Made by a program: the position numbers and the translations under genes. Below the pieces are notes generated by a model. The model saw only the letters and a list, made by a program, of their open reading frames with translations. It searched no databases and was not told the origin of the DNA. Of a DNA stretch of 64,000 nt, positions 1 to 64,000 are shown piece by piece. Numbering within the stretch: the first letter of the stretch is position 1; every line of letters starts with the position of its first letter. The stretch is from Candidatus Dojkabacteria bacterium (GTDB taxonomy: Bacteria > Patescibacteriota > Dojkabacteria > GCA-002793355): positions 1,024,221 through 1,088,220 of the forward strand of contig CP129477.1 in NCBI GenBank assembly GCA_030583825.1, in the 5' to 3' direction.

Positions 1-11
1 GGTTCAAGTCG

Positions 12-2892
<2,881 letters not shown>

Positions 2893-2905
2893 AGTAGCCT
2901 TATTT

Positions 2906-3133
2906 TTACTCCTTAAGAAGCGGTTTGAAAAGATCAAAAACTGCTTCCTGTTTTTCTTCTTCAACAAACTGCTTGATATACTGTGACAGATTTTCCTGCG
3001 TTTTAATCTTTCGTTTGGCATATTGCTCAAGGCCACCTTTCTTTGTATCTTCTAAAATTCCTTTAGGTAAAAGATATTCAGCTTGGTGCAATAAGAGAAG
3101 AAACTGTGGCCCAGGAGAAAGATTTTTGCGCAC
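2906..3133 (-). CDS. hypothetical small protein (75 aa), charged and helical
   Basis: This ORF sits alone in the gap between the convergent rmt-like and ANT-like genes. I have no homology for it, and it could be spurious. Confidence 0.2.
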   Translation of the reverse strand: MRKNLSPGPQFLLLLHQAEYLLPKGILEDTKKGGLEQYAKRKIKTQENLSQYIKQFVEEEKQEAVFDLFKPLLKE

Positions 3134-3237
3134 CGAGTGCCCAATCCCACGAATTAATTCTCCTACAAGGAACGCCCAGTAATTATGAGTATCACCTTCA
3201 TGTGGGAAATATGCCCACGGTAAGAGACCTTTATAAT

Positions 3238-3702
3238 TTATTTCGTATACCTGCTGTTCATGGTAATGAAGTGCTTCGGTATTTGTCCATACCTGAGCTC
3301 TGCATCTATGGCAAACTGTGAGTTGTACTCTGTATGAAATGAGAAGACTCCGACAGTTCTTTCAATTGGAGATAATCTCGGTTCTTTCTCATACGCATTT
3401 TCCACATCAATATCTCTTCCTGAAAAATATGAGAATTCAATATTTTTAAAAGCAGCACGTACTTCATCACACTTACATTCTGTTGCTAATTGACCGTTTT
3501 CTTTATATGTATAAAAGAGATCCACATCATTAGGTTCAAGCCCAGAAATAACATCTATTGCGCAACCTCCACGGCAAATAATGTCTACAATGTGCGGAAC
3601 TGCTCGATTGATCTTCTGTAAGTCGTTCGCAATAGCAGACACAATAGCTGAGTTTTGAGAAGAAACTAACCGTGTCGTTGCATTAATAATATAGTCGTTC
3701 AT
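3238..3702 (-). CDS. nucleotidyltransferase of the ANT(2'')-Ia / LnuA (lincosamide/aminoglycoside nucleotidyltransferase) type
   Basis: 154 aa. The block GGCAIDVISGLEPNDVDLFY matches the GGWGVDxLxG...DIDI nucleotidyltransferase signature of LnuA/ANT(2''). Its size also fits, since that family runs about 160-180 aa. Confidence 0.55.
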   Translation of the reverse strand: MNDYIINATTRLVSSQNSAIVSAIANDLQKINRAVPHIVDIICRGGCAIDVISGLEPNDVDLFYTYKENGQLATECKCDEVRAAFKNIEFSYFSGRDIDVENAYEKEPRLSPIERTVGVFSFHTEYNSQFAIDAELRYGQIPKHFITMNSRYTK

Positions 3703-4778
3703 ATCTTTACTTGTGATCTTTTCACGTAGTGTATACCTTTTTCAAAAAGAGTAACAGAAAATACAAGGAACATTGTTGCTACAGCAATAATTGCAGTATT
3801 TATCCAATAATTCTGCGGAAGATAGATATCGGTTGCCACAGTTACAATAGTGATGAAGAATGATTGCGTCGTATATACCACAAGAGATCTCTCTCCTAGA
3901 TATGTATACAATGTAACAAGAGACTTTGGTGCAAAACGCATAAATAGTTTTGCAAGAACAACCATAGCAGAAAGCCATACAGGGAATAGGGCAAGTCTTC
4001 CAAAAACGAGCATACCCTTTTCAAAGACGCGGATTCCAAAGAAAACAGGATCCGGAAACAATAGACTTCCTGCAATAATCAATATGGCGCAAATCATTAA
4101 AATTACTTGGATAAGATGACTTTTAGAAATATAGGAAACGATTTGTTTTACTTTTTCAAATTGGGCACCGCAAGCAATTCCAATAACAAAAAGAAATTGC
4201 CATGAGAATACATGGAAACTACTGACCTTTATTTCAGGAAGGACTTCGAGAAATGCTCCGGCCCATAAAAGAAAAGAACCTATCAGCGCCGGCCCATATA
4301 GCTTTTTTCTCAAAAGATAAATAATCGGAATCGCAAACACCAAACAATATATATACAAGGATAAAATATCTGCCCATCCATAGTAATGCTGTAATAAGAG
4401 AGATCTATAAACGATCTCGCCGATTACAGGTCTCCAATCTGGAGCAAATATGCCGCTTAATGGTAGCGAATTGAACCAGAATAGCCTTGAATATATGACC
4501 GTTAACACAATGGAAACAATATACAAAAGGCCAATCCTACGTAAAATTGACTGTGTCGTAGATAAGAATGATTTATGCGATTTGAATATGTAAATATATC
4601 CGAACATAAAGCCCGATATAAAAACGAACCCCTCAGCTGCAGATACCCATAACCATCCGTACCAGTTATAGAAGTAGAAAAGAGACGGCCCAAGAATTCC
4701 TCCCAGATGATCAAAGAGTATTGCGAAAAGAAAATGTCCTCTCAGGACATCAATTAATTGGATTCGTTGCTTCCCCAT
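3699..4778 (-). CDS. acyltransferase family 3 (OatA/OpgC-like) integral membrane protein
   Basis: 359 aa with about 10 predicted TM segments. The N-terminus, LIDVLRGHFLFAILFDHL, is characteristic of acyltransferase_3. Its start overlaps the stop of the upstream ANT-like gene. Confidence 0.6.
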   Translation of the reverse strand: MGKQRIQLIDVLRGHFLFAILFDHLGGILGPSLFYFYNWYGWLWVSAAEGFVFISGFMFGYIYIFKSHKSFLSTTQSILRRIGLLYIVSIVLTVIYSRLFWFNSLPLSGIFAPDWRPVIGEIVYRSLLLQHYYGWADILSLYIYCLVFAIPIIYLLRKKLYGPALIGSFLLWAGAFLEVLPEIKVSSFHVFSWQFLFVIGIACGAQFEKVKQIVSYISKSHLIQVILMICAILIIAGSLLFPDPVFFGIRVFEKGMLVFGRLALFPVWLSAMVVLAKLFMRFAPKSLVTLYTYLGERSLVVYTTQSFFITIVTVATDIYLPQNYWINTAIIAVATMFLVFSVTLFEKGIHYVKRSQVKI

Positions 4779-4909
4779 CAGCGAATGAATTAATATTGTG
4801 TTAAACCTAGAAGAACATTATACAACTTTGAGATGGAATGGCAAATTTTATTCCATGTTGCCGGGCTGGATTTCACCTTTAATTATTTTGTATCTTTCAA
4901 CCTTCTTCC

Positions 4910-5323
4910 CTATTTTGCGTCGAGCTCACCCATGAATTGCCAGGCATTACCTTCCGGATCCAGAAATGTACTTACATACCAGGGTAGCTCTTCTGAATAG
5001 AAAGGAGTTTTTTGTGGTGCAAGAAGAATTTCACACCCGGCATCTCTCACTGTTTCATACCATTTCTGGACACTATCAGTATACAAATTGTGCATGATAC
5101 GAACCGGCTCCTTACTTTTCCCTTTTACTTCAGAATGGCGGCCAATCCAAACTTTTTCACCCTTGTCAGAAATAAGAAGCATGTAGCCATAATCAGGAGC
5201 AATCTCGCCCTGCTGAGGAATATCGGTTTTTTCTTCTAAAGGAAGTTGCAACACATCTCGATAAAATTTCATAAGTTCGTCAGGATTTTCTGACCAAATA
5301 AGGATTCTTGTGCCTTTAAACAT
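4910..5323 (-). CDS. VOC-family protein (glyoxalase / bleomycin-resistance / dioxygenase fold)
   Basis: 137 aa. The N-terminus, ILIWSENPDELMKFYRDVLQL, has the typical VOC beta-alpha-beta-beta-beta start, and the size fits a single VOC module pair. Confidence 0.55.
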   Translation of the reverse strand: MFKGTRILIWSENPDELMKFYRDVLQLPLEEKTDIPQQGEIAPDYGYMLLISDKGEKVWIGRHSEVKGKSKEPVRIMHNLYTDSVQKWYETVRDAGCEILLAPQKTPFYSEELPWYVSTFLDPEGNAWQFMGELDAK

Positions 5324-5627
5324 TTGCTTACGTTGACATATTAACTATACATAAGTGTAACAGATTGTGATTATTAAGAGTAAAGGGTGATTGAGAGCAG
5401 AGACTACATTATTTAACGAAATGTTATTATAAATGTGGTTTCTGCCCTCTAAAAAATTAATGTCCTTGTTTCCCGTTTGTCTGTGATGTTGGTTTTTGAC
5501 CTTTTTTCTCTTTGCGCTTCTTTTCCTTTTTTGTTTTCTCTTTTTTATTTTGCTTTACTGTCACTAGAAACCTCTTTCCAATACGGGTCGCTAAAAGATA
5601 ACGAATTATACTAAATCTTCAGTTCGT

Positions 5628-6644
5628 ATGCATAATGTGCTCGCTTATTCATTCAAGATACCCCAATTTATGGATTTTTATAGCCAAAAATGGTATAATA
5701 CATTATACGGCAATCATATAGATACGCCGATTACTTATTTCCACATGGCAAAAACAAAAAACGCATCACCATTCAACATCCTTGTAGTTACCGCACCAAA
5801 AGCTATTTCATATATTCAACAAAAATTACTTCACGAAGAAAACATCTCCATAACCCATGCCAATCTCCATGATATTACGGTACTCCTTGATGGTAAACAC
5901 ATAACAATGCTCTGTAAAGGGAAACAACTTACTCACTATGATTTTGTATGGATTCAATCCGCTGGAATGACCAGAGATATTGCATATATGCTCTCACTTC
6001 ACCTTGACCTCCTTGAAATTCCACACACTCATCCAGAGCTGGAAATGACAAAAATTGTTGATCTTTTTTGGATGGCTCTGAGCAGGATTCCAATACCAAA
6101 AACATATTTCTGTTCGAAAGCAAAACTACTTGCACAGTTACCATACATTGCAAAAGAGCTTTCATACCCATTTCTTATAAAGGCCACTGTCGGATGGGGA
6201 GGAAATGATGTTCATATTATTCACAATGCTGCAGATTTCTTTAATATTGTGCCTGACCTCGCTGATAATAAGAAATACACTTGTCAAAAATTTATCCCCA
6301 ATACTTTTGACTATAGAATCCTCGTAGGAAACGGAGAAGTACTTTCGGGAGAAAAACGTATCAGAAAAGAAGATCCTTTTCGAAATAATGCTTCATTAGG
6401 AGCAGAAGAGGTGTTTCTCGATTTGAACGTAATCCCCGATGCTGTAAAAAAGATTGCAATTAATGCTGCAGAAGCCTTCGAATTATCCTGGGCAGGTATA
6501 GATATCGTTACAGACGCAAAAACTGGCAAACACTATGTTTTAGAAGTTAATAGACGTCCTGGACTAACAAAAAAGTCAACAGAAACATTGGCAGCAAAAA
6601 CATTTCTCAAAGGAATACGAGACGAATTTATTAATCGCTCTTAA
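5628..6644 (+). CDS. ATP-grasp ligase, RimK/LysX-like
   Basis: The ATP-grasp core is visible (KATVGWGGNDVHII...LEVNRRPG). The true start is probably the internal Met at 5745 (MAKTKNASPFNILVV). Confidence 0.6.
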   Translation: MHNVLAYSFKIPQFMDFYSQKWYNTLYGNHIDTPITYFHMAKTKNASPFNILVVTAPKAISYIQQKLLHEENISITHANLHDITVLLDGKHITMLCKGKQLTHYDFVWIQSAGMTRDIAYMLSLHLDLLEIPHTHPELEMTKIVDLFWMALSRIPIPKTYFCSKAKLLAQLPYIAKELSYPFLIKATVGWGGNDVHIIHNAADFFNIVPDLADNKKYTCQKFIPNTFDYRILVGNGEVLSGEKRIRKEDPFRNNASLGAEEVFLDLNVIPDAVKKIAINAAEAFELSWAGIDIVTDAKTGKHYVLEVNRRPGLTKKSTETLAAKTFLKGIRDEFINRS

Positions 6645-6681
6645 AGCAATATCAACCCTAGTAATTATTTTGAGATCTACG

Positions 6682-7179
6682 CTACTCTCCTGCTTCTGGA
6701 GGAACGTCTTCAGTTTTTGGCAACGACTCATCAAGTTCTAATGGAGAAGGTATAACTTCCGGAGCAGGTTTTCCAATTCGAACTGTTCGCTTGTCCGCAA
6801 TAAGGGTAAGAAGTTCGATAACTGTATCAAGTTTCTTGTTTAACTGCGCAAATAACTCTTTGTAGTCTTGATTATTATCTGAAGAATAGTTTGTTTTCTT
6901 GTCTTTGTTGCCTTCAAAGTAGTCACCAACATCGTTATAGCTTCTCTCATTTCTGTAATTATCTGGTCGGCCAAAACAATCATCGCAATATACAGGTTTT
7001 TCGCCTGTTGGTTTAAATGGAACTTCACATCTTTTACCACAGTTATCACAAATTGCGGAATACATTTTACGCTCACTCCTGTCATCTCTGCCATATTCAC
7101 GAGGTTTGAATCCACCACGACCTCCACGATCGTTTCGTCCACCGCCGCCAAATCTTTTACCGCCTGAAAAATTTCTCAT
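6682..7179 (-). CDS. RGG-box / zinc-ribbon protein (hypothetical)
   Basis: 165 aa. The N-terminus is Arg/Gly-rich (GGKRFGGGGRNDRGGRGGFKP). It is followed by ICDNCGKRCEVPFKPTGEKPVYCDDCF (CxxC-x15-CxxC) and then an acidic C-terminal half. Confidence 0.4.
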   Translation of the reverse strand: MRNFSGGKRFGGGGRNDRGGRGGFKPREYGRDDRSERKMYSAICDNCGKRCEVPFKPTGEKPVYCDDCFGRPDNYRNERSYNDVGDYFEGNKDKKTNYSSDNNQDYKELFAQLNKKLDTVIELLTLIADKRTVRIGKPAPEVIPSPLELDESLPKTEDVPPEAGE

Positions 7180-7252
7180 ATTGTTTGTGATTAAATATTA
7201 CTGTCAGTATAAGTGAAAGACAGGGGAATTGCAAAATTATCTATCGGTTCAG

Positions 7253-7630
7253 CTATTTTCTTGGATTCTTTATGCGAAATGCCACCATTCTTGTCACAAA
7301 ATCATAGGGAAAGGGTTTATCAAGAGGAAACTGAATTGTTCCTTTGAAATGCTTGTAATTTTGCAGTTCTGATGAAAATTCATTTTCCAAATCTTCAGCC
7401 AGAGGATATACACTTATATGTTTCGCATATGCTCCAATATAAATTACGTATTTCCCTCCAATTTCAAAAACAGGAATGCCATAACTAATTCTTTCAGTGA
7501 TTCGCGAATCCAGCTTCAGAATAATTTTGCGAAGCTTTTGTAATATTTCCTGTACTGCGGAAGGGAACTGTAAAATATATTCATCAACAGTTGTTGCTTT
7601 TGTTTTCTTTTGCAGAGATTCCATACACAT
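7253..7630 (-). CDS. DUF1801 (YdhG-like) domain protein
   Basis: 125 aa. TVDEYILQFPSAVQEILQKLRKIIL...YGIPVF...KHISVYP matches the DUF1801 pattern. Confidence 0.5.
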   Translation of the reverse strand: MCMESLQKKTKATTVDEYILQFPSAVQEILQKLRKIILKLDSRITERISYGIPVFEIGGKYVIYIGAYAKHISVYPLAEDLENEFSSELQNYKHFKGTIQFPLDKPFPYDFVTRMVAFRIKNPRK

Positions 7631-7692
7631 ACTAACAACTTAGTTATCCTTTATTATACAAGCTTTTCGGGTTAGTATTGCGACACCATAAG

Positions 7693-9717
7693 TTATTCTT
7701 CGAACTGACTGTTGTAAAGCTTTGAATAAAATCCATCTTTTTGAAGTAATTTTTTGTGTGTTCCCTGCTCTACGATGTTTCCTTGGTTCATGACAAGAAT
7801 TACATCTGCTTCTTTAATCGTAGAAAGACGATGGGCAATAATAAAGCTTGTTTTGCCGTCCATAAGCTTTTTCATGGCCTTCTGAATCAATATTTCTGTA
7901 CGGGTATCAACAGAGCTAGTTGCTTCATCTAAAATAAGCATTGGCGAGTCCGCAAGCATTGCGCGGGTAATTGTGAGTAGTTGTTTTTCTCCTTGAGAAA
8001 TATTGTCAGCAGACTCATTGATTTCCGTGTCGTATCCTTGTGGAAGAGATTCTATGAAATGATCTACATGTGCCATTTCTGCTGCGTGCTTTATTTCCTG
8101 TAGTGTTGCGTCAGGGTTTGAGTATGCAATATTTTCCTTTATTGTTCCCTTAAATAGCCATGTATCCTGAAGAACCATTCCAAAGAGCTTGCGCACATTT
8201 GAACGTTTTAATGTTGAAATATCTACGCCATCAATTTTAATCGAGCCCGAGTTTACTTCGTAAAAGCGCATTAGTAAATTGACCATTGTTGTTTTTCCTG
8301 CACCTGTTGGGCCGACAATCGCTACCGTTTGGCCCGGCTTGATATTCGCGGTAAACCCTTTAATAATTAATTTCTCTGGCTCATATCCAAACGTAACATT
8401 TTCAAATGAAACTTCTCCTTTGATTTTTCTCGCGTCTAGTTCACCTGCTTTATCGGTGGACTCTTCTGCTTCTTCTATAAATTCAAAAACTCGTTCTGAA
8501 GATGCAACAAGCGATTGCAGAACATTTGCAATATTGGCGGTTTGAATAATCGGCTGGTTAAATTGCTGTAAATATTGAATAAATGCTTGAATATCACCAA
8601 TATTTATTCGACCTTCAATAGCTAATTTACCTCCAAGTACTGCAATACCGACATATCCGATATTTCCAATAAAGCTCATTACTGGGAACAATAAACCGGA
8701 AAGAAACTGTGATTTCCAACCGCTGTTATGTAACTCTTTGTTAATCTTTGTAAATTTCTCCAGAGAGCGAGCTTCCGCATTAAAAGCTTTCACCACAGTG
8801 TGACCTCCATACATTTCTTCTATGTGTCCATTCATGTCACCAAGAGTTTTTGATTGCATTGTGAAAAACTTCTGCGACTTTTTGATAATGACTCCGGTAA
8901 CAATTAAACTTGCCGGCAATACCAGAAGCGCGACAATCGTCATAAGCCAGTTGATTGAAAACATCATGATTAAAATTCCAATAAGCGTTGCAATTGAGGT
9001 AATTAACTGAGACATACTTTGGTTCAATGTCTGACTGATCGTATCAATATCATTTGTAATACGGCTTAAAATATCTCCATGGGTATTTGTGTCAAAATAT
9101 CGCAACGGAAGACGATTAATTTTTTGTGAAACATCTCTACGAAGCTTGAATGTTACATCTTGAGACACTCCGGACATTATCCAGCCCTGAATGTAGCTGA
9201 AAAATGCACTAAGTAAATAAAGACCAATGAGCCACAACGCAATTTGTCCAATGACATCAAATCTAAATTCCGGCTTTACAGTAAGGTCAAGAGATTTAAG
9301 CTTTTCCAAGCGATCTTCAGGGATTTGCTGTAGTTGTTCAGGAGGAATAAACTTTAGCATAACTTCTCCTTTTGTCCCTGGAGGAAGTTCCATTCCTTGA
9401 GGTAGTTGCTCGCGTGCTTGAGTGTAGATTGTAATGTTTATGTAATCTTCAACAATCTGATTTGTAATATTTCCAAGAATTTTAGGACTAACAATCGTAA
9501 AAACTGTGCTCGCAATTGCAAAAATAACAACGGCAATCATTTTTCCCCAGTATGGACGGAGGTAACCAATTAGCTTTCTCAATGTGCCCTTAAAATCTTT
9601 CGCTTTTGCTCCCATAACTATTCCGCCGCCCATCATTCCTCCAGGGCGTCCTCCCATTGGCATTATCGGACGCTGTTCTTTTTTCATCGTGCTCATACTA
9701 TTTATTACCTCCAACAA
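7693..9717 (-). CDS. ABC exporter, fused permease/ATPase subunit (heterodimeric multidrug/lipid exporter type)
   Basis: 674 aa. Six TM helices, then Walker A GPTGAGKTT, the ABC signature LSQGEKQLL and Walker B LILDEATSSVD. Confidence 0.85.
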   Translation of the reverse strand: MLEVINSMSTMKKEQRPIMPMGGRPGGMMGGGIVMGAKAKDFKGTLRKLIGYLRPYWGKMIAVVIFAIASTVFTIVSPKILGNITNQIVEDYINITIYTQAREQLPQGMELPPGTKGEVMLKFIPPEQLQQIPEDRLEKLKSLDLTVKPEFRFDVIGQIALWLIGLYLLSAFFSYIQGWIMSGVSQDVTFKLRRDVSQKINRLPLRYFDTNTHGDILSRITNDIDTISQTLNQSMSQLITSIATLIGILIMMFSINWLMTIVALLVLPASLIVTGVIIKKSQKFFTMQSKTLGDMNGHIEEMYGGHTVVKAFNAEARSLEKFTKINKELHNSGWKSQFLSGLLFPVMSFIGNIGYVGIAVLGGKLAIEGRINIGDIQAFIQYLQQFNQPIIQTANIANVLQSLVASSERVFEFIEEAEESTDKAGELDARKIKGEVSFENVTFGYEPEKLIIKGFTANIKPGQTVAIVGPTGAGKTTMVNLLMRFYEVNSGSIKIDGVDISTLKRSNVRKLFGMVLQDTWLFKGTIKENIAYSNPDATLQEIKHAAEMAHVDHFIESLPQGYDTEINESADNISQGEKQLLTITRAMLADSPMLILDEATSSVDTRTEILIQKAMKKLMDGKTSFIIAHRLSTIKEADVILVMNQGNIVEQGTHKKLLQKDGFYSKLYNSQFEE

Positions 9718-11464
9718 TAGCTAATTCTTTTTCACTTAATTGTGACTGCGCAATTTCCTGATAAACTTCCGACGTTTTCATAAGTTCCGCGTGAGTTCCC
9801 TGTCCAACGATTTGCCCTTCGTTAAGCACTATAATATTATCTGCATTCATAATTGTGCTTACTCTTTGAGCCACAATAATAACTGTTTTTCCTTTAGTTT
9901 TTTCGGAAAGTGCCTTGCGTAACGTTGCATCAGTTTTAACATCTAATGCAGAAAAACTGTCATCAAAAATGAATATATCGGGATCTTTGGCAATCGCTCG
10001 CGCAATGTTTACTCTCTGTTTTTGTCCACCCGATAGGTTTGTTCCGTCTTGTGCAACAGCTGTTTCGTATTGTGCTTCGAATCTTTCAATAAACTCTTTT
10101 GCTTGCGCAATATCTGCAGCTTGTTTCATCTTCTCTTCTTGAATTTCAGCTTCACCAAAAAGAATATTGCTTTGTATCGTGCCTGAAAAAAGTACTGCTT
10201 TTTGCGATACATATCCAATTTTTTCTCGGAGAGCGTTTTGAGAAACACTTTTTACATTCACACCGTTTACAAGCACTTCACCACTTGTGGCATCGAAAAA
10301 TCTTGGAATCAAGTTTACAATTGTTGATTTACCACTTCCGGTACTTCCAATTATTGCTGTCACTTGTCCTCGGTTGGCAGTAAAACTAATATCTTTTAGC
10401 ACCGGTGTTTCTGCATTGCCGTAAGAAAAATCTACATGTTTAAACTCCACTTCACCTTTTTTTGCCTCGATAAAGTCGGCGGGAACAAGGGGATCTGTAA
10501 TTTTTAGTTGTGTCTCCAGCACTTCTGATATTCGTTTTGCAGAGATAATTGCTCGAGGGATCATAATAAATACGAACGATAGCATTAAGAACGAAATAAT
10601 AACCTGCATTGCATACTGCATAAATGCAAGCATGCCTCCAATTTCCAGGTTTCCATCAGCAATATGATGTGCACCAACCCAAATAATGGTGATTGTTGTT
10701 AGGTTAAGGATTAAAAACATTATTGGCTGCATAAATACCATTGCTCTGTTTACAAAAAGATTTGTATTAGTCAGATCTGTATTTACCTGCTGGAATTTTT
10801 CTTCTTCTATTTTTTCTGTATTAAACGCGCGAATTACTCGTAATCCTGTTATATTTTCTCTTGCCGTGAGGTTTAGTTTGTCTGTAAGCTTTTGTAGTAG
10901 TTCAAACTTTGGAATCACAAGTGTAAAGAGAACTATAATAATGGTAATCAGCAAGGCCACCGATACCGCCATAATCCAGCTCATTGAAGGAGCAAGGTGA
11001 TATGCTTTAATAACTGCACCCACACCAGTTATCGGAGCCATAAGTACCATTCGAAAGATGAATATCAGTACCATTTGCACTTGTTGAATATCGTTTGTTG
11101 ATCGTGTGATAAGCGAAGAGATTGAAAAGTTGTTAAATTCAGCAAGAGAAAAACTTTCTACTTTTTCAAATACAGCTTTGCGAGCATCCCTTGCAAACGA
11201 AGTCGCAACCACAGCGGAAAAGAAACCTGCAAGAATTGTACAAACACCTCCAACCAATGCGACAAAAAGCATTTCTATCCCTGTATTGAGAATAAAACTC
11301 TCATTTTCTTTTACGATTCCTTCATTAATAATTCGTGCGAGATAATCTGGCAACTGTAGGTTTACGGTCACCTGCAAGTATGTCAAAACAACGATTGCAA
11401 TAATAAAGAGAATGTATGGCTTTAGATATTTGGAAAGTTTAATCATTCTTATTAAGTCCCTCAA
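9698..11464 (-). CDS. ABC exporter, fused permease/ATPase subunit (partner of 7693..9717)
   Basis: 588 aa. TM domain, then GSTGSGKST, LSGGQKQRV and IFIFDDSFSALD. It overlaps the downstream partner gene by 20 nt. Confidence 0.85.
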   Translation of the reverse strand: MRDLIRMIKLSKYLKPYILFIIAIVVLTYLQVTVNLQLPDYLARIINEGIVKENESFILNTGIEMLFVALVGGVCTILAGFFSAVVATSFARDARKAVFEKVESFSLAEFNNFSISSLITRSTNDIQQVQMVLIFIFRMVLMAPITGVGAVIKAYHLAPSMSWIMAVSVALLITIIIVLFTLVIPKFELLQKLTDKLNLTARENITGLRVIRAFNTEKIEEEKFQQVNTDLTNTNLFVNRAMVFMQPIMFLILNLTTITIIWVGAHHIADGNLEIGGMLAFMQYAMQVIISFLMLSFVFIMIPRAIISAKRISEVLETQLKITDPLVPADFIEAKKGEVEFKHVDFSYGNAETPVLKDISFTANRGQVTAIIGSTGSGKSTIVNLIPRFFDATSGEVLVNGVNVKSVSQNALREKIGYVSQKAVLFSGTIQSNILFGEAEIQEEKMKQAADIAQAKEFIERFEAQYETAVAQDGTNLSGGQKQRVNIARAIAKDPDIFIFDDSFSALDVKTDATLRKALSEKTKGKTVIIVAQRVSTIMNADNIIVLNEGQIVGQGTHAELMKTSEVYQEIAQSQLSEKELAIVGGNK

Positions 11465-11873
11465 GTATTTGATTTAAAATTCTAGTCAATTCTTTAACGT
11501 CATCTTCAGAAACAAATTTCAGCACAGAGTTAACTTTATCCATAAAGGTAAGACGCATTATACTCAGCTCCTTTTTGCCTTTATCACTGAGAGATAAATG
11601 AATAATTCTTCTATCGGAATCATTATTTTCTCTGACGATCCACCCATTACTTTGTAACCTCTCTATTAGCTGTGCAATTGCAGCAGAGGACATACAAAGA
11701 TCAGTAGCGAACTCACCAACGGTTACTTTTGGATTTTCATTGAGAAACCGTAGCGCATGAAATTGTAAAAATGTTGCTGCACGCTGTTCTTTGCTCATCT
11801 GATTCTTGGCAATAACATGCTTTCGCAACTTTAATATTGTTGCAATTAATTGTTCTGTTAATTCTTTTTTCAT
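11439..11873 (-). CDS. MarR-family transcriptional regulator
   Basis: 144 aa with a winged-HTH core typical of MarR (LTVGEFATDLCMSSAAIAQLIERLQSNGWIVRENNDSDRR). Its 3' end overlaps the ABC gene, consistent with one operon. Confidence 0.8.
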   Translation of the reverse strand: MKKELTEQLIATILKLRKHVIAKNQMSKEQRAATFLQFHALRFLNENPKVTVGEFATDLCMSSAAIAQLIERLQSNGWIVRENNDSDRRIIHLSLSDKGKKELSIMRLTFMDKVNSVLKFVSEDDVKELTRILNQILEGLNKND

Positions 11874-11905
11874 AACAACTTTCTGCTTTTTTTCTCAGAA
11901 ATACC

Positions 11906-11930
11906 TAGATATCTTATGCCATTAGATATG
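11906..11930. promoter_or_regulatory. candidate MarR operator: palindrome AGATATCT plus a second TAGATAT half-site 16 bp downstream
   Basis: The sequence cTAGATATCttatgccatTAGATATGt lies 35-60 bp upstream of the marR start (minus strand). Confidence 0.3.
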
Positions 11931-11972
11931 TATTGTCAACTATAGAGGGTAAAAAGACACATTATTACGGTA

Positions 11973-12740
11973 TTAACTTTGATTTTTTAGACTTCGCAGA
12001 AGATCCTTCATTTTTGCGGTATGTAGCCAACGAGTCGGTGGTGTTCCTGTAACAGGTGTTCCGTTAAAATTTCCTTTTAACTTTCCAGCAACTGCTAGAT
12101 TAATAGCATACTGCTCTTCACTTAGTGCATTATACGCATCTTTTTGCATTGCAATTATTTGTCCATGACTATTGCTGAAAAATGAGTCAACAATCGTTCC
12201 TAACCTCACCTTTTCAAGCTCGAAAAGTTTATGAAGGTATTTTCGTCCAAATAACTTCTCCAATCCTAAAACACCTGACCACTTTGGCTTACTCGCAGTG
12301 CTTGGAAAAGTGAATATCACTTCGAATCCCATTCTAAAAGGAGAAATATAATCCAGATTGAGAAACTTTTCTTTAATTTGTAAGTCTTTTCCGTACAAAT
12401 TAATATATTCCAACTCTCGTAATACTTTCCAGAACCTGTGCTCAAGCCCCTTTTCTTCATACGCGTAGTAAATATCTTTCCATACAGAGTGTGGTGCAGG
12501 ATTTCCTGCAACAATCAACAAAGAAGGCTTTTCGCTTGCGACCTCGGGAACCCAAGATTTGTGTGGATAGGTAATAATATTTCCTTTTCGAAATAAAACG
12601 TGTTGATTTGTTTCATCGGAAGTATAAAAATCCTCCCATTTTTCGTCAAAACGCTGTAGCTCTGCCGGTGTAGGATATAGCAGATTAAGATCGAGTGTAC
12701 ATTCATAACTTCCTAATCCAATTTTGTGAAAGGATAACAT
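11973..12740 (-). CDS. hypothetical protein (255 aa)
   Basis: I recognise no secure family. A weak VAGNPAPHS stretch is reminiscent of UDG-superfamily motif A but is not convincing. Confidence 0.3.
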   Translation of the reverse strand: MLSFHKIGLGSYECTLDLNLLYPTPAELQRFDEKWEDFYTSDETNQHVLFRKGNIITYPHKSWVPEVASEKPSLLIVAGNPAPHSVWKDIYYAYEEKGLEHRFWKVLRELEYINLYGKDLQIKEKFLNLDYISPFRMGFEVIFTFPSTASKPKWSGVLGLEKLFGRKYLHKLFELEKVRLGTIVDSFFSNSHGQIIAMQKDAYNALSEEQYAINLAVAGKLKGNFNGTPVTGTPPTRWLHTAKMKDLLRSLKNQS

Positions 12741-12751
12741 TTATTATTGTA

Positions 12752-13186
12752 TCACTGCCGAGTTTCAAGGAGTTCAACTGTGGGTAGCAAATATGTAATG
12801 CGAGAATCATTATGAATCAGCCCTTTTATCTCGTTAAGAGTAAACCATTTTACTTCATCTTGGCCATCAAGTGGCTGCGCTTTTCCGGACAAATATTCTG
12901 CTAGAAAAGTTAACGACACGACATGGTGGCCACTACTTCGGATAAAACCGCTTGTTGTCAGAAGCTGTATAGAATCTTTTATTTTTACTCCGGCTTCTTC
13001 CTCAGCTTCTCGGGCTAATGTACTTTCAATAATTCCGTGACCAGTTTCGAAATCAACTTTTCCTCCAATAAAGCTCCATGTCCCTCCTGCCTGATCATCA
13101 TTACTTGCTCGCAATCCGAGTAAATACTTATCTTCCTTTTTAATAATCGCTGAAACTAAAACAACATGTAACGGCATCTCTTCCAT
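12752..13186 (-). CDS. NUDIX hydrolase
   Basis: 144 aa with a canonical Nudix box GGKVDFETGHGIIESTLAREAEEEAGV. Confidence 0.75.
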   Translation of the reverse strand: MEEMPLHVVLVSAIIKKEDKYLLGLRASNDDQAGGTWSFIGGKVDFETGHGIIESTLAREAEEEAGVKIKDSIQLLTTSGFIRSSGHHVVSLTFLAEYLSGKAQPLDGQDEVKWFTLNEIKGLIHNDSRITYLLPTVELLETRQ

Positions 13187-13213
13187 AACTTGTAAGAATA
13201 AATTTATGATAAA

Positions 13214-13223
13214 CCCATATGGG
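13214..13223. promoter_or_regulatory. perfect 10-bp palindrome CCCATATGGG in the divergent NUDIX / wHTH-Nudix intergenic region
   Basis: Read directly from the sequence. It is a candidate operator for the adjacent wHTH protein. Confidence 0.25.
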
Positions 13224-13303
13224 CTTTATTAAACTACTTTTACATTAAGCTATCCCCGATGTGACTGAAGAGGCCTTCGGTAAATAGTACGTTATAATTA
13301 TGA

Positions 13304-13987
13304 ATGCTACACAAGACTCAGTTGCAAATACTCGAATCTCTCTTATTTTTGCAAGAGGCAAGGTTTCAGGAACTAAATATAAAGCAGATGCCTACAGATC
13401 AATTTAATTTTCATATCAAACAACTACGAAAGCTGGGATATATTCAAGTTGAAAACCGCGCGTATTCACTAACTGATCTTGGAAAAGACTTTGCCGGTAG
13501 AATTGATACCAAGTCACACAGGTATACGATACAACCGAAAATTGGTGTTTGTTTATTTGTTTTTCAGAAAATAGGGAATGAAAAGCTTATCCTTTTAGGG
13601 AAACGGCTGAAAGATCAGTCAAAGGGCTTATGGGGGCCGTTTTCAGAGAAAGTTCACATATATGAGCCTATCGAGAACACAATTGTACGATGCCTAACTA
13701 CTGAAACGGGATTAACACCACTCTCGTGGGACTTTGCAGGAGTACACCGTTATATGAGTTCTAGCGTTGACGTTATTTTGCAATGCTTTCTTGTAACTCA
13801 TTATTCGGGGCAACTTCTAAGTGTAACTTCTGAGTCCGAAAACAGCTGGATTCCTCTTAGTAAAATTGGAGAAATGAACACATTTCTTGGGTTAACAGAA
13901 ATATTGGAAAACATAGAAACGTCAGAAAAATTCTTTTTTGAGGTTACATCTCTGGCTCTAGACCAAACGCCAGCGCAAGATCAATAG
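13304..13987 (+). CDS. winged-helix DNA-binding domain fused to a Nudix-fold domain with a degenerate Nudix box (putative ligand-sensing regulator)
   Basis: 227 aa. The N-terminus, QILESLLF...FNFHIKQLRKLGYIQ, looks like a wHTH. The C-terminal Nudix-like stretch GPFSEKVHIYEPIENTIVRCLTTETGL lacks the REx2EE glutamates. It is a clear paralog of 31124..31813. Confidence 0.5.
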   Translation: MLHKTQLQILESLLFLQEARFQELNIKQMPTDQFNFHIKQLRKLGYIQVENRAYSLTDLGKDFAGRIDTKSHRYTIQPKIGVCLFVFQKIGNEKLILLGKRLKDQSKGLWGPFSEKVHIYEPIENTIVRCLTTETGLTPLSWDFAGVHRYMSSSVDVILQCFLVTHYSGQLLSVTSESENSWIPLSKIGEMNTFLGLTEILENIETSEKFFFEVTSLALDQTPAQDQ

Positions 13988-14405
13988 GAAGCTTATAATC
14001 TGCAATCCAGACTCGCCTGTCAAACTTTTCAATTCTAATGCCTTTAGGAAGCTTTTCTGGCTCTGCTAATTCCATAACTGTGACATACTTCTTGTCCTGC
14101 ACTTTCTCAAACATTTCTCGTGCATGAGCTTCGTCTCTTAATCCTACGCGAGGCTGAATTGATAGAAGAAGATCAAGAAGTTCCAGTGTATCTTCTATTT
14201 CATAAGATTTTGCAGAGATTATTTTCACTCTACCCACAACTGGGCCACTAGATTCTTTTATATACATGATATCTCCAGGAGTTACTTTATTGTACGGAGC
14301 AATTCTCTTGTAACTAAGCTTGATATCAACTGTTTTTGTGCCGTCAAAAATCATGTTTATATAATCACGGCTTTTCTTTTTGTTGTATATGGTAAGGTGA
14401 TTCAT
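13944..14405 (-). CDS. ASCH (PUA-like) domain protein
   Basis: 153 aa. IFDGTKTVDIKL...PGDIMYIKE resembles the GxKxxExR / beta-barrel ASCH signature. It overlaps the upstream gene convergently by 44 nt. Confidence 0.45.
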   Translation of the reverse strand: MNHLTIYNKKKSRDYINMIFDGTKTVDIKLSYKRIAPYNKVTPGDIMYIKESSGPVVGRVKIISAKSYEIEDTLELLDLLLSIQPRVGLRDEAHAREMFEKVQDKKYVTVMELAEPEKLPKGIRIEKFDRRVWIADYKLPIDLALAFGLEPEM

Positions 14406-14438
14406 ACTCTCAATCTATTTTACAATACGTCAGTAGAT

Positions 14439-15398
14439 CTATAAACCCAAAGAGAGTCTCTGTTTATTTTTCATTGTTCCCATACCGATTATCCAGCCTT
14501 CTTCTGTAATGCAATCTATTTGCTCTTTATGGGAAAGCCCTTCAGGAACTCCTAACAATGATAAAAGTCCATCCTCCATATCGTTTTTGTGAAGCCAATT
14601 AACTGTCGCACGAACCTGGGCTTGATCTTTTATTATTGAACTGTCTAGTGTGCCTGAAAAAATGCCCGGCCAGATTTCTATATGTAAAATAAGTGGTTGA
14701 TTGCTCGTAACAGGAGCCACGAAGCCTGTTTCAAATGGCCAGATTTGAGAATACTTTTCTAAGAATGGATGGAATCGAAGTTTATGTATAGCAGGAATTC
14801 CTACTAAGGTCTGCCCACCTACACTTGCACTGCCAATAAGTTTCCATACCGGCTGAGCTTTTGACTCTCTCATTTCTGTCCAGCGAAATTTTCGCAAAAT
14901 ATGCCCAGTTCTTGTGTGGTATGGGTATCTAGGACTTTTTGGACTAAGATATTCTAACTTAGTATTAACAGGGCATCCCCATAGCGGGCCATAATTGGTT
15001 GAACCACTCAAGAGGGAGTTTAAATATGCAGCAACTTCAAAACGATTATTGGAATTATCAGGATTATCAATTATTAATTTAGAAAGTTTGTTCCATAGTA
15101 ATCTCCATTTTGGAAACTTACCACGAAGATCAAGTGCATCAATAAACCCTGCTGGAAATCCGAAATCTAAATCATATCCAACTATAATCCTTTCTTTATT
15201 AGTAACAGCTGAACTTAAAAGTGGTAATAAATATTCTATACATTCAAATCTTGTACGAAAATAGCTCTCTTTTTGAATGCCATTTTTATCTTTTTCACCT
15301 ACCCAGATTGCGTCATGCGATGGTTTTGCAGCACTTGGAGCACTTCGCGCGCTCCAATCAACAGCAATATATTTATCAAACAACATTTCTACAGTCAC
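14439..15398 (-). CDS. hypothetical protein (319 aa)
   Basis: No family recognised. The N-terminus, KYIAVDWSARSAP, is faintly RNase-H-fold-like. Confidence 0.3.
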   Translation of the reverse strand: MTVEMLFDKYIAVDWSARSAPSAAKPSHDAIWVGEKDKNGIQKESYFRTRFECIEYLLPLLSSAVTNKERIIVGYDLDFGFPAGFIDALDLRGKFPKWRLLWNKLSKLIIDNPDNSNNRFEVAAYLNSLLSGSTNYGPLWGCPVNTKLEYLSPKSPRYPYHTRTGHILRKFRWTEMRESKAQPVWKLIGSASVGGQTLVGIPAIHKLRFHPFLEKYSQIWPFETGFVAPVTSNQPLILHIEIWPGIFSGTLDSSIIKDQAQVRATVNWLHKNDMEDGLLSLLGVPEGLSHKEQIDCITEEGWIIGMGTMKNKQRLSLGL

Positions 15399-15493
15399 TA
15401 ATAGTTATTAAAGAATGATAATTGAAAAGGTAAGAAAATGATACTGAAATTGATTTCACGAAGAGAATTGTTTACTTTTGAGGAAAATATCTG

Positions 15494-15516
15494 GCGGGGT
15501 TGACGGGGCTCGGTCA
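15494..15516 (-). repeat. degenerate partial copy of the 3' end of tRNA-Asp (19/19-nt identity plus a decayed upstream portion)
   Basis: gcggggttgacggggctcg occurs at 15498-15516 and again at 15672-15690, the latter inside the intact tRNA-Asp. Upstream of the first copy, the sequence resembles the tRNA anticodon/variable region but carries a 3-nt insertion and mismatches, so it cannot fold as a tRNA. Confidence 0.45.
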
Positions 15517-15613
15517 CCTCGCATCCTTACCCTGCCTGATAGGTATGCTCCTCGACCCCATTCCGCTCATTTCGAACAGTAATCGTACTGTTCTCATTCG
15601 GGTTTCTACGCCC

Positions 15614-15670
15614 CCAATAAATAAATTAGGGTCTCTTACCGTCCTTAGCAGAACGACACGAGACCCTAAG
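15614..15670 (-). terminator. intrinsic terminator downstream of tRNA-Asp (minus strand)
   Basis: 10-bp stem ttagggtctc / gagaccctaa with a 24-nt loop, followed on the minus strand by uuuauuuauu. Confidence 0.55.
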
Positions 15671-15745
15671 CGGGGTTGACGGGGCTCGAACCCGCAGCCT
15701 TCCGCGTGACAGGCGGATGCTCTAACCAAATTGAGCTACAACCCC
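15671..15745 (-). tRNA. tRNA-Asp (anticodon GTC)
   Basis: Cloverleaf read by hand from the minus strand: GGGGTTG ta GCTC aatttggtta GAGC a TCCGC cTGTCAc GCGGA aggct GCGGG ttcgagc CCCGT CAACCCC g. No encoded CCA. Confidence 0.85.
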
Positions 15746-15787
15746 AACTTGTGAATTATAACGTAAAATTGTTGAAAGTCAAAATAC

Positions 15788-16468
15788 TTATCCCATCAAA
15801 TGCTTCCTTACATCTATAACAAGACGCTCCTGATCCGGATCTCTTTCTTCACCTACAGGAAAAAGAAATTTAACGAGATTATAGCCCTGCTCACTCTTAT
15901 CTTTACCTTCACGCTTGTCATACCACATAAAAGTTGCATCAAAAACAATAATATGAGGAACTCCTGCTCCAACAATAAAGAAATCAAGATCTAAAAGCTT
16001 TCGTGTTTCATTTTGAAGGCTTCCTATTCTGTGGGCAAAATCTACTCTTTCTTCAAAAGATGGAAGATATGATTGAGGAAGCGTCTGTGAAGTATCCCTA
16101 AACTGTTTATACTGGACACCTCCTGTAGCATACGGCTGAACTATGTGAAAAGATTGTTCACCTTTTTGATCCAATCGGCAAAAAGTACTAGGTAACATGT
16201 ATCTTACACTTTCATCATCCATATATCGCGCAACATTATGATGTGTAGCCTCCTGGTGATCAAAAAATTCATCCAAAGTCGCTCCCATCCCTCTAAACCT
16301 ATTAGTCACATCTGGACGGAGTGTTTTAACAAAAAGAGTTCCCTCTTCCGCAATTAAAAGAGAAGAACTGTACATTGTTCCTTCAATTGGAACAGAAAGT
16401 GGTGTTAACAACTCCCGATCAAACTCTTGTGGCAGAACTATGTCTCTGCTTTTCTCTCTATCAAACAT
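15788..16468 (-). CDS. hypothetical protein (226 aa). Possible degenerate protein-kinase-like fold.
   Basis: HRIGSLQN resembles the kinase catalytic loop HRDxxxxN but lacks the Asp. LDLDFF resembles a DFG region, and TLFVKTL could be the beta-3 lysine. This is speculative. Confidence 0.25.
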   Translation of the reverse strand: MFDREKSRDIVLPQEFDRELLTPLSVPIEGTMYSSSLLIAEEGTLFVKTLRPDVTNRFRGMGATLDEFFDHQEATHHNVARYMDDESVRYMLPSTFCRLDQKGEQSFHIVQPYATGGVQYKQFRDTSQTLPQSYLPSFEERVDFAHRIGSLQNETRKLLDLDFFIVGAGVPHIIVFDATFMWYDKREGKDKSEQGYNLVKFLFPVGEERDPDQERLVIDVRKHLMG

Positions 16469-16554
16469 ATAGAATAATCCCCCTTATTCTATCTAATTAT
16501 ACCAAATTCTACAAAAAACTCCCAATTTATGGTTAAATACGATATAATGTCCGC

Positions 16555-18276
16555 ATGCTTCGGTTAGAATTGCACAATATTAACAAGTTTTATGGTAGCA
16601 GACAGATTCTCAAAGACGTATCTGTCTCACTAGCAGACGAAAGTATCGTTGGGCTTGTAGGAAATAACGGCGCGGGAAAAAGCACCCTTTGTAACCTTAT
16701 TACCGGTAAAGACGATGAATTCACTGGACAGAAAAACTTTCATCCTGGGACAAAAGTCGCATACTTTCAACAGCTTTATGATAGCGCTCCTGAAAGCTCT
16801 GACCAAAATGTATTTGATTATGTACTATCAACGCAAAAAGAAGTATTAGATCTAGAAACGCGTTACCACGAATTACTAAGAGAACTTGAGCAAAATCCAA
16901 CTGATTCTGATCTGTTAGAGACCTTTGGCATAGTGCAGGAAGAATATATGAACAAAGAAGCTTACTCTCTTGTGGAGCGTATTGAAAATACTCTAACAGG
17001 ATTAGGCGTTACAGAACAAGGAGATGGTGAGCGAAATATTTCATGGTACTCTATGATGGCTCAACTATCCGGAGGTGAACGAAAGATTGTCGAGCTTGCA
17101 ACAATTCTTTTGAATGCTGATGCAAACGTGCTTATTTTAGACGAGCCGACAAACCACTTAGATGTTAAAGGTCGCGAGTGGTTAGAAGATTTTGTGAAAC
17201 AGTTCAAAGGCTCGGTAATTATTGTTTCACACGATAGATATCTATTAAACAGAATATGTCAGAATATCTGGGAAATTGAGAATGGTTCCGTCGCAACCTA
17301 TAGAGGAAATTACGACAAATATGAAAAGGACAAAGCTCTAAATCGTGAAACATTGCTAAAAACATACAGATTGCAACAAAAAGAGCTTAATCGGCTTGAA
17401 GAGTTGGTAAAGGAACTTTTTCGCAAAGTGAAAATAGGTGCTGGGCCTGCAATTGTTGCCCAGTATAATGCGACAAAGACCCGTGTCGAGAAATTTAAAG
17501 AAACGATAATTGAAAACCCAATGAAAGACAAACGGGAATTTCATTTTACACTCCCCGCCCCTGCTGAATTTGGGCATACAGCATTAAAAGCAGATTCATT
17601 TTCTTTCAAGTACAATGAGAACAGAGTGTTATTTGACGATACCTCGTTTGTTGTCACAAATGGAGATAGAACTGCGCTACTCGGAAGCAATGGCTCCGGC
17701 AAATCAACACTCATGAAATTAATATTAATGAGATATTGTATTGATAAAGATATTTCGTTTAAAACGTTTGGTATTGAAGAGTTTGCGGAAAAACATATTG
17801 ACCAAGTCAAAATCAGTGGACTATACCTCGGCCCGAGTGTTACCGTCGGATATTATTCGCAAAACCACAGCCAGCTTAACGGATCCCTAACAATTCGAGA
17901 GTTTTTGGCAAACCTCGGAATCCGCGATGAAAAACAAGTGCAAAGTATAGTGCGTCAGTTTCAATTTGATTCCCGCACAATGGAAGAAAAGTATATCAAA
18001 GACCTCAGTGGAGGAGAAAAGAGCAAGTTACAATTTTTATTACTTATGCTCTCAGGTGCGAATGTTTTGCTACTGGATGAGCCAATCAACCACTTAGATA
18101 TTTCTTCAATGAAAGCAGTTGAGTCTGTACTTGCAAGCTTTAAAGGCTCAATTATGGTTATCTCACACGATCGTTATTTCCTGAACCGAATTATTAATAA
18201 AGTTTTTCACATTGAAGACAAGAAGGTAAAGGAATTTTTCGGCAACTATGACGAATTTCTTGAAGCAAAGCATTAG
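16555..18276 (+). CDS. ABC-F family ATPase (EttA/Uup-like translation factor or ribosome-protection type), no TM domain
   Basis: 573 aa with two ABC cassettes (GNNGAGKST / LSGGERK / LILDEPTNHLD and GSNGSGKST / LSGGEKS / LLLDEPINHLD) separated by a charged helical linker. Confidence 0.8.
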   Translation: MLRLELHNINKFYGSRQILKDVSVSLADESIVGLVGNNGAGKSTLCNLITGKDDEFTGQKNFHPGTKVAYFQQLYDSAPESSDQNVFDYVLSTQKEVLDLETRYHELLRELEQNPTDSDLLETFGIVQEEYMNKEAYSLVERIENTLTGLGVTEQGDGERNISWYSMMAQLSGGERKIVELATILLNADANVLILDEPTNHLDVKGREWLEDFVKQFKGSVIIVSHDRYLLNRICQNIWEIENGSVATYRGNYDKYEKDKALNRETLLKTYRLQQKELNRLEELVKELFRKVKIGAGPAIVAQYNATKTRVEKFKETIIENPMKDKREFHFTLPAPAEFGHTALKADSFSFKYNENRVLFDDTSFVVTNGDRTALLGSNGSGKSTLMKLILMRYCIDKDISFKTFGIEEFAEKHIDQVKISGLYLGPSVTVGYYSQNHSQLNGSLTIREFLANLGIRDEKQVQSIVRQFQFDSRTMEEKYIKDLSGGEKSKLQFLLLMLSGANVLLLDEPINHLDISSMKAVESVLASFKGSIMVISHDRYFLNRIINKVFHIEDKKVKEFFGNYDEFLEAKH

Positions 18277-18487
18277 AGATACCGTCCCCTAGCTTGTTCT
18301 TTATTACACCACGCGCGATATACGTTTTTAAAAGATAGGTTTATTGCGGATCTATCGAGAATTATAATATAATGAGAATAATCTAAAATGAGCAACTACT
18401 TCATTGAACAATGTTTTGGCTCAGGTTTCTCAGAATTGAACTTTCACAAAGCATAACTCTCTTTTATTTGGGGCAAATATTTTAGCG

Positions 18488-21328
18488 ATGAGATTAAGAC
18501 GGCAAGCTCTTCACAAAATATTCACCACCATTCCTTTTGTTGCATTTTCTATATTAATAATCGCATTTCTTTTAAAAAAAGTTGATTTCTCTCAATGGCT
18601 TATTCTTTCGACAGACGACCATGTATTGGGCGAAGATCAGCTACCTGAACCAATAGCATATTGGGCTCTTAATGAAAAATCCGGACTTGAAGCAACAGAT
18701 AGCACCCTCGATGCTGCAAATGGAACACTTGTAAACATGCTGGGAACCGAATGGGCCCTGGGTCGTATTGGAAATTCGCTAGTATTTGACGGTATTGATG
18801 ACTATGTCACAGTAAGCGATGCTGCCAAATTAAACGTTGATAATGCTGAGTCATTCGCAATATCAGGATGGTTCAAAACTAATGCTTCTGTTACTTCTAA
18901 TGCGCTAATCATAGGTAAGGGTGGACTAAATACATCACAGCCAGGGTATTCTGTATATTTGAACGCTTCCGGTCAAATAGCATGTGGTATTTCTGATAAT
19001 GCGACATTCCCTAAAAACATAGCAATTTCAAGCGATAGTTTCGATGATGAAGAGTGGCACTTCTTTACCTGTGTTAAAAACGCAAACAGCACGCTTCAAT
19101 TATATGTAAATGGTTTGCTGCGACATAGTGTTGCTGTTACCTCCGCAAGCTTAACGAACTCCGAGAATTTGCTCATTGGTTCTGCATTCCCCGGAATTAT
19201 TGATGAAGTAAAACTCTATGACATTCCCCTTTCCAGCAACGACGTAGCCAATTTCTATAATCAGCAGGCTTCAATTATGGGCTTAACCTCTGTTGTATCA
19301 AATGATGGACTTGTCGGTTATTGGAAAATGGATGAAAGTGCCTGGACTGGTGCTGCTGGGCAAGTTATAGATAACAGCGGAACTGGAAACCATGGAACAT
19401 CCACTGGCGCAAACACCACAACAGGCAAGATAGACAGGGCCGGAAGCTTCGCAGGAAACGTTAACTCTAACGTGAATGTCGGTAATAAAGCGAATCTGAA
19501 TTTTGGAACAGGAAATTTTACACTAAGCACTTGGGTTTATTTTGATAGTACTGCTCCAACCAATATAAACACGATCATGTCTAAAAAGGTTAGTGGAGCA
19601 AACGCAGCAGGATACGCATTATGGATAAATACGTGGAACACAGCAGATAGAGCGGTAAGATTCGCACTCGCTAACGGAAGCAGCGGTGTCGAGGTAACAA
19701 GTGGCGTAGCAGGCATTCAAGATAATACCTGGACTCATATTGCTGCGGTTAGAAAAGAAGGCGCTCTGTATTTATATGTCAACGGTATTTTAAAAGGTAC
19801 AGGTACATATGCAGGTTCTGTGAGCACTACAAATCCTTTTTATTTTGGCAGACATCAAAACAGCTATCCTTTTAAAGGTCTTATTGACGATACTCGAGTT
19901 TATAATCGCCCATTGAGCCATAGTGAAATAATAACACTAGCTATGAACGCTCCACCTTCTACAGAAGATCTTATAGCTGGAACTGAAATGACAATTTCTT
20001 CCCCGCTTATTTATTGGAAGTTTGATGAGAAGTCCGGAGCAACAACAATCAACACTGGAAGCATGGGAGCAAGCGGCAACGGAACACTCAATAACTTCTC
20101 AAATGACCTCAGAGTACTTGGAAAGATCGGCTCAGCTATAAAATTTGATGGAGTTGATGATTATATTTCAACACCTGACCACGCATCTTTTACGTGGGGA
20201 AACCAGTTAACCGTATCCGCGTGGTTTAAGTCAGGAAGTATCTCGGAAGCAAAATCACTTGTTGCGAAATCAGGAAATACATCACAGTTTGAATTTCATC
20301 TTTCTCTTGAAACCGATGGGCGTGTAAGATGTTGGATTTCGACAAATGGAACAGCAAATGTGCCACTCGCATTTAGCGCGTCCATAAACTACACCGACAA
20401 CCAATGGCATTTTGCAAGTTGCGTATATAACGGCTCTAATTTATTAGTATCTGTGGATGGTACACGAGGTACGGCAGTAAGCAGAAGTGGAAATATATTT
20501 AACGGTACTAATTCATTAACTGTAGGAGGAGATCCTGGCTGGACAGGAAATAACTGGTTTTTTAATGGGCAGATAGATAATGTAAAGGTTTGGAATACTG
20601 CATTAACCTGGAGAGAACTTATGTTGGAATATAATAGTGGAGCTCCGATTGCTTATTGGAAGCTGGATGAAGGCTCTGGTACAACAGCATTGGACTACAG
20701 TGGCAATGGATTACATGGAACACTTACAAATATGGATCCTGCAACTGATTGGTTATCTGGAACAAGTTGCAAACTTAACGGATGTCTCGATTTGGATGGA
20801 ACTAATGATCACATTTCAATTTCAAACAGTAACTTTTTCAACTTCGCGAGAACCAGCGATTTTTCAGTATCTGGGTGGATAAAAATATCAGGTGCACAAC
20901 CGACATCAAATCCTTGGTCACAATATACGGTTATAGAAAAATGGAATGGCGCAGCGGGAGGATATCCTTTTGTTATAAGATATTCGTCGGACAGTCACTC
21001 AGTTTTAGCCGCTAGGTACGATGGTACGAATAATCCAATGATATCTGGTACAACCATAATTGATGATGGGAAATGGCATCATGTGTTGTTTACAAAAAAC
21101 TCTTCAGTATTATCTCTTTATATTGATGGTGTTCTAAATGGGACAATAACAGACTCTACGACTGGTACCACTAACAACAACAGTAATTTGTATTTCGGGT
21201 TACGTGCGGTACAGAACTTTGGCCCGTGGAAAGGCAATCTCGACGAAATAAAAATATATAACTATGGGTTTAATCAGTCTGACGTAAGTAAAGACTATAA
21301 CCTAGGAGCTGCCTTAAGGTTTGAATAA
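18488..21328 (+). CDS. membrane-anchored surface protein with four tandem LamG / concanavalin-A-like lectin (Laminin_G_3-type) domains
   Basis: 946 aa with an N-terminal TM helix. Four repeats of about 200 aa each share YW(K/A)(L/M/F)DE.SG...SGNG.HGTL.N...W..G..G.A..FDG.DDY..... (F/L)(T/S)(V/I)S(A/G)W(F/I)K..........KG... and end with IDEVKLYD / IDDTRVYNRPLS / IDNVKVWNTAL / LDEIKIYN, the LamG_3 C-terminal motif. Confidence 0.7.
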   Translation: MRLRRQALHKIFTTIPFVAFSILIIAFLLKKVDFSQWLILSTDDHVLGEDQLPEPIAYWALNEKSGLEATDSTLDAANGTLVNMLGTEWALGRIGNSLVFDGIDDYVTVSDAAKLNVDNAESFAISGWFKTNASVTSNALIIGKGGLNTSQPGYSVYLNASGQIACGISDNATFPKNIAISSDSFDDEEWHFFTCVKNANSTLQLYVNGLLRHSVAVTSASLTNSENLLIGSAFPGIIDEVKLYDIPLSSNDVANFYNQQASIMGLTSVVSNDGLVGYWKMDESAWTGAAGQVIDNSGTGNHGTSTGANTTTGKIDRAGSFAGNVNSNVNVGNKANLNFGTGNFTLSTWVYFDSTAPTNINTIMSKKVSGANAAGYALWINTWNTADRAVRFALANGSSGVEVTSGVAGIQDNTWTHIAAVRKEGALYLYVNGILKGTGTYAGSVSTTNPFYFGRHQNSYPFKGLIDDTRVYNRPLSHSEIITLAMNAPPSTEDLIAGTEMTISSPLIYWKFDEKSGATTINTGSMGASGNGTLNNFSNDLRVLGKIGSAIKFDGVDDYISTPDHASFTWGNQLTVSAWFKSGSISEAKSLVAKSGNTSQFEFHLSLETDGRVRCWISTNGTANVPLAFSASINYTDNQWHFASCVYNGSNLLVSVDGTRGTAVSRSGNIFNGTNSLTVGGDPGWTGNNWFFNGQIDNVKVWNTALTWRELMLEYNSGAPIAYWKLDEGSGTTALDYSGNGLHGTLTNMDPATDWLSGTSCKLNGCLDLDGTNDHISISNSNFFNFARTSDFSVSGWIKISGAQPTSNPWSQYTVIEKWNGAAGGYPFVIRYSSDSHSVLAARYDGTNNPMISGTTIIDDGKWHHVLFTKNSSVLSLYIDGVLNGTITDSTTGTTNNNSNLYFGLRAVQNFGPWKGNLDEIKIYNYGFNQSDVSKDYNLGAALRFE

Positions 21329-21381
21329 ATCTCTTACAAGTTTTTCTCATAGCAGAATGAACTTAAGTAACTGCGTATATT

Positions 21382-21777
21382 CTATGGCTTAAAATACTCC
21401 TGCCAAAGACCAAGAGTAATGAAATACATTAGGCCGAGAATCAGCATCATCGAGATATACTTATTTTTTAGCTCGCGTGTTTTTAAAGTTTTCTCTTGGT
21501 CTGATAAATCTTTTCGTTTTTTATAAATATTACCAATAAATGGAGATATCAGTATACTTACTACCACAACACTCACCGGAAAAACAATAGGAAACAATTC
21601 CCAGTAATCTAAAGGTTCTGGGTTGCCATAAGAAACAATTGCAGTTGTATTATCCAAAGTATCATAAACTTTAAAAGTAAAAGGCGCTATTCCAAAGCCT
21701 AAAAGTATTGTGATAAGGAGAATAATAGAGCTATATGTGCTTACTGGCCAATCTTTTTTCATTAATAATAGTAGCAC
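21382..21777 (-). CDS. hypothetical small membrane protein (3 TM)
   Basis: 131 aa with hydrophobic segments. No homology recognised. Confidence 0.35.
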   Translation of the reverse strand: MLLLLMKKDWPVSTYSSIILLITILLGFGIAPFTFKVYDTLDNTTAIVSYGNPEPLDYWELFPIVFPVSVVVVSILISPFIGNIYKKRKDLSDQEKTLKTRELKNKYISMMLILGLMYFITLGLWQEYFKP

Positions 21778-21906
21778 AAATCAGATTTGAGTGTTGATGG
21801 CGAGAAGGCGCTACGCTGCTCTCACTTCCTTCGAGAACGCCCTCGTAGCCCTATTTCTTTCAACAAAGCTGTTCCACACTGCACTTTCAGTGCAAAATGA
21901 AAACAG

Positions 21907-21980
21907 AGCTGGTGGTGGGAATCGAACCCACGACCCCCTCTTTACGAAAGAGATGCTCTGGCCAACTGAGCTACACCAGC
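21907..21980 (-). tRNA. tRNA-Thr (anticodon CGT)
   Basis: GCTGGTG ta GCTC agttggcca GAGC a TCTCT tTCGTaa AGAGG gggtc GTGGG ttcgatt CCCAC CACCAGC t, read from the minus strand. Confidence 0.85.
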
Positions 21981-23242
21981 CCGAAAGACGGAGAACGTGC
22001 CATTTTATCATGTTTTTTCTGAAAGCGGTACACCGACTGATACAATCCTAGTAACAGGAAATTAGAAATTAATGACGAACCTCCATACGACATAAAGGGC
22101 AAAGCAACACCTTTTGTAGGCAAAAGTCCAAGATTCATGCCAATATTAATAAATACTTCGATCCAAAGTTTTACCATGAGCCCAAATACAATGTATTTTT
22201 CGTAGGGATCTTCGAGCTGGATTGCCACGTACGCCATTCGCGTGAGCAAAAGAACATACAGCATAATTAATAAAAACGCTCCTGCCATACCGCGTTCCTC
22301 CGTAAATGCGGCAAAAATAAAGTCTGTACGAAACTCCGGAAGAAATTGCAACCGGCTTTGTGTTCCCTGCCCTGCTCCTTTTCCCCAGATGCCACCCGAC
22401 CCAATTGCAATTTTTGCCTGAAGTACCTGAAACGATTCTTCCTGCTCACTGACAAAGGATAAAATACGCTCTTTTTGATAGTCCTTAAGAATGTTAAAGT
22501 GCCACATTCCCCACAATGATGCTCCGGCAAGAATAAACGCCGCAATAACCCCTCCGCCAAGCAATACAAAGCTTGGGCTACGTAAGGAAAGAGCAACTAA
22601 AATAATTATAGGTAGAAGCAAAAAAAGCCAGGAGACGGCATATGCAAGGTATGCACCAATAACAATGGATATTCCCAGTATAATAATATTCCGTCCCCAC
22701 TGATATTGCACGATGTACATTGCCCACATGAGCAGACAGGTAAGTAACACCATCACAGTTGTACCTGCATCAGGCTGAAGGAATATTAATAAAAGAATAA
22801 TTGCTAGTCCACCAAGAGAAGCACTGGCTTTGTGGACTACGTGCAAGTCGTTACGACTTAAAAAGAAAGCCGTCCATAATATAGTGGCGTATTTAATAAA
22901 TTCGGCTGGTTGGAATAAAAATGGCCCTAAAATATACCAACGTCGAGTAGCATTGACCAGACCTCCCAAAACAAATAATCCGGCAAGAATAACAATTGAT
23001 GCGGTAAGCATCGTAATCTGGAGTATTGTATTCTGTGAATAATAAATACGAATTTGAGAAATAATCCCTAGAATAACAAAGCCAATAAGAAGAAAAATGA
23101 ACTGTTTAATAACAACATTTTCTAACGACCAAACGCGATCATCAGGCTGCTGGGTCGTATAAAGAGTAAAAATACTAAGTAAAACAATTAAAACAGGAAT
23201 AATAAAAACGATGATATCTCCAAACTTTGCTTTTCCATCCAT
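21971..23242 (-). CDS. ftsW: SEDS-family peptidoglycan glycosyltransferase FtsW/RodA
   Basis: 423 aa with 10 TM helices and the conserved FtsW/RodA loop motifs. It sits immediately downstream of ftsZ. Its stop overlaps the tRNA-Thr 5' end by 10 nt. Confidence 0.8.
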   Translation of the reverse strand: MDGKAKFGDIIVFIIPVLIVLLSIFTLYTTQQPDDRVWSLENVVIKQFIFLLIGFVILGIISQIRIYYSQNTILQITMLTASIVILAGLFVLGGLVNATRRWYILGPFLFQPAEFIKYATILWTAFFLSRNDLHVVHKASASLGGLAIILLLIFLQPDAGTTVMVLLTCLLMWAMYIVQYQWGRNIIILGISIVIGAYLAYAVSWLFLLLPIIILVALSLRSPSFVLLGGGVIAAFILAGASLWGMWHFNILKDYQKERILSFVSEQEESFQVLQAKIAIGSGGIWGKGAGQGTQSRLQFLPEFRTDFIFAAFTEERGMAGAFLLIMLYVLLLTRMAYVAIQLEDPYEKYIVFGLMVKLWIEVFINIGMNLGLLPTKGVALPFMSYGGSSLISNFLLLGLYQSVYRFQKKHDKMARSPSFGLV

Positions 23243-23248
23243 GTTACG

Positions 23249-24400
23249 CTAATTCTTACGTCGAAGGAATGCTGGAATTTCTAATTCGTCATCTTCTTGC
23301 ATTGAAGGAATTTCAGGAGGTTTCTTCATTGCTGGTTTTTCTCCTGCAAGTGAAACGTTAACACTAGGTTTCTGTTCTTCGCTTGAGCCTATCTCTCGTG
23401 GAACTTGAACCATTGGCTTTGCAAAATCGGATCCTTGCTTTAAGACTTCATCTGGAAAACCCGCGGCAAGTACTGTCAATTGAATATCGTCATCAAGTTC
23501 TGGATCAATAGATGCTCCGAATTTAATAACAGCACTTGGATCAACCATGTCAGTAATGAGCTGTGCTGCTGCTGCAACTTCCTGCATCGTAAGGCTTTCG
23601 CCACCACGAATATTGAAAAGCAATCCTTTTGCTCCTTGAATAGACATTTCCAAAAGAGGGCTTGTGATAGCTTGTTTTGCAGCCATTTCGGCACGATTCT
23701 CTCCATTGCCGTGACCAATACCCATCATTGCTGTACCAGAGTTTTTAAGAATGCTTCTGACGTCTGCAAAGTCCAGGTTAATAAAGCCTGTCTGCGTTAC
23801 AAGGTTTGAAATGCTCAGGACAGCATTTGCAAGCACTTCGTCAACCTTACGCATTGCTTCAGGAAATGTAAGATTTCTATCAATAATTTCGAGAATTCGC
23901 TGGTTAGGGACAACAATCATTGCATCTGTTTTGTCCTTTAACTTTGAGATTCCTTCTAATGCAACGTCCATTCGTTTTCTGCTTTCAAAAAAGAATGGTT
24001 TTGTAACAACTGCTACTGTTAATGCTCCAAGATTCTTGGCAATACCACTAACAACAGGAATTGCACCTGTTCCAGTTCCACCACCCATACCACCGGTGAT
24101 GAAAATCATGTCTGCGCCATCTAATGTATCGTGAAGTTCGTCTGCGCTTTCTTCTGCTGCCAATGCTCCCACCGTTGGGTCACCACCCGCTCCTAATCCC
24201 TGTGTTAAATTTCCACCAAGCTGCACTTTAATGCTTGCACGAGAGTTTTTTAATACTTGCGCATCTGTGTTTACTGCAACAAATTCAACACCCTCAATAT
24301 TGTAATCATTGATCATTGTGTTGACAGCATTATTGCCACCACCACCGACTCCGACTACTTTTATCATTGCTGCTACATTTGTTGTTGGTTGGACTAACAT
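23249..24400 (-). CDS. ftsZ: cell division GTPase FtsZ
   Basis: GVGGGGNNAVNTM and the tubulin signature GGTGTG are present, followed by a C-terminal linker and tail. Confidence 0.95.
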   Translation of the reverse strand: MLVQPTTNVAAMIKVVGVGGGGNNAVNTMINDYNIEGVEFVAVNTDAQVLKNSRASIKVQLGGNLTQGLGAGGDPTVGALAAEESADELHDTLDGADMIFITGGMGGGTGTGAIPVVSGIAKNLGALTVAVVTKPFFFESRKRMDVALEGISKLKDKTDAMIVVPNQRILEIIDRNLTFPEAMRKVDEVLANAVLSISNLVTQTGFINLDFADVRSILKNSGTAMMGIGHGNGENRAEMAAKQAITSPLLEMSIQGAKGLLFNIRGGESLTMQEVAAAAQLITDMVDPSAVIKFGASIDPELDDDIQLTVLAAGFPDEVLKQGSDFAKPMVQVPREIGSSEEQKPSVNVSLAGEKPAMKKPPEIPSMQEDDELEIPAFLRRKN

Positions 24401-24404
24401 ATTG

Positions 24405-25712
24405 TTATGGGAATATTGATTTAAACATATCTTGGAAGCGTTTTGTCAGACCACTGAACATATTTCCTTCGCCGCCAGATGAGCTTGCTCCTTCTTCCGG
24501 AGAAAGCATTGCATATAAAATCAAGCCTTGTGCTGTTGCAAATTCTGGGCCACTAATTTCGTCAATCATACCTTCCAATCCGTGAGGGTTTCCTACACGT
24601 GCCGGAATACTTAATACATCTTTTACAATACCTGTAATCTTTGGTAATCGTGCAACTCCTCCAACAAGAACCATTCCTGCAGGAACTTTAATATCGTATC
24701 CAACGCGTGAAATTTCTTCTCTGACAAGTTCAAGAATTTCTTCAATACGTGCGCGCACAATTTTCTCAAGTGTATCTTTTGAGACCCTCTCAAGTCCTTG
24801 AATTCCAAGGAATTTCAATTCTACTTCATCTGATGAAGATGTAGTAACTTTTTCTTCTGCATCTTTTTCTTTCTTTGTTCCTTTCTCTGTTTTTGGTGCA
24901 GGTGCAGTTCCAACTGTATCTGCTTCCATAATTTCACGGTAGTGAAGTTTGATTTTTTCTGCTTCTTCAAGTGATGAGAGGTGTAAACCAACGGCAATAT
25001 CGTTTGTGATATTTGCACCACCGACTGCAATTGAGCCGCTATATACAACTCCGCCTTCCTGGAATAAGACAATATCTGTTGTTCCTGCTCCAATATCTAC
25101 TAATACAACGCCGAGTTCCCGCTCTGTATCAGTAAGTACTGCATACGTGCTGGCCCATCCACTAAATACGGTTGATTCAACTGCGATTGCAAGCTTCTGC
25201 ACACACTTTGCAATATTACGAACGATGCTGGAAGGTGCAAGAATAATGTGACAGTTTACTTCAAGACGTGATCCACTCATTCCAATTGGATATTTAATAC
25301 CTGACTGAGCATCTACAGTACACTCTGTTGCCATAATGTGAAGTATTTCGTATCCCTGAGGAACTGTAATTGTTTTTGATGCTTCAATTGCCCTAAAAAA
25401 GTCTTCCTGTGTAATTTCTTCGTGAGTAATTGAGATGATTCCTTTGTTATTTTTGCTGAGAATTGCTTTTCCACTAACTGAAAGATGAACGCTACCAATT
25501 GTAACGTCTGCCATACGCTCTGCAGCACTTAATGCTTGCGCAATAGCATTTACAGCTTCATCAATATTTACAACGAGTCCTTTTTTAATTCCTCGTGCAG
25601 GCACACTTGCAAGACCAATAACTCTTGGTGTTTGTAAGTCTTCAATGCTTGCAATAATTGCGGTAATTTTTGAGGAGCCGATATCTAGTGCCCCAATAAT
25701 TCTTTTAGCCAT
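24405..25712 (-). CDS. ftsA: cell division protein FtsA (actin-like ATPase)
   Basis: 435 aa. Actin-fold phosphate motifs are present (ALDIGSSKITA, DIGAGTTD). It lies 4 nt upstream of ftsZ. Confidence 0.9.
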   Translation of the reverse strand: MAKRIIGALDIGSSKITAIIASIEDLQTPRVIGLASVPARGIKKGLVVNIDEAVNAIAQALSAAERMADVTIGSVHLSVSGKAILSKNNKGIISITHEEITQEDFFRAIEASKTITVPQGYEILHIMATECTVDAQSGIKYPIGMSGSRLEVNCHIILAPSSIVRNIAKCVQKLAIAVESTVFSGWASTYAVLTDTERELGVVLVDIGAGTTDIVLFQEGGVVYSGSIAVGGANITNDIAVGLHLSSLEEAEKIKLHYREIMEADTVGTAPAPKTEKGTKKEKDAEEKVTTSSSDEVELKFLGIQGLERVSKDTLEKIVRARIEEILELVREEISRVGYDIKVPAGMVLVGGVARLPKITGIVKDVLSIPARVGNPHGLEGMIDEISGPEFATAQGLILYAMLSPEEGASSSGGEGNMFSGLTKRFQDMFKSIFP

Positions 25713-25812
25713 GTTCTTTCGTTTTTATTTTAACATTACATTTACAAACTGTATAGTACGTTAATAGTCAAAAGTGGCGTTCGCTCCCCAGCTCTTGTTA
25801 TCAGAAAATGTA

Positions 25813-26607
25813 TCATCTCACTATGACTCTGTCAAATCGTAAATCTATCTCTCGAAACGCTTCTCCTCGTGCTTTTAGACCATTAATTGTATTGCCGTAT
25901 TGTGTCACATAAAAATCTGCGGGGATATCCGGTGAAAAAATAACAGAGTGATCTTCGTACTTAGCTCGCAGGAACTGAGAACTTCCTTCTGTGACACTCT
26001 CGTACGTTTCAGGCTCTTCCAGTCCTGCCTTTTTTGATAGCTCAATTATTTTAACAACAGAAGTAAAAAGAAATGGATTATCGGGCTGCTCTATATTGAG
26101 AATTTCTGGAACTTCGTACCTGGCACAAGATTCGAGCGCAATTTTCTTTATTACCAATTTAGAGTCAACAAGGTAGCAATTTTCCACGTGAGTAAACTTT
26201 ATCGTTGGCTGAATTTCTTCAAGTGTTATGTGCAGCGATGACGGCAGAATTTTATTTGCCTGTACGTTTTGGACAAGTACTGTGCAGTCTTCAACCGACT
26301 TTACAACATCGGCAACTTGGACAGAAAAAATATTTGCACCAAAAAACTGCTTTGTGCATGCAAATATTTCTGACTCTAGAATAAACTTCTTATTTTTAAT
26401 TTCGACAACTTGAATATCACTTACATAAAAGATTGAGCTTGTTAAAAAAAGGTAAATCAAAAAGCCGCCAGTTAGAAATCCAAGATTTTTGAGCGTAATG
26501 AAGGATCTCAGTTTCTGAAAGAAAAGTTTCACGCGTTGGAATTTTCGTGACGGAGTATTCATTTTGTGAAACATGTTAAATTTAGAATTTTTAAATGTTT
26601 CACGCAA
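25813..26607 (-). CDS. ftsQ: cell division protein FtsQ/DivIB-like (TM + POTRA)
   Basis: 264 aa with a single N-terminal TM helix and a POTRA-like domain. Its position upstream of ftsA also supports the call. Confidence 0.55.
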   Translation of the reverse strand: MRETFKNSKFNMFHKMNTPSRKFQRVKLFFQKLRSFITLKNLGFLTGGFLIYLFLTSSIFYVSDIQVVEIKNKKFILESEIFACTKQFFGANIFSVQVADVVKSVEDCTVLVQNVQANKILPSSLHITLEEIQPTIKFTHVENCYLVDSKLVIKKIALESCARYEVPEILNIEQPDNPFLFTSVVKIIELSKKAGLEEPETYESVTEGSSQFLRAKYEDHSVIFSPDIPADFYVTQYGNTINGLKARGEAFREIDLRFDRVIVR

Positions 26608-26655
26608 ATTAGGGCTTTGATTTTGCTTTCTATTTCATAAGCAAAAGAAAAAGAG

Positions 26656-26728
26656 TGCCAAGGGTCAGGATCGAACTGACCACCACTCGCTCTTCAGGCG
26701 AATGCTCTACCAACTGAGCTACCTTGGC
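26656..26728 (-). tRNA. tRNA-Phe (anticodon GAA)
   Basis: GCCAAGG ta GCTC agttggta GAGC a TTCGC cTGAAga GCGAG tggtg GTCAG ttcgatc CTGAC CCTTGGC a. Confidence 0.9.
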
Positions 26729-26794
26729 AGCGGATTGCCGCGCATAAAGCATGGCAACCAAGCAATTATACTCAAAGGACGTGATATTTACAAG

Positions 26795-27598
26795 TTACGG
26801 CGCGGTTACAGTGGGGGTTGGGCTAACCGAAGGTGTTGGTGTCACCGATGGAGAAGCTATTGGTGATAAAAGATCTAGTCGAGGTTTTATAAGCACGCTT
26901 TCCGGTGCAATGTCTTTCGCAGGCAAAAGGTAATGGTGTACTGCGACAAAACTTACTGACCAGGTTCCTTTTTCTTCATCTGCAGGGGTAATTAGCACTT
27001 GGTCGAAGTTAGATGCAAACCCTCCAGAAACTAAAAAGTCCAAAAATCTAAAAATATTCTGTTTTGTTCCAGAAAGTCCGAACGGGCCTTCAATTTTTCC
27101 TAAAGTAATCGCCTGCCCTGTTTGTGCAGTAATTGCACGTTGGGTTTCTGCGTCAATCTCGCGGCGAACGTCTACTTTATCCTCATTCAAATTAAGACGA
27201 GAGACTTCGAGGTCAAATTTTGATGCATTTTGGTTAATAAATGTTGCAAGCTCCGAAAGCTGAATTTCATCAGGAACCAGCTGGCGGGCTTGCTCTAAAT
27301 TGGCATCAATATTTGGTTTTCCCATGCCAACAATTTCATTATATTTATCTTGCAAACGCTTAATTTCAGTCTGTTCTTCTTTTTGCTTGTCTCGAATTTG
27401 AGCAATTTCCTGAATCGTAGGAATATACAGTAAAAATGCCACTAAAAATGTAACAATTACTAATCCAAGAGCAATAAGCCCTGAAACAATAAATCCGCTG
27501 TTATCTTTCTTTTTAGGCTGACGCATTAATAAGGCTGTTGAGCCTCCCTGCTGTTGTGTTTGAATATTATTACTGTCCATTTTGTGCGTAAAGCTCAC
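26795..27598 (-). CDS. pilO: type IV pilus assembly protein PilO-like (TM, coiled coil, C-terminal PT-rich tail)
   Basis: 267 aa. One TM helix, then a coiled coil (IAQIRDKQKEEQTEIKRLQDKYNE), then a PilO-like C-terminal domain. The tail is SPSVTPTPSVSPTPTVTAP. It overlaps the pilN stop. Confidence 0.5.
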   Translation of the reverse strand: MSFTHKMDSNNIQTQQQGGSTALLMRQPKKKDNSGFIVSGLIALGLVIVTFLVAFLLYIPTIQEIAQIRDKQKEEQTEIKRLQDKYNEIVGMGKPNIDANLEQARQLVPDEIQLSELATFINQNASKFDLEVSRLNLNEDKVDVRREIDAETQRAITAQTGQAITLGKIEGPFGLSGTKQNIFRFLDFLVSGGFASNFDQVLITPADEEKGTWSVSFVAVHHYLLPAKDIAPESVLIKPRLDLLSPIASPSVTPTPSVSPTPTVTAP

Positions 27599-28130
27599 TT
27601 AAATTGAGAAAACCTTTGAGTTGAAACGATACTGTCCCAGTCTGCAAGTCTTCTGAAAAAGAGTTTAGGTTTAATTGTGTAATAATTGCCTTATCTTCAA
27701 GAAGCGAGTTCCATATTCGAACTGCAATTAAATACGACGGAGCCTCCAATTGCACAATTAACTCTCCTGCGGCGGTAAAGCTGTACATATTAATATTGGC
27801 TCTGGGGTCAATTTTTGAGTCAATGTATGTTCCGACAATACTTGGACGATATTGCTGCGTTCGGATAACATCCAAAACTGCGGTTTTATATGCGAGTGTA
27901 TAGTAGTCGTCTTGTACCTGACCTAAACCGTCAATTTGGTTTAAAATAGTCACTTTTTGTGATTGCATTTCTTCTACTGTCCCTGTTTCAAAGCCTTTCA
28001 TGAATGTTAATACAACGAAAATGACAATCATAACTCCAACCCAGACAATCAATCCCATAAAGCCTCGAACACCACTATCAACTTTTTTGAGATCTGTTTC
28101 GGTCGCTTGTGGAAGGAGGTTAACACCCAT
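27570..28130 (-). CDS. pilN: type IV pilus assembly protein PilN
   Basis: 186 aa. The N-terminus GVNLLPQ matches the PilN xINLLP signature and is followed by a TM helix. Confidence 0.65.
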   Translation of the reverse strand: MGVNLLPQATETDLKKVDSGVRGFMGLIVWVGVMIVIFVVLTFMKGFETGTVEEMQSQKVTILNQIDGLGQVQDDYYTLAYKTAVLDVIRTQQYRPSIVGTYIDSKIDPRANINMYSFTAAGELIVQLEAPSYLIAVRIWNSLLEDKAIITQLNLNSFSEDLQTGTVSFQLKGFLNLSELYAQNGQ

Positions 28131-29159
28131 TTATTCTTCTTTCATACATAATCCTACAGAGACACAAAATCCTGGAGCCGATTTTTTAACGACGTCTGCC
28201 ATTCCTCCCGGAACAGAAACTGTTTTCCATGGATCTGCAATATACACTTCGTACCCTAGCACTGATTTCAAGTATTCTGGCAATGCAGGAAGAAGCGCAG
28301 CTTCTCCACAAATAAATACCGTTGTTGGAGGTTGTCTTCCAATTTCTCCTTTGTAAAATTCAAGTCCGCGCAATACTTCAGTTACAATCATATCAATGAC
28401 AGGTTTGAGAATATTATAGATTTTTCCATCTGCAGCAGAAGGATTAATACCATATGCTCGCTTATATTCTTCTGCCTGGGCGTACGATAGTTGAAATTCG
28501 TTAACCAGTGCTTTCGTTAAAAGGTCTGAGCCCGTGCTGATACTTTGAGAAAAGAATAGTTCTCCTCCAAGCATGACTGCCATATCGGTTGACTGTGCTC
28601 CAAAGTCAAGCATGATTCCATCTGCAATATTGTGATTACTTTTAATTGCTCGAAGAATAGAAAGTGTTTCTGATTCAATAGCAACAGGGGTTAATCCGGC
28701 TTTTTCTAAAATTTCAACATAAAGCTGTACCAATTTCTTGGGAGCTGCGACAGCAAGAATTTTTTTCTGACCAGATTGATCAGTCATTAGCTCAGTAAAG
28801 TCGCTTTGAACTTCTTCGACGGGATATGGAAGGAATTGCTTTAGCTGCCAATATACTGCATCTGTTAATTCGTTATCCGATACCTTTGGTACTGTTAACA
28901 TTCGGCTAAAGACAGCACTTTCTGGAAGTGCAACTGCGACTTCTTTTATTGGAACACGAGAATCAACGACAAGCTCTTTTAAGCTATCAATAAGCTGTTG
29001 TTTATGCTCATCTTTATAGCTGTTTAGTGTTCCTGGAGGCGTTTGTACCGATGCAATATTACGAAGATCCCAGCCTCCACCTCGACGAGTAATATACACG
29101 AGTTTTAATGTATTATTTCCAAAATCTATTGAAAAGTGTGGCGGAATTGGGGCAGCCAT
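28131..29159 (-). CDS. pilM: type IV pilus assembly ATPase-like protein PilM (actin fold)
   Basis: 342 aa with an actin-like fold (DFGAQSTDMAV, ICGEAALLP). It lies directly abutting pilN. Confidence 0.8.
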   Translation of the reverse strand: MAAPIPPHFSIDFGNNTLKLVYITRRGGGWDLRNIASVQTPPGTLNSYKDEHKQQLIDSLKELVVDSRVPIKEVAVALPESAVFSRMLTVPKVSDNELTDAVYWQLKQFLPYPVEEVQSDFTELMTDQSGQKKILAVAAPKKLVQLYVEILEKAGLTPVAIESETLSILRAIKSNHNIADGIMLDFGAQSTDMAVMLGGELFFSQSISTGSDLLTKALVNEFQLSYAQAEEYKRAYGINPSAADGKIYNILKPVIDMIVTEVLRGLEFYKGEIGRQPPTTVFICGEAALLPALPEYLKSVLGYEVYIADPWKTVSVPGGMADVVKKSAPGFCVSVGLCMKEE

Positions 29160-29332
29160 ACAAAAATATGCTTAATTAATTAGTACTAAAACATTATAGC
29201 AAACTATGGAAACTTGTATAGCCCCAGGTGGACGATAAATATCTTTTTCTGATACATTTTTATTTGTGAGTGAAGACAGGTTATTATCTATGAATTGCTT
29301 ACTTGTCTCTCCCCGTGATAAAATTCGTTGAC

Positions 29333-29403
29333 TGCGGGATCGTCTAATGGTAGGACTACGGCCTTTGGAGCCGTCTGTCTTGGTTCGAATCCAAGTCCCG
29401 CAA
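29333..29403 (+). tRNA. tRNA-Gln (anticodon TTG)
   Basis: TGCGGGA tc GTC taatggtag GAC t ACGGC cTTTGga GCCGT ctgt CTTGG ttcgaat CCAAG TCCCGCA a. The 3-bp D stem is typical of Gln/Glu tRNAs. Confidence 0.8.
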
Positions 29404-29559
29404 TTTTGTGAGTAGCTGCTTAGTAAGCAGGTAGTCATAAAATTTGTTGGTACGAAATTCTACCTTACAAAGTAAAGGTTCGCTCTTGAGTTTTTCCTTT
29501 TTATGGCTGCAACTAAACGAAAGCACCATCCAAGTCCCACAGCAATATATTCAAAGCTT

Positions 29560-30306
29560 TTAGATAACAAATTCAACTTCAATAGGAAAATGGTCTGAAC
29601 CAAAACTGTTATCTCCAATTGAGGATTGTTTTACTTTAAGGACGTTTGCTCCAACAATGTAGTCTAACTTAGTCCTCATTGTTAGAAATTTTTGTGTCGC
29701 GCCATATGGCACACAGTCCCTATATCTATATTGTTTCATAATATCTTCCACTGCTTCTTTCTCGTTTATAAAAAGATCCTTAAAACCATAACCGTAGATT
29801 AATGCAATAAAAAGATTTAAAGGTAGTGCTCCAAACGTATTGAAGTCACCGGCAATAATAGCCTTGTTATATTGTTCAAGTTTTGAAAAAATAGTTGCCA
29901 ACTCTAAAGATCTTTGAGTGGGCGGATATCCATTGGTTAAATGAACATTACATACAGCTATAGTCTTTCAATTGATAACGCATTCGGCAAAGTGAAAAGT
30001 CCTTGCTTCATCCCAATCGAGGAAGTGCTGAATTGCCGATTTCTTTTGCCCATTTAAAGGAAATTCATTACTATCTACGACTTTAATTGTATTCTTTAAT
30101 AATGTCACTAAGTAATATGTTTTTGAATACTGAATAAAATCATGAGATACAAGCGTATAGTACTCAGGCAGCTTCCGACGAATAAATGTTAACAATGGTA
30201 AAGATACTTCTTGCAAACAATATATATCAGCCTTATAGGCTTCGAAAAATTTATCAATGTTTCCTTCTTGATTGTTACTCGCAATATTCCAAGAAACTAT
30301 TTTCAT
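29560..30306 (-). pseudogene. endonuclease/exonuclease/phosphatase (EEP) family gene interrupted by a single in-frame TGA at 29968-29970
   Basis: ORFs 29968..30306 (MKIVSWNIASNN...CLQEV, the EEP N-terminus) and 29560..29901 (AGDFN...KLDYIV...SDHFPIEV, the EEP C-terminus) are in the same frame. They are separated only by TGA. The codons between them (KTIAVCNVHLTNGYPP) continue the EEP fold. Confidence 0.6.
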
Positions 30307-31028
30307 TCCAAAAGCTCATAAACTATATCTTTTATTTCCTCATTATTTTGCAATAACTCTTCAACCGTTGCTCCCTTTTCTTCTAATAAATACTGAACCA
30401 TCAGGTGATATCTCAGGTAAAGCCCCGATTCTTTAGGGTTAAATTCTCTTTCATTACTTCTTAATCTCTCTCTGGCATCTTCAAAGTTCAAACTTCCTTT
30501 CGCAACATAGTCAGCATATCCTTCCTGAACCCATACCGGCAAGTTGAAATATCGAAGCCTTCCCACTTCATTAACTGTCATCGCATGAGTAACTTCATGT
30601 GCAATGTAATAAGAGAGTGACCTATCTGGGTCATTGAGCAATACACCCGACGCCCTGATTATCTTATTTTGTGCGACATCCGAAGGACGAATAAAGGTAT
30701 TCCCATTAAAATAGATATACGCGATTCCCCCGACATTCTTATTAGTATTAGCAAAATATGTAAAACAAAATACAGTATCACAAAGAAAGACTTTATACAC
30801 CAATTGGGGATCATACAACGGAGAGTTCTTTATTTTGCTTAATGCAATATTTGCAACAGAAATCACGTTTTCCTGTTTCTCTCCATTTGAATATAGTTTC
30901 AAGTTTTCAACCTGAACAATGTCTTTAAAGAAAATCCCCGGAAAGAACAGCGTTAAAAGATAAAATCCGCCAAGAGTAAAGAGAGAAATTAGAAAAGTAA
31001 GTAATGCCTGCTTCATATTCCACTTCAT
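30303..31028 (-). CDS. membrane-anchored HExxH zinc metallopeptidase (hypothetical)
   Basis: The start is probably MKWNMKQALLTFLISLF (signal/TM) at 31028 rather than the track start at 31181. HEVTHAM is present, and EGYADYV may be the third zinc ligand. Its start overlaps the pseudogene's start region by 4 nt. Confidence 0.45.
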   Translation of the reverse strand: MKWNMKQALLTFLISLFTLGGFYLLTLFFPGIFFKDIVQVENLKLYSNGEKQENVISVANIALSKIKNSPLYDPQLVYKVFLCDTVFCFTYFANTNKNVGGIAYIYFNGNTFIRPSDVAQNKIIRASGVLLNDPDRSLSYYIAHEVTHAMTVNEVGRLRYFNLPVWVQEGYADYVAKGSLNFEDARERLRSNEREFNPKESGLYLRYHLMVQYLLEEKGATVEELLQNNEEIKDIVYELLE

Positions 31029-31070
31029 GATAGAGAGTATATCGCTTTGTTGAAAAGATTTCCTGTTGCA

Positions 31071-31090
31071 TAGTGAAACTAATTTCACTA
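31071..31090. promoter_or_regulatory. inverted repeat TAGTGAAA-n4-TTTCACTA upstream of the wHTH-Nudix paralog
   Basis: Read from the sequence. It lies in the divergent intergenic region between the peptidase and 31124..31813. Confidence 0.25.
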
Positions 31091-31123
31091 GATTCTCACC
31101 CCTTACCAGATTATACTTATTAC

Positions 31124-31813
31124 ATGACACATCTTCACCAAATACAAATGAAAATTTTGCGAGAGCTTTTGTTCCACCCAAAATCGAGATTCACCGATTT
31201 GAATATCTCTGGATTGTCGTCAGATCATTTTAGCTATCATATGCGAGAGCTCAAAAAGCTAGGACTGGTAGACAAAATCGAAGATACATACATTCTGAGC
31301 CACGATGGCAAAGAATTTGCAAATAGGATGGACACAGATAAAAATATTATGGAAAAGCAGCCAAAAGTTTCGGTTGTTATTTGTCCAGAACTTGAAATTA
31401 ACGGAGTAAAACATTACGCGGTACAAACACGCTTGAAAGAGCCTTATTATGGATATAATGGTTTTATAACAGGAAAAGTACGCTTTGGAGAAAAGATTGT
31501 CGAAGCAGCCGCTCGAGAACTTCTTGAAGAAATGGGTATAACCGCAACATTTACCCCAATGTACGTTCTCCATGAAATGGTGTACAACATGTCTGGTAAC
31601 ATGCTGGAAGATAAGTTTTTCCACGCAGTACTTGCCACAAATGTTAAAGGAAAACTCGTAACCGAAATTGAGGGTGGAAAAAATAGATGGGTCACCAAAA
31701 AAGAATTTGAAGAAATGGCCCCCAAGTATCACAACGAAGACGATATCTTTGCATGGTTCGATGCCAGAAAATATGAATTCATAGAGGAAACGTATTTTAT
31801 AGAATCGTTTTAA
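31124..31813 (+). CDS. winged-helix DNA-binding domain fused to a NUDIX hydrolase domain with an intact Nudix box (paralog of 13304..13987)
   Basis: The track ORF starts at 31073, but Met-18 at 31124 aligns with the paralog's start. The N-terminus, MKILRELLF...FSYHMRELKKLGLV, looks like a wHTH. The Nudix box GKVRFGEKIVEAAARELLEEMGI is intact. Confidence 0.55.
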   Translation: MTHLHQIQMKILRELLFHPKSRFTDLNISGLSSDHFSYHMRELKKLGLVDKIEDTYILSHDGKEFANRMDTDKNIMEKQPKVSVVICPELEINGVKHYAVQTRLKEPYYGYNGFITGKVRFGEKIVEAAARELLEEMGITATFTPMYVLHEMVYNMSGNMLEDKFFHAVLATNVKGKLVTEIEGGKNRWVTKKEFEEMAPKYHNEDDIFAWFDARKYEFIEETYFIESF

Positions 31814-31914
31814 AATTAGTTACACCGTACCTTAAGGACAAGAAATCGAGATTCTTATATGTCGCAAGTGTCGCACTGGACAAACTAAGAGTAAAGTACT
31901 ATAATACCAGCAGA

Positions 31915-33054
31915 ATGATTCCTCAAGAAACAAGAACTGGGGATACTAATGGGGGACAGAGCGACATACTCAGTCAAAACATGAGATTTTCTCTCCCAGA
32001 TGTCGCCTCAAGCGTCGAGATCGTATCTCAAGTAGACGCACGTGAAGCCGAACCAGATTCAAGTGGCAGATTTATCATCTATAAAACAAACGAAGTCTCT
32101 GCTTATTCTGCTCCAACCTCCCATATAGGAACATTAACAGAAGCCTATGAAAATGCAGTAAATATTGCTTATAGGGATAAATCAAAAGTAATACCTCCAG
32201 AAAGAACACTTCACATTGCGCGGGATGAATTGAGTGCCTGGTATATTTTTACTTACGAAGAAGAAGGCTTTGATCCAAACAGCAAGGAGTTTCAAAATGG
32301 AGGATTAATTGTCAGAGATGCGCAGGAGAGACGTTCAATAATCCTTGGAGGACTGATCGTCAAAAAACCAATAGACACTCAAACATACATTGAGGAATTT
32401 GTAACAACAAGCACAGAGTCACTTTCTTTACTTGAAGGTCAAATTCAAGAAAAATATGGAACATTAATTCCCGCTGAAATACTTGCAGAATTGTCAGTTG
32501 CAAATATTCCATTTATTGAGCTCAGCAGAGCAATTAATATATCTGGTGATAGATCAATTTTAAAAGATATACCTCCAGATATATTAATGCATATTCTCAA
32601 AGGACGGTCACTTCTTCGAGATATGAAACAATCTTTGTTTTGTGACGCAATAGATACTTCAAAAAGAACAATTCATGCACATGATACGTCTTTAGGTAAT
32701 CCATTAAGAGCAGGAATTGTTGGCGCAGTAGGCTTTCGCCAGGGGGGCCCAGATGCCTTAATGAACTTATTTACACGCCAGACACATATTATTACAGATG
32801 CTGTTCAAGAAGTAGAGTTCGAAGAAGATATCGCTTTTTTGAAAGGTTTCTATCCAGATATGCGCAAAAAAATACAACCAGAAGATCTAATTCGGCTACA
32901 ATATAGTACTCAAGGTCGGTATAGAAATCTTTTTACTGATGGCTTTTATAATACGTATAACGGGCCACACGGTGCGGGTACAAATCCATTGGTTCTTGCC
33001 GGAGCATTCTATCTACAACCAGAATGTGTTCCTGAATATACTCCCGCTGCATAA
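31915..33054 (+). CDS. hypothetical protein (379 aa)
   Basis: No family recognised. The N-terminal 60 residues are low-complexity, so the real start may be the internal Met (MRFSLPD). Confidence 0.3.
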   Translation: MIPQETRTGDTNGGQSDILSQNMRFSLPDVASSVEIVSQVDAREAEPDSSGRFIIYKTNEVSAYSAPTSHIGTLTEAYENAVNIAYRDKSKVIPPERTLHIARDELSAWYIFTYEEEGFDPNSKEFQNGGLIVRDAQERRSIILGGLIVKKPIDTQTYIEEFVTTSTESLSLLEGQIQEKYGTLIPAEILAELSVANIPFIELSRAINISGDRSILKDIPPDILMHILKGRSLLRDMKQSLFCDAIDTSKRTIHAHDTSLGNPLRAGIVGAVGFRQGGPDALMNLFTRQTHIITDAVQEVEFEEDIAFLKGFYPDMRKKIQPEDLIRLQYSTQGRYRNLFTDGFYNTYNGPHGAGTNPLVLAGAFYLQPECVPEYTPAA

Positions 33055-33154
33055 AAATATGTAACACCAAATTTTGTAAAAAGTGACCTTTTCTTTCAAT
33101 TTCCAGGTCTATAAGTCTCTCTTTCGCTTAAGATCGTTTCCACTATTATTTGGA

Positions 33155-33200
33155 TTGACATACTACATCTAGTAGTGTAATTTATAGTGTTATACTACTA
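33155..33200 (+). promoter_or_regulatory. putative nrdJ promoter (TTGACA ... TGTAAT) overlapped by nested palindromes (ACTAC-n5-GTAGT and TAGTAGTGTAA-n9-TTATACTACTA)
   Basis: TTGACA is at 33155-33160. A -10-like TGTAAT lies about 15 nt downstream. The palindromes were read directly from the sequence and sit about 55-95 nt upstream of the nrdJ ATG. Confidence 0.3.
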
Positions 33201-33253
33201 TTTGTATCTCTTAAGTAGTTATATCTCAAATTATTTTAGTTTTATTAAGCAAC

Positions 33254-36200
33254 ATGCCCGATGTAATCCCCCGCGAGTCAACTCAGCAAAATAAAGGTCT
33301 CTCTATTGACCGCGTATTTACCACTCCAGATCATAATAGACTTGAAGAGGTCATTTATGAAAGACGTATGTCAAAAATTACTGATGCTGCAGGCAAAGCA
33401 GTGTTTGAAAAAACAGACGTTGAAGTTCCTATCAGTTGGTCACAAGTCGCAACAGATGTTCTAGCACAAAAGTATTTTAGAAAAAAAGGCGTTCCTAAAA
33501 TTTTCACAGAAATGGACGATTTTTCTGTAGATGATAGCTACGAAAACGTTGTCGGTGACGGAAACCACGATGATGTTGAAACAACCGGAGAAAATTCTAT
33601 AAAGCAGGTTGCGCACCGTTTAGCCGGAACATGGGCATGGTGGGGTCATAAATACGGGTATTTTAAGACAAAAGCAGATGCAGAAGCCTTCTACGACGAA
33701 GTTAAATATACACTTATTAGTCAAATTGCAGCACCAAACTCTCCACAATGGTTTAATACTGGCCTACATTGGGCTTATGGCATTACAGGGCCATCTCAAG
33801 GACATTGGTATGTTGACCCTGATACAAAAGAACTTACCCCTTCACAAGACGCATATTCTCATCCTCAGCCTCACGCGTGTTTCATTCAGGAAGTAAATGA
33901 TGATCTTGTTAACGAAGGTGGAATTTTCGACTTAATTACAAAAGAGGCTCGCATTTTCAAGTATGGGTCAGGCACAGGCACAAACTTCTCTGCCCTTCGC
34001 GAAGAAGGCGCGCCACTTTCAGGTGGAGGAACATCTTCCGGCGTAATGAGCTTTTTGTCGATATTCGACCGAGCGGCTGCCTCAGTAAAATCCGGAGGAA
34101 CTACAAGACGTGCGGCAAAAATGGTCATTTTGAACATTGATCATCCTGATATTGAGAAGTTCATTAACTGGAAAGTAAAAGAAGAGCAAAAAGTTGTTGC
34201 ATTGGTCACAGGAAGTAAAATTGCAGCAAAACACCTGAAACAGATTATGCAAAGTGCAGAATCTCATGGCATTGATCCAAAGAAGAACAGTGAGCTGAAA
34301 AAGCTAATTAAAGCAGCAAAAGAAGTAGAAGTTCCACTCAACTATATAAAGAGAGTTTTAATGCTTGTTGAAAACGGAGTTCCTTCGTCACAGTTTGATT
34401 TCGCAAGCTTTGATACAGACTTTCGCTCAGAAGCATACACAACCGTAGACGGACAAAACTCAAATAATACTGTGCGCGTTACAAATGAATATATGGAAGC
34501 TATTGAAAAAGATGGCGACTGGGAACTGACAAGTAGAATTAACGGCAAAGTTGTCAAAACAATTAAAGCTCGAGATCTCTGGAATCAGATTGGTAATGCA
34601 GCATGGCAATCAGCAGACCCAGGCTTACAATTTGATACCACAATTAATGATTGGCATACTTCCCCTCAAGATGGAAGAATTAATGGCTCAAATCCTTGTT
34701 CTGAGTATATGTTCCTCGATGAAACTGCCTGTAACCTTGCTTCCATTAACCTCGATAAGTTCTACGATCCAGAGACACAAACATTTGATGTCGAAACATA
34801 TCGTCATGTCATTCGCTTGTGGACAATTATCCTTGAAGTTTCAGTATTAATGGCACAGCTTCCTTCAGCAAAAATGGCTGAACGAACCTACAAATATCGA
34901 ACATTGGGGCTTGGGTATGCAAACCTTGGAACAGTTATCATGAAATCCGGCCTTCCTTATGACAGCGACGAAGCACGTGGAATTGCCGGCTCACTGACCG
35001 CAGTTCTTACTGGAGAATCATATGCAACATCTGCAGAGATGGCACAAGCCCTTGGAACATTTGAAAGATTCGATGCAAATCGAGATGATATGCTCAGAGT
35101 TATACGCAATCACAGACTCGCAGCATACAATGCAAACAGTGAAGAATATGAGAATCTCTCTATTCCACCAATGGGTATAGATGCGGAAGTTACTCCTGAG
35201 TATCTCGTCAAAGCAGCACAGAAAAGCTGGGATAAAGCATTGGATTTCGGTGAAAAATATGGATATAGAAATGCACAAACAACTGTTATTGCTCCTACAG
35301 GCACAATTGGCCTCGTAATGGACTGTGATACAACAGGATTTGAACCAGATTTTGCACTTGTGAAATTCAAAAAGCTTGTTGGAGGAGGATATTTCAAGAT
35401 TGTAAACCAATCATTGGAGCATGCACTTGCCGTTCTTGGCTATGACAGCCTTCAAATCCAGGATATTATTACTTATGTTCTGGGAGCAGGAACACTTGAT
35501 ACTGCACCACATATTAATCGGCAAGCATTGCTACAAAAAGGCTTTACAGATGAAAAAGTTGACCTTATAAATTCTCAACTAAAGACTGCATTTTCTATTA
35601 CTTTTAGCTTTAACCGCTATGTATTAGGGGATGATTTTATAAAAGGACTTTTTCCTGATAAAGAAATTGACCTCGATGATCCTTCATTTAATTTGCTCAA
35701 AGAGCTTGGATTTTCTGACGACGAAATCGGTGAAGCAAACGAGTATATCTGTGGTTCTATGACAATTGAGGGAGCACCACATTTGAAAGAGGAGCACTAT
35801 GCAGTATTTGACTGCGCAACAAAGTGTGGAGCAAAAGGTACGCGATACATTGCTCCAATGGGCCATGTGAAAATGCTTGCCGCGGGCCAGCCATTTATCT
35901 CTGGTTCGATTAGTAAAACAGTGAACCTTCCAGAAGAGGCTACTCTTGAAGATATTGAACATACGTATATGCAAAGCTGGCACATGGGACTCAAGTGTAT
36001 TGCCCTTTACCGTGATGGTTCAAAGCTTTCACAGCCTTTGTCATCATCTTCTTCGGCAGACGATGTGTACTCGAAACTTTTTACCTTTGAGGACGAAACA
36101 GTAGTTACTCCGCAAGTTGTCTCTCAAGCTGTCCAAATAGAGCAAGCACAAAAATTAATGGCACTTCGCCGCAAGCTTCCAAATGAGCGACTTGGCATTA

Positions 36201-36880
36201 CTCATAAGTTTGAAGTTGGAGGACATGAGGGTTACATAACAGTTGGACTATTTGAAGACGGTACTCCTGGCGAAATCTTCCTCCGAATGAACAAAGAAGG
36301 AAGTACTTTAAGTGGAATCATGGACGCATGGGCAATCTCTTTGTCATTAAATTTGCAGTATGGTGTTCCATTGCAAGTATTAATCAATAAGTATGCTCAC
36401 TTGAGGTTTGAGCCGTCAGGCTTAACAAATAATAAGAGCATTCCTATGGCAAAATCTATTGTAGATTACCTCGCACGATGGCTTGCCTTAAAATTCCTGG
36501 ACACTGCATCTGCAAAGAAATATCACACAGAGGAGCTTGTAGAAAGATCCCACCGAAATGGTGATTTGAAAGCTTCAGATATCGCAATGCTGTATGGTAT
36601 GAAGCATAATGAACATCAAGCAGCTTCCACAACTAGTATTGTGCAACAAAATACCCCTGTGACTGAAAAGAAAGTTGTTGAGGAAGTTGTCCAAAAACAA
36701 CAAGAAGGGATATCATCAGAAGCTACAAACTTAGAGCAGTTGCAAAAAGATCAAATTAAACAGGCAATGGCGCAAAATAATGAAGATGCTCCAATTTGCC
36801 ACCAATGTGGTGCTGTAATGGTTCGAAACGGCTCATGCTATAAATGCCTTGAGTGCGGAACAACAACAGGATGTTCATAA
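33254..36880 (+). CDS. nrdJ: class II (adenosylcobalamin-dependent) ribonucleotide reductase, long form
   Basis: 1208 aa. The N-terminus (GLSIDRVFTT...EVIYERR) is NrdJ-type. The active-site block NPCSEYMF is present. The C-terminal Cys cluster CHQCGAVMVRNGSCYKCLECG fits the zinc-ribbon/redox tail. No ATP-cone and no intein motifs were seen. Confidence 0.85.
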   Translation: MPDVIPRESTQQNKGLSIDRVFTTPDHNRLEEVIYERRMSKITDAAGKAVFEKTDVEVPISWSQVATDVLAQKYFRKKGVPKIFTEMDDFSVDDSYENVVGDGNHDDVETTGENSIKQVAHRLAGTWAWWGHKYGYFKTKADAEAFYDEVKYTLISQIAAPNSPQWFNTGLHWAYGITGPSQGHWYVDPDTKELTPSQDAYSHPQPHACFIQEVNDDLVNEGGIFDLITKEARIFKYGSGTGTNFSALREEGAPLSGGGTSSGVMSFLSIFDRAAASVKSGGTTRRAAKMVILNIDHPDIEKFINWKVKEEQKVVALVTGSKIAAKHLKQIMQSAESHGIDPKKNSELKKLIKAAKEVEVPLNYIKRVLMLVENGVPSSQFDFASFDTDFRSEAYTTVDGQNSNNTVRVTNEYMEAIEKDGDWELTSRINGKVVKTIKARDLWNQIGNAAWQSADPGLQFDTTINDWHTSPQDGRINGSNPCSEYMFLDETACNLASINLDKFYDPETQTFDVETYRHVIRLWTIILEVSVLMAQLPSAKMAERTYKYRTLGLGYANLGTVIMKSGLPYDSDEARGIAGSLTAVLTGESYATSAEMAQALGTFERFDANRDDMLRVIRNHRLAAYNANSEEYENLSIPPMGIDAEVTPEYLVKAAQKSWDKALDFGEKYGYRNAQTTVIAPTGTIGLVMDCDTTGFEPDFALVKFKKLVGGGYFKIVNQSLEHALAVLGYDSLQIQDIITYVLGAGTLDTAPHINRQALLQKGFTDEKVDLINSQLKTAFSITFSFNRYVLGDDFIKGLFPDKEIDLDDPSFNLLKELGFSDDEIGEANEYICGSMTIEGAPHLKEEHYAVFDCATKCGAKGTRYIAPMGHVKMLAAGQPFISGSISKTVNLPEEATLEDIEHTYMQSWHMGLKCIALYRDGSKLSQPLSSSSSADDVYSKLFTFEDETVVTPQVVSQAVQIEQAQKLMALRRKLPNERLGITHKFEVGGHEGYITVGLFEDGTPGEIFLRMNKEGSTLSGIMDAWAISLSLNLQYGVPLQVLINKYAHLRFEPSGLTNNKSIPMAKSIVDYLARWLALKFLDTASAKKYHTEELVERSHRNGDLKASDIAMLYGMKHNEHQAASTTSIVQQNTPVTEKKVVEEVVQKQQEGISSEATNLEQLQKDQIKQAMAQNNEDAPICHQCGAVMVRNGSCYKCLECGTTTGCS

Positions 36881-36915
36881 AAGGCATTTAGTGTTCAAGG
36901 TTACTTTAGTGTAAA

Positions 36916-36949
36916 AGAGCGGTTCCGAAAGGAACCGCTCTTTCTTTTT
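36916..36949 (+). terminator. rho-independent terminator after nrdJ
   Basis: Perfect 11-bp stem agagcggttcc-gaaa-ggaaccgctct followed by ttcttttt. Confidence 0.7.
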
Positions 36950-36998
36950 AATATAGACTGTTTATTTACTAAACCATGCCCATTTGTTACAGTAAGAT

Positions 36999-38396
36999 AT
37001 GACATTGCCAAAGAATATAAATCTACAGACCGTTCTTCTTGTTGTGTTATTCATTCTTGGTGCTGGTATTGTTTTTGGACAATTAATCCAATCTGGAAAG
37101 CTGGCTCTTTTTGATCGCTATGCTTGCGAAGGAGGAACTTTTACTTCTGCGCAACCTTCGATTCAGCATTTTTCAGTATCAAACCAAGCAGCTGTTCGTA
37201 ACGCAGAGCTCACCTTTAGTTGGCAAACTCGGAACACCGATAAAGTAACAATTTCAGGAATCAGTCGTGTACTCGCATCTCAAGGAGAAACGTCTGCAGT
37301 AATCACACGACCAGGAAAATACACACTTCGAGCATACAACGGTAATTGTTTTCGAGAAAGAGCTTTAACAATTGTTTTTGGGGAGGGCATTTCCGCTCCA
37401 TGGGTGGGGTCAATTATACTTATATTCTTTGTACTGCTTATAGATGCAATTCGACTTGCAGTGACTACCGACGCATCAATTGATTCGCTTGATGCAGGAA
37501 ACATATGGCTTTCATTAAAAGAGTTTATTGAAAAACTTCAAAAGAAAAAACGATGGGGAGTCGTTTACGACTCAACAACAAAAGATCCACTCTCTCGCGT
37601 TATTATTAGACTTCACGATGCAGCAACCAATGCACTTATTGAAACGACAGTGAGTGGTACAAATGGTATCTTCAAACTAAACCCAAAGGCAGGTCAATAC
37701 GTTATCCGAGTATCAAAGCCTGGCCACGTATTTCCTTCACAGCTTGTATTAACAGCTCATGATGGCGCATTCTCAAGAGTATATAAAGGAGAATTACTAC
37801 CGGTGGCAGTGGCAGGACAGTCTTTACATATTTCTATTCCGATGGATCCTGAAGATATTTCTCAAGTATCGCGAGTTTTCAGGACGTCCAGCATTGCAAT
37901 GGAAGCAGTATTCCGTTGGGGAGGATTGCTCGGAATGGTCATTGGTGGCGCAATCAGCTTAAGTAATGCAATCATCTATCCGCAAATAGGCACAATTCTC
38001 ACCTTAGCGTTCTTTACTTTTTTTATAATGGGCAAACTATATTCTCTCTTTCAAAAACAAAAGGAGTTTGGGGTAGTGAAAGATGTTAATGGAAACTTTG
38101 TTGCAAACCTTGAAATTGGTGCATTTGAAACCGAATTTAACACACTTGTTGCAAGAACATTTACCGATAGTGAAGGACGTTATAGCTTTATCGTACCAAC
38201 GCAAAGTTATTCTTTAAAAGTTATTGATCCTCGATACGCTCTCTCTAGCAAAACAGCAATTAATGGCGGAGAGCCTGTAACAACTAAGTATCATCACGAT
38301 GACAATTTTATCCTCATTGCACAAGACATTGTTGTCATGGACATGACTCAGCAAAATACGACACCCCAACCAGAGGAACAAACATTGCAACAATAA
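36999..38396 (+). CDS. membrane protein with two carboxypeptidase-regulatory-like (CarbopepD_reg-type) beta-sandwich domains
   Basis: 465 aa with an N-terminal TM helix and internal TM helices. VVYDSTTKDPLSRVIIRLHD...NGIFKLNPKAGQYVIRVSKPGH and a second TFTDSEGRYSFIVPTQSYSLKV fit the G-x-V-x-D...G-x-Y-x-L pattern. Confidence 0.35.
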   Translation: MTLPKNINLQTVLLVVLFILGAGIVFGQLIQSGKLALFDRYACEGGTFTSAQPSIQHFSVSNQAAVRNAELTFSWQTRNTDKVTISGISRVLASQGETSAVITRPGKYTLRAYNGNCFRERALTIVFGEGISAPWVGSIILIFFVLLIDAIRLAVTTDASIDSLDAGNIWLSLKEFIEKLQKKKRWGVVYDSTTKDPLSRVIIRLHDAATNALIETTVSGTNGIFKLNPKAGQYVIRVSKPGHVFPSQLVLTAHDGAFSRVYKGELLPVAVAGQSLHISIPMDPEDISQVSRVFRTSSIAMEAVFRWGGLLGMVIGGAISLSNAIIYPQIGTILTLAFFTFFIMGKLYSLFQKQKEFGVVKDVNGNFVANLEIGAFETEFNTLVARTFTDSEGRYSFIVPTQSYSLKVIDPRYALSSKTAINGGEPVTTKYHHDDNFILIAQDIVVMDMTQQNTTPQPEEQTLQQ

Positions 38397-38430
38397 AAAA
38401 AGGAGGCCTTGCGACCTCCTTTTTATTTCG
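38397..38430. terminator. bidirectional intrinsic terminator between convergent genes
   Basis: aaaaaaAGGAGGCCttgcGACCTCCTttttattt: a hairpin flanked by A-runs upstream and T-runs downstream. Confidence 0.55.
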
Positions 38431-38445
38431 ATACAACGAAACCGA

Positions 38446-38793
38446 CTATCTTGTTAATCGGCGAACTGTTCGTGCTGATGTTTTTGAGAATTTTTCCCAT
38501 TCTTTCAACAATGCTGTACGAATTGCTACAAGATCATCCTGATCGAATGACTTAAGCTTCTCGTATGCTTCCATTGCTTCATCAACAATTTTCTCATATG
38601 CCTCTTCTGACATTTCACGAAGCTCTTTTGCTCGCTTCTGAACTTCTACAGAAAGATGATCAACATATTTGCGCAGATCTTCTCGCAATTCTTTTCCACT
38701 TTTAGGTGCTGAGAATAGTCCTGCTAGTACACCAAACGATGCACCTGCAAGTACTCCTGCAAATAAACCTTTTAGAAATGATCCTTTGCTCAT
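38446..38793 (-). CDS. YtxH-like (DUF948) membrane-anchored helical protein
   Basis: 115 aa. The N-terminus GLFAGVLAGASFGVLAGLFSAPKSGKELREDL is followed by long charged helices. Confidence 0.5.
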   Translation of the reverse strand: MSKGSFLKGLFAGVLAGASFGVLAGLFSAPKSGKELREDLRKYVDHLSVEVQKRAKELREMSEEAYEKIVDEAMEAYEKLKSFDQDDLVAIRTALLKEWEKFSKTSARTVRRLTR

Positions 38794-38837
38794 AATAAAG
38801 GGCAGATAATAAATTAGTTAAACCTATTACTACTATA

Positions 38838-39335
38838 CTATATGCGTGAGACTTGTTCAAGAAAACCGACATACGCAATTGCGATAGCGTCGGCAACATC
38901 ATCGGTTTTTGGATCCTGAGTAAAGTGAAAAATTTGTTTTAGCATGTATTGAATCTGCTGCTTTTGGGCATTTCCTACACCTGTAATTTTCTTCTTTAGT
39001 GTACGTGGATGAACTTCCGCATATTGGCAATTCCCTTCTTGAACTGCAATTTTGATGACCCCGCGTACTTCACTGACAATCATTGCTGTTTTTACATTTT
39101 TAGCAAAGAAAAGTTCTTCTGCGTATACAATAGTTGGTTGGTGTATCTCAATAAGTTGCACAAGATCCGTGTAAATTTCTTTAAGACGCATTTCAGAACT
39201 TTGTTTTTTATCTGAGCTTATTAGCCCGGAAGAAATATACTGGAAGTCTTTGAATGATTTTCCTTCGACAATACCCCATCCAAGTCGGTCAATGCCTGGG
39301 TCAAGCCCAAGGACTTTTATTTGTTGACTATTCAT
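38838..39335 (-). CDS. ruvC: crossover junction endodeoxyribonuclease RuvC
   Basis: KVLGLDPGIDRLGWGIVEG resembles the RuvC N-terminus with its catalytic Asp. The likely start is Met-19 at 39335. The track ORF extends to 39389 and overlaps yebC. Confidence 0.75.
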   Translation of the reverse strand: MNSQQIKVLGLDPGIDRLGWGIVEGKSFKDFQYISSGLISSDKKQSSEMRLKEIYTDLVQLIEIHQPTIVYAEELFFAKNVKTAMIVSEVRGVIKIAVQEGNCQYAEVHPRTLKKKITGVGNAQKQQIQYMLKQIFHFTQDPKTDDVADAIAIAYVGFLEQVSRI

Positions 39336-40110
39336 TGTTTGCTGTATGCCATACTTTCTGAACATCGGGATGCTCTTCCATCTTTTCAATGAAACGCCTG
39401 AATGACTCTAACTTTGAAGCATCAAGCACCATTTCATCATTTGCCGAAAAGTGCTGCCCCGATGAAAGCACAACATACCCCTTTGATTTAATTGCCTGCG
39501 TGATTTGAGCCAATTGGTTCATTGGCGCAAGAACATAACAAATATTAGGGGTTTCCGAGTCATCAAGGTTTATATCCATAATATCGGGAACATCCATAAG
39601 GTCAAGCATAGCCTCTTCACCATTTTTTACAACTTCCTCATCGGGCTCACCAAATTTTTCACCTTTTTTAATGACAGCGCACTTTACTTCAATTAATCCA
39701 CTTTCTGTAAACTGCCACTGTACAGATCCAGGTTCGCCCATTGCTCCACCGAATTCAGTAAAAATACTTCGCAATTCGCTTACTGTACGGTTTTTACTAT
39801 CTGTAATTGCATATACGATAACAGGCACATTTCCTGGGCCATATCCTTCGTATAGTGCTTTAGAGAGTTGTGAGCCTTCACCTGTTCCGGCTCCTTTTTG
39901 AATAGCCCGTTCGATATTATCTTTGGGCATATTAACCATTTTCGCATTATCAATTGCAATACGTAATGCAAGATTATGGTTAGGGTCTCCGCCACCTTCT
40001 CGTGCAGCAAGAATAATTTGCATCGCAGCGCGGGTAAACAGAACACCTCTTTTATGATCTTCCTTTCCCTTTTTGCGCTGGATGTTGCTCCAATGTGAAT
40101 GTCCAGCCAT
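39328..40110 (-). CDS. yebC: YebC/PmpR-family DNA-binding regulatory protein
   Basis: 260 aa. The N-terminus MAGHSHWSNIQRKKGKEDHKRG is diagnostic of YebC. Confidence 0.85.
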   Translation of the reverse strand: MAGHSHWSNIQRKKGKEDHKRGVLFTRAAMQIILAAREGGGDPNHNLALRIAIDNAKMVNMPKDNIERAIQKGAGTGEGSQLSKALYEGYGPGNVPVIVYAITDSKNRTVSELRSIFTEFGGAMGEPGSVQWQFTESGLIEVKCAVIKKGEKFGEPDEEVVKNGEEAMLDLMDVPDIMDINLDDSETPNICYVLAPMNQLAQITQAIKSKGYVVLSSGQHFSANDEMVLDASKLESFRRFIEKMEEHPDVQKVWHTANNE

Positions 40111-40127
40111 GTTAGGTTTGTGTAAAA

Positions 40128-42584
40128 TTAATCAAATGAGCCAGGTTCATGCTCTGGGCCAGCTCCTGTTTGTGTCGCCCAGCGATTTAACTTTTCCTCA
40201 ATATCAGCTCGTGGAACAGCATATTGCTGTCTGGATGCTTCTTTGATTGCCTCTTTGAATCCTTGCGGCGAGTAACGAAACGGCAGTGACTTTGCACTAA
40301 ATGGCTCTGATATTCTATCATTTATGACCATTCTCATATACATATGCCAGTTAGGCAATGAGAGAAAGTCTTCTGATGTCACATATGGAGCGAACTCCTG
40401 TGACAAAACGTATGCATCTTTCTGGCTAACGCTAAACGCAACCATAGATCCGACGTTTCCAAAGATTCCAGCACGAAGCTGAATTGGAAGCTGCTCGATA
40501 AACTGGTGAGCCATTGTTAAACCAAGATGATACTTACGCGCTTCTGACAAAATATTTACAAATGCGTCTGTCGTGAAGCTTTGAAACTCGTCAATATACA
40601 AACTAAAGTCAGGACGCTCATGTTCAAGCATATCTACTCTTTCCATTGCTGTTGTGTATAAACGAGTGATTAATAAACCACCAAGCAATGCGGAGTTTTC
40701 TTCACCAATTCGTCCCTTAGAAAGGTTCATAATAAAGATCTTTTTATTATCAAGAACTTCACGCATATTAATTGTTGATTTCACCTGACCAAGAATGTTA
40801 CGCACAATACGTGGAGATAAATATCGTCCAATTTTATTTTGAATTGGAGCAATTGCTTCGGTCAACATCTTTTTATTTTCTTCAATTGCTACAAATTCAT
40901 CTCTCCAAAAGCGAAGTACGATTGGATCGCGAACATGTGAAAGGACACGCTTTCGGTATGCTTTGTCCACAAGCATTCGCTGAATAGAAAGCAATGTGGT
41001 TCCCTGAGATTCTAAGGCCGTCAAAATTGCGTTATACAGCATGTATTCTAATCGAGGGCCCCATGAATCAAAATACTTCTTAAACACTGCGACAACACCA
41101 TCAGCAACAAGATCTCGTTGGTTTCTATCTTTTAAATACAAAGGATTGAACCCAATTGGAAACTCTGTGTCTCCCGGATTAAAATACACAACATCATTGA
41201 TTCTGTGCTCAGGAACATAGTCCAAAACAAACTCTGCAAGCTCACCGTGCGGGTCAACAACACCAACGCCTTCGCCATTCATAATGTCAGAGACAATCAT
41301 ATTTTTCATAAGGCTCGATTTTCCGGTTCCGCTCTTACCGATAATATACATATGTCTGCGCTGATCTTGCTTGTTAATACCAAAAATTCTATGATCACCT
41401 CGATAATCAGTTTTTCCGAAAATAACACCTTCTTCGTATTCAAGGTCTCCTGGCGGAGGAAGTTTTCCTGTGGTAGAAAAGAAAATAGAAGATGTTGTTC
41501 CATATGTATTAGGCAAGTGATACAACGACGCAAGCTCTTCGATATTAAAAATGTTTTGTTCGGTTTCGGAAATTGCTCTTTGCCGCATTGCATAGTACAC
41601 ATCTGCCGAACTTTTCTCTCCATCAAGGACAAGTGTGTTTAAGTGAGCAGTTGCATATTGCCTGAATGACGCAACAATTCCATCAAATACCTGTATTGCC
41701 CTGTTTGGATCTTCTGACTTTACTAACACACGAATAGCACACTGGAAACCTGCTTTTTCTGCTTTCATTTCGACTTTCTTGATCTCTTCTTCCTGATAGT
41801 GTTCCAGCTTAACTGCAGGAGGAGTTACAGGCTTTGGAATTGGCTTTGAAGGGTCAGTATTCATACCATCAAGCAAGAACTTTGCAATACCTCCAAAGAA
41901 TCCGGTAATAATGCCAAAAAATCCACCCCAGAATCCATCTTTACTGGCAAAAAAGTTAACCCCTTCACGTGTACTTTTTACATATTGCTGTGAAGTTTTC
42001 TGCCATATGTTTGGATACGGGCGAACAACTATTTGTAACCAGGCTTCTTCGCCAAGAAACAGCTCACTAATTGAACCCGCAATTGCAGACAAAGGATCTA
42101 CATCAAAGTCACGAAATGACTTAATCGGAAAGATAAATGGGCGTTCAAATACAATCTCACCTGCAGAAACCTGAGCACTTGTTCCCCATTTTTCACTTTC
42201 TTGCATATAATCATCAACCTGTGCAATCTCCGCATTAGGATACTGTGCATATACTTGTGTTTTCACAAAGTTAGCAATTGCGTTTGGGAGAGTAATATGA
42301 AAACGAACACCTGCTTTTGAGTCTGAATACATTTCGAGGCTGAGAATATTCACCACGCCAGTATCTTTGTAAAGTCCATGCAGTGAAGCAAACATTTGCT
42401 CTGCGGCAAGAGGAGTTTTATCGTTATTTCGGGGAATAGCAATTCGCAATACAACCATTTCTTCAGGCTGCAACATTGTTTGGGTTCCTCCCGGAAATAT
42501 AGCATTCTCCTTTGGACGGTTCAGAACCACCACAAGCAAAAGTAATAACGCTGCACCAATAACGCCTGCTAATATAAGAATCAT
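40128..42584 (-). CDS. membrane-anchored AAA-like ATPase of the TraD/TraG/VirD4 (T4SS coupling protein) / HerA-DUF87 lineage
   Basis: 818 aa. The N-terminus has a TM helix, and an internal Gly-rich hydrophobic stretch (GFWGGFFGIITGFFGGIAKFLL) follows. Walker A YIIGKSGTGKSSLMKN, then VVDPHGEL, then Walker B LYIDEFQSF, then ARKYHLGLTMAHQFIEQL. Confidence 0.5.
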   Translation of the reverse strand: MILILAGVIGAALLLLLVVVLNRPKENAIFPGGTQTMLQPEEMVVLRIAIPRNNDKTPLAAEQMFASLHGLYKDTGVVNILSLEMYSDSKAGVRFHITLPNAIANFVKTQVYAQYPNAEIAQVDDYMQESEKWGTSAQVSAGEIVFERPFIFPIKSFRDFDVDPLSAIAGSISELFLGEEAWLQIVVRPYPNIWQKTSQQYVKSTREGVNFFASKDGFWGGFFGIITGFFGGIAKFLLDGMNTDPSKPIPKPVTPPAVKLEHYQEEEIKKVEMKAEKAGFQCAIRVLVKSEDPNRAIQVFDGIVASFRQYATAHLNTLVLDGEKSSADVYYAMRQRAISETEQNIFNIEELASLYHLPNTYGTTSSIFFSTTGKLPPPGDLEYEEGVIFGKTDYRGDHRIFGINKQDQRRHMYIIGKSGTGKSSLMKNMIVSDIMNGEGVGVVDPHGELAEFVLDYVPEHRINDVVYFNPGDTEFPIGFNPLYLKDRNQRDLVADGVVAVFKKYFDSWGPRLEYMLYNAILTALESQGTTLLSIQRMLVDKAYRKRVLSHVRDPIVLRFWRDEFVAIEENKKMLTEAIAPIQNKIGRYLSPRIVRNILGQVKSTINMREVLDNKKIFIMNLSKGRIGEENSALLGGLLITRLYTTAMERVDMLEHERPDFSLYIDEFQSFTTDAFVNILSEARKYHLGLTMAHQFIEQLPIQLRAGIFGNVGSMVAFSVSQKDAYVLSQEFAPYVTSEDFLSLPNWHMYMRMVINDRISEPFSAKSLPFRYSPQGFKEAIKEASRQQYAVPRADIEEKLNRWATQTGAGPEHEPGSFD

Positions 42585-42593
42585 TGCTCTATT

Positions 42594-43604
42594 TTATCTG
42601 TTAAGTAGAATAACGACAATATCCCCTGTAGTAACTACCCCTTCTGGCCTGCCTTCTCTGATAGCAACTTTCCCTCCGGTTGGCAGTGCACTGATAATAA
42701 GCTCCTGGGTACGGGGATATGCTCCAAATTGTTTAACAAAAACGATAGCGTCATTTTGAGAATTATCTACGTACGAAGCATTTCCCACTCTGGAAACCTC
42801 AATTCCCAGCATTGTGAGCTTATTCGATACAAGACTTGCGTATCCTGAAATTGTTGAACTATTATAAACTTCTACAAATGCCTGCTCTTTGGCAATATCT
42901 TCGATGCGAAAAATATCGGGGTACTGCTCTCTAAATGCATTAAACGTAACAACCGGCACTTTTGTTCCATCTTCAAGAAGCTGGATGGGGATAAAATCCA
43001 TATTAAATTCTTTTCTCTGGCTATTGTTATACTGAGACAAAATTTGCGCAAACTGAAACATTTTTACATTTGTAGCAATAGGAATACTTCCCTGCTTTAC
43101 TATTAAAAACTCTAGCGGAACACCTGTAAGCAATGAGACTTGCTCTGCAAGCCAACAATAGTTAGTAGTTTGCGATTGAGTTTCTAGTTTGCTTAAGCGA
43201 AGCAGCTCAGATACCTGCGAATAAGGAAACTTCTCAGAAAAGAATACACGTACCCACTCAGAAGAATGAATATCTATGCTGACATATCCCTGCTGCTGGT
43301 TGATTCCAAGCACTTGTATTTTTTTCACTGACTCTTTTTCGACATCAATAATGACACCATATGCAGGCTGCTCTCGAATTTTTACAAAGAATGACTGACA
43401 AGAGTTAAACGCTCCATCTCCAGGGATAAATGAATAGTAGTAAAACCATACTCCAATACCAACGAGTGCAGACAGAACTGTAACAACTGCCGTAAATATA
43501 AGCAGATTTCGTGATATCCACTTTGCCGGAGCCAGTACGTTTCCCAAAGCAACCTTGAATGATTGCTTTGGTTGTTTTCTCTTGAAATATTTCTGTTGGC
43601 GCAT
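42594..43604 (-). CDS. membrane protein with C-terminal LytR_C (LytR/CpsA/Psr C-terminal) domain
   Basis: 336 aa with an N-terminal TM helix. The C-terminus YASLVSNKLTMLGIEVSRVGNAS...IISALPTGGKV...DIVVILLNR matches the LytR_C pattern. Confidence 0.4.
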   Translation of the reverse strand: MRQQKYFKRKQPKQSFKVALGNVLAPAKWISRNLLIFTAVVTVLSALVGIGVWFYYYSFIPGDGAFNSCQSFFVKIREQPAYGVIIDVEKESVKKIQVLGINQQQGYVSIDIHSSEWVRVFFSEKFPYSQVSELLRLSKLETQSQTTNYCWLAEQVSLLTGVPLEFLIVKQGSIPIATNVKMFQFAQILSQYNNSQRKEFNMDFIPIQLLEDGTKVPVVTFNAFREQYPDIFRIEDIAKEQAFVEVYNSSTISGYASLVSNKLTMLGIEVSRVGNASYVDNSQNDAIVFVKQFGAYPRTQELIISALPTGGKVAIREGRPEGVVTTGDIVVILLNR

Positions 43605-43624
43605 TATAACTATAGTAATTTAAC

Positions 43625-44932
43625 TTGAAGAATATTTCCACAATGCTTATTAAAGACATTATTGCAAGAGAGATTTTGAACTCACGCGGACTTCCAGCAG
43701 TAGAAGTTGATGTTATTACCGATGATGGCTTTGTTTCTCGTGGATCTGCCCCTTCAGGAGCTTCAACAGGAACATTTGAATCAATTGAAATTACAGACGG
43801 CGAAGAAGCATTCGGTGGAAAAGGTGTAGACAAAGCAGTTGCAAATGTCGTGAACCTTATTAAGCCAGCATTGATTGGCAAAGATCCGACAAACCAAAAA
43901 GAAATTGACACAATTATGATGAAACTTGACGGCACGCCAAACGAAGCGAGACTTGGGGGAAATGCCGTATTGGCAGTATCTATTGCTGCATGTAAAGCAG
44001 GTGCGCATGTAAAAAATGTTCCAGTATATCAGCATGTTCACGAAATTTTTGACAAAGCAGCAGCAACATACACCATTCCTGTTCCTATGTTCAATGTTAT
44101 TAACGGAGGAGCACATGCAGACAACAATATTGCAATTCAGGAATTTATGGTTGTTCCAAAGGGAATTGCAACATATGACTTACAATTACGTGCAGGCGCA
44201 GAAATTTATCAAATATTAAAGAAACTTATTAAATCAAAAGGACTTTCAACAGGCGTTGGCGACGAAGGTGGATTTGCCCCCTCACTTACCTCAGATGTCG
44301 AAGCAATTAAGCTGATTCTTCAGGCATGCGAGGAAGCAGGATACCAGCCAGGTAAAGATGTCTTTATCGCACTTGACATTGCTATTGATCAATATGCAAT
44401 AAAATCTGAGTCGGGCACTTTTTCCTACGTTTTTCCTCACCAGGGAGATGATGGAACATTGACACTTCGAGACCAGATTGAAATCATTTCTTACTATGAA
44501 GAGCTTGTTCGACGATTTCCAATCACCTCAATCGAAGATGGGCTTGGCGAAGAAGATTGGAATTTCTGGCCGACATTGACCTCAAAACTTCAAGCATTAA
44601 ACGTGCTTTCCATCGGGGACGACTTTACCGTTACCAATCCTAACCGATTGGCAAAAGCCGTCTCAATGAATGCATTGACAGGAATTATTATTAAACCAAA
44701 CCAGGTTGGAACAATTACAGAAGTTCTCGAAGTCGCATCAATTTCAACGCTAAACAATATTACAAAGAATGCTTCTCACCGCTCAGGAGAGACAGAGGAC
44801 AACTTTATTGCTCACTTGGCAGTAGGTATTGACGCACAATTCCTAAAAAACGGTGCAACAGCGCGAAGCGAGCGAGTAGAAAAGTATAACGAGCTACTTC
44901 GAATTCAGGAACAATTGAATAAGAATTCCTAG
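43625..44932 (+). CDS. eno: enolase (phosphopyruvate hydratase)
   Basis: 435 aa. ARE(IL)(DN)SRG, the active-site loop SHRSGETED, and IKPNQVGT are present. Confidence 0.95.
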   Translation: MKNISTMLIKDIIAREILNSRGLPAVEVDVITDDGFVSRGSAPSGASTGTFESIEITDGEEAFGGKGVDKAVANVVNLIKPALIGKDPTNQKEIDTIMMKLDGTPNEARLGGNAVLAVSIAACKAGAHVKNVPVYQHVHEIFDKAAATYTIPVPMFNVINGGAHADNNIAIQEFMVVPKGIATYDLQLRAGAEIYQILKKLIKSKGLSTGVGDEGGFAPSLTSDVEAIKLILQACEEAGYQPGKDVFIALDIAIDQYAIKSESGTFSYVFPHQGDDGTLTLRDQIEIISYYEELVRRFPITSIEDGLGEEDWNFWPTLTSKLQALNVLSIGDDFTVTNPNRLAKAVSMNALTGIIIKPNQVGTITEVLEVASISTLNNITKNASHRSGETEDNFIAHLAVGIDAQFLKNGATARSERVEKYNELLRIQEQLNKNS

Positions 44933-45940
44933 GAAGATAATTCCCCAGTTGAAGAGCCAAAAACGCATGACTACTTTGTAGTCTGGCCATCCTAATGATT
45001 CAAAATGGTGATGAATTGGTGCAATTTTGAATACTCTCCTCTTAAAGAATTTAATGCTGAAGAGCTGTATTGCGCTTGATGCAAAATCAACAAAGTAAAT
45101 CGTCATAAATACCAAAAAAGCAGGAAATATATTGCCGTACAATGCGAGTAATAGGAAAAATGGCCCAAAGATCATTGCTCCAGGAGCTCCCATAAAGAAA
45201 CGTGCCGGTGGAATATTAAAATAAAGATAGACAAACAATACTCCGACAACGATCCCAATAATAGAGCCCATTCCTACATTCATAGAAAGCGCAAAATTAG
45301 CCGGTAGTGCAAGTACGAGGAGAATAAAACCTATCAATGTAATGATATACATTCCCGCTGCAAGCGCATCGAGACCGTCAATAATGTCGGTGGCATTCAT
45401 TGAAACTAACGCCAACACAGAAATAAATAATATACCCCAGGGGGTATTTAAAGGCATGATATATCCGAATATATTTACTGATTCAATTCCTGCTATAAAG
45501 ACAATTGCACAGGCAACCGCAATACTGAGCAGAAATGTAACAAACAACTTAAACATTTTCCATTCAAAGCGCCCCGACATTTCGCGAAGCTTTTGATTAT
45601 TCTTTACGGCCATGTCATACAATCCATCAAGAAAACCGTAAAAGCCGACAATAAAGAAGATAAATGCAGTAGCGTTTACAAATGGAATATGCGGAAAAAG
45701 AATCATCAAGACGACCGGAACGGTCAGCCAAATAAGAATACCACCTAAAGAAGGAGTTCCACTTTTATGCGCATGTAGTCGCACAAATTCTTCATTCATT
45801 TTGTCGCCTGTCAGGATATGTTTTGCAGTAAAATGGAATTTATAAAGGAGGTCGGTCATAGGAACTACCCAGCTCGCTGCCGCAAGTCCGCCGACAAAAA
45901 CACTCAATGCAAGGTCTCGTACCACTTGGATAAATGGCAT
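44894..45940 (-). CDS. mraY: phospho-N-acetylmuramoyl-pentapeptide transferase MraY
   Basis: 348 aa, polytopic. NATDIIDGLDALAAG is the MraY DD-x-D region. APIHHHFESLGW matches the conserved HHH motif. It is the last gene of the mraZ-rsmH-ftsL-ftsI cluster. Confidence 0.75.
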   Translation of the reverse strand: MPFIQVVRDLALSVFVGGLAAASWVVPMTDLLYKFHFTAKHILTGDKMNEEFVRLHAHKSGTPSLGGILIWLTVPVVLMILFPHIPFVNATAFIFFIVGFYGFLDGLYDMAVKNNQKLREMSGRFEWKMFKLFVTFLLSIAVACAIVFIAGIESVNIFGYIMPLNTPWGILFISVLALVSMNATDIIDGLDALAAGMYIITLIGFILLVLALPANFALSMNVGMGSIIGIVVGVLFVYLYFNIPPARFFMGAPGAMIFGPFFLLLALYGNIFPAFLVFMTIYFVDFASSAIQLFSIKFFKRRVFKIAPIHHHFESLGWPDYKVVMRFWLFNWGIIFLGILIQLFLNSK

Positions 45941-45953
45941 ACATTTATTACAG

Positions 45954-47690
45954 TTAATTTACTTGTGGAACACCCAGGTCATCTTTAATTTGATCGAAGA
46001 TTTTACCCCATAAAGGCAACACTGTTAAGTTTGCCAATTCGCCCTTGCGAGGATTTTCCACTTTTACAAGCATTATGAAGCGCGCATTCTGCGCAGGAGA
46101 ATAACCTACAAAGGTTACATTAACTCGATCATCGTAGTATCCTGGGCCATCTTTACGAGCGATTTGTGCTGTTCCAGTTTTTCCAGCAATTGAGTAACGC
46201 CCACGAAAGCGTGCCATGTCACGCTGCTGCATAATTGCGTATTCAAGCATGCCGCTCACGCTTTGAGCAATTTCCGGGCGAACAATCTGTCCGTTTGAAA
46301 CTGGATTAATGTTTATCTCTTCTTCATTGTTGTAAATCTTTTTTACAAGGTATGGCTGCATTCTTTCGCCATTATTTGCAAGCAGCGACATCGAAGAAAC
46401 AACCTGTAATGGTGTCGCTGAAAATGTTTGCCCGAATGCAATTGTCGCAGTATCGGTATCTACCCACTCATTGGCAGCTTTTAAAAAGCTTGTTTCTTCT
46501 TCCTGAAGTCCAATACCAATCGGGCGGCCAATGCCGGACTTTGTAAGATACTCATACATTGCCTGCGGCCCAATGGCCAAGCCATATTGAGCCGCACATA
46601 TATTATCCGAATGCTTTAGCGTATCTTTCGGAGTAATTTTGCCATATTTTGCTTTTCCATAGTTATAAATTGTCTTGTCGAGAACCTCGAGTTTTCCGGT
46701 ATCATCGCAAATATCGGTTTCTTTAAGCTTTCCTTCATTCATTGCAAACGCTACAGTGAGAGCTTTTTGCACAGAACCGTGCTCATACGGATCTGCAACT
46801 GCTTTGTTTTTAAATACAGACACATCTTTTATATCCCAATAGCTGTTCGGGTTGTACGTTGGGAAATTAGCAATCGAAATAATTTCTCCAGTTTTGGGGT
46901 TCATGATAATGACCGTTCCGCTGTCAGCATCCAAGTCGCGGACGCCATCTGCAATAAGCTGCTCTACTTTCTTCTGAATACCCGAGTTAATCGTCAATAC
47001 TAGGTTTTTTCCTTCTCTGAACGAAATATTTTGATACTCTTTACTGATAATGGCATTTCCCATTAAGTCGTTTTCCTGCTGAGAAAGACCACGCTTTCCT
47101 TTAATGTCCCCCCAAAAGAATCCTTCCAGCCCATAAAAGCCTTTTGCAGTACCAAATTGATCGGTGCCAACATACCCAATTAAATGAGAAGCGAGCTGTC
47201 CGTTAGGGTAAATTCGTTTTGGTGCTTCAACAGTATAAATCCCTGCAAAGTATTTTGACTCAATAATATCTTTTTGTCGCTTCGTTGCTCCTTTAAATAG
47301 TGTCACAGACGCAATATTTTCACTATTCATTTTTTTCAGCAAATCACCTTCATCCGCTTCTAAAATACTAGCCAGGCTTTGGGCAATTTCACTTTTCTTT
47401 TTTTCAAATACAGTTTTATCACTCTCGTGAACAATAGACAACACAACATCCCACGAGGGACTGTCAACAGAAAGAACAACACCGTCCTGTGTATACACAG
47501 TGCCTCGTTTTGTAAAAATTTCCTGCTGCGATGTTCTTTGGCCATCTGCTAATGCTGTAAATCGGTCGTGTTCAAAAATCTGCCAGCGCATTAACTGCGC
47601 AATGAGGATAACAAAATAAATGATAACGGAAAATCTGAGTATTGATGCCATGGACATTTTTCTTTCCTGGCGCTTTCGTTGATAGGTCAT
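45954..47690 (-). CDS. ftsI: penicillin-binding protein 2 / FtsI (class B transpeptidase)
   Basis: 578 aa with an N-terminal TM helix. The SxxK (SVQK), SxN (SDN) and KTG (AGKTGTA) motifs are present. Confidence 0.8.
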   Translation of the reverse strand: MTYQRKRQERKMSMASILRFSVIIYFVILIAQLMRWQIFEHDRFTALADGQRTSQQEIFTKRGTVYTQDGVVLSVDSPSWDVVLSIVHESDKTVFEKKKSEIAQSLASILEADEGDLLKKMNSENIASVTLFKGATKRQKDIIESKYFAGIYTVEAPKRIYPNGQLASHLIGYVGTDQFGTAKGFYGLEGFFWGDIKGKRGLSQQENDLMGNAIISKEYQNISFREGKNLVLTINSGIQKKVEQLIADGVRDLDADSGTVIIMNPKTGEIISIANFPTYNPNSYWDIKDVSVFKNKAVADPYEHGSVQKALTVAFAMNEGKLKETDICDDTGKLEVLDKTIYNYGKAKYGKITPKDTLKHSDNICAAQYGLAIGPQAMYEYLTKSGIGRPIGIGLQEEETSFLKAANEWVDTDTATIAFGQTFSATPLQVVSSMSLLANNGERMQPYLVKKIYNNEEEININPVSNGQIVRPEIAQSVSGMLEYAIMQQRDMARFRGRYSIAGKTGTAQIARKDGPGYYDDRVNVTFVGYSPAQNARFIMLVKVENPRKGELANLTVLPLWGKIFDQIKDDLGVPQVN

Positions 47691-48010
47691 TTCTGAGATA
47701 CCACTGTTTCTACTGATATAGGCTCAATATATATAACCTTTGCAGGCGAAGATGTAAACTCCTGCCCTTTTTCAGAAATCAAAAAGTTACTTGAGCGCAT
47801 AATCGCAGATTGCTCTTCATAGTCAAGATATGTGATGTTTACCGATTGAGATTGTGCATCAAAAACCCCTAATCTTTTGGCTAATGCCTCATACGATGAT
47901 GATACCTGAAACTGTACAATAACCAGTACCAACGTTAACACAACAAACAAAGCAACAACAATGTTACTTACTTCGAAATATTTTTTTTCTTTCTGATGAG
48001 GCAGTCTCAT
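47687..48010 (-). CDS. ftsL: FtsL-like small bitopic protein
   Basis: A single TM helix followed by a short periplasmic coiled region. It sits between rsmH and ftsI. The start is uncertain, since the track ORF extends to 48067 and overlaps rsmH. Confidence 0.35.
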   Translation of the reverse strand: MRLPHQKEKKYFEVSNIVVALFVVLTLVLVIVQFQVSSSYEALAKRLGVFDAQSQSVNITYLDYEEQSAIMRSSNFLISEKGQEFTSSPAKVIYIEPISVETVVSQK

Positions 48011-48977
48011 GCTTGGTAATAACAAATAACTTAGCACTTCGTGCTCGAGGGTTTCGAGCAACTTCATTCTTTGTTGGAAGATATTTCTTCACTGACAAAA
48101 AGTTTTCTTTTACAAAGTTTTGAACAATCTTCTCTTCCGCGCTGTGGTATGTCATAACGAGCATTTTGCCATGACTAGCAATCAAATCAGTGGCTGCAGG
48201 AAGAGCCTCAACCAAATTCTGCAGCTCCGTATTTACTGCGATACGCAGAGCAAGAAATACAAGAGTTGCTGGATGAAGCCTTCCCACTGCCCCTTTTCGT
48301 ATAGGTATGATTTTGGAGGCAATTGCATTTATTCGTTTTACATCGTTCGAATTACCGAACCTTTGTGCATCACGCGCAGATACGATTGCTTTTGCCATTT
48401 CGCGGGCCACTGGCTTTCGCATACCAACGGTAAAAACAAACATATCTGTGAGCTTATGAGTACTTAATGTATTTAAAAGATCATATGCAGTCACTGCATA
48501 TGTCTCTGTATCCATTCGCATATCTAAAACAGAGTCACCTTGAAAGCTAAATCCGCGAGATCGCTGTGCAAGCTGGCGCGAGGAAATTCCAAGGTCAAAA
48601 AGAATAATTCCAACAGGTGGAAGTACATTTTGCAGATTACGTGCAACATCTGCAAGATGAGCAAAATTTTGCTGTACATAAATCCACTGACCAGGAAGTT
48701 TTGTATATTTCTTGCGTGAATCTATTGGCGTGACCGCAGGAAATTTTTTCTGTACGAATGAGACACTCTCCTTGTCCCAATCGAAACTGAGCAAAACTCG
48801 CTGTCGAAATTGAGAAATATAATGCTCGTACATTTTTGAAGAATGTCCACCGTCACCCATTGTACAGTCAATGATTGTGACTGCATTTGCTTTCAGTGAC
48901 TGGCACTCCTGCATAACGCGACGAAGCATTACAGGAACATGAATGGAATGGAGATTGGGGGCAGTCAAGGACTTCAT
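47964..48977 (-). CDS. rsmH: 16S rRNA (cytosine1402-N4)-methyltransferase RsmH (MraW)
   Basis: HVPVML...IIDCTMGDGGHS is the diagnostic RsmH N-terminal motif. Its position directly after mraZ also supports the call. Confidence 0.9.
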   Translation of the reverse strand: MKSLTAPNLHSIHVPVMLRRVMQECQSLKANAVTIIDCTMGDGGHSSKMYEHYISQFRQRVLLSFDWDKESVSFVQKKFPAVTPIDSRKKYTKLPGQWIYVQQNFAHLADVARNLQNVLPPVGIILFDLGISSRQLAQRSRGFSFQGDSVLDMRMDTETYAVTAYDLLNTLSTHKLTDMFVFTVGMRKPVAREMAKAIVSARDAQRFGNSNDVKRINAIASKIIPIRKGAVGRLHPATLVFLALRIAVNTELQNLVEALPAATDLIASHGKMLVMTYHSAEEKIVQNFVKENFLSVKKYLPTKNEVARNPRARSAKLFVITKHETASSERKKIFRSK

Positions 48978-49465
48978 TGCTTTGCAGGATCTCCCTGTAA
49001 CAATTTAAGTTCTTGAGCAATCTCATCCGCATTCTCTTCAACATATGAAAGCCTTTGTTCCCACAATGATTTTTCCCAAATCTCGACCCAGTTTACGAGG
49101 CCGACAAATACAACTTCAGAAGAATCATTCTGTGCATAGTTCACTTTTGAGTATTCACGCAACATTGCTGGAACAACAATACGTCCCTGTTTATCTGGCT
49201 CAACGGTAAATGAGCTACCAACAAGAAAACGCAATGTATCACGAATATTTCGATCGAAAAATGAACTCTTCTGCAGTGGTTCAACAATAAGAGACCATTT
49301 GTCAGTCGGAACTAATAAAAGTGAACCCTCGTACCCTTTTGCAATAATACATGACTTTCCAAGGATTTTTCTAAATTCGCTGGGGATTGCGATACGAACA
49401 CCGGCAACAACTTTTGAACTATATTCTCCTGCGAGTATTTTTGCTGATTCACCATTTTTCACCAT
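48974..49465 (-). CDS. mraZ: transcriptional regulator MraZ
   Basis: 163 aa. It has the duplicated MraZ fold with R-I-x-I/V-P motifs (VRIAIPSEFRKIL, GRIVVPAMLREY). Confidence 0.85.
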   Translation of the reverse strand: MVKNGESAKILAGEYSSKVVAGVRIAIPSEFRKILGKSCIIAKGYEGSLLLVPTDKWSLIVEPLQKSSFFDRNIRDTLRFLVGSSFTVEPDKQGRIVVPAMLREYSKVNYAQNDSSEVVFVGLVNWVEIWEKSLWEQRLSYVEENADEIAQELKLLQGDPAKQ

Positions 49466-49542
49466 ACTTAACCATTATACAATGTACAGAAAAACAATGC
49501 AAGCGCTAAAGGGACAGAATTTATGACTGCTTTACGAGAAAA

Positions 49543-50046
49543 TTATTGAATAGTTTTTCTAAAAAATTCGTACATGGTTATGCTGCCAGCCTCTGCAACA
49601 TTAAGAGACTCTTTTTGCCCTTCCATCGGGAGCATAAGGACTTTATTTACAGTTTTAAGCACTTCCTGTGACACTCCTTCGACTTCATTGCCAAGACAAA
49701 TAGCAATAGGATAACTTTCTGGGACATAGTCAAACACTGAAATTGCATTAGGGACAAGCTCAAGAGCAAACGTCGGAATACTGAGTTTTTGCAGCTCAAC
49801 GATAGCTTCTTTTGCAGAAGAAACTGCTATCCATGGAACATACTGCTCCGCATTAAGTGAGGTTTTATGAACGCGAAAATGGTCACCGTCGGGAGTATAG
49901 CCAGCCATAATAATACCAGTGATTCCAGTACCATCTGCTGTTCGTAATAGGGCACCAACGTTATATGCTGATCGAATATTTTCAGCGATGAGCCACACTT
50001 TGTATTTTGTAAGTTTTGGAATTTCGGAAAGTGATTCTATTTTCAT
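49543..50046 (-). CDS. SPOUT (SpoU/TrmH family) RNA 2'-O-methyltransferase, TrmL-like size
   Basis: 167 aa with SPOUT motifs NVGALLRTADGTG, LGNEVEGVS and LNVAEAGSITMYE. Its ATG overlaps the recG TGA in an ATGA arrangement. Confidence 0.7.
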   Translation of the reverse strand: MKIESLSEIPKLTKYKVWLIAENIRSAYNVGALLRTADGTGITGIIMAGYTPDGDHFRVHKTSLNAEQYVPWIAVSSAKEAIVELQKLSIPTFALELVPNAISVFDYVPESYPIAICLGNEVEGVSQEVLKTVNKVLMLPMEGQKESLNVAEAGSITMYEFFRKTIQ

Positions 50047-52094
50047 GATTGTTTCGCTCTCATTATTGAAGGAATGTGTATATTTTTTTCCTTGAGCGAA
50101 TTATACAATGTTTCGGATTCTTTCAGAAGCTTAAAATGAGATAAATCTGCGACTTTGAGCTGAATAAATCCTGATTGCTTTGTCCCAAAGATATTGCCCG
50201 GCCCGCGATTTTTCAAGTCGTAAGAGGCAAGATCCAAGCCTTTCGTATGATCACAGAAGTATGCCAAACGTTCATTTTCTTCTTCTGTATCAGGGATCAA
50301 AAAACAATATGCTTTGCTCCCATCTCGGCCGACTCTTCCTCTCAGTTGGTGAAGCTGCGCAAGTCCAAATCGCTCCGCACTGTGAATAAACATAATGCTT
50401 GCATCGGGAATATCAATACCGACTTCAATAACCGGCGTACAGCAAAGAATCTTTATTTCTCCACGCGAAAACTTTTCAAGCACAGCGAATTTCTCTTTGT
50501 CAGTCATTTTTCCATGGAGCAGACCTGTTGGAATATCCTGAAAATAATTTTCCTGTAAAAATGCAGCTCTTTCTTTTAGCGCCGTTGCCTGTAATGACTC
50601 CGATTCTTCAATAAGTGGAAACACTAAAAACGCTTTTTTATTTTCAGCAGCCTGCTCTGCTACCCAGGTGTAGGCAGCATCAAGCTTTTCTTGTTTTACA
50701 ACTTTTGACGAAATATTATAGTCTTTCTGTGGACGTTCATCTAAAAACAATGCGTCAGTAAAACCGAAAAATGAATGTGCAAGTGACCGTGGAATCGGTG
50801 TCGCACTTAATGACAACACATGCGGAGACTTCTTTTTCTTTGTGACAAAATGCTCTCGCTGCGAGACACCAAAACGATGCTGCTCGTCAATAATAACAAG
50901 ACCAACCTCTCCAAATTGTGATTTATCTTTGTGAAGCAGTGCGTGTGTTCCAATAAACAGTGTTGGCTCAGTTGCAAGAAGTTTCTTCGACTTTGCCGTG
51001 CTGGTAACTTTTATAATCGGACTTTTCTTTTTCCAGCGTTTAAAATACCCTGTTGCGGCATTTTCATGCTGCTGCGCAAGAACGGTTGTCGGTGCGAGCA
51101 TAATAACTGAATAGCCGGCGTCAAGCCATAACGCAGCAATAATTAGGCTGACAATTGTTTTTCCACTGCCAACATCTCCATATAATAAAGTGTCCGTTGC
51201 TTCTTTTGATTCAGCATACCCTGCAATCAAGCTGGAAATAATATCTGATTGTCCATTAGTCAGTGCGAACGGAAGAAACTTCGTATATGTTGGCAAGTAC
51301 TTATTTACCTCGCTAAATTTGAGAAATGGCAAAGATTTTACTTCTTGGAGCTTTCTCTCTTTTGCAAATTCTTCTCTTAGCTCAAGTAATTCCTGCAACG
51401 CAAGGCGGTGAAATGCCATTTTTATATTTGTCTGGCGGTCAGGATAATGCAGATGCTCAAACGCATTCGGCAATGTGTCACATTTAAAGTCTTTTAATAT
51501 TGTGGTGGGAATGTATTCTTGAAATTGAGTATTGACTCCTTTTAATTCATGAAAAAATCGTCGAAAGTATGGAGTTGTTACAGTTCCGCATTTTCTATAC
51601 ATTGGAGTTATTCTCCCCAAATGTACGGTCAGTTTCCCTTCTCGGACAATCTCATAGTCAGGGTTATACATTATTACTTTTCTTCCTTTTTGCTGAATCT
51701 TTCCAGAAAACAACACTTCGTCGCCTTCTTTTAATGATTTTGCAATATACGGTTGTTGAAACCATATTCCATGTATTTCGCGGAGTGGGTTTTGCGAGTC
51801 AGAAACATGAATTTCTGTAATATTTTTTCGCGTACGAGTATAGACAGACGAAACGTGCGATACAATCCCACGTACTGTCAACTTATCTGAAAGATTGCTA
51901 AATAGTGCAAGTTGCTGTAAGCGTTCATGAACATGCGCGACAGATAAAATTTCGGTTGTATCCTTATATTTTGTCGGCAGATAATAAAAAAGATCTGCAA
52001 CGGTTGAAATACCGACTTTTTCTAATTCTTCAGCCTTTTGCGGCCCTACATACTTCACCTGCGAAATCGGCTGTGACAGTACGTACTTGCTCAC
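50043..52094 (-). CDS. recG: ATP-dependent DNA helicase RecG
   Basis: 683 aa. Wedge/OB N-terminus, Walker A GDVGSGKT, DEQH box IIDEQHRFGV, and the helicase motifs VI. It starts with GTG. Confidence 0.9.
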   Translation of the reverse strand: MSKYVLSQPISQVKYVGPQKAEELEKVGISTVADLFYYLPTKYKDTTEILSVAHVHERLQQLALFSNLSDKLTVRGIVSHVSSVYTRTRKNITEIHVSDSQNPLREIHGIWFQQPYIAKSLKEGDEVLFSGKIQQKGRKVIMYNPDYEIVREGKLTVHLGRITPMYRKCGTVTTPYFRRFFHELKGVNTQFQEYIPTTILKDFKCDTLPNAFEHLHYPDRQTNIKMAFHRLALQELLELREEFAKERKLQEVKSLPFLKFSEVNKYLPTYTKFLPFALTNGQSDIISSLIAGYAESKEATDTLLYGDVGSGKTIVSLIIAALWLDAGYSVIMLAPTTVLAQQHENAATGYFKRWKKKSPIIKVTSTAKSKKLLATEPTLFIGTHALLHKDKSQFGEVGLVIIDEQHRFGVSQREHFVTKKKKSPHVLSLSATPIPRSLAHSFFGFTDALFLDERPQKDYNISSKVVKQEKLDAAYTWVAEQAAENKKAFLVFPLIEESESLQATALKERAAFLQENYFQDIPTGLLHGKMTDKEKFAVLEKFSRGEIKILCCTPVIEVGIDIPDASIMFIHSAERFGLAQLHQLRGRVGRDGSKAYCFLIPDTEEENERLAYFCDHTKGLDLASYDLKNRGPGNIFGTKQSGFIQLKVADLSHFKLLKESETLYNSLKEKNIHIPSIMRAKQS

Positions 52095-52097
52095 AAT

Positions 52098-52235
52098 TTA
52101 GAGAATCTGAAGTAAAGGCAGGGCAACCATAGCAAATATAATGATAAGCACAAAGATGAGTAGTAATCCTTGAGATAGCACTTTGAGTACCTTTTCCTTT
52201 GTTAAGAGAGGCTTTTTCTTGGCTTTTTCTTTCAT
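52098..52235 (-). CDS. candidate 45-aa single-TM small protein, translationally coupled to recG
   Basis: Hand translation gives MKEKAKKKPLLTKEKVLKVLSQGLLLIFVLIIIFAMVALPLLQIL. Its TAA stop is followed by ATT and then the recG GTG start. It is too short for the ORF track. Confidence 0.3.
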   Translation of the reverse strand: MKEKAKKKPLLTKEKVLKVLSQGLLLIFVLIIIFAMVALPLLQIL

Positions 52236-52285
52236 AAGACATTATATCATGTTACATCTGTTGAAATAGTACGTTATAATCAAAT

Positions 52286-54967
52286 ATGAATTACAAGATG
52301 AGACAGCCTGTGCGTACAGCAAAGGCACCGAAATTTACGACATTAAAGTCAACTCAAAAAGCTGCCTTACTAAGACGTTCTGGCAAGAAAACAGCTGTCA
52401 AAGTTCTCTTTACAGTATTGGGTATCATCACTGGTCTCTTATTTATTGGAGGTATTATTGGATCCATTCTTGTAACAGGTTATGTTGGTGCTATTAATGC
52501 CTCACTTCCCGACGCAGGAAAACTTGTTACTCGTGACCTTGAACAAAGTACAAAAATATTTGATAGAAACGGCACGCTTTTGTACACAGTACATGGAGAA
52601 ATTAACCGCGAATTCATCTCTCTGGACAAAGTTCCTAACCATGTAAAATGGTCATTACTTGCAGCAGAAGATGTTGATTTTTACGAACACCGTGGCATTG
52701 ACGTTACCGGAATACTCTCATCTTTATTAACATGGGCACAGGGAGGAGACCTTCGCGGAGCAAGTACGATTACTCAGCAGCTCACTCGAAACACTGTTCT
52801 TGTTGATTTACTCGGACAAGATGAAGCATTCACACGAAGCGTCGAACGAAAAGTCAAAGAAATTCTTGCCAGCTTTCAAATTGAAAACAAGCTGACTAAA
52901 GATCAGATTTTAGAACTGTATATGAACGAAGTCCCATTAGGTGGTAACAATTACGGATGGCAGACAGCATCAAAAGCATATTTCAACAAAAATGTTCAAG
53001 ACTTAACTGTCGCAGAGAGTGCTTTTATCGCAGGTATCACTCAGGCACCGTCGTTTTATGTTAATGCAATGGCAAACGGAAACGAAGCTGTCGTAAAGAA
53101 ACGACGAGATTTAATTCTTGAACTTATGCTCAAATACAAGGATAAAACAGGCGTTACAGAAGAAGAAATAAAAGCGGCAATTGAAGAACCAATTAAGCTA
53201 AACCCCGGAAGAATTGATCTTATTGCTCCTCACTTTGTGTTCTATGTTATCGAAGAACTCGAAAAGAAATATGGTGCAGAAGCACTTCGAACCGGTGGAT
53301 TACGAGTAAAAACAACACTTGATCTTGAAACACAAACAATTGCCAATGAAGAACTTGGTAATTCTATTCAGAACTTTAGAACATGGTATGGCGTTCACAA
53401 TGGTGCCGTTGTTATTATTGACCCGCGTAACGGCGAAATTCTTACAATGATCGGCTCCGTTGATTATAACAATCAAGCCGATCGAAGAGTTGACGGAAAT
53501 GTGAACGTGGCAGTCATGCCACGCCAGATGGGATCGTCAACGAAACCAATTACCTACCTTGAAGCATTTCGTCTTGGATATAACCCAGGATCGCTTGCAC
53601 CTGACATTCCAATGAGTTTTGGTGCATACAAGCCTGAAAACTGGAACCGAAAATACGAAGGAATCATGAGTATGCGTACTGCCTTAAACTTGTCCCGAAA
53701 CATTCCAGCTGTCTACACATTGCAAATGATCGGCGGCCCAGACACATTCGTTAATGCAGCAGAAAAACTTGGTTACACAACTCTCACAAAACGCGAAGAT
53801 TACGGGTTAAGCATGACACTTGGAGCAGGAGACATGCGCTTGCTCGAGCATACCAATGCATTCGCAGTATTTGCAAACAAAGGAGTTAAATATGACACAA
53901 CCGCAATTCTTGAAATTACTGATGCAGCCGGAAAAGTGCTGTATAACCACGATCCAAAGAAAACAGAAAAGCGTGTCTACTCAGAAGAAGAAATTTTCCT
54001 CTTAAACTGGGTGCTCTGTCAGATGGGTGGCCGCGAAGATAAATCTGCCGCAGGAATGTATAACGCAGGTGGTCAGAAGTTCTGTGGAAAAACAGGAACA
54101 ACAAACGGCCCTAAGGACTTAATCACAATGGCATATTACCCACGATTATCAGTAGGTATTTGGACAGGAAATAACAATGGAGACTTAACATTCGGAACAC
54201 GTGGTCAGGGATGGAGTGAAAACGTTCCTATCGTCATTGCACGAAATATTATGAACCGCTTGATTCCAAAGTATGGAAAAGAGTTTTATGTTCAGCCTGG
54301 TGGAGTCGTTGGAGGATCAGTCTGTAAAGACACAGGTATGGCAGCTGGTGGAGACGTAAAGTGTGATAAAGAAAGCTCAGTATTTATTCGATCAAAGCTT
54401 CCAGCACAAGATAACGCTCATAAATACTTCCCAATTTGTACAAAGAACGGAAAGATTCCGTCAAACGAAGCAGAAGCCCGATTAAATGGCCATGTCGAAG
54501 ATAAGTTGTTCTTGGACTTTGCCTTACCAAACCGAGCACAGCAAGGAGCCTACGAAACATTTATGCGCGAAAAACATGGCGTTATGATGTTAAAAGATAA
54601 GCCAGAAACCGCGTATTGTGAACCGGATGCACCATTACCCGTGGTTGCGATTACCCTTCCGGCAGCAAATGCAACATTTGCCCGAGGAGCGTCGTTTAGT
54701 TTTAGAGCAACAGCAACCGTCGCCGCACCGCTAACAATTACAAAAGTCACCTATTACTTTGACTCAACACTATTGGGAGAAAAGGCAACATTGCCATACA
54801 ATATTACTGCGAATATTCCGGCAGATGCAGCAGGCGGGCCACATACACTACGTGCAGTTGCAACAGACTCACAGGGACGAAACGTCGAAGCGACGATTCA
54901 AATAAACGTTACAGTACCTGTTACTCCAACACCAACCGCGACGCCTACTCCTACACCGACACCATGA
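52286..54967 (+). CDS. mrcA: class A penicillin-binding protein (PBP1A-type bifunctional transglycosylase/transpeptidase) with an Ig-like C-terminal domain and a PT-repeat tail
   Basis: 893 aa with an N-terminal TM anchor. GT51 motifs EDVDFYEHRGID and GASTITQQ are present. Transpeptidase motifs SSTKP, SRN and KTGT are present. The C-terminus reads ...VTPTPTATPTPTPTP and ends with a TGA stop. Confidence 0.85.
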   Translation: MNYKMRQPVRTAKAPKFTTLKSTQKAALLRRSGKKTAVKVLFTVLGIITGLLFIGGIIGSILVTGYVGAINASLPDAGKLVTRDLEQSTKIFDRNGTLLYTVHGEINREFISLDKVPNHVKWSLLAAEDVDFYEHRGIDVTGILSSLLTWAQGGDLRGASTITQQLTRNTVLVDLLGQDEAFTRSVERKVKEILASFQIENKLTKDQILELYMNEVPLGGNNYGWQTASKAYFNKNVQDLTVAESAFIAGITQAPSFYVNAMANGNEAVVKKRRDLILELMLKYKDKTGVTEEEIKAAIEEPIKLNPGRIDLIAPHFVFYVIEELEKKYGAEALRTGGLRVKTTLDLETQTIANEELGNSIQNFRTWYGVHNGAVVIIDPRNGEILTMIGSVDYNNQADRRVDGNVNVAVMPRQMGSSTKPITYLEAFRLGYNPGSLAPDIPMSFGAYKPENWNRKYEGIMSMRTALNLSRNIPAVYTLQMIGGPDTFVNAAEKLGYTTLTKREDYGLSMTLGAGDMRLLEHTNAFAVFANKGVKYDTTAILEITDAAGKVLYNHDPKKTEKRVYSEEEIFLLNWVLCQMGGREDKSAAGMYNAGGQKFCGKTGTTNGPKDLITMAYYPRLSVGIWTGNNNGDLTFGTRGQGWSENVPIVIARNIMNRLIPKYGKEFYVQPGGVVGGSVCKDTGMAAGGDVKCDKESSVFIRSKLPAQDNAHKYFPICTKNGKIPSNEAEARLNGHVEDKLFLDFALPNRAQQGAYETFMREKHGVMMLKDKPETAYCEPDAPLPVVAITLPAANATFARGASFSFRATATVAAPLTITKVTYYFDSTLLGEKATLPYNITANIPADAAGGPHTLRAVATDSQGRNVEATIQINVTVPVTPTPTATPTPTPTP

Positions 54968-55057
54968 ATTCAACTTTTTACCTGGTGATCGTAATATCGC
55001 ATAAAAACTAACAGCCATTGAGCTGCTTTGCTTCATTCTTGTAGTTTTTAGGGAGAA

Positions 55058-57649
55058 TTACACAATAGTTGCGTTCAGTTCTGCAGAAACCTGAGAGATA
55101 ACATCTTTATCAAGCATGTGAATTTCCTTGTCCGTAAGTGTTTTGGTTTGAGATTCGTATGAAATACGTACTGTCATTCTCTTTTTAGAGTCGTTTACTC
55201 GATAAATATCTACAAGCTCAATGCCGGCAACTATGCTCTCTCCATTCAAAATGACACTTTTTGCCGCGCCAGAGACACTCTGTAACAGCTGTTTTGCCGT
55301 TATTTCTGCATCCAATTCGAAACAATAGTCTAATCGCATACTCGGGTACTTCGATGGCTCACGATGCCTTAATTGGCCCTTGTAGAGCCTTTGTAGCATG
55401 CTCATAGAAAGCTCTGCAAGCACAATATTTCGCTGTGCACTAAATGACCTAAGGGTTGGAGTATTAACCTCACCTATAATGCCAAAAACATGGTGTTCTG
55501 AGTCGTACAACGACGAAATAACAGCTGTTCTACCACCTTTTGTCATGTGCGAGACTTCTGTAACCCACAATGGCAGTACTTCAAGCTCTTTTTTGGAAAG
55601 CTCCGACATATGGCGATAATGAATGTCTCCAATTGCTGTATGTGCAAGTAGTTCGTCAATATATTGCTTTAATGTGTAATATGCAGGCTCTGCATTTGTT
55701 ACAGTGACCATCCCAAGGTGATGATTTTCTACTGGAAGACCAAAATCATCCTGTGGATATAGGCTTACTTCTGTAAACATGTCTTTTTTACCCTGTTTTC
55801 CGTGAACATACTCTTTTCGAAGAACTTTTCCAAATTCGAACAATCCAAAATGCTCTTCTACATATTGATTTTGTACTGCCTGTTCAATCAATGCTGGAGC
55901 CAATACTTTGCGAACATATTGAACATCAGGAGATACTGCATTAATAATTTTGTAACAATCTTTTGTTTCAAGCTGTGCCTGTTTGTAAAGTTTTTCGCTA
56001 ATAAACGAGAAGTTTATTGTTTCAAGAAATCCAGCTCCACGTAAGTATGATGCTGTTGATTCTTTCACTTTCTCTGGAAGTGTCATTGGAATACCGTAAA
56101 TTGGACGGTTTGGTAAGGTTGGCTTTACAGACGAATATCCGTACACACGGACAATTTCTTCGTAGAGATCTTCGTCAATTTCAATATCCTGGCGGTATGA
56201 TGGTACAACAACAGTAATCAAGTCACCTTTCTGCGTTACTTTGTAGTGTAATCGCTTTAAGATTGACACCATTTCTTTGTCTGAAATTTCGATTCCAATA
56301 AAGCTCCGTGCTTTTTGCGCAGAAATAACTTTTTCTTTCTGCGAAATATCTGCGATAAGTTCGTCTTCTACAGGAGAAGAAATTTTTGCATTTGCATACA
56401 GCTGAAGGAAATCAATCGCACGAAGCATTGCTTTCACTGTTTTTGATGGATCCTGACGACGTGAAAACACTGTACTTGCATCAGTAAAAATGCCGTGAAG
56501 CATTGAAGACTTACGAATTGAGTACATATCGAATGTTGCGGATTCCAAAATGATTTTCTTTGATTTTTCAGTAATTGAGCTATTTGTTCCGCCAATGATT
56601 CCTGCTATTCCAATTGCTTTATCAGCATCTGCAATAACGATCGTATTGGTATCGAGCAAATGCTCTTTATTATCTAATGTGTGAATTTTTTCGCCGTTTT
56701 TAGCCATTCGTACATTCACAGTGTAAGTTGTCACATCATTATTTACTGTGTGAGAGATCTTTTCTGCATCAAATGCATGCATTGGTTGTCCCCATTCAAG
56801 CATGATGTAATTTGTAATATCAACAACATTGTTAATTGGCTTGATTCCGTGCTTTAAAAGTATCGCTTGAATCCACAATGGTGATTCTTTTACAACAATA
56901 TCTTCCAAAACAATTGCTGAGTATCGAGGAACAACATTCTTTGCCTTTACACTGAGCTGAATTCGTGATGAAAATGATTCGTCAAATTCTCGAGCATACT
57001 CTGCAATCTGTTGAGGCTTTGGTTCAAGCCATTGTGGCGTTTTGAATGGAATATCAAGTACAGCAGAAACTTCGCGTGCCATGCCAACCATAGAGAAACA
57101 ATCTCCCCGATGGGTCATAGACTTGTTTTCAATTTCAATCATGAAATCGTCAAGGCCAAGAGCTTCGGCGAAAGCGCGTCCTCCTTCAAGTTTGCCGATA
57201 ATATCTGCTTCCTGAAGAATAAGAATACCTGAATGATCCTCACCAAGAAGTAATTCGTATTTGCTGCAAAGCATTCCTTCAGACATCATTCCTTTCATTT
57301 CGCGTGGCTCTATTACCAACGGTTCGGTTGTCTGTCTTGTTACAGGAACAGTTGCTCCAACCCCAATGTATGGGACATAATCGCCTTTTCGTACGTTTGG
57401 TGCTCCGGTTAATACTGTTTTTACTTCACCGTTGCCAATATCAACTTTGGTGACTGTTAATTTATCGGCATTTGGATGCTTTTCTGTTTCAAGAATTTTA
57501 CCGATCACTATTCCTTTGTAATATTCTGCAAGATTTTCAACTGATTCAATTTCTGAAAGGCTTTGCCATAGTTTTTCTTTAAACTCTGCGATCTGCAATG
57601 TATCTGGCAATGCAACAAATTGTTTTATCCATGAGAGCGAGTATTTCAT
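55058..57649 (-). CDS. pheT: phenylalanine--tRNA ligase beta subunit
   Basis: 863 aa. The N-terminus MKYSLSWIKQFV is typical of PheT, and the B3/4 and B5 regions are recognisable. It overlaps the pheS stop by 4 nt. Confidence 0.9.
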   Translation of the reverse strand: MKYSLSWIKQFVALPDTLQIAEFKEKLWQSLSEIESVENLAEYYKGIVIGKILETEKHPNADKLTVTKVDIGNGEVKTVLTGAPNVRKGDYVPYIGVGATVPVTRQTTEPLVIEPREMKGMMSEGMLCSKYELLLGEDHSGILILQEADIIGKLEGGRAFAEALGLDDFMIEIENKSMTHRGDCFSMVGMAREVSAVLDIPFKTPQWLEPKPQQIAEYAREFDESFSSRIQLSVKAKNVVPRYSAIVLEDIVVKESPLWIQAILLKHGIKPINNVVDITNYIMLEWGQPMHAFDAEKISHTVNNDVTTYTVNVRMAKNGEKIHTLDNKEHLLDTNTIVIADADKAIGIAGIIGGTNSSITEKSKKIILESATFDMYSIRKSSMLHGIFTDASTVFSRRQDPSKTVKAMLRAIDFLQLYANAKISSPVEDELIADISQKEKVISAQKARSFIGIEISDKEMVSILKRLHYKVTQKGDLITVVVPSYRQDIEIDEDLYEEIVRVYGYSSVKPTLPNRPIYGIPMTLPEKVKESTASYLRGAGFLETINFSFISEKLYKQAQLETKDCYKIINAVSPDVQYVRKVLAPALIEQAVQNQYVEEHFGLFEFGKVLRKEYVHGKQGKKDMFTEVSLYPQDDFGLPVENHHLGMVTVTNAEPAYYTLKQYIDELLAHTAIGDIHYRHMSELSKKELEVLPLWVTEVSHMTKGGRTAVISSLYDSEHHVFGIIGEVNTPTLRSFSAQRNIVLAELSMSMLQRLYKGQLRHREPSKYPSMRLDYCFELDAEITAKQLLQSVSGAAKSVILNGESIVAGIELVDIYRVNDSKKRMTVRISYESQTKTLTDKEIHMLDKDVISQVSAELNATIV

Positions 57650-58710
57650 ACATCGTGGCGCAAGAATCTTATATCACTAGCAAATAACGAACGAATGTCT
57701 TTAATTCCATTTTTCTGCAAGATTGTGCGGTCAAGACCAAGTCCCCATGCGAAACCTGTATATTCATCTGGATCAATACCTGCTTCGCGAAGAACGTTTG
57801 GATGAATCATTCCAGCTCCCGCAACTTCGAGCCATCCAGAATGTTTACATGATCCACAGCCGACTCCTTTACAAAAGATACAGCGAACCATGAATTCAAT
57901 ACCTGGTTCAACGAATGGGAAGAATGATGGCTGAATTCTCCAGACAATTTCCTGCTCGAAGAATGCTTCAAGATATGCTTTGATTGTTCCAATCATGTCA
58001 GCAACGCTGACTCCTTTATCAACGTATAGTCCTTCAATTTGGTGGAATGTGTGCCCGTGAACAACATCAACGGCTTCGTTTCTAAAGCATCGCCCGTAAA
58101 TTACTGCTCGCACCGGAGGCTTTTTGAAATACCTCATCACGCGAACCTGCATATTTGATGTATGTGGTGTTGGAACAAGTCCTTCTGCTGTTTTAAATGC
58201 ATCCCAGTTTTCACGTGCTGGATGGTTTGGTGGAAAGTTTAATGAATCGAAAATGAAATACTCTGTATCAAGCTCGCGTGCTTCAAAAATATGAAATCCC
58301 ATTGTTCGGAAAATTGAAAGCATTTTTTCAACTTCTTCAGAAACTGGATTTGATGCACCCTGCGACTGTAATCGCTCTAAAGATTCTTTTGTTGTTGCGA
58401 ATGGTGCAGTAAGGTCAATGTCTTGTTTTTCATCATCAACCATTGCTTTGTGCTGAATATACTGCTCTTCCAAAAGCTGGCACGATTCCTCGATATGTTG
58501 CTTTAACACATTAAGCTCTTTTCCAGCTGGGCCACGCTCTTTTGAATCAAGCGTTCCAAGCTCTTTGAAAAGCTTTGCTAACTGAGAATCTTTGCCTGTA
58601 TATGAATTTCGCAGTAATGAAATAGCTTCAATAGATAATGAATCACCTGCAAGCTTTTTTACATCTGCATCAAATTGTTTTTTAACAGAAGAAATTTCTG
58701 ATTTTTCCAT
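57646..58710 (-). CDS. pheS: phenylalanine--tRNA ligase alpha subunit
   Basis: 354 aa. The class II motifs are present (FRNEAVDVVHGHTFHQIEGLYVD; GAGMIHPNVL). Confidence 0.9.
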   Translation of the reverse strand: MEKSEISSVKKQFDADVKKLAGDSLSIEAISLLRNSYTGKDSQLAKLFKELGTLDSKERGPAGKELNVLKQHIEESCQLLEEQYIQHKAMVDDEKQDIDLTAPFATTKESLERLQSQGASNPVSEEVEKMLSIFRTMGFHIFEARELDTEYFIFDSLNFPPNHPARENWDAFKTAEGLVPTPHTSNMQVRVMRYFKKPPVRAVIYGRCFRNEAVDVVHGHTFHQIEGLYVDKGVSVADMIGTIKAYLEAFFEQEIVWRIQPSFFPFVEPGIEFMVRCIFCKGVGCGSCKHSGWLEVAGAGMIHPNVLREAGIDPDEYTGFAWGLGLDRTILQKNGIKDIRSLFASDIRFLRHDV

Positions 58711-58712
58711 GT

Positions 58713-59057
58713 TTATTTTGTAGCTAAAGTTGTGAGACTTTTAAAGATCTCAGGCTGATTCACGGCTAATTCCGCGAGCATCTTCCTGTTGATCTCAACT
58801 TTAGCGGCCTTTAAATCGGCCATAAACTTGGAATAAGAAATGTCAAATTGTTCAAGCGCAATAGAAATACGACGAATCCAAACCTGGCGAAGCTGACCTG
58901 GTCGCTTTCTGCGGTGAACATATGAATATTGCCCTGCATGAAGCACGGCCTCTTTTGCTTTTCTAAAATTCTTTGATCGGGATTGGCGATATCCTTTCGC
59001 CAATTCTAAGACTTTCTTGTGTCGTCTTTTTGTAACAATTCCGCCCTTTACTCGCAT
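58713..59057 (-). CDS. rplT: 50S ribosomal protein L20
   Basis: MRVKGGIVTKRRHKKVLELAKGYRQSRSKNFRKAKEAV is diagnostic of L20. Confidence 0.95.
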   Translation of the reverse strand: MRVKGGIVTKRRHKKVLELAKGYRQSRSKNFRKAKEAVLHAGQYSYVHRRKRPGQLRQVWIRRISIALEQFDISYSKFMADLKAAKVEINRKMLAELAVNQPEIFKSLTTLATK

Positions 59058-59060
59058 AGT

Positions 59061-59249
59061 TTATCCAATGAGATTATTCCATGGTGCAACCGATACTTCC
59101 TGGATTTTTTGCTGTTTTCCACGAGCTCTTCGGCTTGCTGATTTTTTAGATTTAAGATGCGCAGTAAATGCACGTCCACGCACAACTTTACCCTTCTTTG
59201 TTACTCTCACTTTTTTGACTAGTGACTTCTTTGTCTTGCTTTTTGGCAT
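59061..59249 (-). CDS. rpmI: 50S ribosomal protein L35
   Basis: MPKSKTKKSLVKKVRVTKKGKVVRGRAFTAHLKSKKS. The true start is the internal Met at 59249, whereas the track ORF extends to 59327. Confidence 0.85.
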   Translation of the reverse strand: MPKSKTKKSLVKKVRVTKKGKVVRGRAFTAHLKSKKSASRRARGKQQKIQEVSVAPWNNLIG

Positions 59250-59877
59250 GTGAAATCGGTTTCGATTTAAGTAATACGTAAATATTTTTACCTTTTTGCT
59301 GGACGCTAATGATAGTACAATATTCATCTAACTTTGTCAACATGGTCTCTTTGAACACATTTGCCTGTTCAGGAGTCACTGGCCACTTTCTCATAATGGT
59401 CAATTTTACTTGGTCGCCTTCCTCAACAATATCACGAACTTTCTGGACTTTTCTTTCAAGATCCATGCCAGCAATCTTCGGCGAAACTTTAATTTCTTTT
59501 ACTTTGATTTTCTTTTGATTCTTTTTAATCTCTTTTTCTTTCTTTTTGGTGTGGTATTTAAATGCTTCCCAATCAACGATTTTACATACGGGTGGGCGGG
59601 CCTGTGGTGCAGTTAACACTAAATCAAGCTCTTGTTCTTTTGCAATAGTAATTGCTTGAGACTTTGACATAATGCCTAAGTTTTCTCCGCTCTCATCAAT
59701 AACACGAACTTCGTCGAACATGATTGCTTCATTTCGTGGATGCTCTTTTTCAAAAGGATCAATCACATTGTAAGGTTGGCGAGGTCTAAATTGACCGTCT
59801 CGTGACGGCCCTTTGTATGGGCCTCTGCTTGGGAATTTATTGTTTGATTTGTTGGAGGAAAAACGCTTTTTAAACAT
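59188..59877 (-). CDS. infC: translation initiation factor IF-3, with an unusual basic N-terminal extension and a tail overlapping rpmI
   Basis: Core NEAIMFDEVRVIDESGENLGIM...LDLVLTAP...PVCKI. Its ATG overlaps the thrS stop by 1 nt. Its 3' end overlaps the rpmI start by about 60 nt in another frame. Confidence 0.75.
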   Translation of the reverse strand: MFKKRFSSNKSNNKFPSRGPYKGPSRDGQFRPRQPYNVIDPFEKEHPRNEAIMFDEVRVIDESGENLGIMSKSQAITIAKEQELDLVLTAPQARPPVCKIVDWEAFKYHTKKKEKEIKKNQKKIKVKEIKVSPKIAGMDLERKVQKVRDIVEEGDQVKLTIMRKWPVTPEQANVFKETMLTKLDEYCTIISVQQKGKNIYVLLKSKPISHAKKQDKEVTSQKSESNKEG

Positions 59878-61646
59878 TATACTAATAAAGATTTAATTGA
59901 TTTAGTTGCTATTTCTTCTTGAACTGAGGCAAGGAAAGAATCAAAACGCATAAGTCCGATATCTCCAGTTCCTTGGACTCGAACTGACACACCTTCAACC
60001 TTCTGCTCTTTTTCGCCTACCAATACGATGTATGGAATTTTATCTTCCTCTGCCTGTTTGATTTTTCCTTCGATTGGCTCGGAAGAATAATCAACAGTAG
60101 AATGAATTCCTACTTCGCGGCACTTTTTCTGTAGTGTTTCGGCATAAAATTCCTGTTTGCTGTTCACCGGCAAGAATCGAATCTTTTCAAACTGTAGCCA
60201 CAATGGCAAAATTCCTGCGGTATGTTCAAGCAATATTGCGATGAAACGCTCAAAAGAACCTAAAATTGTGCGGTGAATCATAAATGGAGTATGCTGCAAA
60301 CCGTCTTTTCCTGTATAAGTAATTTCAAGCTTTTTCGTTGAAAGAATATCAAGCTGTAACGACGATACCTGGCGCTTTCTTTTTACAACATCTGTAACGA
60401 TAACCTCAATTTTAGGGCCATAAAACATTGATGGCAACGATGATTCCTTTGCTGCATACCCTGCCTTTCGAACCAAATTCTTTAATACTGACACAGCAAG
60501 ATCCCATTCTCCAGAAACATTTTCTGCTTGGAGCTTTTTCGGCATTTTTGAGTGAAGTACTACTTCAAAGTCTTGTAATCCAAATGAGCGAAGCACAAAT
60601 AAAATCAAATGAAACTGGCTTTCCAGCTCAGATTCAAAATGCTCTCGTGCAACAACTGCGTGACAGTCATCTTGAGTAAACCCTCGTGTTTTTAGCAAGC
60701 CTTGTAGCTCACTGTGCTTTTCGTAGCGATAGACTGTTCCCATTTCCATAACTCTCCATGGCAATTCACGATAACTTCGCGTTTTATTACCAAAGACGAG
60801 CAAGTGCATTGGGCAGTTCATCGGCTTAATGTAGTACTGATCGTTGTCCGGCTGCTTCATTCCGTGGTACATCTTATTCTTGAAATAGTCTAAGTGCCCT
60901 GAGTGCTCAAACAGTACTTTTGACGAAATATGTGGAGTGTCTAATGGCATAAATCCATTTTCGAGGTAAATGTCGGTGATAAATCGGGAAAGCTGTTGCT
61001 TTATATATGCTCCACGTGGCTGCCAGATAACTAATCCAGCACCAACAGATTGGTCACTAAAATACATATTCAAACGCTTGGCAAGCACACGATGATCTCG
61101 TCGTGCCATTTCTTCTTTGTATGCAAAGTACAATTCTAATTCTTCCTGCGTTGGGAATGCCACACCGAAAATACGGGTTAACATCGGACGATTCTCGTCG
61201 CCTTTCCAGTATGCTCCGGAAATTGAAAGAAGTTTTACAACTCCAGCATCTTTCGATGATTTTACGCCTTCAATTTTGCCGAGATCAAGAAATGCGCCGT
61301 CATCCATTGAAGTAAACGCTACACGGTTACCTTTTATTTCCTCGATACGCTCACGCTTGTACGCTTCTTCTTTTACAACAAAGAATTCTCGTGCTTCATC
61401 TTTTGTCTTAACAATATTTCGGATAATAAGCGCTTTTTGAATAAGCTGATTGATTTCTTCTTCAAGTGACAAAAGATCGTATTCACTGACATCTGAGCCA
61501 CCAAGGTCAATATCGTAGTAAAAGCCTTCTTCTGTAAATCCAACAGATCCAAGCTGGGCATCAGGGTACATTTTGACAATAACTGAACCGAGCAGGAAAG
61601 CTGCCGTCGAACGTTGAAGCTGGTAATCTGAAAGAAGTAAGTTCAT
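59877..61646 (-). CDS. thrS: threonine--tRNA ligase, short form lacking the N-terminal TGS/editing extension
   Basis: 589 aa. Class II catalytic core and anticodon-binding domain, including HRTILGSFERFIAILLEH. It heads the thrS-infC-rpmI-rplT-pheST cluster. Confidence 0.9.
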   Translation of the reverse strand: MNLLLSDYQLQRSTAAFLLGSVIVKMYPDAQLGSVGFTEEGFYYDIDLGGSDVSEYDLLSLEEEINQLIQKALIIRNIVKTKDEAREFFVVKEEAYKRERIEEIKGNRVAFTSMDDGAFLDLGKIEGVKSSKDAGVVKLLSISGAYWKGDENRPMLTRIFGVAFPTQEELELYFAYKEEMARRDHRVLAKRLNMYFSDQSVGAGLVIWQPRGAYIKQQLSRFITDIYLENGFMPLDTPHISSKVLFEHSGHLDYFKNKMYHGMKQPDNDQYYIKPMNCPMHLLVFGNKTRSYRELPWRVMEMGTVYRYEKHSELQGLLKTRGFTQDDCHAVVAREHFESELESQFHLILFVLRSFGLQDFEVVLHSKMPKKLQAENVSGEWDLAVSVLKNLVRKAGYAAKESSLPSMFYGPKIEVIVTDVVKRKRQVSSLQLDILSTKKLEITYTGKDGLQHTPFMIHRTILGSFERFIAILLEHTAGILPLWLQFEKIRFLPVNSKQEFYAETLQKKCREVGIHSTVDYSSEPIEGKIKQAEEDKIPYIVLVGEKEQKVEGVSVRVQGTGDIGLMRFDSFLASVQEEIATKSIKSLLV

Positions 61647-61749
61647 GTGACTTAAACGGTCACCACTAACAATTGATTCGCGAAGAACAAACGAATGCCG
61701 CGAGATTGGTTGAAATTTCGTAATATTTGCATATTTATACCGTATTTTA

Positions 61750-62361
61750 TCAACTCTTCAGAACTTTATCAACAATTCCGTATTGTACTGACTCTTCAGC
61801 GTTAATCCAGTAATCTCTTTCGGTATCGCGCTCAATCTTTTCAAAAGGCTGTTTTGTGTGATTTGCAAGAATCTGCTGCAAACGCTCTTTTTCTTTTTTA
61901 GACTGCTCGGCATAGATGAGAAGATCGGTTGTTTTAACGTTTGAGAGTCTTGGTGTCCATGGCTGGTGAATCATTACCTGTGTGTGTGGCAAAATGAATC
62001 TTTTACCATTTGTTCCTGATGCAAGAAGCACCGATGCCATCGAGGCAATTAATCCCATACCAATAGTGACAATATCTGGCTTGAGGTACTGAAATGTGTC
62101 ATAAATGGCGAGACCTGCATTCACACTTCCTCCCGGACTTTGAATATACACTTGAATATCTTCTTTTGGATTTTCTCTTTCGAGGTAAATAAGCTCTGCA
62201 ATAATGAGGTTGGCAAGATCTTCTGTAATAGCACCGGTGATAAATACGATTCTGTCTTTAAGAAGACGTGAAAAGAGGTCGTAGTAGCTACGAACGCCAT
62301 TACGCTCTTCTTCGAAAACGGTCGGGATAACCGCCGATTTAAGTGATGGTAATTTTGTCAT
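61750..62361 (-). CDS. clpP: ATP-dependent Clp protease proteolytic subunit
   Basis: 203 aa. INSPGGSV...GLIASMAS (the Ser nucleophile region) and MIHQP (His) are present. Confidence 0.9.
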   Translation of the reverse strand: MTKLPSLKSAVIPTVFEEERNGVRSYYDLFSRLLKDRIVFITGAITEDLANLIIAELIYLERENPKEDIQVYIQSPGGSVNAGLAIYDTFQYLKPDIVTIGMGLIASMASVLLASGTNGKRFILPHTQVMIHQPWTPRLSNVKTTDLLIYAEQSKKEKERLQQILANHTKQPFEKIERDTERDYWINAEESVQYGIVDKVLKS

Positions 62362-62535
62362 AGGGATATTTTAGCACAGTACACAAGAGACTGCTAATTG
62401 ATTAACTCTTCGCTCAGTGACAGCTAATTTACAACGCTCGCTTCCCTCGCTGTAAATTACTGGACTTCGCTCAATCGTTAATCAATTTTTAGTTTAGAGA
62501 GAAACAAGTAATTAGCATTCAACTCAATTGCAGAG

Positions 62536-62609
62536 TGCCCCCAGAAGGAATCGAACCCTCAACCTTTCCCTTAGGACGGGATTGCTCTATCCAATTGAGC
62601 TATGGGGAC
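62536..62609 (-). tRNA. tRNA-Arg (anticodon CCT)
   Basis: GTCCCCA ta GCTC aattggata GAGC a ATCCC gTCCTaa GGGAA aggtt GAGGG ttcgatt CCTTC TGGGGGC a. It lies between tig and clpP. Confidence 0.8.
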
Positions 62610-62685
62610 ACAGTACAAACACAAGCAATTATACGCTAACAATGACTGAATATGCTACTAATAAGTATTGGATTACTTAGTTTGA

Positions 62686-63819
62686 TTAATGAGAGTGTGC
62701 AACATCACCGGCATCATCGTGATCGTGGTGATGATGGTCATGCTCTTTTAATCCAAGCTCCTCCCGGAGAGTTCTGAGTGCTTTATACATTGTTGCTGTA
62801 CGCAGAATTCGCTCAACTGCTTCCTGCGAAAGCTTGTCTTCTGGTCGTGCGCCTATATTTGCTGCTGCGTAGTTGATCAATGTTGCATCTTCTTTATTTG
62901 CTGGATCAATCTCGATCTTTCGAGTTTTTATGAAAATTCTCCAAAAGACTTCTTCTCGGTACTGTTGTGAGTAAAGCTCAGTTAGATCGGACTTAATCTC
63001 GTCTTCTGTCTTTTTATATTGAGTGAGATATGCATCCCAACTTGAACCACCTTTTGTTAATCGCTCCTTTTGCTGGGTGATTGATTGTTCAACATTCTTT
63101 GAAACAAATTCTGCTGGAACTTCGATTTTCATTGATTCGATAATCGCTTTCAATGCTTCAGAAATTTTCTGGTCTTCTACTTCGTGAAGTTTAGAGTGTT
63201 CCAACTCTTCTTTTACCATATCGCGAAGTCCTGCAATGGTGGTTACATTTGGAACATTTAGCTGCGTTTCTACCCATGTATCACTCATTTCGGTGTACTG
63301 TGCTTTATCTTCATCTTTTGCACGCTTGTTCCACTCTTCCCACACGCTTTTCATTGCATCATCAATCTCTTTTTCTGCTGGAGCCAAATCACCAATTTCA
63401 ATCTGGTGCTTTTTCATATCTGGCAAGGCATAGTCCTTGATTGGCTGGATTTTCACAACAAATGCGATTGGAGTTTCGATAACTGTAAATGTAATATTGG
63501 TAACTTCCGGCATCAAAATGACGGTAATTTTCTCTTCTTCTAGCAACTCGCCAACTGCATTGTTAATCAACGCATTGACCATATTGTTTGTAACGTCGTT
63601 ATAAATTTGTGATTCAACCATTGAGCGTGGAGCTTCTCCCTTTCGGAAGCCTTTCATCTCGATTTCTTTTGCCTTTTCTGCGAAAAGTTTTTCGTAAACA
63701 TCCTTTTGTAATGCTTCGTTAATGCGGACTTCATATTCAATTGTTCCGTTTTCTTCTTTTAAAACTTTCTTTGACTGGATAATTTTGTTTGGGGTATCAG
63801 TTTGTAACAATGCTGCCAT
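62686..63819 (-). CDS. tig: trigger factor with His-rich C-terminal tail
   Basis: 377 aa. GFRKGEAPRSMVE is the ribosome-binding TF signature motif. The C-terminus is HDHHHHDHDDAGDVAHSH. Gene order is the conserved tig-clpP. Confidence 0.8.
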   Translation of the reverse strand: MAALLQTDTPNKIIQSKKVLKEENGTIEYEVRINEALQKDVYEKLFAEKAKEIEMKGFRKGEAPRSMVESQIYNDVTNNMVNALINNAVGELLEEEKITVILMPEVTNITFTVIETPIAFVVKIQPIKDYALPDMKKHQIEIGDLAPAEKEIDDAMKSVWEEWNKRAKDEDKAQYTEMSDTWVETQLNVPNVTTIAGLRDMVKEELEHSKLHEVEDQKISEALKAIIESMKIEVPAEFVSKNVEQSITQQKERLTKGGSSWDAYLTQYKKTEDEIKSDLTELYSQQYREEVFWRIFIKTRKIEIDPANKEDATLINYAAANIGARPEDKLSQEAVERILRTATMYKALRTLREELGLKEHDHHHHDHDDAGDVAHSH

Positions 63820-64000
63820 GATTTCTGGATTAAACTTAATAACTAGTGTTTCGTGCTTCTAAACTTACAAAAAACGAAACTGCTCATTCTACCATAGATT
63901 TCAAAATTTCGACACTATCTTTATATTTCGTCAGGCGGGATTGCTGGCTTAAAAAGCTTGGAACTGTTTCCAATACAATACTCTTCAGTACTGGAGATCC

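What the first reader, a model, noticed from the sequence alone, without database searches (positions are those of the whole stretch)
13187..13987. wHTH-Nudix-fold fusion with a degenerate Nudix box, divergent from a canonical NUDIX hydrolase, with a perfect palindrome between them
The 227-aa protein has an N-terminal winged-helix domain and a C-terminal Nudix-fold segment. Its Nudix box has lost the REx2EE glutamates (EKVHIYEPIENTIVRCLTTETGL), so it is probably a ligand-binding regulator rather than a hydrolase. It is transcribed divergently from a canonical NUDIX hydrolase (12752..13186). The perfect palindrome CCCATATGGG lies in the 117-bp intergenic region. The domain order, HTH then Nudix, is the reverse of the described NrtR regulators. 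A clear paralog exists at 31124..31813.
Basis: partly seen in the sequence, partly recalled or inferred. Interest (0 to 1): 0.6.

Follow-up and report, generated by a model that had tools for sequence, protein, structure and literature searches.

The report
Winged-helix regulator with a dead Nudix domain

Summary
ORF 13304..13987 (227 aa) has an N-terminal winged helix and a C-terminal Nudix fold (Pfam 25.8 bits; AF2 pLDDT 89.5; Foldseek MTH1 E 2e-11). Its box, EKVHIYEPIENTIVRCLTTETGL, has lost the first Gly and two of the three REx2EE Glu. It is divergent from a MutT/NudG-like NUDIX gene. The paralog (31124..31813, 31% identity) keeps an intact box.

New findings:
- The protein belongs to a Patescibacteria-wide wHTH-Nudix family (920 clusters; 224 GTDB loci).
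- 72 of 79 family genes carry the palindrome TAGTGAAr-N4-yTTCACTA at their promoter, which suggests autoregulation.
- The half-site co-varies with recognition-helix residues.
- The "degenerate" box (R-C-L-x-x-E-T-G-L) marks a near-monophyletic subclade rather than decay (dN/dS 0.20).
- In 9 loci this subclade is linked to orthologs of the neighbouring NUDIX gene, with the palindrome in front of that gene or in the shared intergenic region in five of them.

CCCATATGGG is not supported as the operator. Such palindromes are common here (0.12 expected per 117 bp), and it is absent from the 55%-identity ortholog locus. What is conserved is ACTGAAG-AGGC-CTTCGGT (13264-13281), 12 nt before a TATAAT. 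No evidence points to ADP-ribose or NAD.

Verdict: a new, domain-swapped analogue of NrtR-type regulators. The effector is unknown.

The parts
13304..13987 (+). wHTH-Nudix protein of the 'RC' subclade (227 aa)
   Evidence: ORF. Pfam NUDIX 25.8 bits. AF2 pLDDT 89.5. Orthologs P0001 (92% identity) and P0002 (55%). dN/dS 0.20 against L002.
13304..13531 (+). N-terminal winged-helix domain (residues 1-76); recognition helix ...PTDQFNFHIKQLRK...
   Evidence: DSSP of the AF2 model. Weak Pfam and NCBIfam winged-helix hits. Family profile against PDB finds AspA/ArsR/HxlR at E about 2e-3.
13535..13948 (+). Nudix-fold domain (residues 78-215), MTH1/MutT-like
   Evidence: Foldseek PDB E 2.4e-11, TMt 0.76-0.83. 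phmmer PDB hit 2b06 at E 2.7e-5.
13646..13714 (+). Altered Nudix box EKVHIYEPIENTIVRCLTTETGL (G->E, RE->RC, EE->TE); Cys130 codon at 13691-13693
   Evidence: Read from the sequence. About 32 clusters in the tabulated set share Cys at this position, and Cys130 is at least 90% conserved in the 31-sequence RC alignment.
13264..13281 (.). Candidate operator: imperfect inverted repeat ACTGAAG-AGGC-CTTCGGT, a variant of the family palindrome
   Evidence: Conserved block TGTGACTGAAGA..CTTCGGT.AAT shared by the window and L001, while the rest of the intergenic region has diverged. It has 2 mismatches to the family consensus. The left arm CTGAAG matches the half-site class seen with DQF-x-FH recognition helices.
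13293..13298 (+). TATAAT -10-like box, 12 nt after the repeat and 5 nt before the ATG (a leaderless-type arrangement)
   Evidence: Read from the sequence. The same box and spacing occur in L001 and similar ones in L111. The consensus promoter scan found no full -35/-10 pair here.
13214..13223 (.).
   Evidence: Single exact copy in the window. Expected 0.12 such palindromes per 117 bp. Absent from L001.
12752..13186 (-). Partner NUDIX hydrolase (144 aa, MutT/NudG-like, intact REAEEE)
   Evidence: Pfam 54.9 bits. PDB hits MutT 3hhj at E 7e-9 and CTP pyrophosphohydrolase 2rrk. Orthologs lie next to RC-subclade genes in L001, L002, L086, L089, L098, L102, L111, L112 and L114.
11973..12740 (-). UDG-superfamily-fold protein (255 aa), 11 nt downstream of the NUDIX gene; probable operon partner
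   Evidence: AF2 pLDDT 95.2. The top 30 Foldseek PDB hits are all TDG/MUG/UDG/UdgX, best E 3e-4. No Pfam hit.
31124..31813 (+). Paralog with an intact Nudix box (GKVRFGEKIVEAAARELLEEMGI), a member of the main 'RE' family
   Evidence: BLASTP 31% identity, E 3e-28. 432 homologs, mostly Dojkabacteria.
31072..31089 (.). Consensus family palindrome AGTGAAACTAATTTCACT, 23 nt before TATACT and 6 nt further to the paralog's ATG
   Evidence: Best PWM hit in the window, score 25.3. Zero mismatches to the consensus. Sequence read.
15443..15460 (.). Second consensus-type palindrome (CTGAAATTGATTTCAC), 23 nt before TATCAT, upstream of ORF 14439..15398 and the ASCH-like ORF 13944..14405
   Evidence: PWM score 15.0. 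One mismatch to the consensus. Sequence read.

Best explanation
ORF 13304..13987 encodes a one-component transcription regulator from a family found across Patescibacteria. The family has an N-terminal ArsR/PadR-like winged helix and a C-terminal MutT/MTH1-like Nudix domain.

Family members probably bind, as dimers, a palindrome (TAGTGAAr-N4-yTTCACTA) at their own promoter. This protein belongs to a subclade in which the Nudix box is rewritten to x-K-V-x3-E-x7-R-C-L-x-x-E-T-G-L. Two metal-binding or catalytic Glu and the first Gly are lost. Inferred: the Nudix domain no longer hydrolyses efficiently and acts as a nucleotide-sensing module.

Inferred: the protein binds the variant palindrome ACTGAAG-AGGC-CTTCGGT (13264-13281). 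This lies over the -35 region of its own TATAAT promoter and 78 nt upstream of the divergent NUDIX gene. From there it would repress itself and control the NUDIX (MutT/NudG-like) plus UDG-fold operon. Binding of a non-canonical or damaged nucleotide, possibly the substrate or product of the partner hydrolase, would release it.

Shown: fold, box changes, subclade conservation, gene linkage, palindrome conservation and helix/half-site co-variation.
Inferred: DNA binding by this protein, repression rather than activation, loss of catalysis, and the identity of the effector.
For: 1. Architecture and fold.

2. Family size. A profile search finds 920 clusters at E<=1e-3. 224 loci in GTDB species-representative genomes span Dojka-, Sacchari-, Shapiro-, Woese-, Davies-, Lipton-, Gracilibacteria and others.

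3. Palindrome. 72 of 79 family loci have the 16-bp palindrome 50-97 nt upstream of the gene in all but one locus (L062, 124 nt), at a fixed distance of about 23 nt from a -10-like box. At PWM score >=16 only 15 further sites occur in 647 kb of loci, and about 10 of those lie in RC-subclade loci.

4. Co-variation of recognition helix and half-site:
- xYH goes with GTGAAA.
- DHF-(N/S)-FH goes with GTAAAG.
- DQF-x-FH goes with (C/G)TGAAG.
In this one genome the paralog (DHFSYH) sits behind GTGAAA..TTTCAC, and the target (DQFNFH) sits behind CTGAAG..CTTCGG.

5. The RC box is a clade signature. About 32 clusters share it. Cys130 is at least 90% conserved. An NJ clade of 33 sequences has 28 RC members and no canonical RE members. 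dN/dS is 0.20.

6. Linkage to the small NUDIX gene:
- Divergent in L001, L002, L089, L102 and L111.
- Tandem downstream in L086, L098 and L112.
- 1.3 kb away in L114.
The family palindrome lies directly upstream of that NUDIX gene in L086, L098 and L112, and in the shared intergenic region in L089 and L102.

7. The IR, the TATAAT box and their 12-nt spacing are conserved between the window and L001. The rest of the intergenic region is not. L111 has the same short-spacing layout.

8. Precedent: NrtR proteins with perturbed Nudix signatures lack activity and bind a ligand (PMC2330246).
Against: - No experiment exists; DNA binding is inferred.
- The target's repeat fails the family PWM. Its right arm reads CGG where 69-70 of 70 sites read CAC.
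- A consensus match with 2 mismatches is not rare by itself: 33 in the window against 25 in shuffles, about 0.06 per 117 bp.
- 7-4-7 repeats with at least 6 of 7 complementary positions occur 0.21 times per 117 bp.
- Conservation of the variant rests on only two independent loci (window/L002 and L001).
- The helix/half-site co-variation is confounded by phylogeny.
- E121, R129 and E134 are retained, so residual hydrolysis cannot be excluded.
- The operator position in most family members (centre about -43.5, abutting a weak -35) would also fit activation.
- The consensus scan found no sigma-70-type promoter in the intergenic region.
- The effector is unknown. Some RC-subclade genes are linked to a pyruvate-kinase-barrel-like gene instead of the NUDIX gene.
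Confidence: 0.55

Rival explanations
1. Bifunctional enzyme-repressor. The protein is still an active, if unusual, Nudix hydrolase and also autoregulates through its winged helix, as NadR or BirA do, or as NrtR members with intact signatures may.
For: E121 (GX5E), R129, E134 and the G-L end of the box are retained. The main family, including the paralog, keeps a perfect Nudix box alongside the same winged helix and palindrome, so enzyme plus regulator is the likely ancestral state.
Against: The positions equivalent to the first and second REUXEE glutamates are Cys and Thr, and the first Gly is Glu. Other invariant residues of the main family have also been replaced (KEPYYGY, HE.VY, LEDKFF). 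A perturbed signature in Slr1690 lowered kcat about 600-fold (PMC2330246). A separate canonical NUDIX gene is kept next door in 9 loci.
Confidence: 0.2
2. Partner or decoy. The RC protein does not act alone on DNA. It heterodimerises with the intact-box paralog through the Nudix domains, or competes for the paralog's sites, and so tunes that paralog's regulon.
For: Both paralogs are encoded in one genome and share 31% identity over both domains. Consensus palindromes, which fit the paralog better, lie within 1.5 kb of the target at 15443-15460. In L086, L089, L098, L102 and L112 the NUDIX partner carries a consensus-type palindrome, not a variant one.
Against: The recognition helix is conserved and differs from the paralog's in a way that matches the adjacent half-site. 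The variant repeat next to the target is conserved in L001.
Confidence: 0.1
3. CCCATATGGG (13214-13223) is the operator, and ADP-ribose or NAD metabolites are the effectors, as in NrtR.
For: A perfect 10-bp palindrome exists in the divergent intergenic region. It falls in the spacer of a weak possible NUDIX promoter, judged by reading. It is intact in L002.
Against: It is absent from L001. The window holds 67 such palindromes, so 0.12 are expected per 117 bp. L002 is 97-98% identical across this whole segment, so its conservation carries no information. CCCATATGGG bears no relation to the palindrome found at 72 of 79 family promoters. The Nudix domain is MTH1/MutT-like, and no NAD genes are adjacent.
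Confidence: 0.06
4. The conserved inverted repeat is an RNA hairpin in a 5' leader, or the site of an unrelated regulator such as a neighbouring MarR- or HxlR-type protein. On this view the wHTH-Nudix protein is simply an enzyme paralog.
For: Symmetric changes in the two arms would also look like stem co-variation. MarR or HxlR genes lie nearby in the window, L089 and L102.
Against: The repeat sits at a fixed distance of about 23 nt upstream of -10-like boxes, so it is probably not transcribed. In 30 of 70 sites the outer arm positions are C/C and cannot pair. The arm sequence tracks residues of this family's recognition helix. The repeat follows the wHTH-Nudix gene across many phyla, whatever the neighbouring genes are.
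Confidence: 0.05

Closest known systems
NrtR (Nudix-related transcriptional regulators; Rodionov et al. 2008, PMC2330246)
   Same: Both fuse a Nudix-fold effector domain to a winged-helix DNA-binding domain. In both, the Nudix signature is often perturbed and catalysis lost, a palindromic operator sits at the promoter, autoregulation is common, and the genes lie next to the pathway they control.
   Different: - The domain order is reversed (wHTH N-terminal here).
- No NrtR-type winged-helix family appears in the Pfam scan.
- The Nudix domain is closest to MTH1/MutT/NudG rather than to ADP-ribose pyrophosphatases.
- The operator is GTGAAr-N4-yTTCAC, not the 21-bp GT-N7-AC core.
- The neighbours are nucleotide-sanitation and base-excision-type genes, not NAD genes.
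- The family is restricted to Patescibacteria in the searches done.
It is therefore an independent, analogous fusion.
Enzyme-repressor fusions such as NadR (HTH + NMN adenylyltransferase/RN kinase) and BirA
   Same: An N-terminal HTH is fused to a nucleotide-handling enzyme domain that also reads the metabolic signal. The intact-box paralog and the main family fit this pattern.
   Different: The enzyme fold is different. In the target's subclade the enzyme appears to have been retired, with a separate hydrolase gene kept alongside.
MutT / MTH1 / NudG-type Nudix NTP pyrophosphohydrolases
   Same: Best structural matches (E 2e-11, TMt about 0.8) and best sequence matches for the C-terminal domain. 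The partner gene at 12752..13186 is a normal member of this group.
   Different: The target lacks the first Gly and two Glu of GX5EX7REUXEEXGU, and it carries an extra 76-residue winged helix.
ArsR/PadR-like small winged-helix proteins (AspA, 1y0u ArsR-type, HxlR)
   Same: These are the best, though weak, profile matches for residues 1-70 (E about 2e-3). The a1-a2-a3-hairpin layout is the same.
   Different: Similarity is marginal and below family thresholds. There are no metal-site or PadR C-terminal features.

Membership tests
NrtR family | N-terminal Nudix-like domain followed by a C-terminal winged helix | tested here: not met
   The winged helix is residues 1-76 and the Nudix fold residues 78-215. 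NrtR definition read.
NrtR family | Nudix domain most similar to ADP-ribose pyrophosphatases; ADP-ribose as effector | tested here: inconclusive
   The top 20 Foldseek hits are MTH1, and the NrtR Nudix domain (3gz8) appears at rank 21 with a similar E. The best NCBIfam hits are NudG and MutT models, all below cutoff. Ligand binding cannot be tested here.
NrtR family | 21-bp palindromic operator with a GT-N7-AC core, near NAD-metabolism genes | tested here: not met
   The family operator is GTGAAr-N4-yTTCAC. The neighbours are NUDIX, a UDG-fold protein, an ASCH-like protein, MarR and an ABC transporter.
NrtR family | Perturbed Nudix signature | tested here: met
   E-x5-E-x7-R-C-L-T-T-E-T-G-L.
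Nudix superfamily (PF00293) | Nudix a/b/a fold | tested here: met
   Pfam 25.8 bits against a cutoff of 21.1. Foldseek E 2.4e-11.
Nudix superfamily (PF00293) | Catalytic Nudix box GX5EX7REUXEEXGU | tested here: not met
   G->E, RE->RC and EE->TE. E121, R129, E134, G136 and L137 are kept.
Patescibacterial wHTH-Nudix family (unnamed; PF24038/PF14947-like wHTH + PF00293, about 230 aa) | Full-length homology over both domains, with the conserved motifs LN..D(H/Q)F.(Y/F)H..L and G.(E/D)(F)A.R(I/M)DT | tested here: met
   31% identity, E 3e-28 to the paralog over 195 aa. Alignments A2 and A4. The profile search returns the family.
Patescibacterial wHTH-Nudix family (unnamed; PF24038/PF14947-like wHTH + PF00293, about 230 aa) | GTGAAr-N4-yTTCAC palindrome at the gene's own promoter | tested here: inconclusive
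   A variant, ACTGAAG-AGGC-CTTCGGT, is present. It has 2 mismatches to the consensus, scores below the PWM threshold and has 12-nt rather than 23-nt spacing to the -10 box. It is conserved in L001.
'RC' subclade of that family | Box x-K-V-x3-E-x7-R-C-L-x-x-E-T-G-L with Cys replacing the first REUXEE Glu | tested here: met
   An NJ clade of 33 sequences has 28 RC and 0 RE members.
'RC' subclade of that family | Linkage to a small MutT/NudG-like NUDIX gene | tested here: met
   Divergent neighbour at 12752..13186. Orthologs are linked in 9 loci.

The most novel reading that the evidence does not exclude
The near-invariant Cys that replaces the catalytic Glu in this subclade (Cys130), together with the semi-conserved Cys161, may turn a former 8-oxo-dGTPase-like pocket into a thiol- or damaged-nucleotide-based sensor. 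If so, these minimal-genome bacteria would use a retired MutT-type enzyme as the sensor of a previously unknown oxidative or nucleotide-damage regulon. Candidate members are the MutT/NudG-like hydrolase, the UDG-fold protein, and the OGG or HhH-GPD glycosylases found next to family members in L089, L102 and L116. The whole wHTH-Nudix family would then be one of the few broadly conserved transcription-factor families of the candidate phyla radiation, with a readable operator code.
Probability: 0.12. Interest if true: 0.8.

Novelty: new variant of a known kind. Interest (0 to 1): 0.6.

Why it matters
Almost nothing is known about gene regulation in Patescibacteria (the candidate phyla radiation). 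Their genomes are small and encode few recognisable regulators.

This analysis points to a family present in hundreds of species. It has a clear operator, a promoter geometry and an apparent recognition-helix/half-site code, so its regulons can be predicted directly from genomes.

The target adds an evolutionary case. After duplication, one copy of an enzyme-regulator fusion lost its catalytic residues in a fixed, conserved way and stayed linked to a stand-alone hydrolase and DNA-glycosylase-type genes. This parallels NrtR but arose independently, with the opposite domain order. It therefore gives a second, independent example of a Nudix enzyme becoming a ligand sensor.

Tried and rejected
- Searching for close relatives of the target by protein patterns in genome contigs and metagenome contigs found nothing.
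A hand-made degenerate DNA pattern for K-[VI]-x3-E-x7-R-C-L-x2-E-T-G then recovered 18 true RC loci among 33 hits.
- The sigma-70 consensus scan found no promoter in the 117-bp intergenic region. Promoter statements therefore rest on -10-like boxes read by eye and on their conserved spacing.
- CCCATATGGG as operator was rejected.
- High conservation of the intergenic region against L002 was considered as evidence of constraint and rejected. The flanking NUDIX gene is equally conserved at 98%, so the pattern is regional mosaicism.
- A defence-system role was checked. PADLOC gave only generic Nudix and winged-helix similarity.
- The Sulfolobus Nudix paper states that its four Nudix proteins have no HTH domain.
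- Literature searches for Patescibacteria or Saccharibacteria with Nudix and regulator terms returned nothing.
Full report
**1. What is at the coordinates**

- ORF 13304..13987 (+) encodes 227 aa. It is divergent from ORF 12752..13186 (-), 144 aa, across a 117-bp intergenic region.
- Pfam places a NUDIX domain on residues 80-188 of the 227-aa protein (25.8 bits, cutoff 21.1). The neighbour scores 54.9 bits.
- The N-terminal 70 residues give only sub-threshold winged-helix hits: DUF7347 at E 2e-3, HTH_45 and Sso10a.
- An AlphaFold2 model built on a 58-sequence alignment is confident (pLDDT 89.5, pTM 0.74). It shows a1-a2-a3-b-hairpin, then a Nudix sandwich.
- Foldseek against PDB returns MTH1/MutT-type Nudix enzymes (E 2.4e-11, TMt about 0.8). 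The NrtR Nudix domain appears at rank 21. Every alignment covers only about 145 columns, which is the Nudix half.
- A profile of the N-terminal region from 37 family members weakly hits AspA, an ArsR-type repressor and an HxlR-family factor in PDB (E about 2e-3).
- Against GX5EX7REUXEEXGU, the box EKVHIYEPIENTIVRCLTTETGL (nt 13646-13714) has G->E, RE->RC and EE->TE. E121, R129, E134, G136 and L137 remain.
- The paralog at 31124..31813 is real (31% identity over 195 aa, E 3e-28). It has a textbook box, GKVRFGEKIVEAAARELLEEMGI.
- CCCATATGGG lies at 13214-13223.

**2. The family**

- The target itself has only two close relatives in the word-indexed database: P0001 (92%) and P0002 (55%).
- The paralog has 432 relatives. 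Those that carry a source name are Candidatus Dojkabacteria 'NUDIX domain-containing protein'.
- An exhaustive profile search found 920 clusters at E<=1e-3 and 380 at E<=1e-10.
- A pattern scan of GTDB species-representative genomes confirmed 224 loci. These span Dojkabacteria, Saccharibacteria, Shapiro-, Woese-, Davies-, Lipton-, Sungi-, Gracilibacteria and Paceibacterota.
- The organism in the window is therefore a patescibacterium, most likely a Dojkabacteria relative. This is inferred from best hits only.

**3. The 'degenerate' box is a clade signature**

- I tabulated the box for the aligned family sequences of at least 180 aa from both searches. 191 have R-E..E-E, and about 32 have Cys in place of the first Glu. 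The Cys form usually reads x-K-V-x3-E-x7-R-C-L-x-x-E-T-G-L, with the first Gly replaced by E/T/S/R/Q.
- In a 31-sequence alignment of these, Cys130, E121, E134 and G136 are each at least 90% conserved.
- Motifs that are invariant in the main family (KEPYYGY, HE.VY, LEDKFF) are replaced.
- In a neighbour-joining tree the target sits in a clade of 33 sequences, of which 28 are RC-type and none is canonical.
- dN/dS between the window and L002 is 0.20.
- This is a maintained functional shift, not decay.

**4. A family-wide palindrome**

- I extracted the upstream regions of 79 loci of the main family. 72 carry a 16-bp palindrome. Typical forms are:
  - TAGTGAAATCAATTTCACTAGA in Dojkabacteria.
  - TACTAAAGTCGACTTTACT in Saccharibacteria.
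  - AGTGAAGTCCGCTTCACTAGA in other lineages.
- The palindrome abuts a T(A/T)GA -35-like element. It ends about 23 nt before a -10-like box (read).
- With a PWM built from these sites, the best hit in the 64-kb window is 31071-31092, directly upstream of the paralog (score 25.3).
- The second hit is 15440-15461 (score 15.0). It lies 23 nt before TATCAT, upstream of ORF 14439..15398 plus the ASCH-like ORF.
- Across 647 kb of fetched loci, only 15 sites with score >=16 lie outside the family genes' own promoters. About 10 of them are in RC-subclade loci.

**5. Helix/half-site co-variation**

- Recognition helices with x-Y-H go with GTGAAA/TTTCAC.
- D-H-F-(N/S)-F-H goes with GTAAAG/CTTTAC (24 of 27).
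- D-(Q/K)-F-x-F-H goes with (C/G)TGAAG/CTTCAC (7 of 7).
- This is confounded by phylogeny.
- Within this single genome, however, the two paralogs obey the rule. The paralog (SSDHFSYH) sits behind GTGAAA-CTAA-TTTCAC. The target (PTDQFNFH) sits behind CTGAAG-AGGC-CTTCGG.

**6. The target's own intergenic region**

- Aligning the window, L002 and L001 shows one conserved block, TGTGACTGAAGA...CTTCGGT.AAT, followed by TATAAT. The rest, including the CCCATATGGG position, is not conserved in L001.
- The repeat ACTGAAG-AGGC-CTTCGGT (13264-13281) has a consensus left arm. Its right arm reads CGG where the family has CAC.
- It has 2 mismatches to the degenerate consensus, which by itself is expected about 0.06 times per 117 bp.
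- It ends 12 nt, not 23 nt, before TATAAT (13293-13298). That box is 5 nt from the ATG.
- L001 has the same spacing, and L111, another RC locus with a divergent NUDIX gene, has a similar one.
- This places the repeat over the -35 region, which favours repression (inference).
- CCCATATGGG is not statistically unusual. The window has 67 perfect 10-bp palindromes, giving 0.12 per 117 bp.
- Its conservation in L002 is uninformative, because the whole NUDIX-intergenic segment is 97-98% identical there.

**7. Linkage**

- A degenerate DNA pattern for the RC box recovered 13 full-length and 5 partial RC genes from metagenomes.
- tblastn shows orthologs of the window's 144-aa NUDIX protein (35-58% identity) next to RC genes in nine loci:
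  - Divergent in L001, L002, L089, L102 and L111.
  - Tandem downstream in L086, L098 and L112.
  - 1.3 kb away in L114.
- The family palindrome lies immediately upstream of that NUDIX gene in L086, L098 and L112. It lies in the shared intergenic region in L089 and L102.
- The NUDIX partner is MutT/NudG-like.
- In the window it is followed after 11 nt by a 255-aa protein with no Pfam hit. Its AF2 model (pLDDT 95.2) matches only UDG-superfamily glycosylases (TDG, MUG, UDG, UdgX) in its top 30 hits.
- HhH-GPD glycosylase genes flank the NUDIX partner in L089 and L102 (Pfam hit for L102; by reading the ORF for L089). A third intact-box paralog is in an operon with OGG in L116.
- Other RC genes follow a pyruvate-kinase-barrel-like gene instead. 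The biological theme is therefore suggestive of nucleotide sanitation and base excision, but not uniform.

**8. Mechanism proposed**

- The protein would bind 13264-13281 as a dimer. It would repress its own leaderless-type promoter and control the divergent NUDIX and UDG-fold operon.
- The Nudix domain can probably no longer hydrolyse efficiently. It would bind a nucleotide and release the DNA.
- Shown: fold, box changes, clade conservation, linkage, palindrome conservation and co-variation.
- Inferred: binding by this protein, the sign of regulation, catalytic loss and the effector.
- Overall confidence is 0.55. The rival explanations and their weights are listed separately.

**9. Comparison with what is known**

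- NrtR is the closest concept (Nudix-like effector plus winged helix, perturbed signatures, palindromic operators; PMC2330246). Membership fails on domain order, operator type and gene context, and the affinity of the Nudix domain is MutT/MTH1-like.
- The main family resembles enzyme-repressor fusions such as NadR.
- I found no paper describing this family.
- I class it as a new variant of a known kind: an independent, domain-swapped Nudix-related regulator family, with the target in a pseudo-enzyme subclade.

Noticed in passing
window 15494-15512 and 15670-15688: An exact 19-nt copy of the 3' end of tRNA-Asp (15670-15745, minus strand) lies 176 nt downstream of the tRNA. This looks like an att-type duplication left by an integration or excision event, with only 157 nt between the copies.
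   Followed up: partly
window 15443-15460, upstream of ORFs 14439..15398 and 13944..14405: A consensus-type family palindrome (CTGAAATTGATTTCAC) lies 23 nt before TATCAT and 16 nt further to the GTG start. It precedes a 319-aa protein (NCBIfam PRK14495 'unknown domain', E 1e-44; no Pfam hit) and an ASCH-like protein. This is probably a regulon member of the intact-box paralog.
   Followed up: partly
window 11973-12740 (-): A 255-aa 'hypothetical' protein with no Pfam hit has a confident UDG-superfamily (TDG/MUG-like) fold and a GNPAPHS motif. It has 72 homologs in the database search, all unannotated. It may be an undescribed UDG family.
   Followed up: partly
L116 1085-2652 (Dojkabacteria contig): A third wHTH-Nudix paralog (236 aa, intact box) lies immediately upstream of an OGG_N/HhH-GPD 8-oxoguanine glycosylase gene on the same strand. 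It is 2.3 kb from the main-family gene.
   Followed up: partly
L083 8505-9727, L095 987-2210, L114 322-1569: In three loci the RC-subclade gene follows a pyruvate-kinase-barrel-like gene on the same strand. In L083 and L095 the family palindrome lies upstream of that gene.
   Followed up: partly
window 13293-13306 and 31112-31126; several Dojkabacteria loci (L008, L012, L021, L035): -10-like boxes lie only 5-7 nt before the start codon, with no Shine-Dalgarno sequence. This suggests leaderless mRNAs for these regulators.
   Followed up: no
window 13944-13987: The 3' end of the target overlaps the 3' end of the convergent ASCH-like ORF by 44 nt. The overlapping C-terminal tail of the target is unstructured in the model (pLDDT below 50) and absent from the P0002 ortholog.
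   Followed up: no
window 12810-15530 compared with L002: Nucleotide identity to a related strain is mosaic: NUDIX 98%, intergenic 97%, target 92%, ASCH-like 97%, 319-aa ORF 92%. This suggests recombination or uneven evolutionary rates.
   Followed up: partly
window 1007-2892 compared with L001 1089-2971: In L001, tRNA-guanine transglycosylase and FmrO-type genes directly flank the NUDIX/regulator pair. In the window, ORFs of matching sizes (369 and 262 aa) lie about 10 kb away, so the intervening segment (ABC transporters, MarR, UDG-fold gene) may be an insertion or rearrangement. Homology of these ORFs to the L001 genes was not checked.
   Followed up: no

Follow-up and report, generated by a model that had tools for sequence, protein, structure and literature searches.

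An undescribed winged-helix–Nudix protein family of CPR bacteria and the promoter palindrome predicted to be its own operator

Introduction

What does a protein do that carries a winged helix-turn-helix (wHTH) domain in front of a Nudix domain, and what reads the palindrome lying just upstream of its gene? The question was raised by P1 and its paralog P2, both encoded in the window (i.e., the whole 64-kb stretch of DNA analyzed). CPR bacteria account for a large share of bacterial diversity, and they have tiny genomes and very few transcription factors and depend on scavenged nucleotides; to our knowledge, almost none of their gene regulation has been characterized.

The wHTH–Nudix family is undescribed and is found across ultra-small CPR bacteria. 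Its proteins were annotated merely as "NUDIX domain-containing protein" or "MutT", with the label "ADP-ribose pyrophosphatase YjhB" on P1 homologs in some sources, and a literature search for N-terminal-HTH Nudix regulators, or for Nudix regulators in Patescibacteria/Saccharibacteria, gave nothing relevant besides NrtR. A preliminary description of the window had taken P1 for a DNA-binding regulator plus a possibly active hydrolase; this was still the best reading after the present analysis, because the wHTH and Nudix domains, the intact canonical box, and the conserved operator-like repeat all held. Every element placed by that description was found in the sequence, exactly or with an offset of at most 1 base (Table 1).

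Table 1. Positions of the features discussed, counted from the first base of the window
Feature	Position	Strand	Basis or remark
Small stand-alone Nudix hydrolase, 144 aa	12752..13186	-	Pfam NUDIX E=1.2e-14; divergent from P2
Predicted P2 operator, GACTGAAG-aggc-CTTCGGTA	13263..13282	.	Read from sequence; same arms before the L081 relative
TATAAT of P2	13293..13298	+	10 nt downstream of P2 operator, 5 nt before ATG
P2, "RC" subfamily paralog	13304..13987	+	BLASTP to P1 E=3e-28; RC clustering
Degenerate box EKVHIYEPIENTIVRCLTTETGL of P2	13646..13714	+	Same place as P1 box; G->E, RE->RC, EE->TE
Possible target operon of second site: 319-aa protein and 153-aa ASCH-like protein	13944..15398	-	ORFs
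Candidate second P1-type site TCGTGAAATCAATTTCAGTA, 21 nt, TATCAT	15439..15464	-	Upstream of 14439..15398(-)
Putative membrane-anchored HExxH (gluzincin-like) protein	30303..31028	-	Divergent neighbor of P1; ATG 31028
Predicted P1 operator, TAGTGAAA-ctaa-TTTCACTA	31071..31090	.	Exact inverted repeat (8+4+8), conserved upstream of orthologs
-35-like hexamer TAGATT	31089..31094	+	Predicted; overlaps palindrome right arm by 2 nt
-10-like hexamer TATACT	31112..31117	+	Predicted; 21 nt past palindrome, 6 nt before ATG
P1, wHTH–Nudix protein, 229 aa	31124..31813 (ATG to stop codon end)	+	ORF, translation, Pfam NUDIX
N-terminal wHTH domain of P1, residues 1-69	31124..31330	+	AF2 topology; PDB profile search; Sso10a_fam
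Predicted recognition helix, residues 33-45, with conserved D-H-F-S-Y-H	31220..31258	+	AF2 model
Nudix domain of P1, residues ~79-229	31358..31810	+	Pfam NUDIX over residues 100-212; Foldseek
Canonical Nudix box GKVRFGEKIVEAAARELLEEMGI of P1	31472..31540	+	Exact fit to GX5EX7REUXEEXGU

Results

Two wHTH–Nudix paralogs

P1 and P2 aligned significantly by BLASTP (E=3e-28, 31% identity across 195 aa) and were true paralogs, as had been proposed; a tblastn search of the 64 kb revealed no third paralog in the window. The ATG at 31124 was taken as the P1 start instead of the upstream GTG at 31073, because the ortholog N-termini read M-x-x-L-H-x-I-Q. A total of 432 P1 homologs displayed 46-98% identity, and nearly all of them had a length of ~229 aa. 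The AF2 model of P1 (mean pLDDT 93.4) displayed a wHTH topology followed by a Nudix (α/β/α) fold. The same two-domain layout could be assigned to both paralogs, in agreement with the preliminary description: Pfam NUDIX (PF00293) was matched above its cut-off of 21.1 by P1 (39.8 bits, E=5.6e-10) and by P2 (25.8 bits), and the first ~70 residues of each gave sub-threshold single-sequence Pfam wHTH matches (DUF7347 and HTH_45).

The N-terminus of P1 was modeled as H6-17, H23-26, H33-45, E49-52, E55-58, and H60-66, so that a three-helix bundle and a β-hairpin wing were found together with wHTH sequence similarity. A profile of 33 N-terminal domains matched exclusively wHTH DNA-binding proteins in the PDB, namely HxlR-type 3df8 (best, E=0.004), AspA, Sso10a, YdzF, ArsR, and QsrR, and the NCBIfam model Sso10a_fam was matched by 33/59 family members (best E=9.5e-7).

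For the Nudix domain of P1, Foldseek against the PDB returned MTH1/NUDT1 chains (E~1e-9, TM(target) 0.70-0.77) and also the NrtR Nudix domain 3gz8 (E=2.7e-8). A six-frame search of the window gave the box GKVRFGEKIVEAAARELLEEMGI as its sole match to GX5EX7REUXEEXGU, and RExxEE was conserved in 120/120 close P1 homologs and 79/79 genome loci (199 checked); the box at the same place in P2 was degenerate, and the intact-versus-degenerate distinction drawn earlier between the paralogs stood. Catalysis is probably retained in P1: since all catalytic-box residues are kept, nucleoside-diphosphate-X binding and hydrolysis would be expected. NCBIfam matches to MutT, NudE, NudB, and NudG were weak and all far under the equivalog cut-offs, e.g., 23 bits against cut-offs of 98-148 for the MutT models and 23 bits against 156 for NudG.

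Distribution and gene neighborhood

P1 orthologs were found in Dojkabacteria, Saccharibacteria, Shapirobacteria, Woesebacteria, Daviesbacteria, Liptonbacteria, Sungiibacteria, and Gracilibacteria. A P1 ortholog was encoded by no fewer than 223 GTDB species genomes, and an exhaustive HMM search yielded 370 clusters (50% identity) at E<=1e-30; the family had been presumed small and lineage specific, and this spread across many CPR/Patescibacteria phyla contradicted that view.

The divergent neighbor of P1 carried a hydrophobic N-terminal segment and the motifs HEVTH...EGYADY, and its sole family matches were Peptidase_MA_2 and DUF1570 around HEVTH, both sub-threshold (E~0.015); a membrane peptidase is a plausible identity. 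No HExxH homolog adjoined any P1 ortholog (0/80 loci), and across the same 80 loci neither a conserved gene neighborhood of P1 nor any NAD gene among the neighbors was found. A P1–HExxH functional unit was rejected because the neighborhood of P1 was not conserved, and the pairing suggested in the preliminary description had to be given up also because the palindrome was in register with the P1 promoter and not with that of the peptidase.

A conserved palindrome fused to the predicted P1 promoter

The P1 palindrome sat within the 95-nt gap between the HExxH gene and P1. Taken alone, such a palindrome (8+4+8) would arise in ~100 nt with a probability that is only moderately low.

The same palindromic motif preceded 72/81 P1 orthologs from several CPR phyla, and the P1 site in the window had a PWM score of 26-30 bits versus a maximum of 18 bits in 20 shuffled windows; because of this conservation and of a score so far over the shuffles, the inverted repeat was taken to be beyond chance, and what had been reported as an exact repeat turned out to be a real conserved, operator-like cis-element. 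Arm positions 8/13 covaried symmetrically (G-C in 35 sites and A-T in 30).

The palindrome stood in a fixed relation to promoter-like hexamers. At the -35-like position the family consensus was T-(A/T)-G-A-n-n (T in 72/72 sites, G in 59, and A in 53), and the motif had an asymmetric "ACTAGA" tail because this hexamer overlaps the right arm. A TAnnnT hexamer lay 20-22 nt downstream of the palindrome at 59/68 loci, at any distance from the ATG (the 68 loci were those, out of the 72 sites examined, with a TAnnnT hexamer of >=4/6), and the palindrome-to-ATG distance varied from 32 to 191 nt across the ortholog loci. With just 6 nt between its -10-like hexamer and its ATG, the P1 transcript in the window is probably leaderless, and the palindrome center would be at about -43.5 relative to the inferred transcription start.

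Additional copies displayed altered sites. The second copy at locus L074 had a GGGAAG-n4-CTTCCC site and an altered helix (SDHAKFH) with the 21-nt register retained, and the paralog at locus L198 had its own symmetric variants TCAAATCAATTTGA and TATAGAAATCAATTTCTATA. Residue 38 of the predicted recognition helix went with the type of site in 71/71 listed loci (Y for TTTCAC, F for CTT(T/C)AC); this Y/F rule tracks phylogeny and is thus confounded, with the P2 relative P0122 as an exception, and residue 38 was kept as a lead to a possible determinant of operator specificity.

The site thus predicted for a winged-helix transcription factor was specific to its gene, conserved, in fixed register, and accompanied by paralog variants. 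A palindrome that is conserved, promoter fused, and symmetrically varied between paralogs is, as far as sequence can speak, the signature of an autoregulatory operator. Nearly every family member stood behind a palindrome in its own promoter, so self-regulated synthesis is most likely, i.e., a family member would switch its own synthesis on and off.

P2, the RC subfamily, and a co-traveling small Nudix gene

P2 grouped with about 25 representative clusters sharing EK...RC..xE, and the resulting RC subfamily had the signature EKxxxGE...RC..xETGL. Cys130, replacing the first catalytic Glu, was invariant in 24 RC-type sequences; R103, K105, K118, E123, R131, E136, and D163, among others, were invariant in both subfamilies, and P2 contained neither E132 nor E135. 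The subfamily was visible only via the exhaustive HMM search, since a word-index search gave 2 P2 relatives and an RC profile gave 11.

A P2 relative at locus L081 (55% identical) was preceded by GACTGAAG-acat-CTTCGGTC, 10 nt, and TATAAT; the spacer and flanks differed from those of P2, and the arms GACTGAAG-n4-CTTCGGT were common to both. No second copy of the P2 operator was found in the window.

The small Nudix ATG was ~86 nt from the P2 operator in the window. Orthologs of this small gene (48-58% identity) adjoined RC-type genes in two different arrangements, (i) divergent at L081 and (ii) on the same strand with a 4-nt overlap at L198; the linkage was present in 3/4 lineages examined, and the RC-type locus L197 lacked the small Nudix gene. 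P2 had been described as one degenerate copy of a pair, which was correct for its box but not for the protein as a whole: the subfamily to which P2 belonged was conserved and had an invariant Cys, and P2 carried an operator variant of its own and was linked to a small Nudix gene.

Search for further sites

The PWM scan of the 64-kb window detected P1's own site plus one marginal site and nothing more, and only ~3 other sites of >=15 bits turned up in 587 kb of sequence flanking the orthologs. An exact-pattern scan of metagenome contigs with AGTKAAATNNATTTCACTAG returned 114 stretches; among the 80 that were read, there were 18 scored as own-gene sites plus another, L128 at a contig edge, that was recognized as one on reading, and the remaining ones were nearly all chance matches inside ORFs of unrelated organisms (GC 23% to 68%). 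No regulon past the gene itself was found in the window, the 587 kb of flanks, or the metagenome contigs; a single-target regulator is unusual.

The marginal site, TCGTGAAATCAATTTCAGTA, had two mismatches to the P1 palindrome and a PWM score that shuffled windows also reach (14-16 bits); it was intergenic and stood 21 nt from a -10-like hexamer, as is usual in the family. In its possible target operon, the 319-aa protein (14439..15398) had no Pfam or PDB match, and the 153-aa protein had a sub-threshold ASCH match (E=0.019).

Discussion

Proposed mechanism

We favor, as reasonably probable, a dimer that represses its own gene and binds DNA according to the nucleotide occupying its Nudix domain, with P1 also hydrolyzing that nucleotide and P2 only sensing it. 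The DNA binding by P1, sign of regulation, leaderless start, and ligand control that we infer would combine as follows. A P1 dimer would bind the 20-bp palindrome (31071..31090) via its N-terminal winged helices, the two half-site cores being about one helical turn apart; with the palindrome fused to the -35 of P1's own, probably leaderless, promoter, bound P1 would most likely hinder RNA polymerase and exert negative autoregulation. The substrate would be a nucleoside-diphosphate-X, by fold nearest to the (d)NTP-type substrates of MutT/MTH1 enzymes; its occupancy would lower the affinity of P1 for DNA, so that the enzyme is made upon substrate build-up, and its hydrolysis would reset the switch. 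P2 would be the sensor-only version, with catalytic Glu residues replaced (the first by Cys), other invariant Nudix-domain residues kept, and an operator of its own covering its promoter; the separately encoded, co-traveling small Nudix gene would provide the hydrolase activity. That P1 itself, and not another factor, binds the palindrome is suggested by co-occurrence and covariation, and paralog-specific symmetric site changes are difficult to account for if the paralogs do not each recognize a site of their own.

Other readings of the locus

The same promoter geometry could be read with the opposite sign, i.e., P1 might be a class II-type autoactivator that contacts RNA polymerase from about -43.5 and activates with ligand either bound or absent, which we regard as unlikely. 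An operator center near -43.5 is at the classical class II activator position, and activators need helical phase with the polymerase, which would suit the strict 20- to 22-nt register to the -10 across phyla; besides, the -35-like hexamer is weak in many loci (TAGATT matches TTGACA at 3/6, and TTTTTT is present in one Saccharimonadia group). However, the overlap of the motif with the -35 hexamer is enough to impose this register, and good hexamers at many loci (TAGACA, TTGACG plus TATAAT-like) suggest promoters working unaided. In the P2 clade, moreover, the operator is shifted by 11 bp toward the -10, which leaves 10 nt between them, and covers the -35 hexamer and spacer, as a repressor site would; and a housekeeping hydrolase under positive autoregulation would be bistable, which seems less apt. 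It is improbable that the wHTH domain serves only to tether a Nudix enzyme to nucleic acid, as a promoter-bound or RNA-end pyrophosphohydrolase or a chromatin-type protein, with the palindrome being another factor's site or a promoter element. RNA 5' ends are substrates of some Nudix enzymes (RppH and NudC), the leaderless start inferred at the A of the P1 ATG would be a +1A start of the type that receives NAD or Np4A caps, the L198 paralog gives a weak Nudt16-like match, and the N-terminal domain is as like Sso10a/AspA chromatin or partition proteins as classical regulators; but the palindrome is specific to P1-type genes, near absent elsewhere, and changes symmetrically with each paralog, and a general promoter element would precede many genes, not just one or two sites in 64 kb.

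Membership of P1 in the NrtR regulators is very improbable, even if the concept of joining Nudix and wHTH is the same, 3gz8 is among the structural matches, and some homologs bear the YjhB label: it was rejected on domain order (wHTH first, then Nudix), the best fold matches are MTH1-type and not ADP-ribose pyrophosphatases, and P1 keeps an intact box that is lost in most NrtR proteins. Operators before NAD, pentose, or related genes, or before any other gene, were found neither among the neighbors at the 80 loci nor in the 587 kb of flanks. The inverted repeat might alternatively act as an RNA/DNA hairpin (upstream-gene terminator, 5'-UTR structure, or riboswitch-like element) and not as a protein site, which is likewise very improbable. 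An 8-bp stem with a 4-nt loop can form and some arm positions covary; this reading was nevertheless rejected, with a weak fold (-6.7 kcal/mol, z=-1.48, and 16/200 shuffles folding equally well), an empty Rfam search of the region, no T-run, and non-complementary arm positions 3/18 in 32/72 sites and 1/20 in 33/72. Particular bases (T4, A6, A7, T14, T15, and A17) are invariant beyond what pairing would ask for, and the palindrome lies upstream of the conserved -10-like hexamer and therefore outside the transcript.

Wider implications

Building on the autorepressor reading, we tentatively consider, as possible but short of probable, an ancient, self-contained sensor-enzyme-operator module shared by CPR bacteria, in which a Nudix hydrolase would sit on the promoter of its own gene until its substrate releases it, the destruction of that substrate then resetting the system; repeated splitting would have turned this module into a Cys-substituted pseudo-enzyme sensor plus a separate small Nudix enzyme, with paralogs insulated by operator variants. 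In a bolder version, the promoter-bound Nudix would have as its targets the 5' caps, or the non-canonical nucleotides used for initiation, of the leaderless +1A transcript.

A regulator family conserved over many CPR phyla, with a defined predicted 20-bp operator, a promoter geometry, and helix/operator variants, offers a testable entry point. If the Nudix domain is both sensor and enzyme, the protein would act as a minimal homeostat that keeps a contaminant of, or a signal in, the nucleotide pool in check; if this is true, the P1/P2 pair would show how the sensor of such a homeostat, as a pseudo-enzyme, becomes separated from its enzyme, and the P1 family would be a second, independently evolved Nudix/winged-helix fusion beside NrtR.

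Comparison with known systems

HxlR/ArsR/PadR-like regulators and the archaeal Sso10a and AspA were the closest N-terminal sequence matches of P1 and shared its helix-helix-helix-wing topology, but they contain no Nudix domain and dimerize by their own helices, and the matches were marginal (PDB E 0.004-0.1). MutT/MTH1 (NUDT1) enzymes were the best structural matches of the P1 C-terminal domain and shared the canonical box, with weak NCBIfam MutT and NudG matches; unlike P1, they are single-domain proteins without a DNA-binding domain, their identity to P1 was just 15-20%, and no sharing of substrate-defining residues could be confirmed.

NadR, BirA, and PutA are bifunctional enzyme-repressors. 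They resemble P1 in that one polypeptide is a metabolic enzyme plus a ligand-responsive DNA-binding regulator, as proposed for P1, and the HTH of NadR (described in PMC2330246) is likewise N-terminal; their catalytic folds are unrelated, and their targets are biosynthetic or transport operons, whereas that of P1 is so far only its own gene.

NrtR carries an N-terminal Nudix domain and a distinct C-terminal winged-helix domain (PMC2330246), and its Nudix domain is the effector domain, ADP-ribose releasing NrtR from DNA (Rodionov et al. 2008, PMC2330246); this is a precedent for the ligand control proposed for P1. P1 and NrtR share (i) a fusion of a Nudix fold with a winged helix, with structurally similar Nudix domains (3gz8); (ii) the design of a dimeric regulator with lineage-varying palindromic operators and a Nudix effector pocket, the dimer and pocket being proposed for P1; and (iii) a catalytic signature kept in some members and lost in others. 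They differ in that (i) the wHTH of P1 is N-terminal and HxlR/ArsR/Sso10a-like, unlike the C-terminal domain of NrtR; (ii) the main P1 subfamily has a fully canonical box and a fold nearest to MTH1/MutT; and (iii) the P1 family occurs in CPR bacteria with its own gene as the only detected target. The P1-type fusion probably arose independently of NrtR.

Two wHTH–Nudix paralogs and their family

P1 and P2 (13304..13987, + strand; window G+C content 39%) shared the architecture of a winged helix followed by a NUDIX domain. The two proteins aligned with E=3e-28 (31% identity across 195 residues), and tblastn found no third copy of this type in the window. In P1, the NUDIX domain (residues 100–212) scored above the Pfam cut-off and winged-helix matches in residues 1–70 were sub-threshold; its Nudix box was the sole match to GX5EX7REUXEEXGU in six frames of the window. 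Paralogy of the two proteins, the canonical Nudix box of P1 and the 8-n4-8 inverted repeat upstream of P1, all reported in the preliminary description, were confirmed.

The P1 ORF could be extended upstream to a GTG at 31073 (246 aa by the ORF tool), and the database protein P0001 (98% identical to P1, 247 aa) likewise had a predicted start upstream of ATG 31124. These upstream starts would put the conserved palindrome and promoter inside the coding region and thus probably represent start-codon misannotation; the N-termini of orthologs (M-x-x-L-H-x-I-Q...) support ATG 31124.

The AlphaFold2 model of P1, built from an alignment of 59 family sequences (mean pLDDT 93.4), displayed helix 6–17, helix 23–26, helix 33–45, β-hairpin 49–58 and helix 60–66, followed by the Nudix fold. 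A profile of 33 N-terminal domains, compared with all PDB sequences, matched winged-helix DNA-binding proteins only: HxlR-type factor 3df8 (E=0.004), AspA, Sso10a, YdzF, ArsR, and QsrR. NCBIfam Sso10a_fam was matched by 33 of the 59 family members (best E=9.5e-7). Both results identify the N-terminal domain as a winged helix.

A word-indexed search yielded 432 P1 homologs, the best 120 of which were 46–98% identical to P1 and nearly throughout ~229 aa long; a motif-seeded GTDB scan (one genome per species) found a P1 relative encoded in at least 223 species genomes; and a profile search run exhaustively over 1.84 billion representatives gave 370 clusters (50% identity) at E≤1e-30. The closest homologs bearing an organism name were from Candidatus Dojkabacteria, by which the window is judged to be of CPR/Patescibacteria origin. 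The 80 retrieved loci carried the labels Dojka-, Sacchari-, Shapiro-, Woese-, Davies-, Lipton-, Sungii-, and Gracilibacteria, and a family spread over these eight CPR groups is not the small lineage-specific one initially supposed. Source names were 'NUDIX domain-containing protein', 'MutT', and 'YjhB'; a literature search for an N-terminal-HTH Nudix regulator, or any Nudix regulator in Patescibacteria, yielded the NrtR family only.

Features of the two paralogs and their surroundings
Feature	Position	Strand	Remarks
P1 ORF	31124..31813	+	229 aa, ATG at 31124
P1 Nudix box GKVRFGEKIVEAAARELLEEMGI	31472..31540	+	exact match to GX5EX7REUXEEXGU
P1 palindrome TAGTGAAA-ctaa-TTTCACTA	31071..31090		exact inverted repeat, predicted operator
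P1 -35-like hexamer TAGATT	31089..31094	+	predicted from sequence
P1 -10-like hexamer TATACT	31112..31117	+	predicted likewise; ATG six bases later
P2 box EKVHIYEPIENTIVRCLTTETGL	13646..13714	+	position equivalent to P1 Nudix box
P2 predicted operator GACTGAAG-aggc-CTTCGGTA	13263..13282		symmetric variant upstream of P2
Small stand-alone Nudix, 144 aa	12752..13186	-	Pfam E=1.2e-14; divergent neighbour of P2
Candidate second P1-type site TCGTGAAATCAATTTCAGTA	15439..15464	-	intergenic; one mismatch per half-site

Palindrome and predicted promoter of the P1 gene

The P1 palindrome lay within the 95-nt gap to the divergent gene 30303..31028 (- strand), which encoded a putative membrane-anchored HExxH peptidase. 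Across 81 loci (the 80 retrieved plus the window), a clear version of the motif was found upstream of the gene in 72, with the consensus tTAGTGAAATCaATTTCACTAGAt in Dojkabacteria-type loci and typically (A/T)A(C/G)TAAAGTCGACTTTACTAGA in other phyla; motif-less loci mostly began at contig edges or had uncertain starts. The window site scored 26–30 bits with the PWM, whereas the best score among 20 shuffled windows was 18 bits. Gene neighbourhoods of P1 orthologs varied, none being conserved, and only ~3 additional sites of ≥15 bits occurred in 587 kb of ortholog flanks, so the motif belongs to the wHTH–Nudix gene itself. No homolog of the HExxH gene adjoined any of the 80 orthologs, and its proposed role as functional partner was abandoned.

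Of the 72 sites examined, 68 had a TAnnnT hexamer matching at 4/6 or better; in 59 of these it was spaced 20–22 nt downstream of the palindrome, while the palindrome-to-ATG distance ranged from 32 to 191 nt; the palindrome thus appears fixed relative to the promoter and not to the start codon. Its last two bases plus the next four made up a hexamer T(A/T)GAnn (T in 72/72 sites, G in 59, A in 53), predicted to be the -35 position given the 17-bp spacer, and this overlap accounts for the asymmetric, always gene-proximal 'ACTAGA' tail of the motif. Because the ATG follows TATACT so closely, the P1 mRNA is probably leaderless; the predicted operator would be centred near -43.5.

Six arm positions were invariant in the 72 sites (T4, A6, A7 and their partners), and positions 8/13 covaried (G-C in 35, A-T in 30). 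Half-site cores were ~9–10 bp apart, a spacing that would suit a dimer on one DNA face. Recognition-helix residue 38 was Tyr with TTTCAC arms and Phe with CTT(T/C)AC arms in 71/71 listed loci; this split tracks phylogeny and has an exception in the P2 relative P0122, and is therefore taken only as a lead.

Symmetric variants specific to individual paralogs are more telling evidence for recognition of each protein's own palindrome: (i) at P2, TATAAT lay 10 nt downstream of the palindrome and 5 nt before the ATG, and at locus L081, encoding a P2 relative (55% identical), GACTGAAG-acat-CTTCGGTC was again followed by 10 nt and TATAAT, with spacer and flanks differing between the two; (ii) at locus L198, TCAAATCAATTTGA preceded an operon of the P2-like RC type, and TATAGAAATCAATTTCTATA preceded a canonical paralog 1 kb away; and (iii) at locus L074, GGGAAG-cgga-CTTCCC preceded a second canonical paralog with the altered helix SDHAKFH, in the usual 21-nt register to TAGGAT.

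No regulon beyond the own gene was found in the window, the 587 kb of flanks or a metagenome pattern scan, whose matches were mostly chance ones in unrelated organisms. The site at 15439..15464 was followed by a -10-like TATCAT at the 21-nt spacing usual in the family and lay upstream of 13944..15398 (- strand), encoding a 319-aa protein (no match in Pfam and PDB) and an ASCH-like 153-aa protein; its PWM score (14–16 bits) fell inside the shuffled-sequence range, and it may be a second target, as a statistically marginal candidate. The gene of the 153-aa protein converged on P2.

Catalysis and the P2 subfamily

RExxEE was kept in 120/120 close homologs and 79/79 genome loci, which argues that selection maintains hydrolysis in the P1 subfamily. 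The Nudix fold was closest to (d)NTP-type MTH1 enzymes; MutT, NudG, NudE, and NudB models scored the family at ~23–25 bits versus cut-offs of 98–245. Among 136 full-length representatives, 78 kept RExxEE and ~25 formed the P2 clade, with the common motif E/R/Q/T-K...R-C...x-E-x-G. The Cys replacing the first catalytic Glu (Cys130 in P2) was invariant in an alignment of 24 diverse P2-clade proteins, a pattern that speaks for a selected residue, perhaps with a role in metal or redox chemistry, and not for decay. Residues invariant in both subfamilies included R103, K105, K118, E123, R131, E136, and D163, which fits an RC subfamily that still binds its ligand but no longer hydrolyses it. The earlier interpretation of the pair as regulators, one predicted to be catalytic and one non-catalytic, stands in this respect, and fails as to family size and the HExxH partner.

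Orthologs of the small Nudix (48–58% identical) adjoined RC-type genes in two other lineages, divergently at L081 and co-directionally, overlapping by 4 nt, at L198, where the RC protein was only 30% identical to P2; at a further RC locus (L197) the small Nudix was missing and a dCTP-deaminase-like gene flanked instead.

Neighbouring genes and sites

A second palindrome, AAACCCATATGGGCTT, was located at 13211..13226 between P2 and the small Nudix gene, nearer the latter, and was absent from the corresponding L081 region. L198 (JGI Ga0484864_000003, 1373..4777) contained four Nudix genes in a 3.5-kb stretch: a pair of small stand-alone genes, an RC-type wHTH–Nudix, and a canonical wHTH–Nudix preceded by an 88-aa ORF of no recognised family, with an own palindrome variant before each regulator operon. 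A MarR-family gene (11439..11873, - strand) overlapped the start of an ABC-transporter-like pair (9698..11464 and 7693..9717); together (7693..11873) they resemble a typical efflux operon under MarR control, some 1 kb away from P2 and the small Nudix gene.

Next to the HExxH gene, 29968..30306 and 29560..29901 (both - strand) carried the N-terminal (Pfam profile positions 1–112 of 225) and C-terminal (143–225) halves of one endonuclease/exonuclease/phosphatase domain; the gene at 29560..30306 is split or frameshifted. A 4-nt overlap between its first part and the end of the HExxH gene suggests that they form a single operon. Directly 3' of P1, a 379-aa ORF (31915..33054, + strand; no match in Pfam and NCBIfam) with its own strong promoter-like TGGACA-17-TATAAT (31877..31905) preceded a class II-like ribonucleotide reductase (33254..36880).

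Proposed mechanism and comparison with NrtR

We favour, with some reserve, a dimeric autoregulator with a Nudix effector pocket: a P1 dimer would bind the palindrome that overlaps the predicted -35 element of the P1 gene, the Nudix pocket would serve as an NrtR-like effector site, and P1 would also hydrolyse the effector, so that induction ends itself; P2 would be a sensor-only form coupled to the separate small Nudix enzyme. Sequence-specific autoregulation by P1 is the likely part of this model, and ligand control is about an even call. Repression is somewhat the more probable mode, because the -35 and -10 hexamers of many loci are competent and the P2-clade operator lies one helical turn closer, over the -35 hexamer and spacer; class II-type autoactivation by P1 is unlikely.

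That the protein is a nucleic-acid-tethered Nudix and not a gene regulator seems very unlikely. A hairpin role for the palindrome, in RNA or DNA, is very unlikely: it would form only a weak stem (-6.7 kcal/mol, z=-1.48), Rfam has no match there, two arm positions are non-complementary in ~45% of sites, and the palindrome lies upstream of the -10-like hexamer.

As a probable autoregulator family conserved across CPR phyla with a well-defined predicted operator/promoter module, the P1 family would offer a concrete handle on CPR gene regulation. It would resemble NrtR in using a Nudix domain as effector pocket, but the NrtR family has the reverse domain order (PMC2330246), which makes membership of that family highly improbable; the P1 family is a reversed-order, probably independently evolved counterpart of NrtR.
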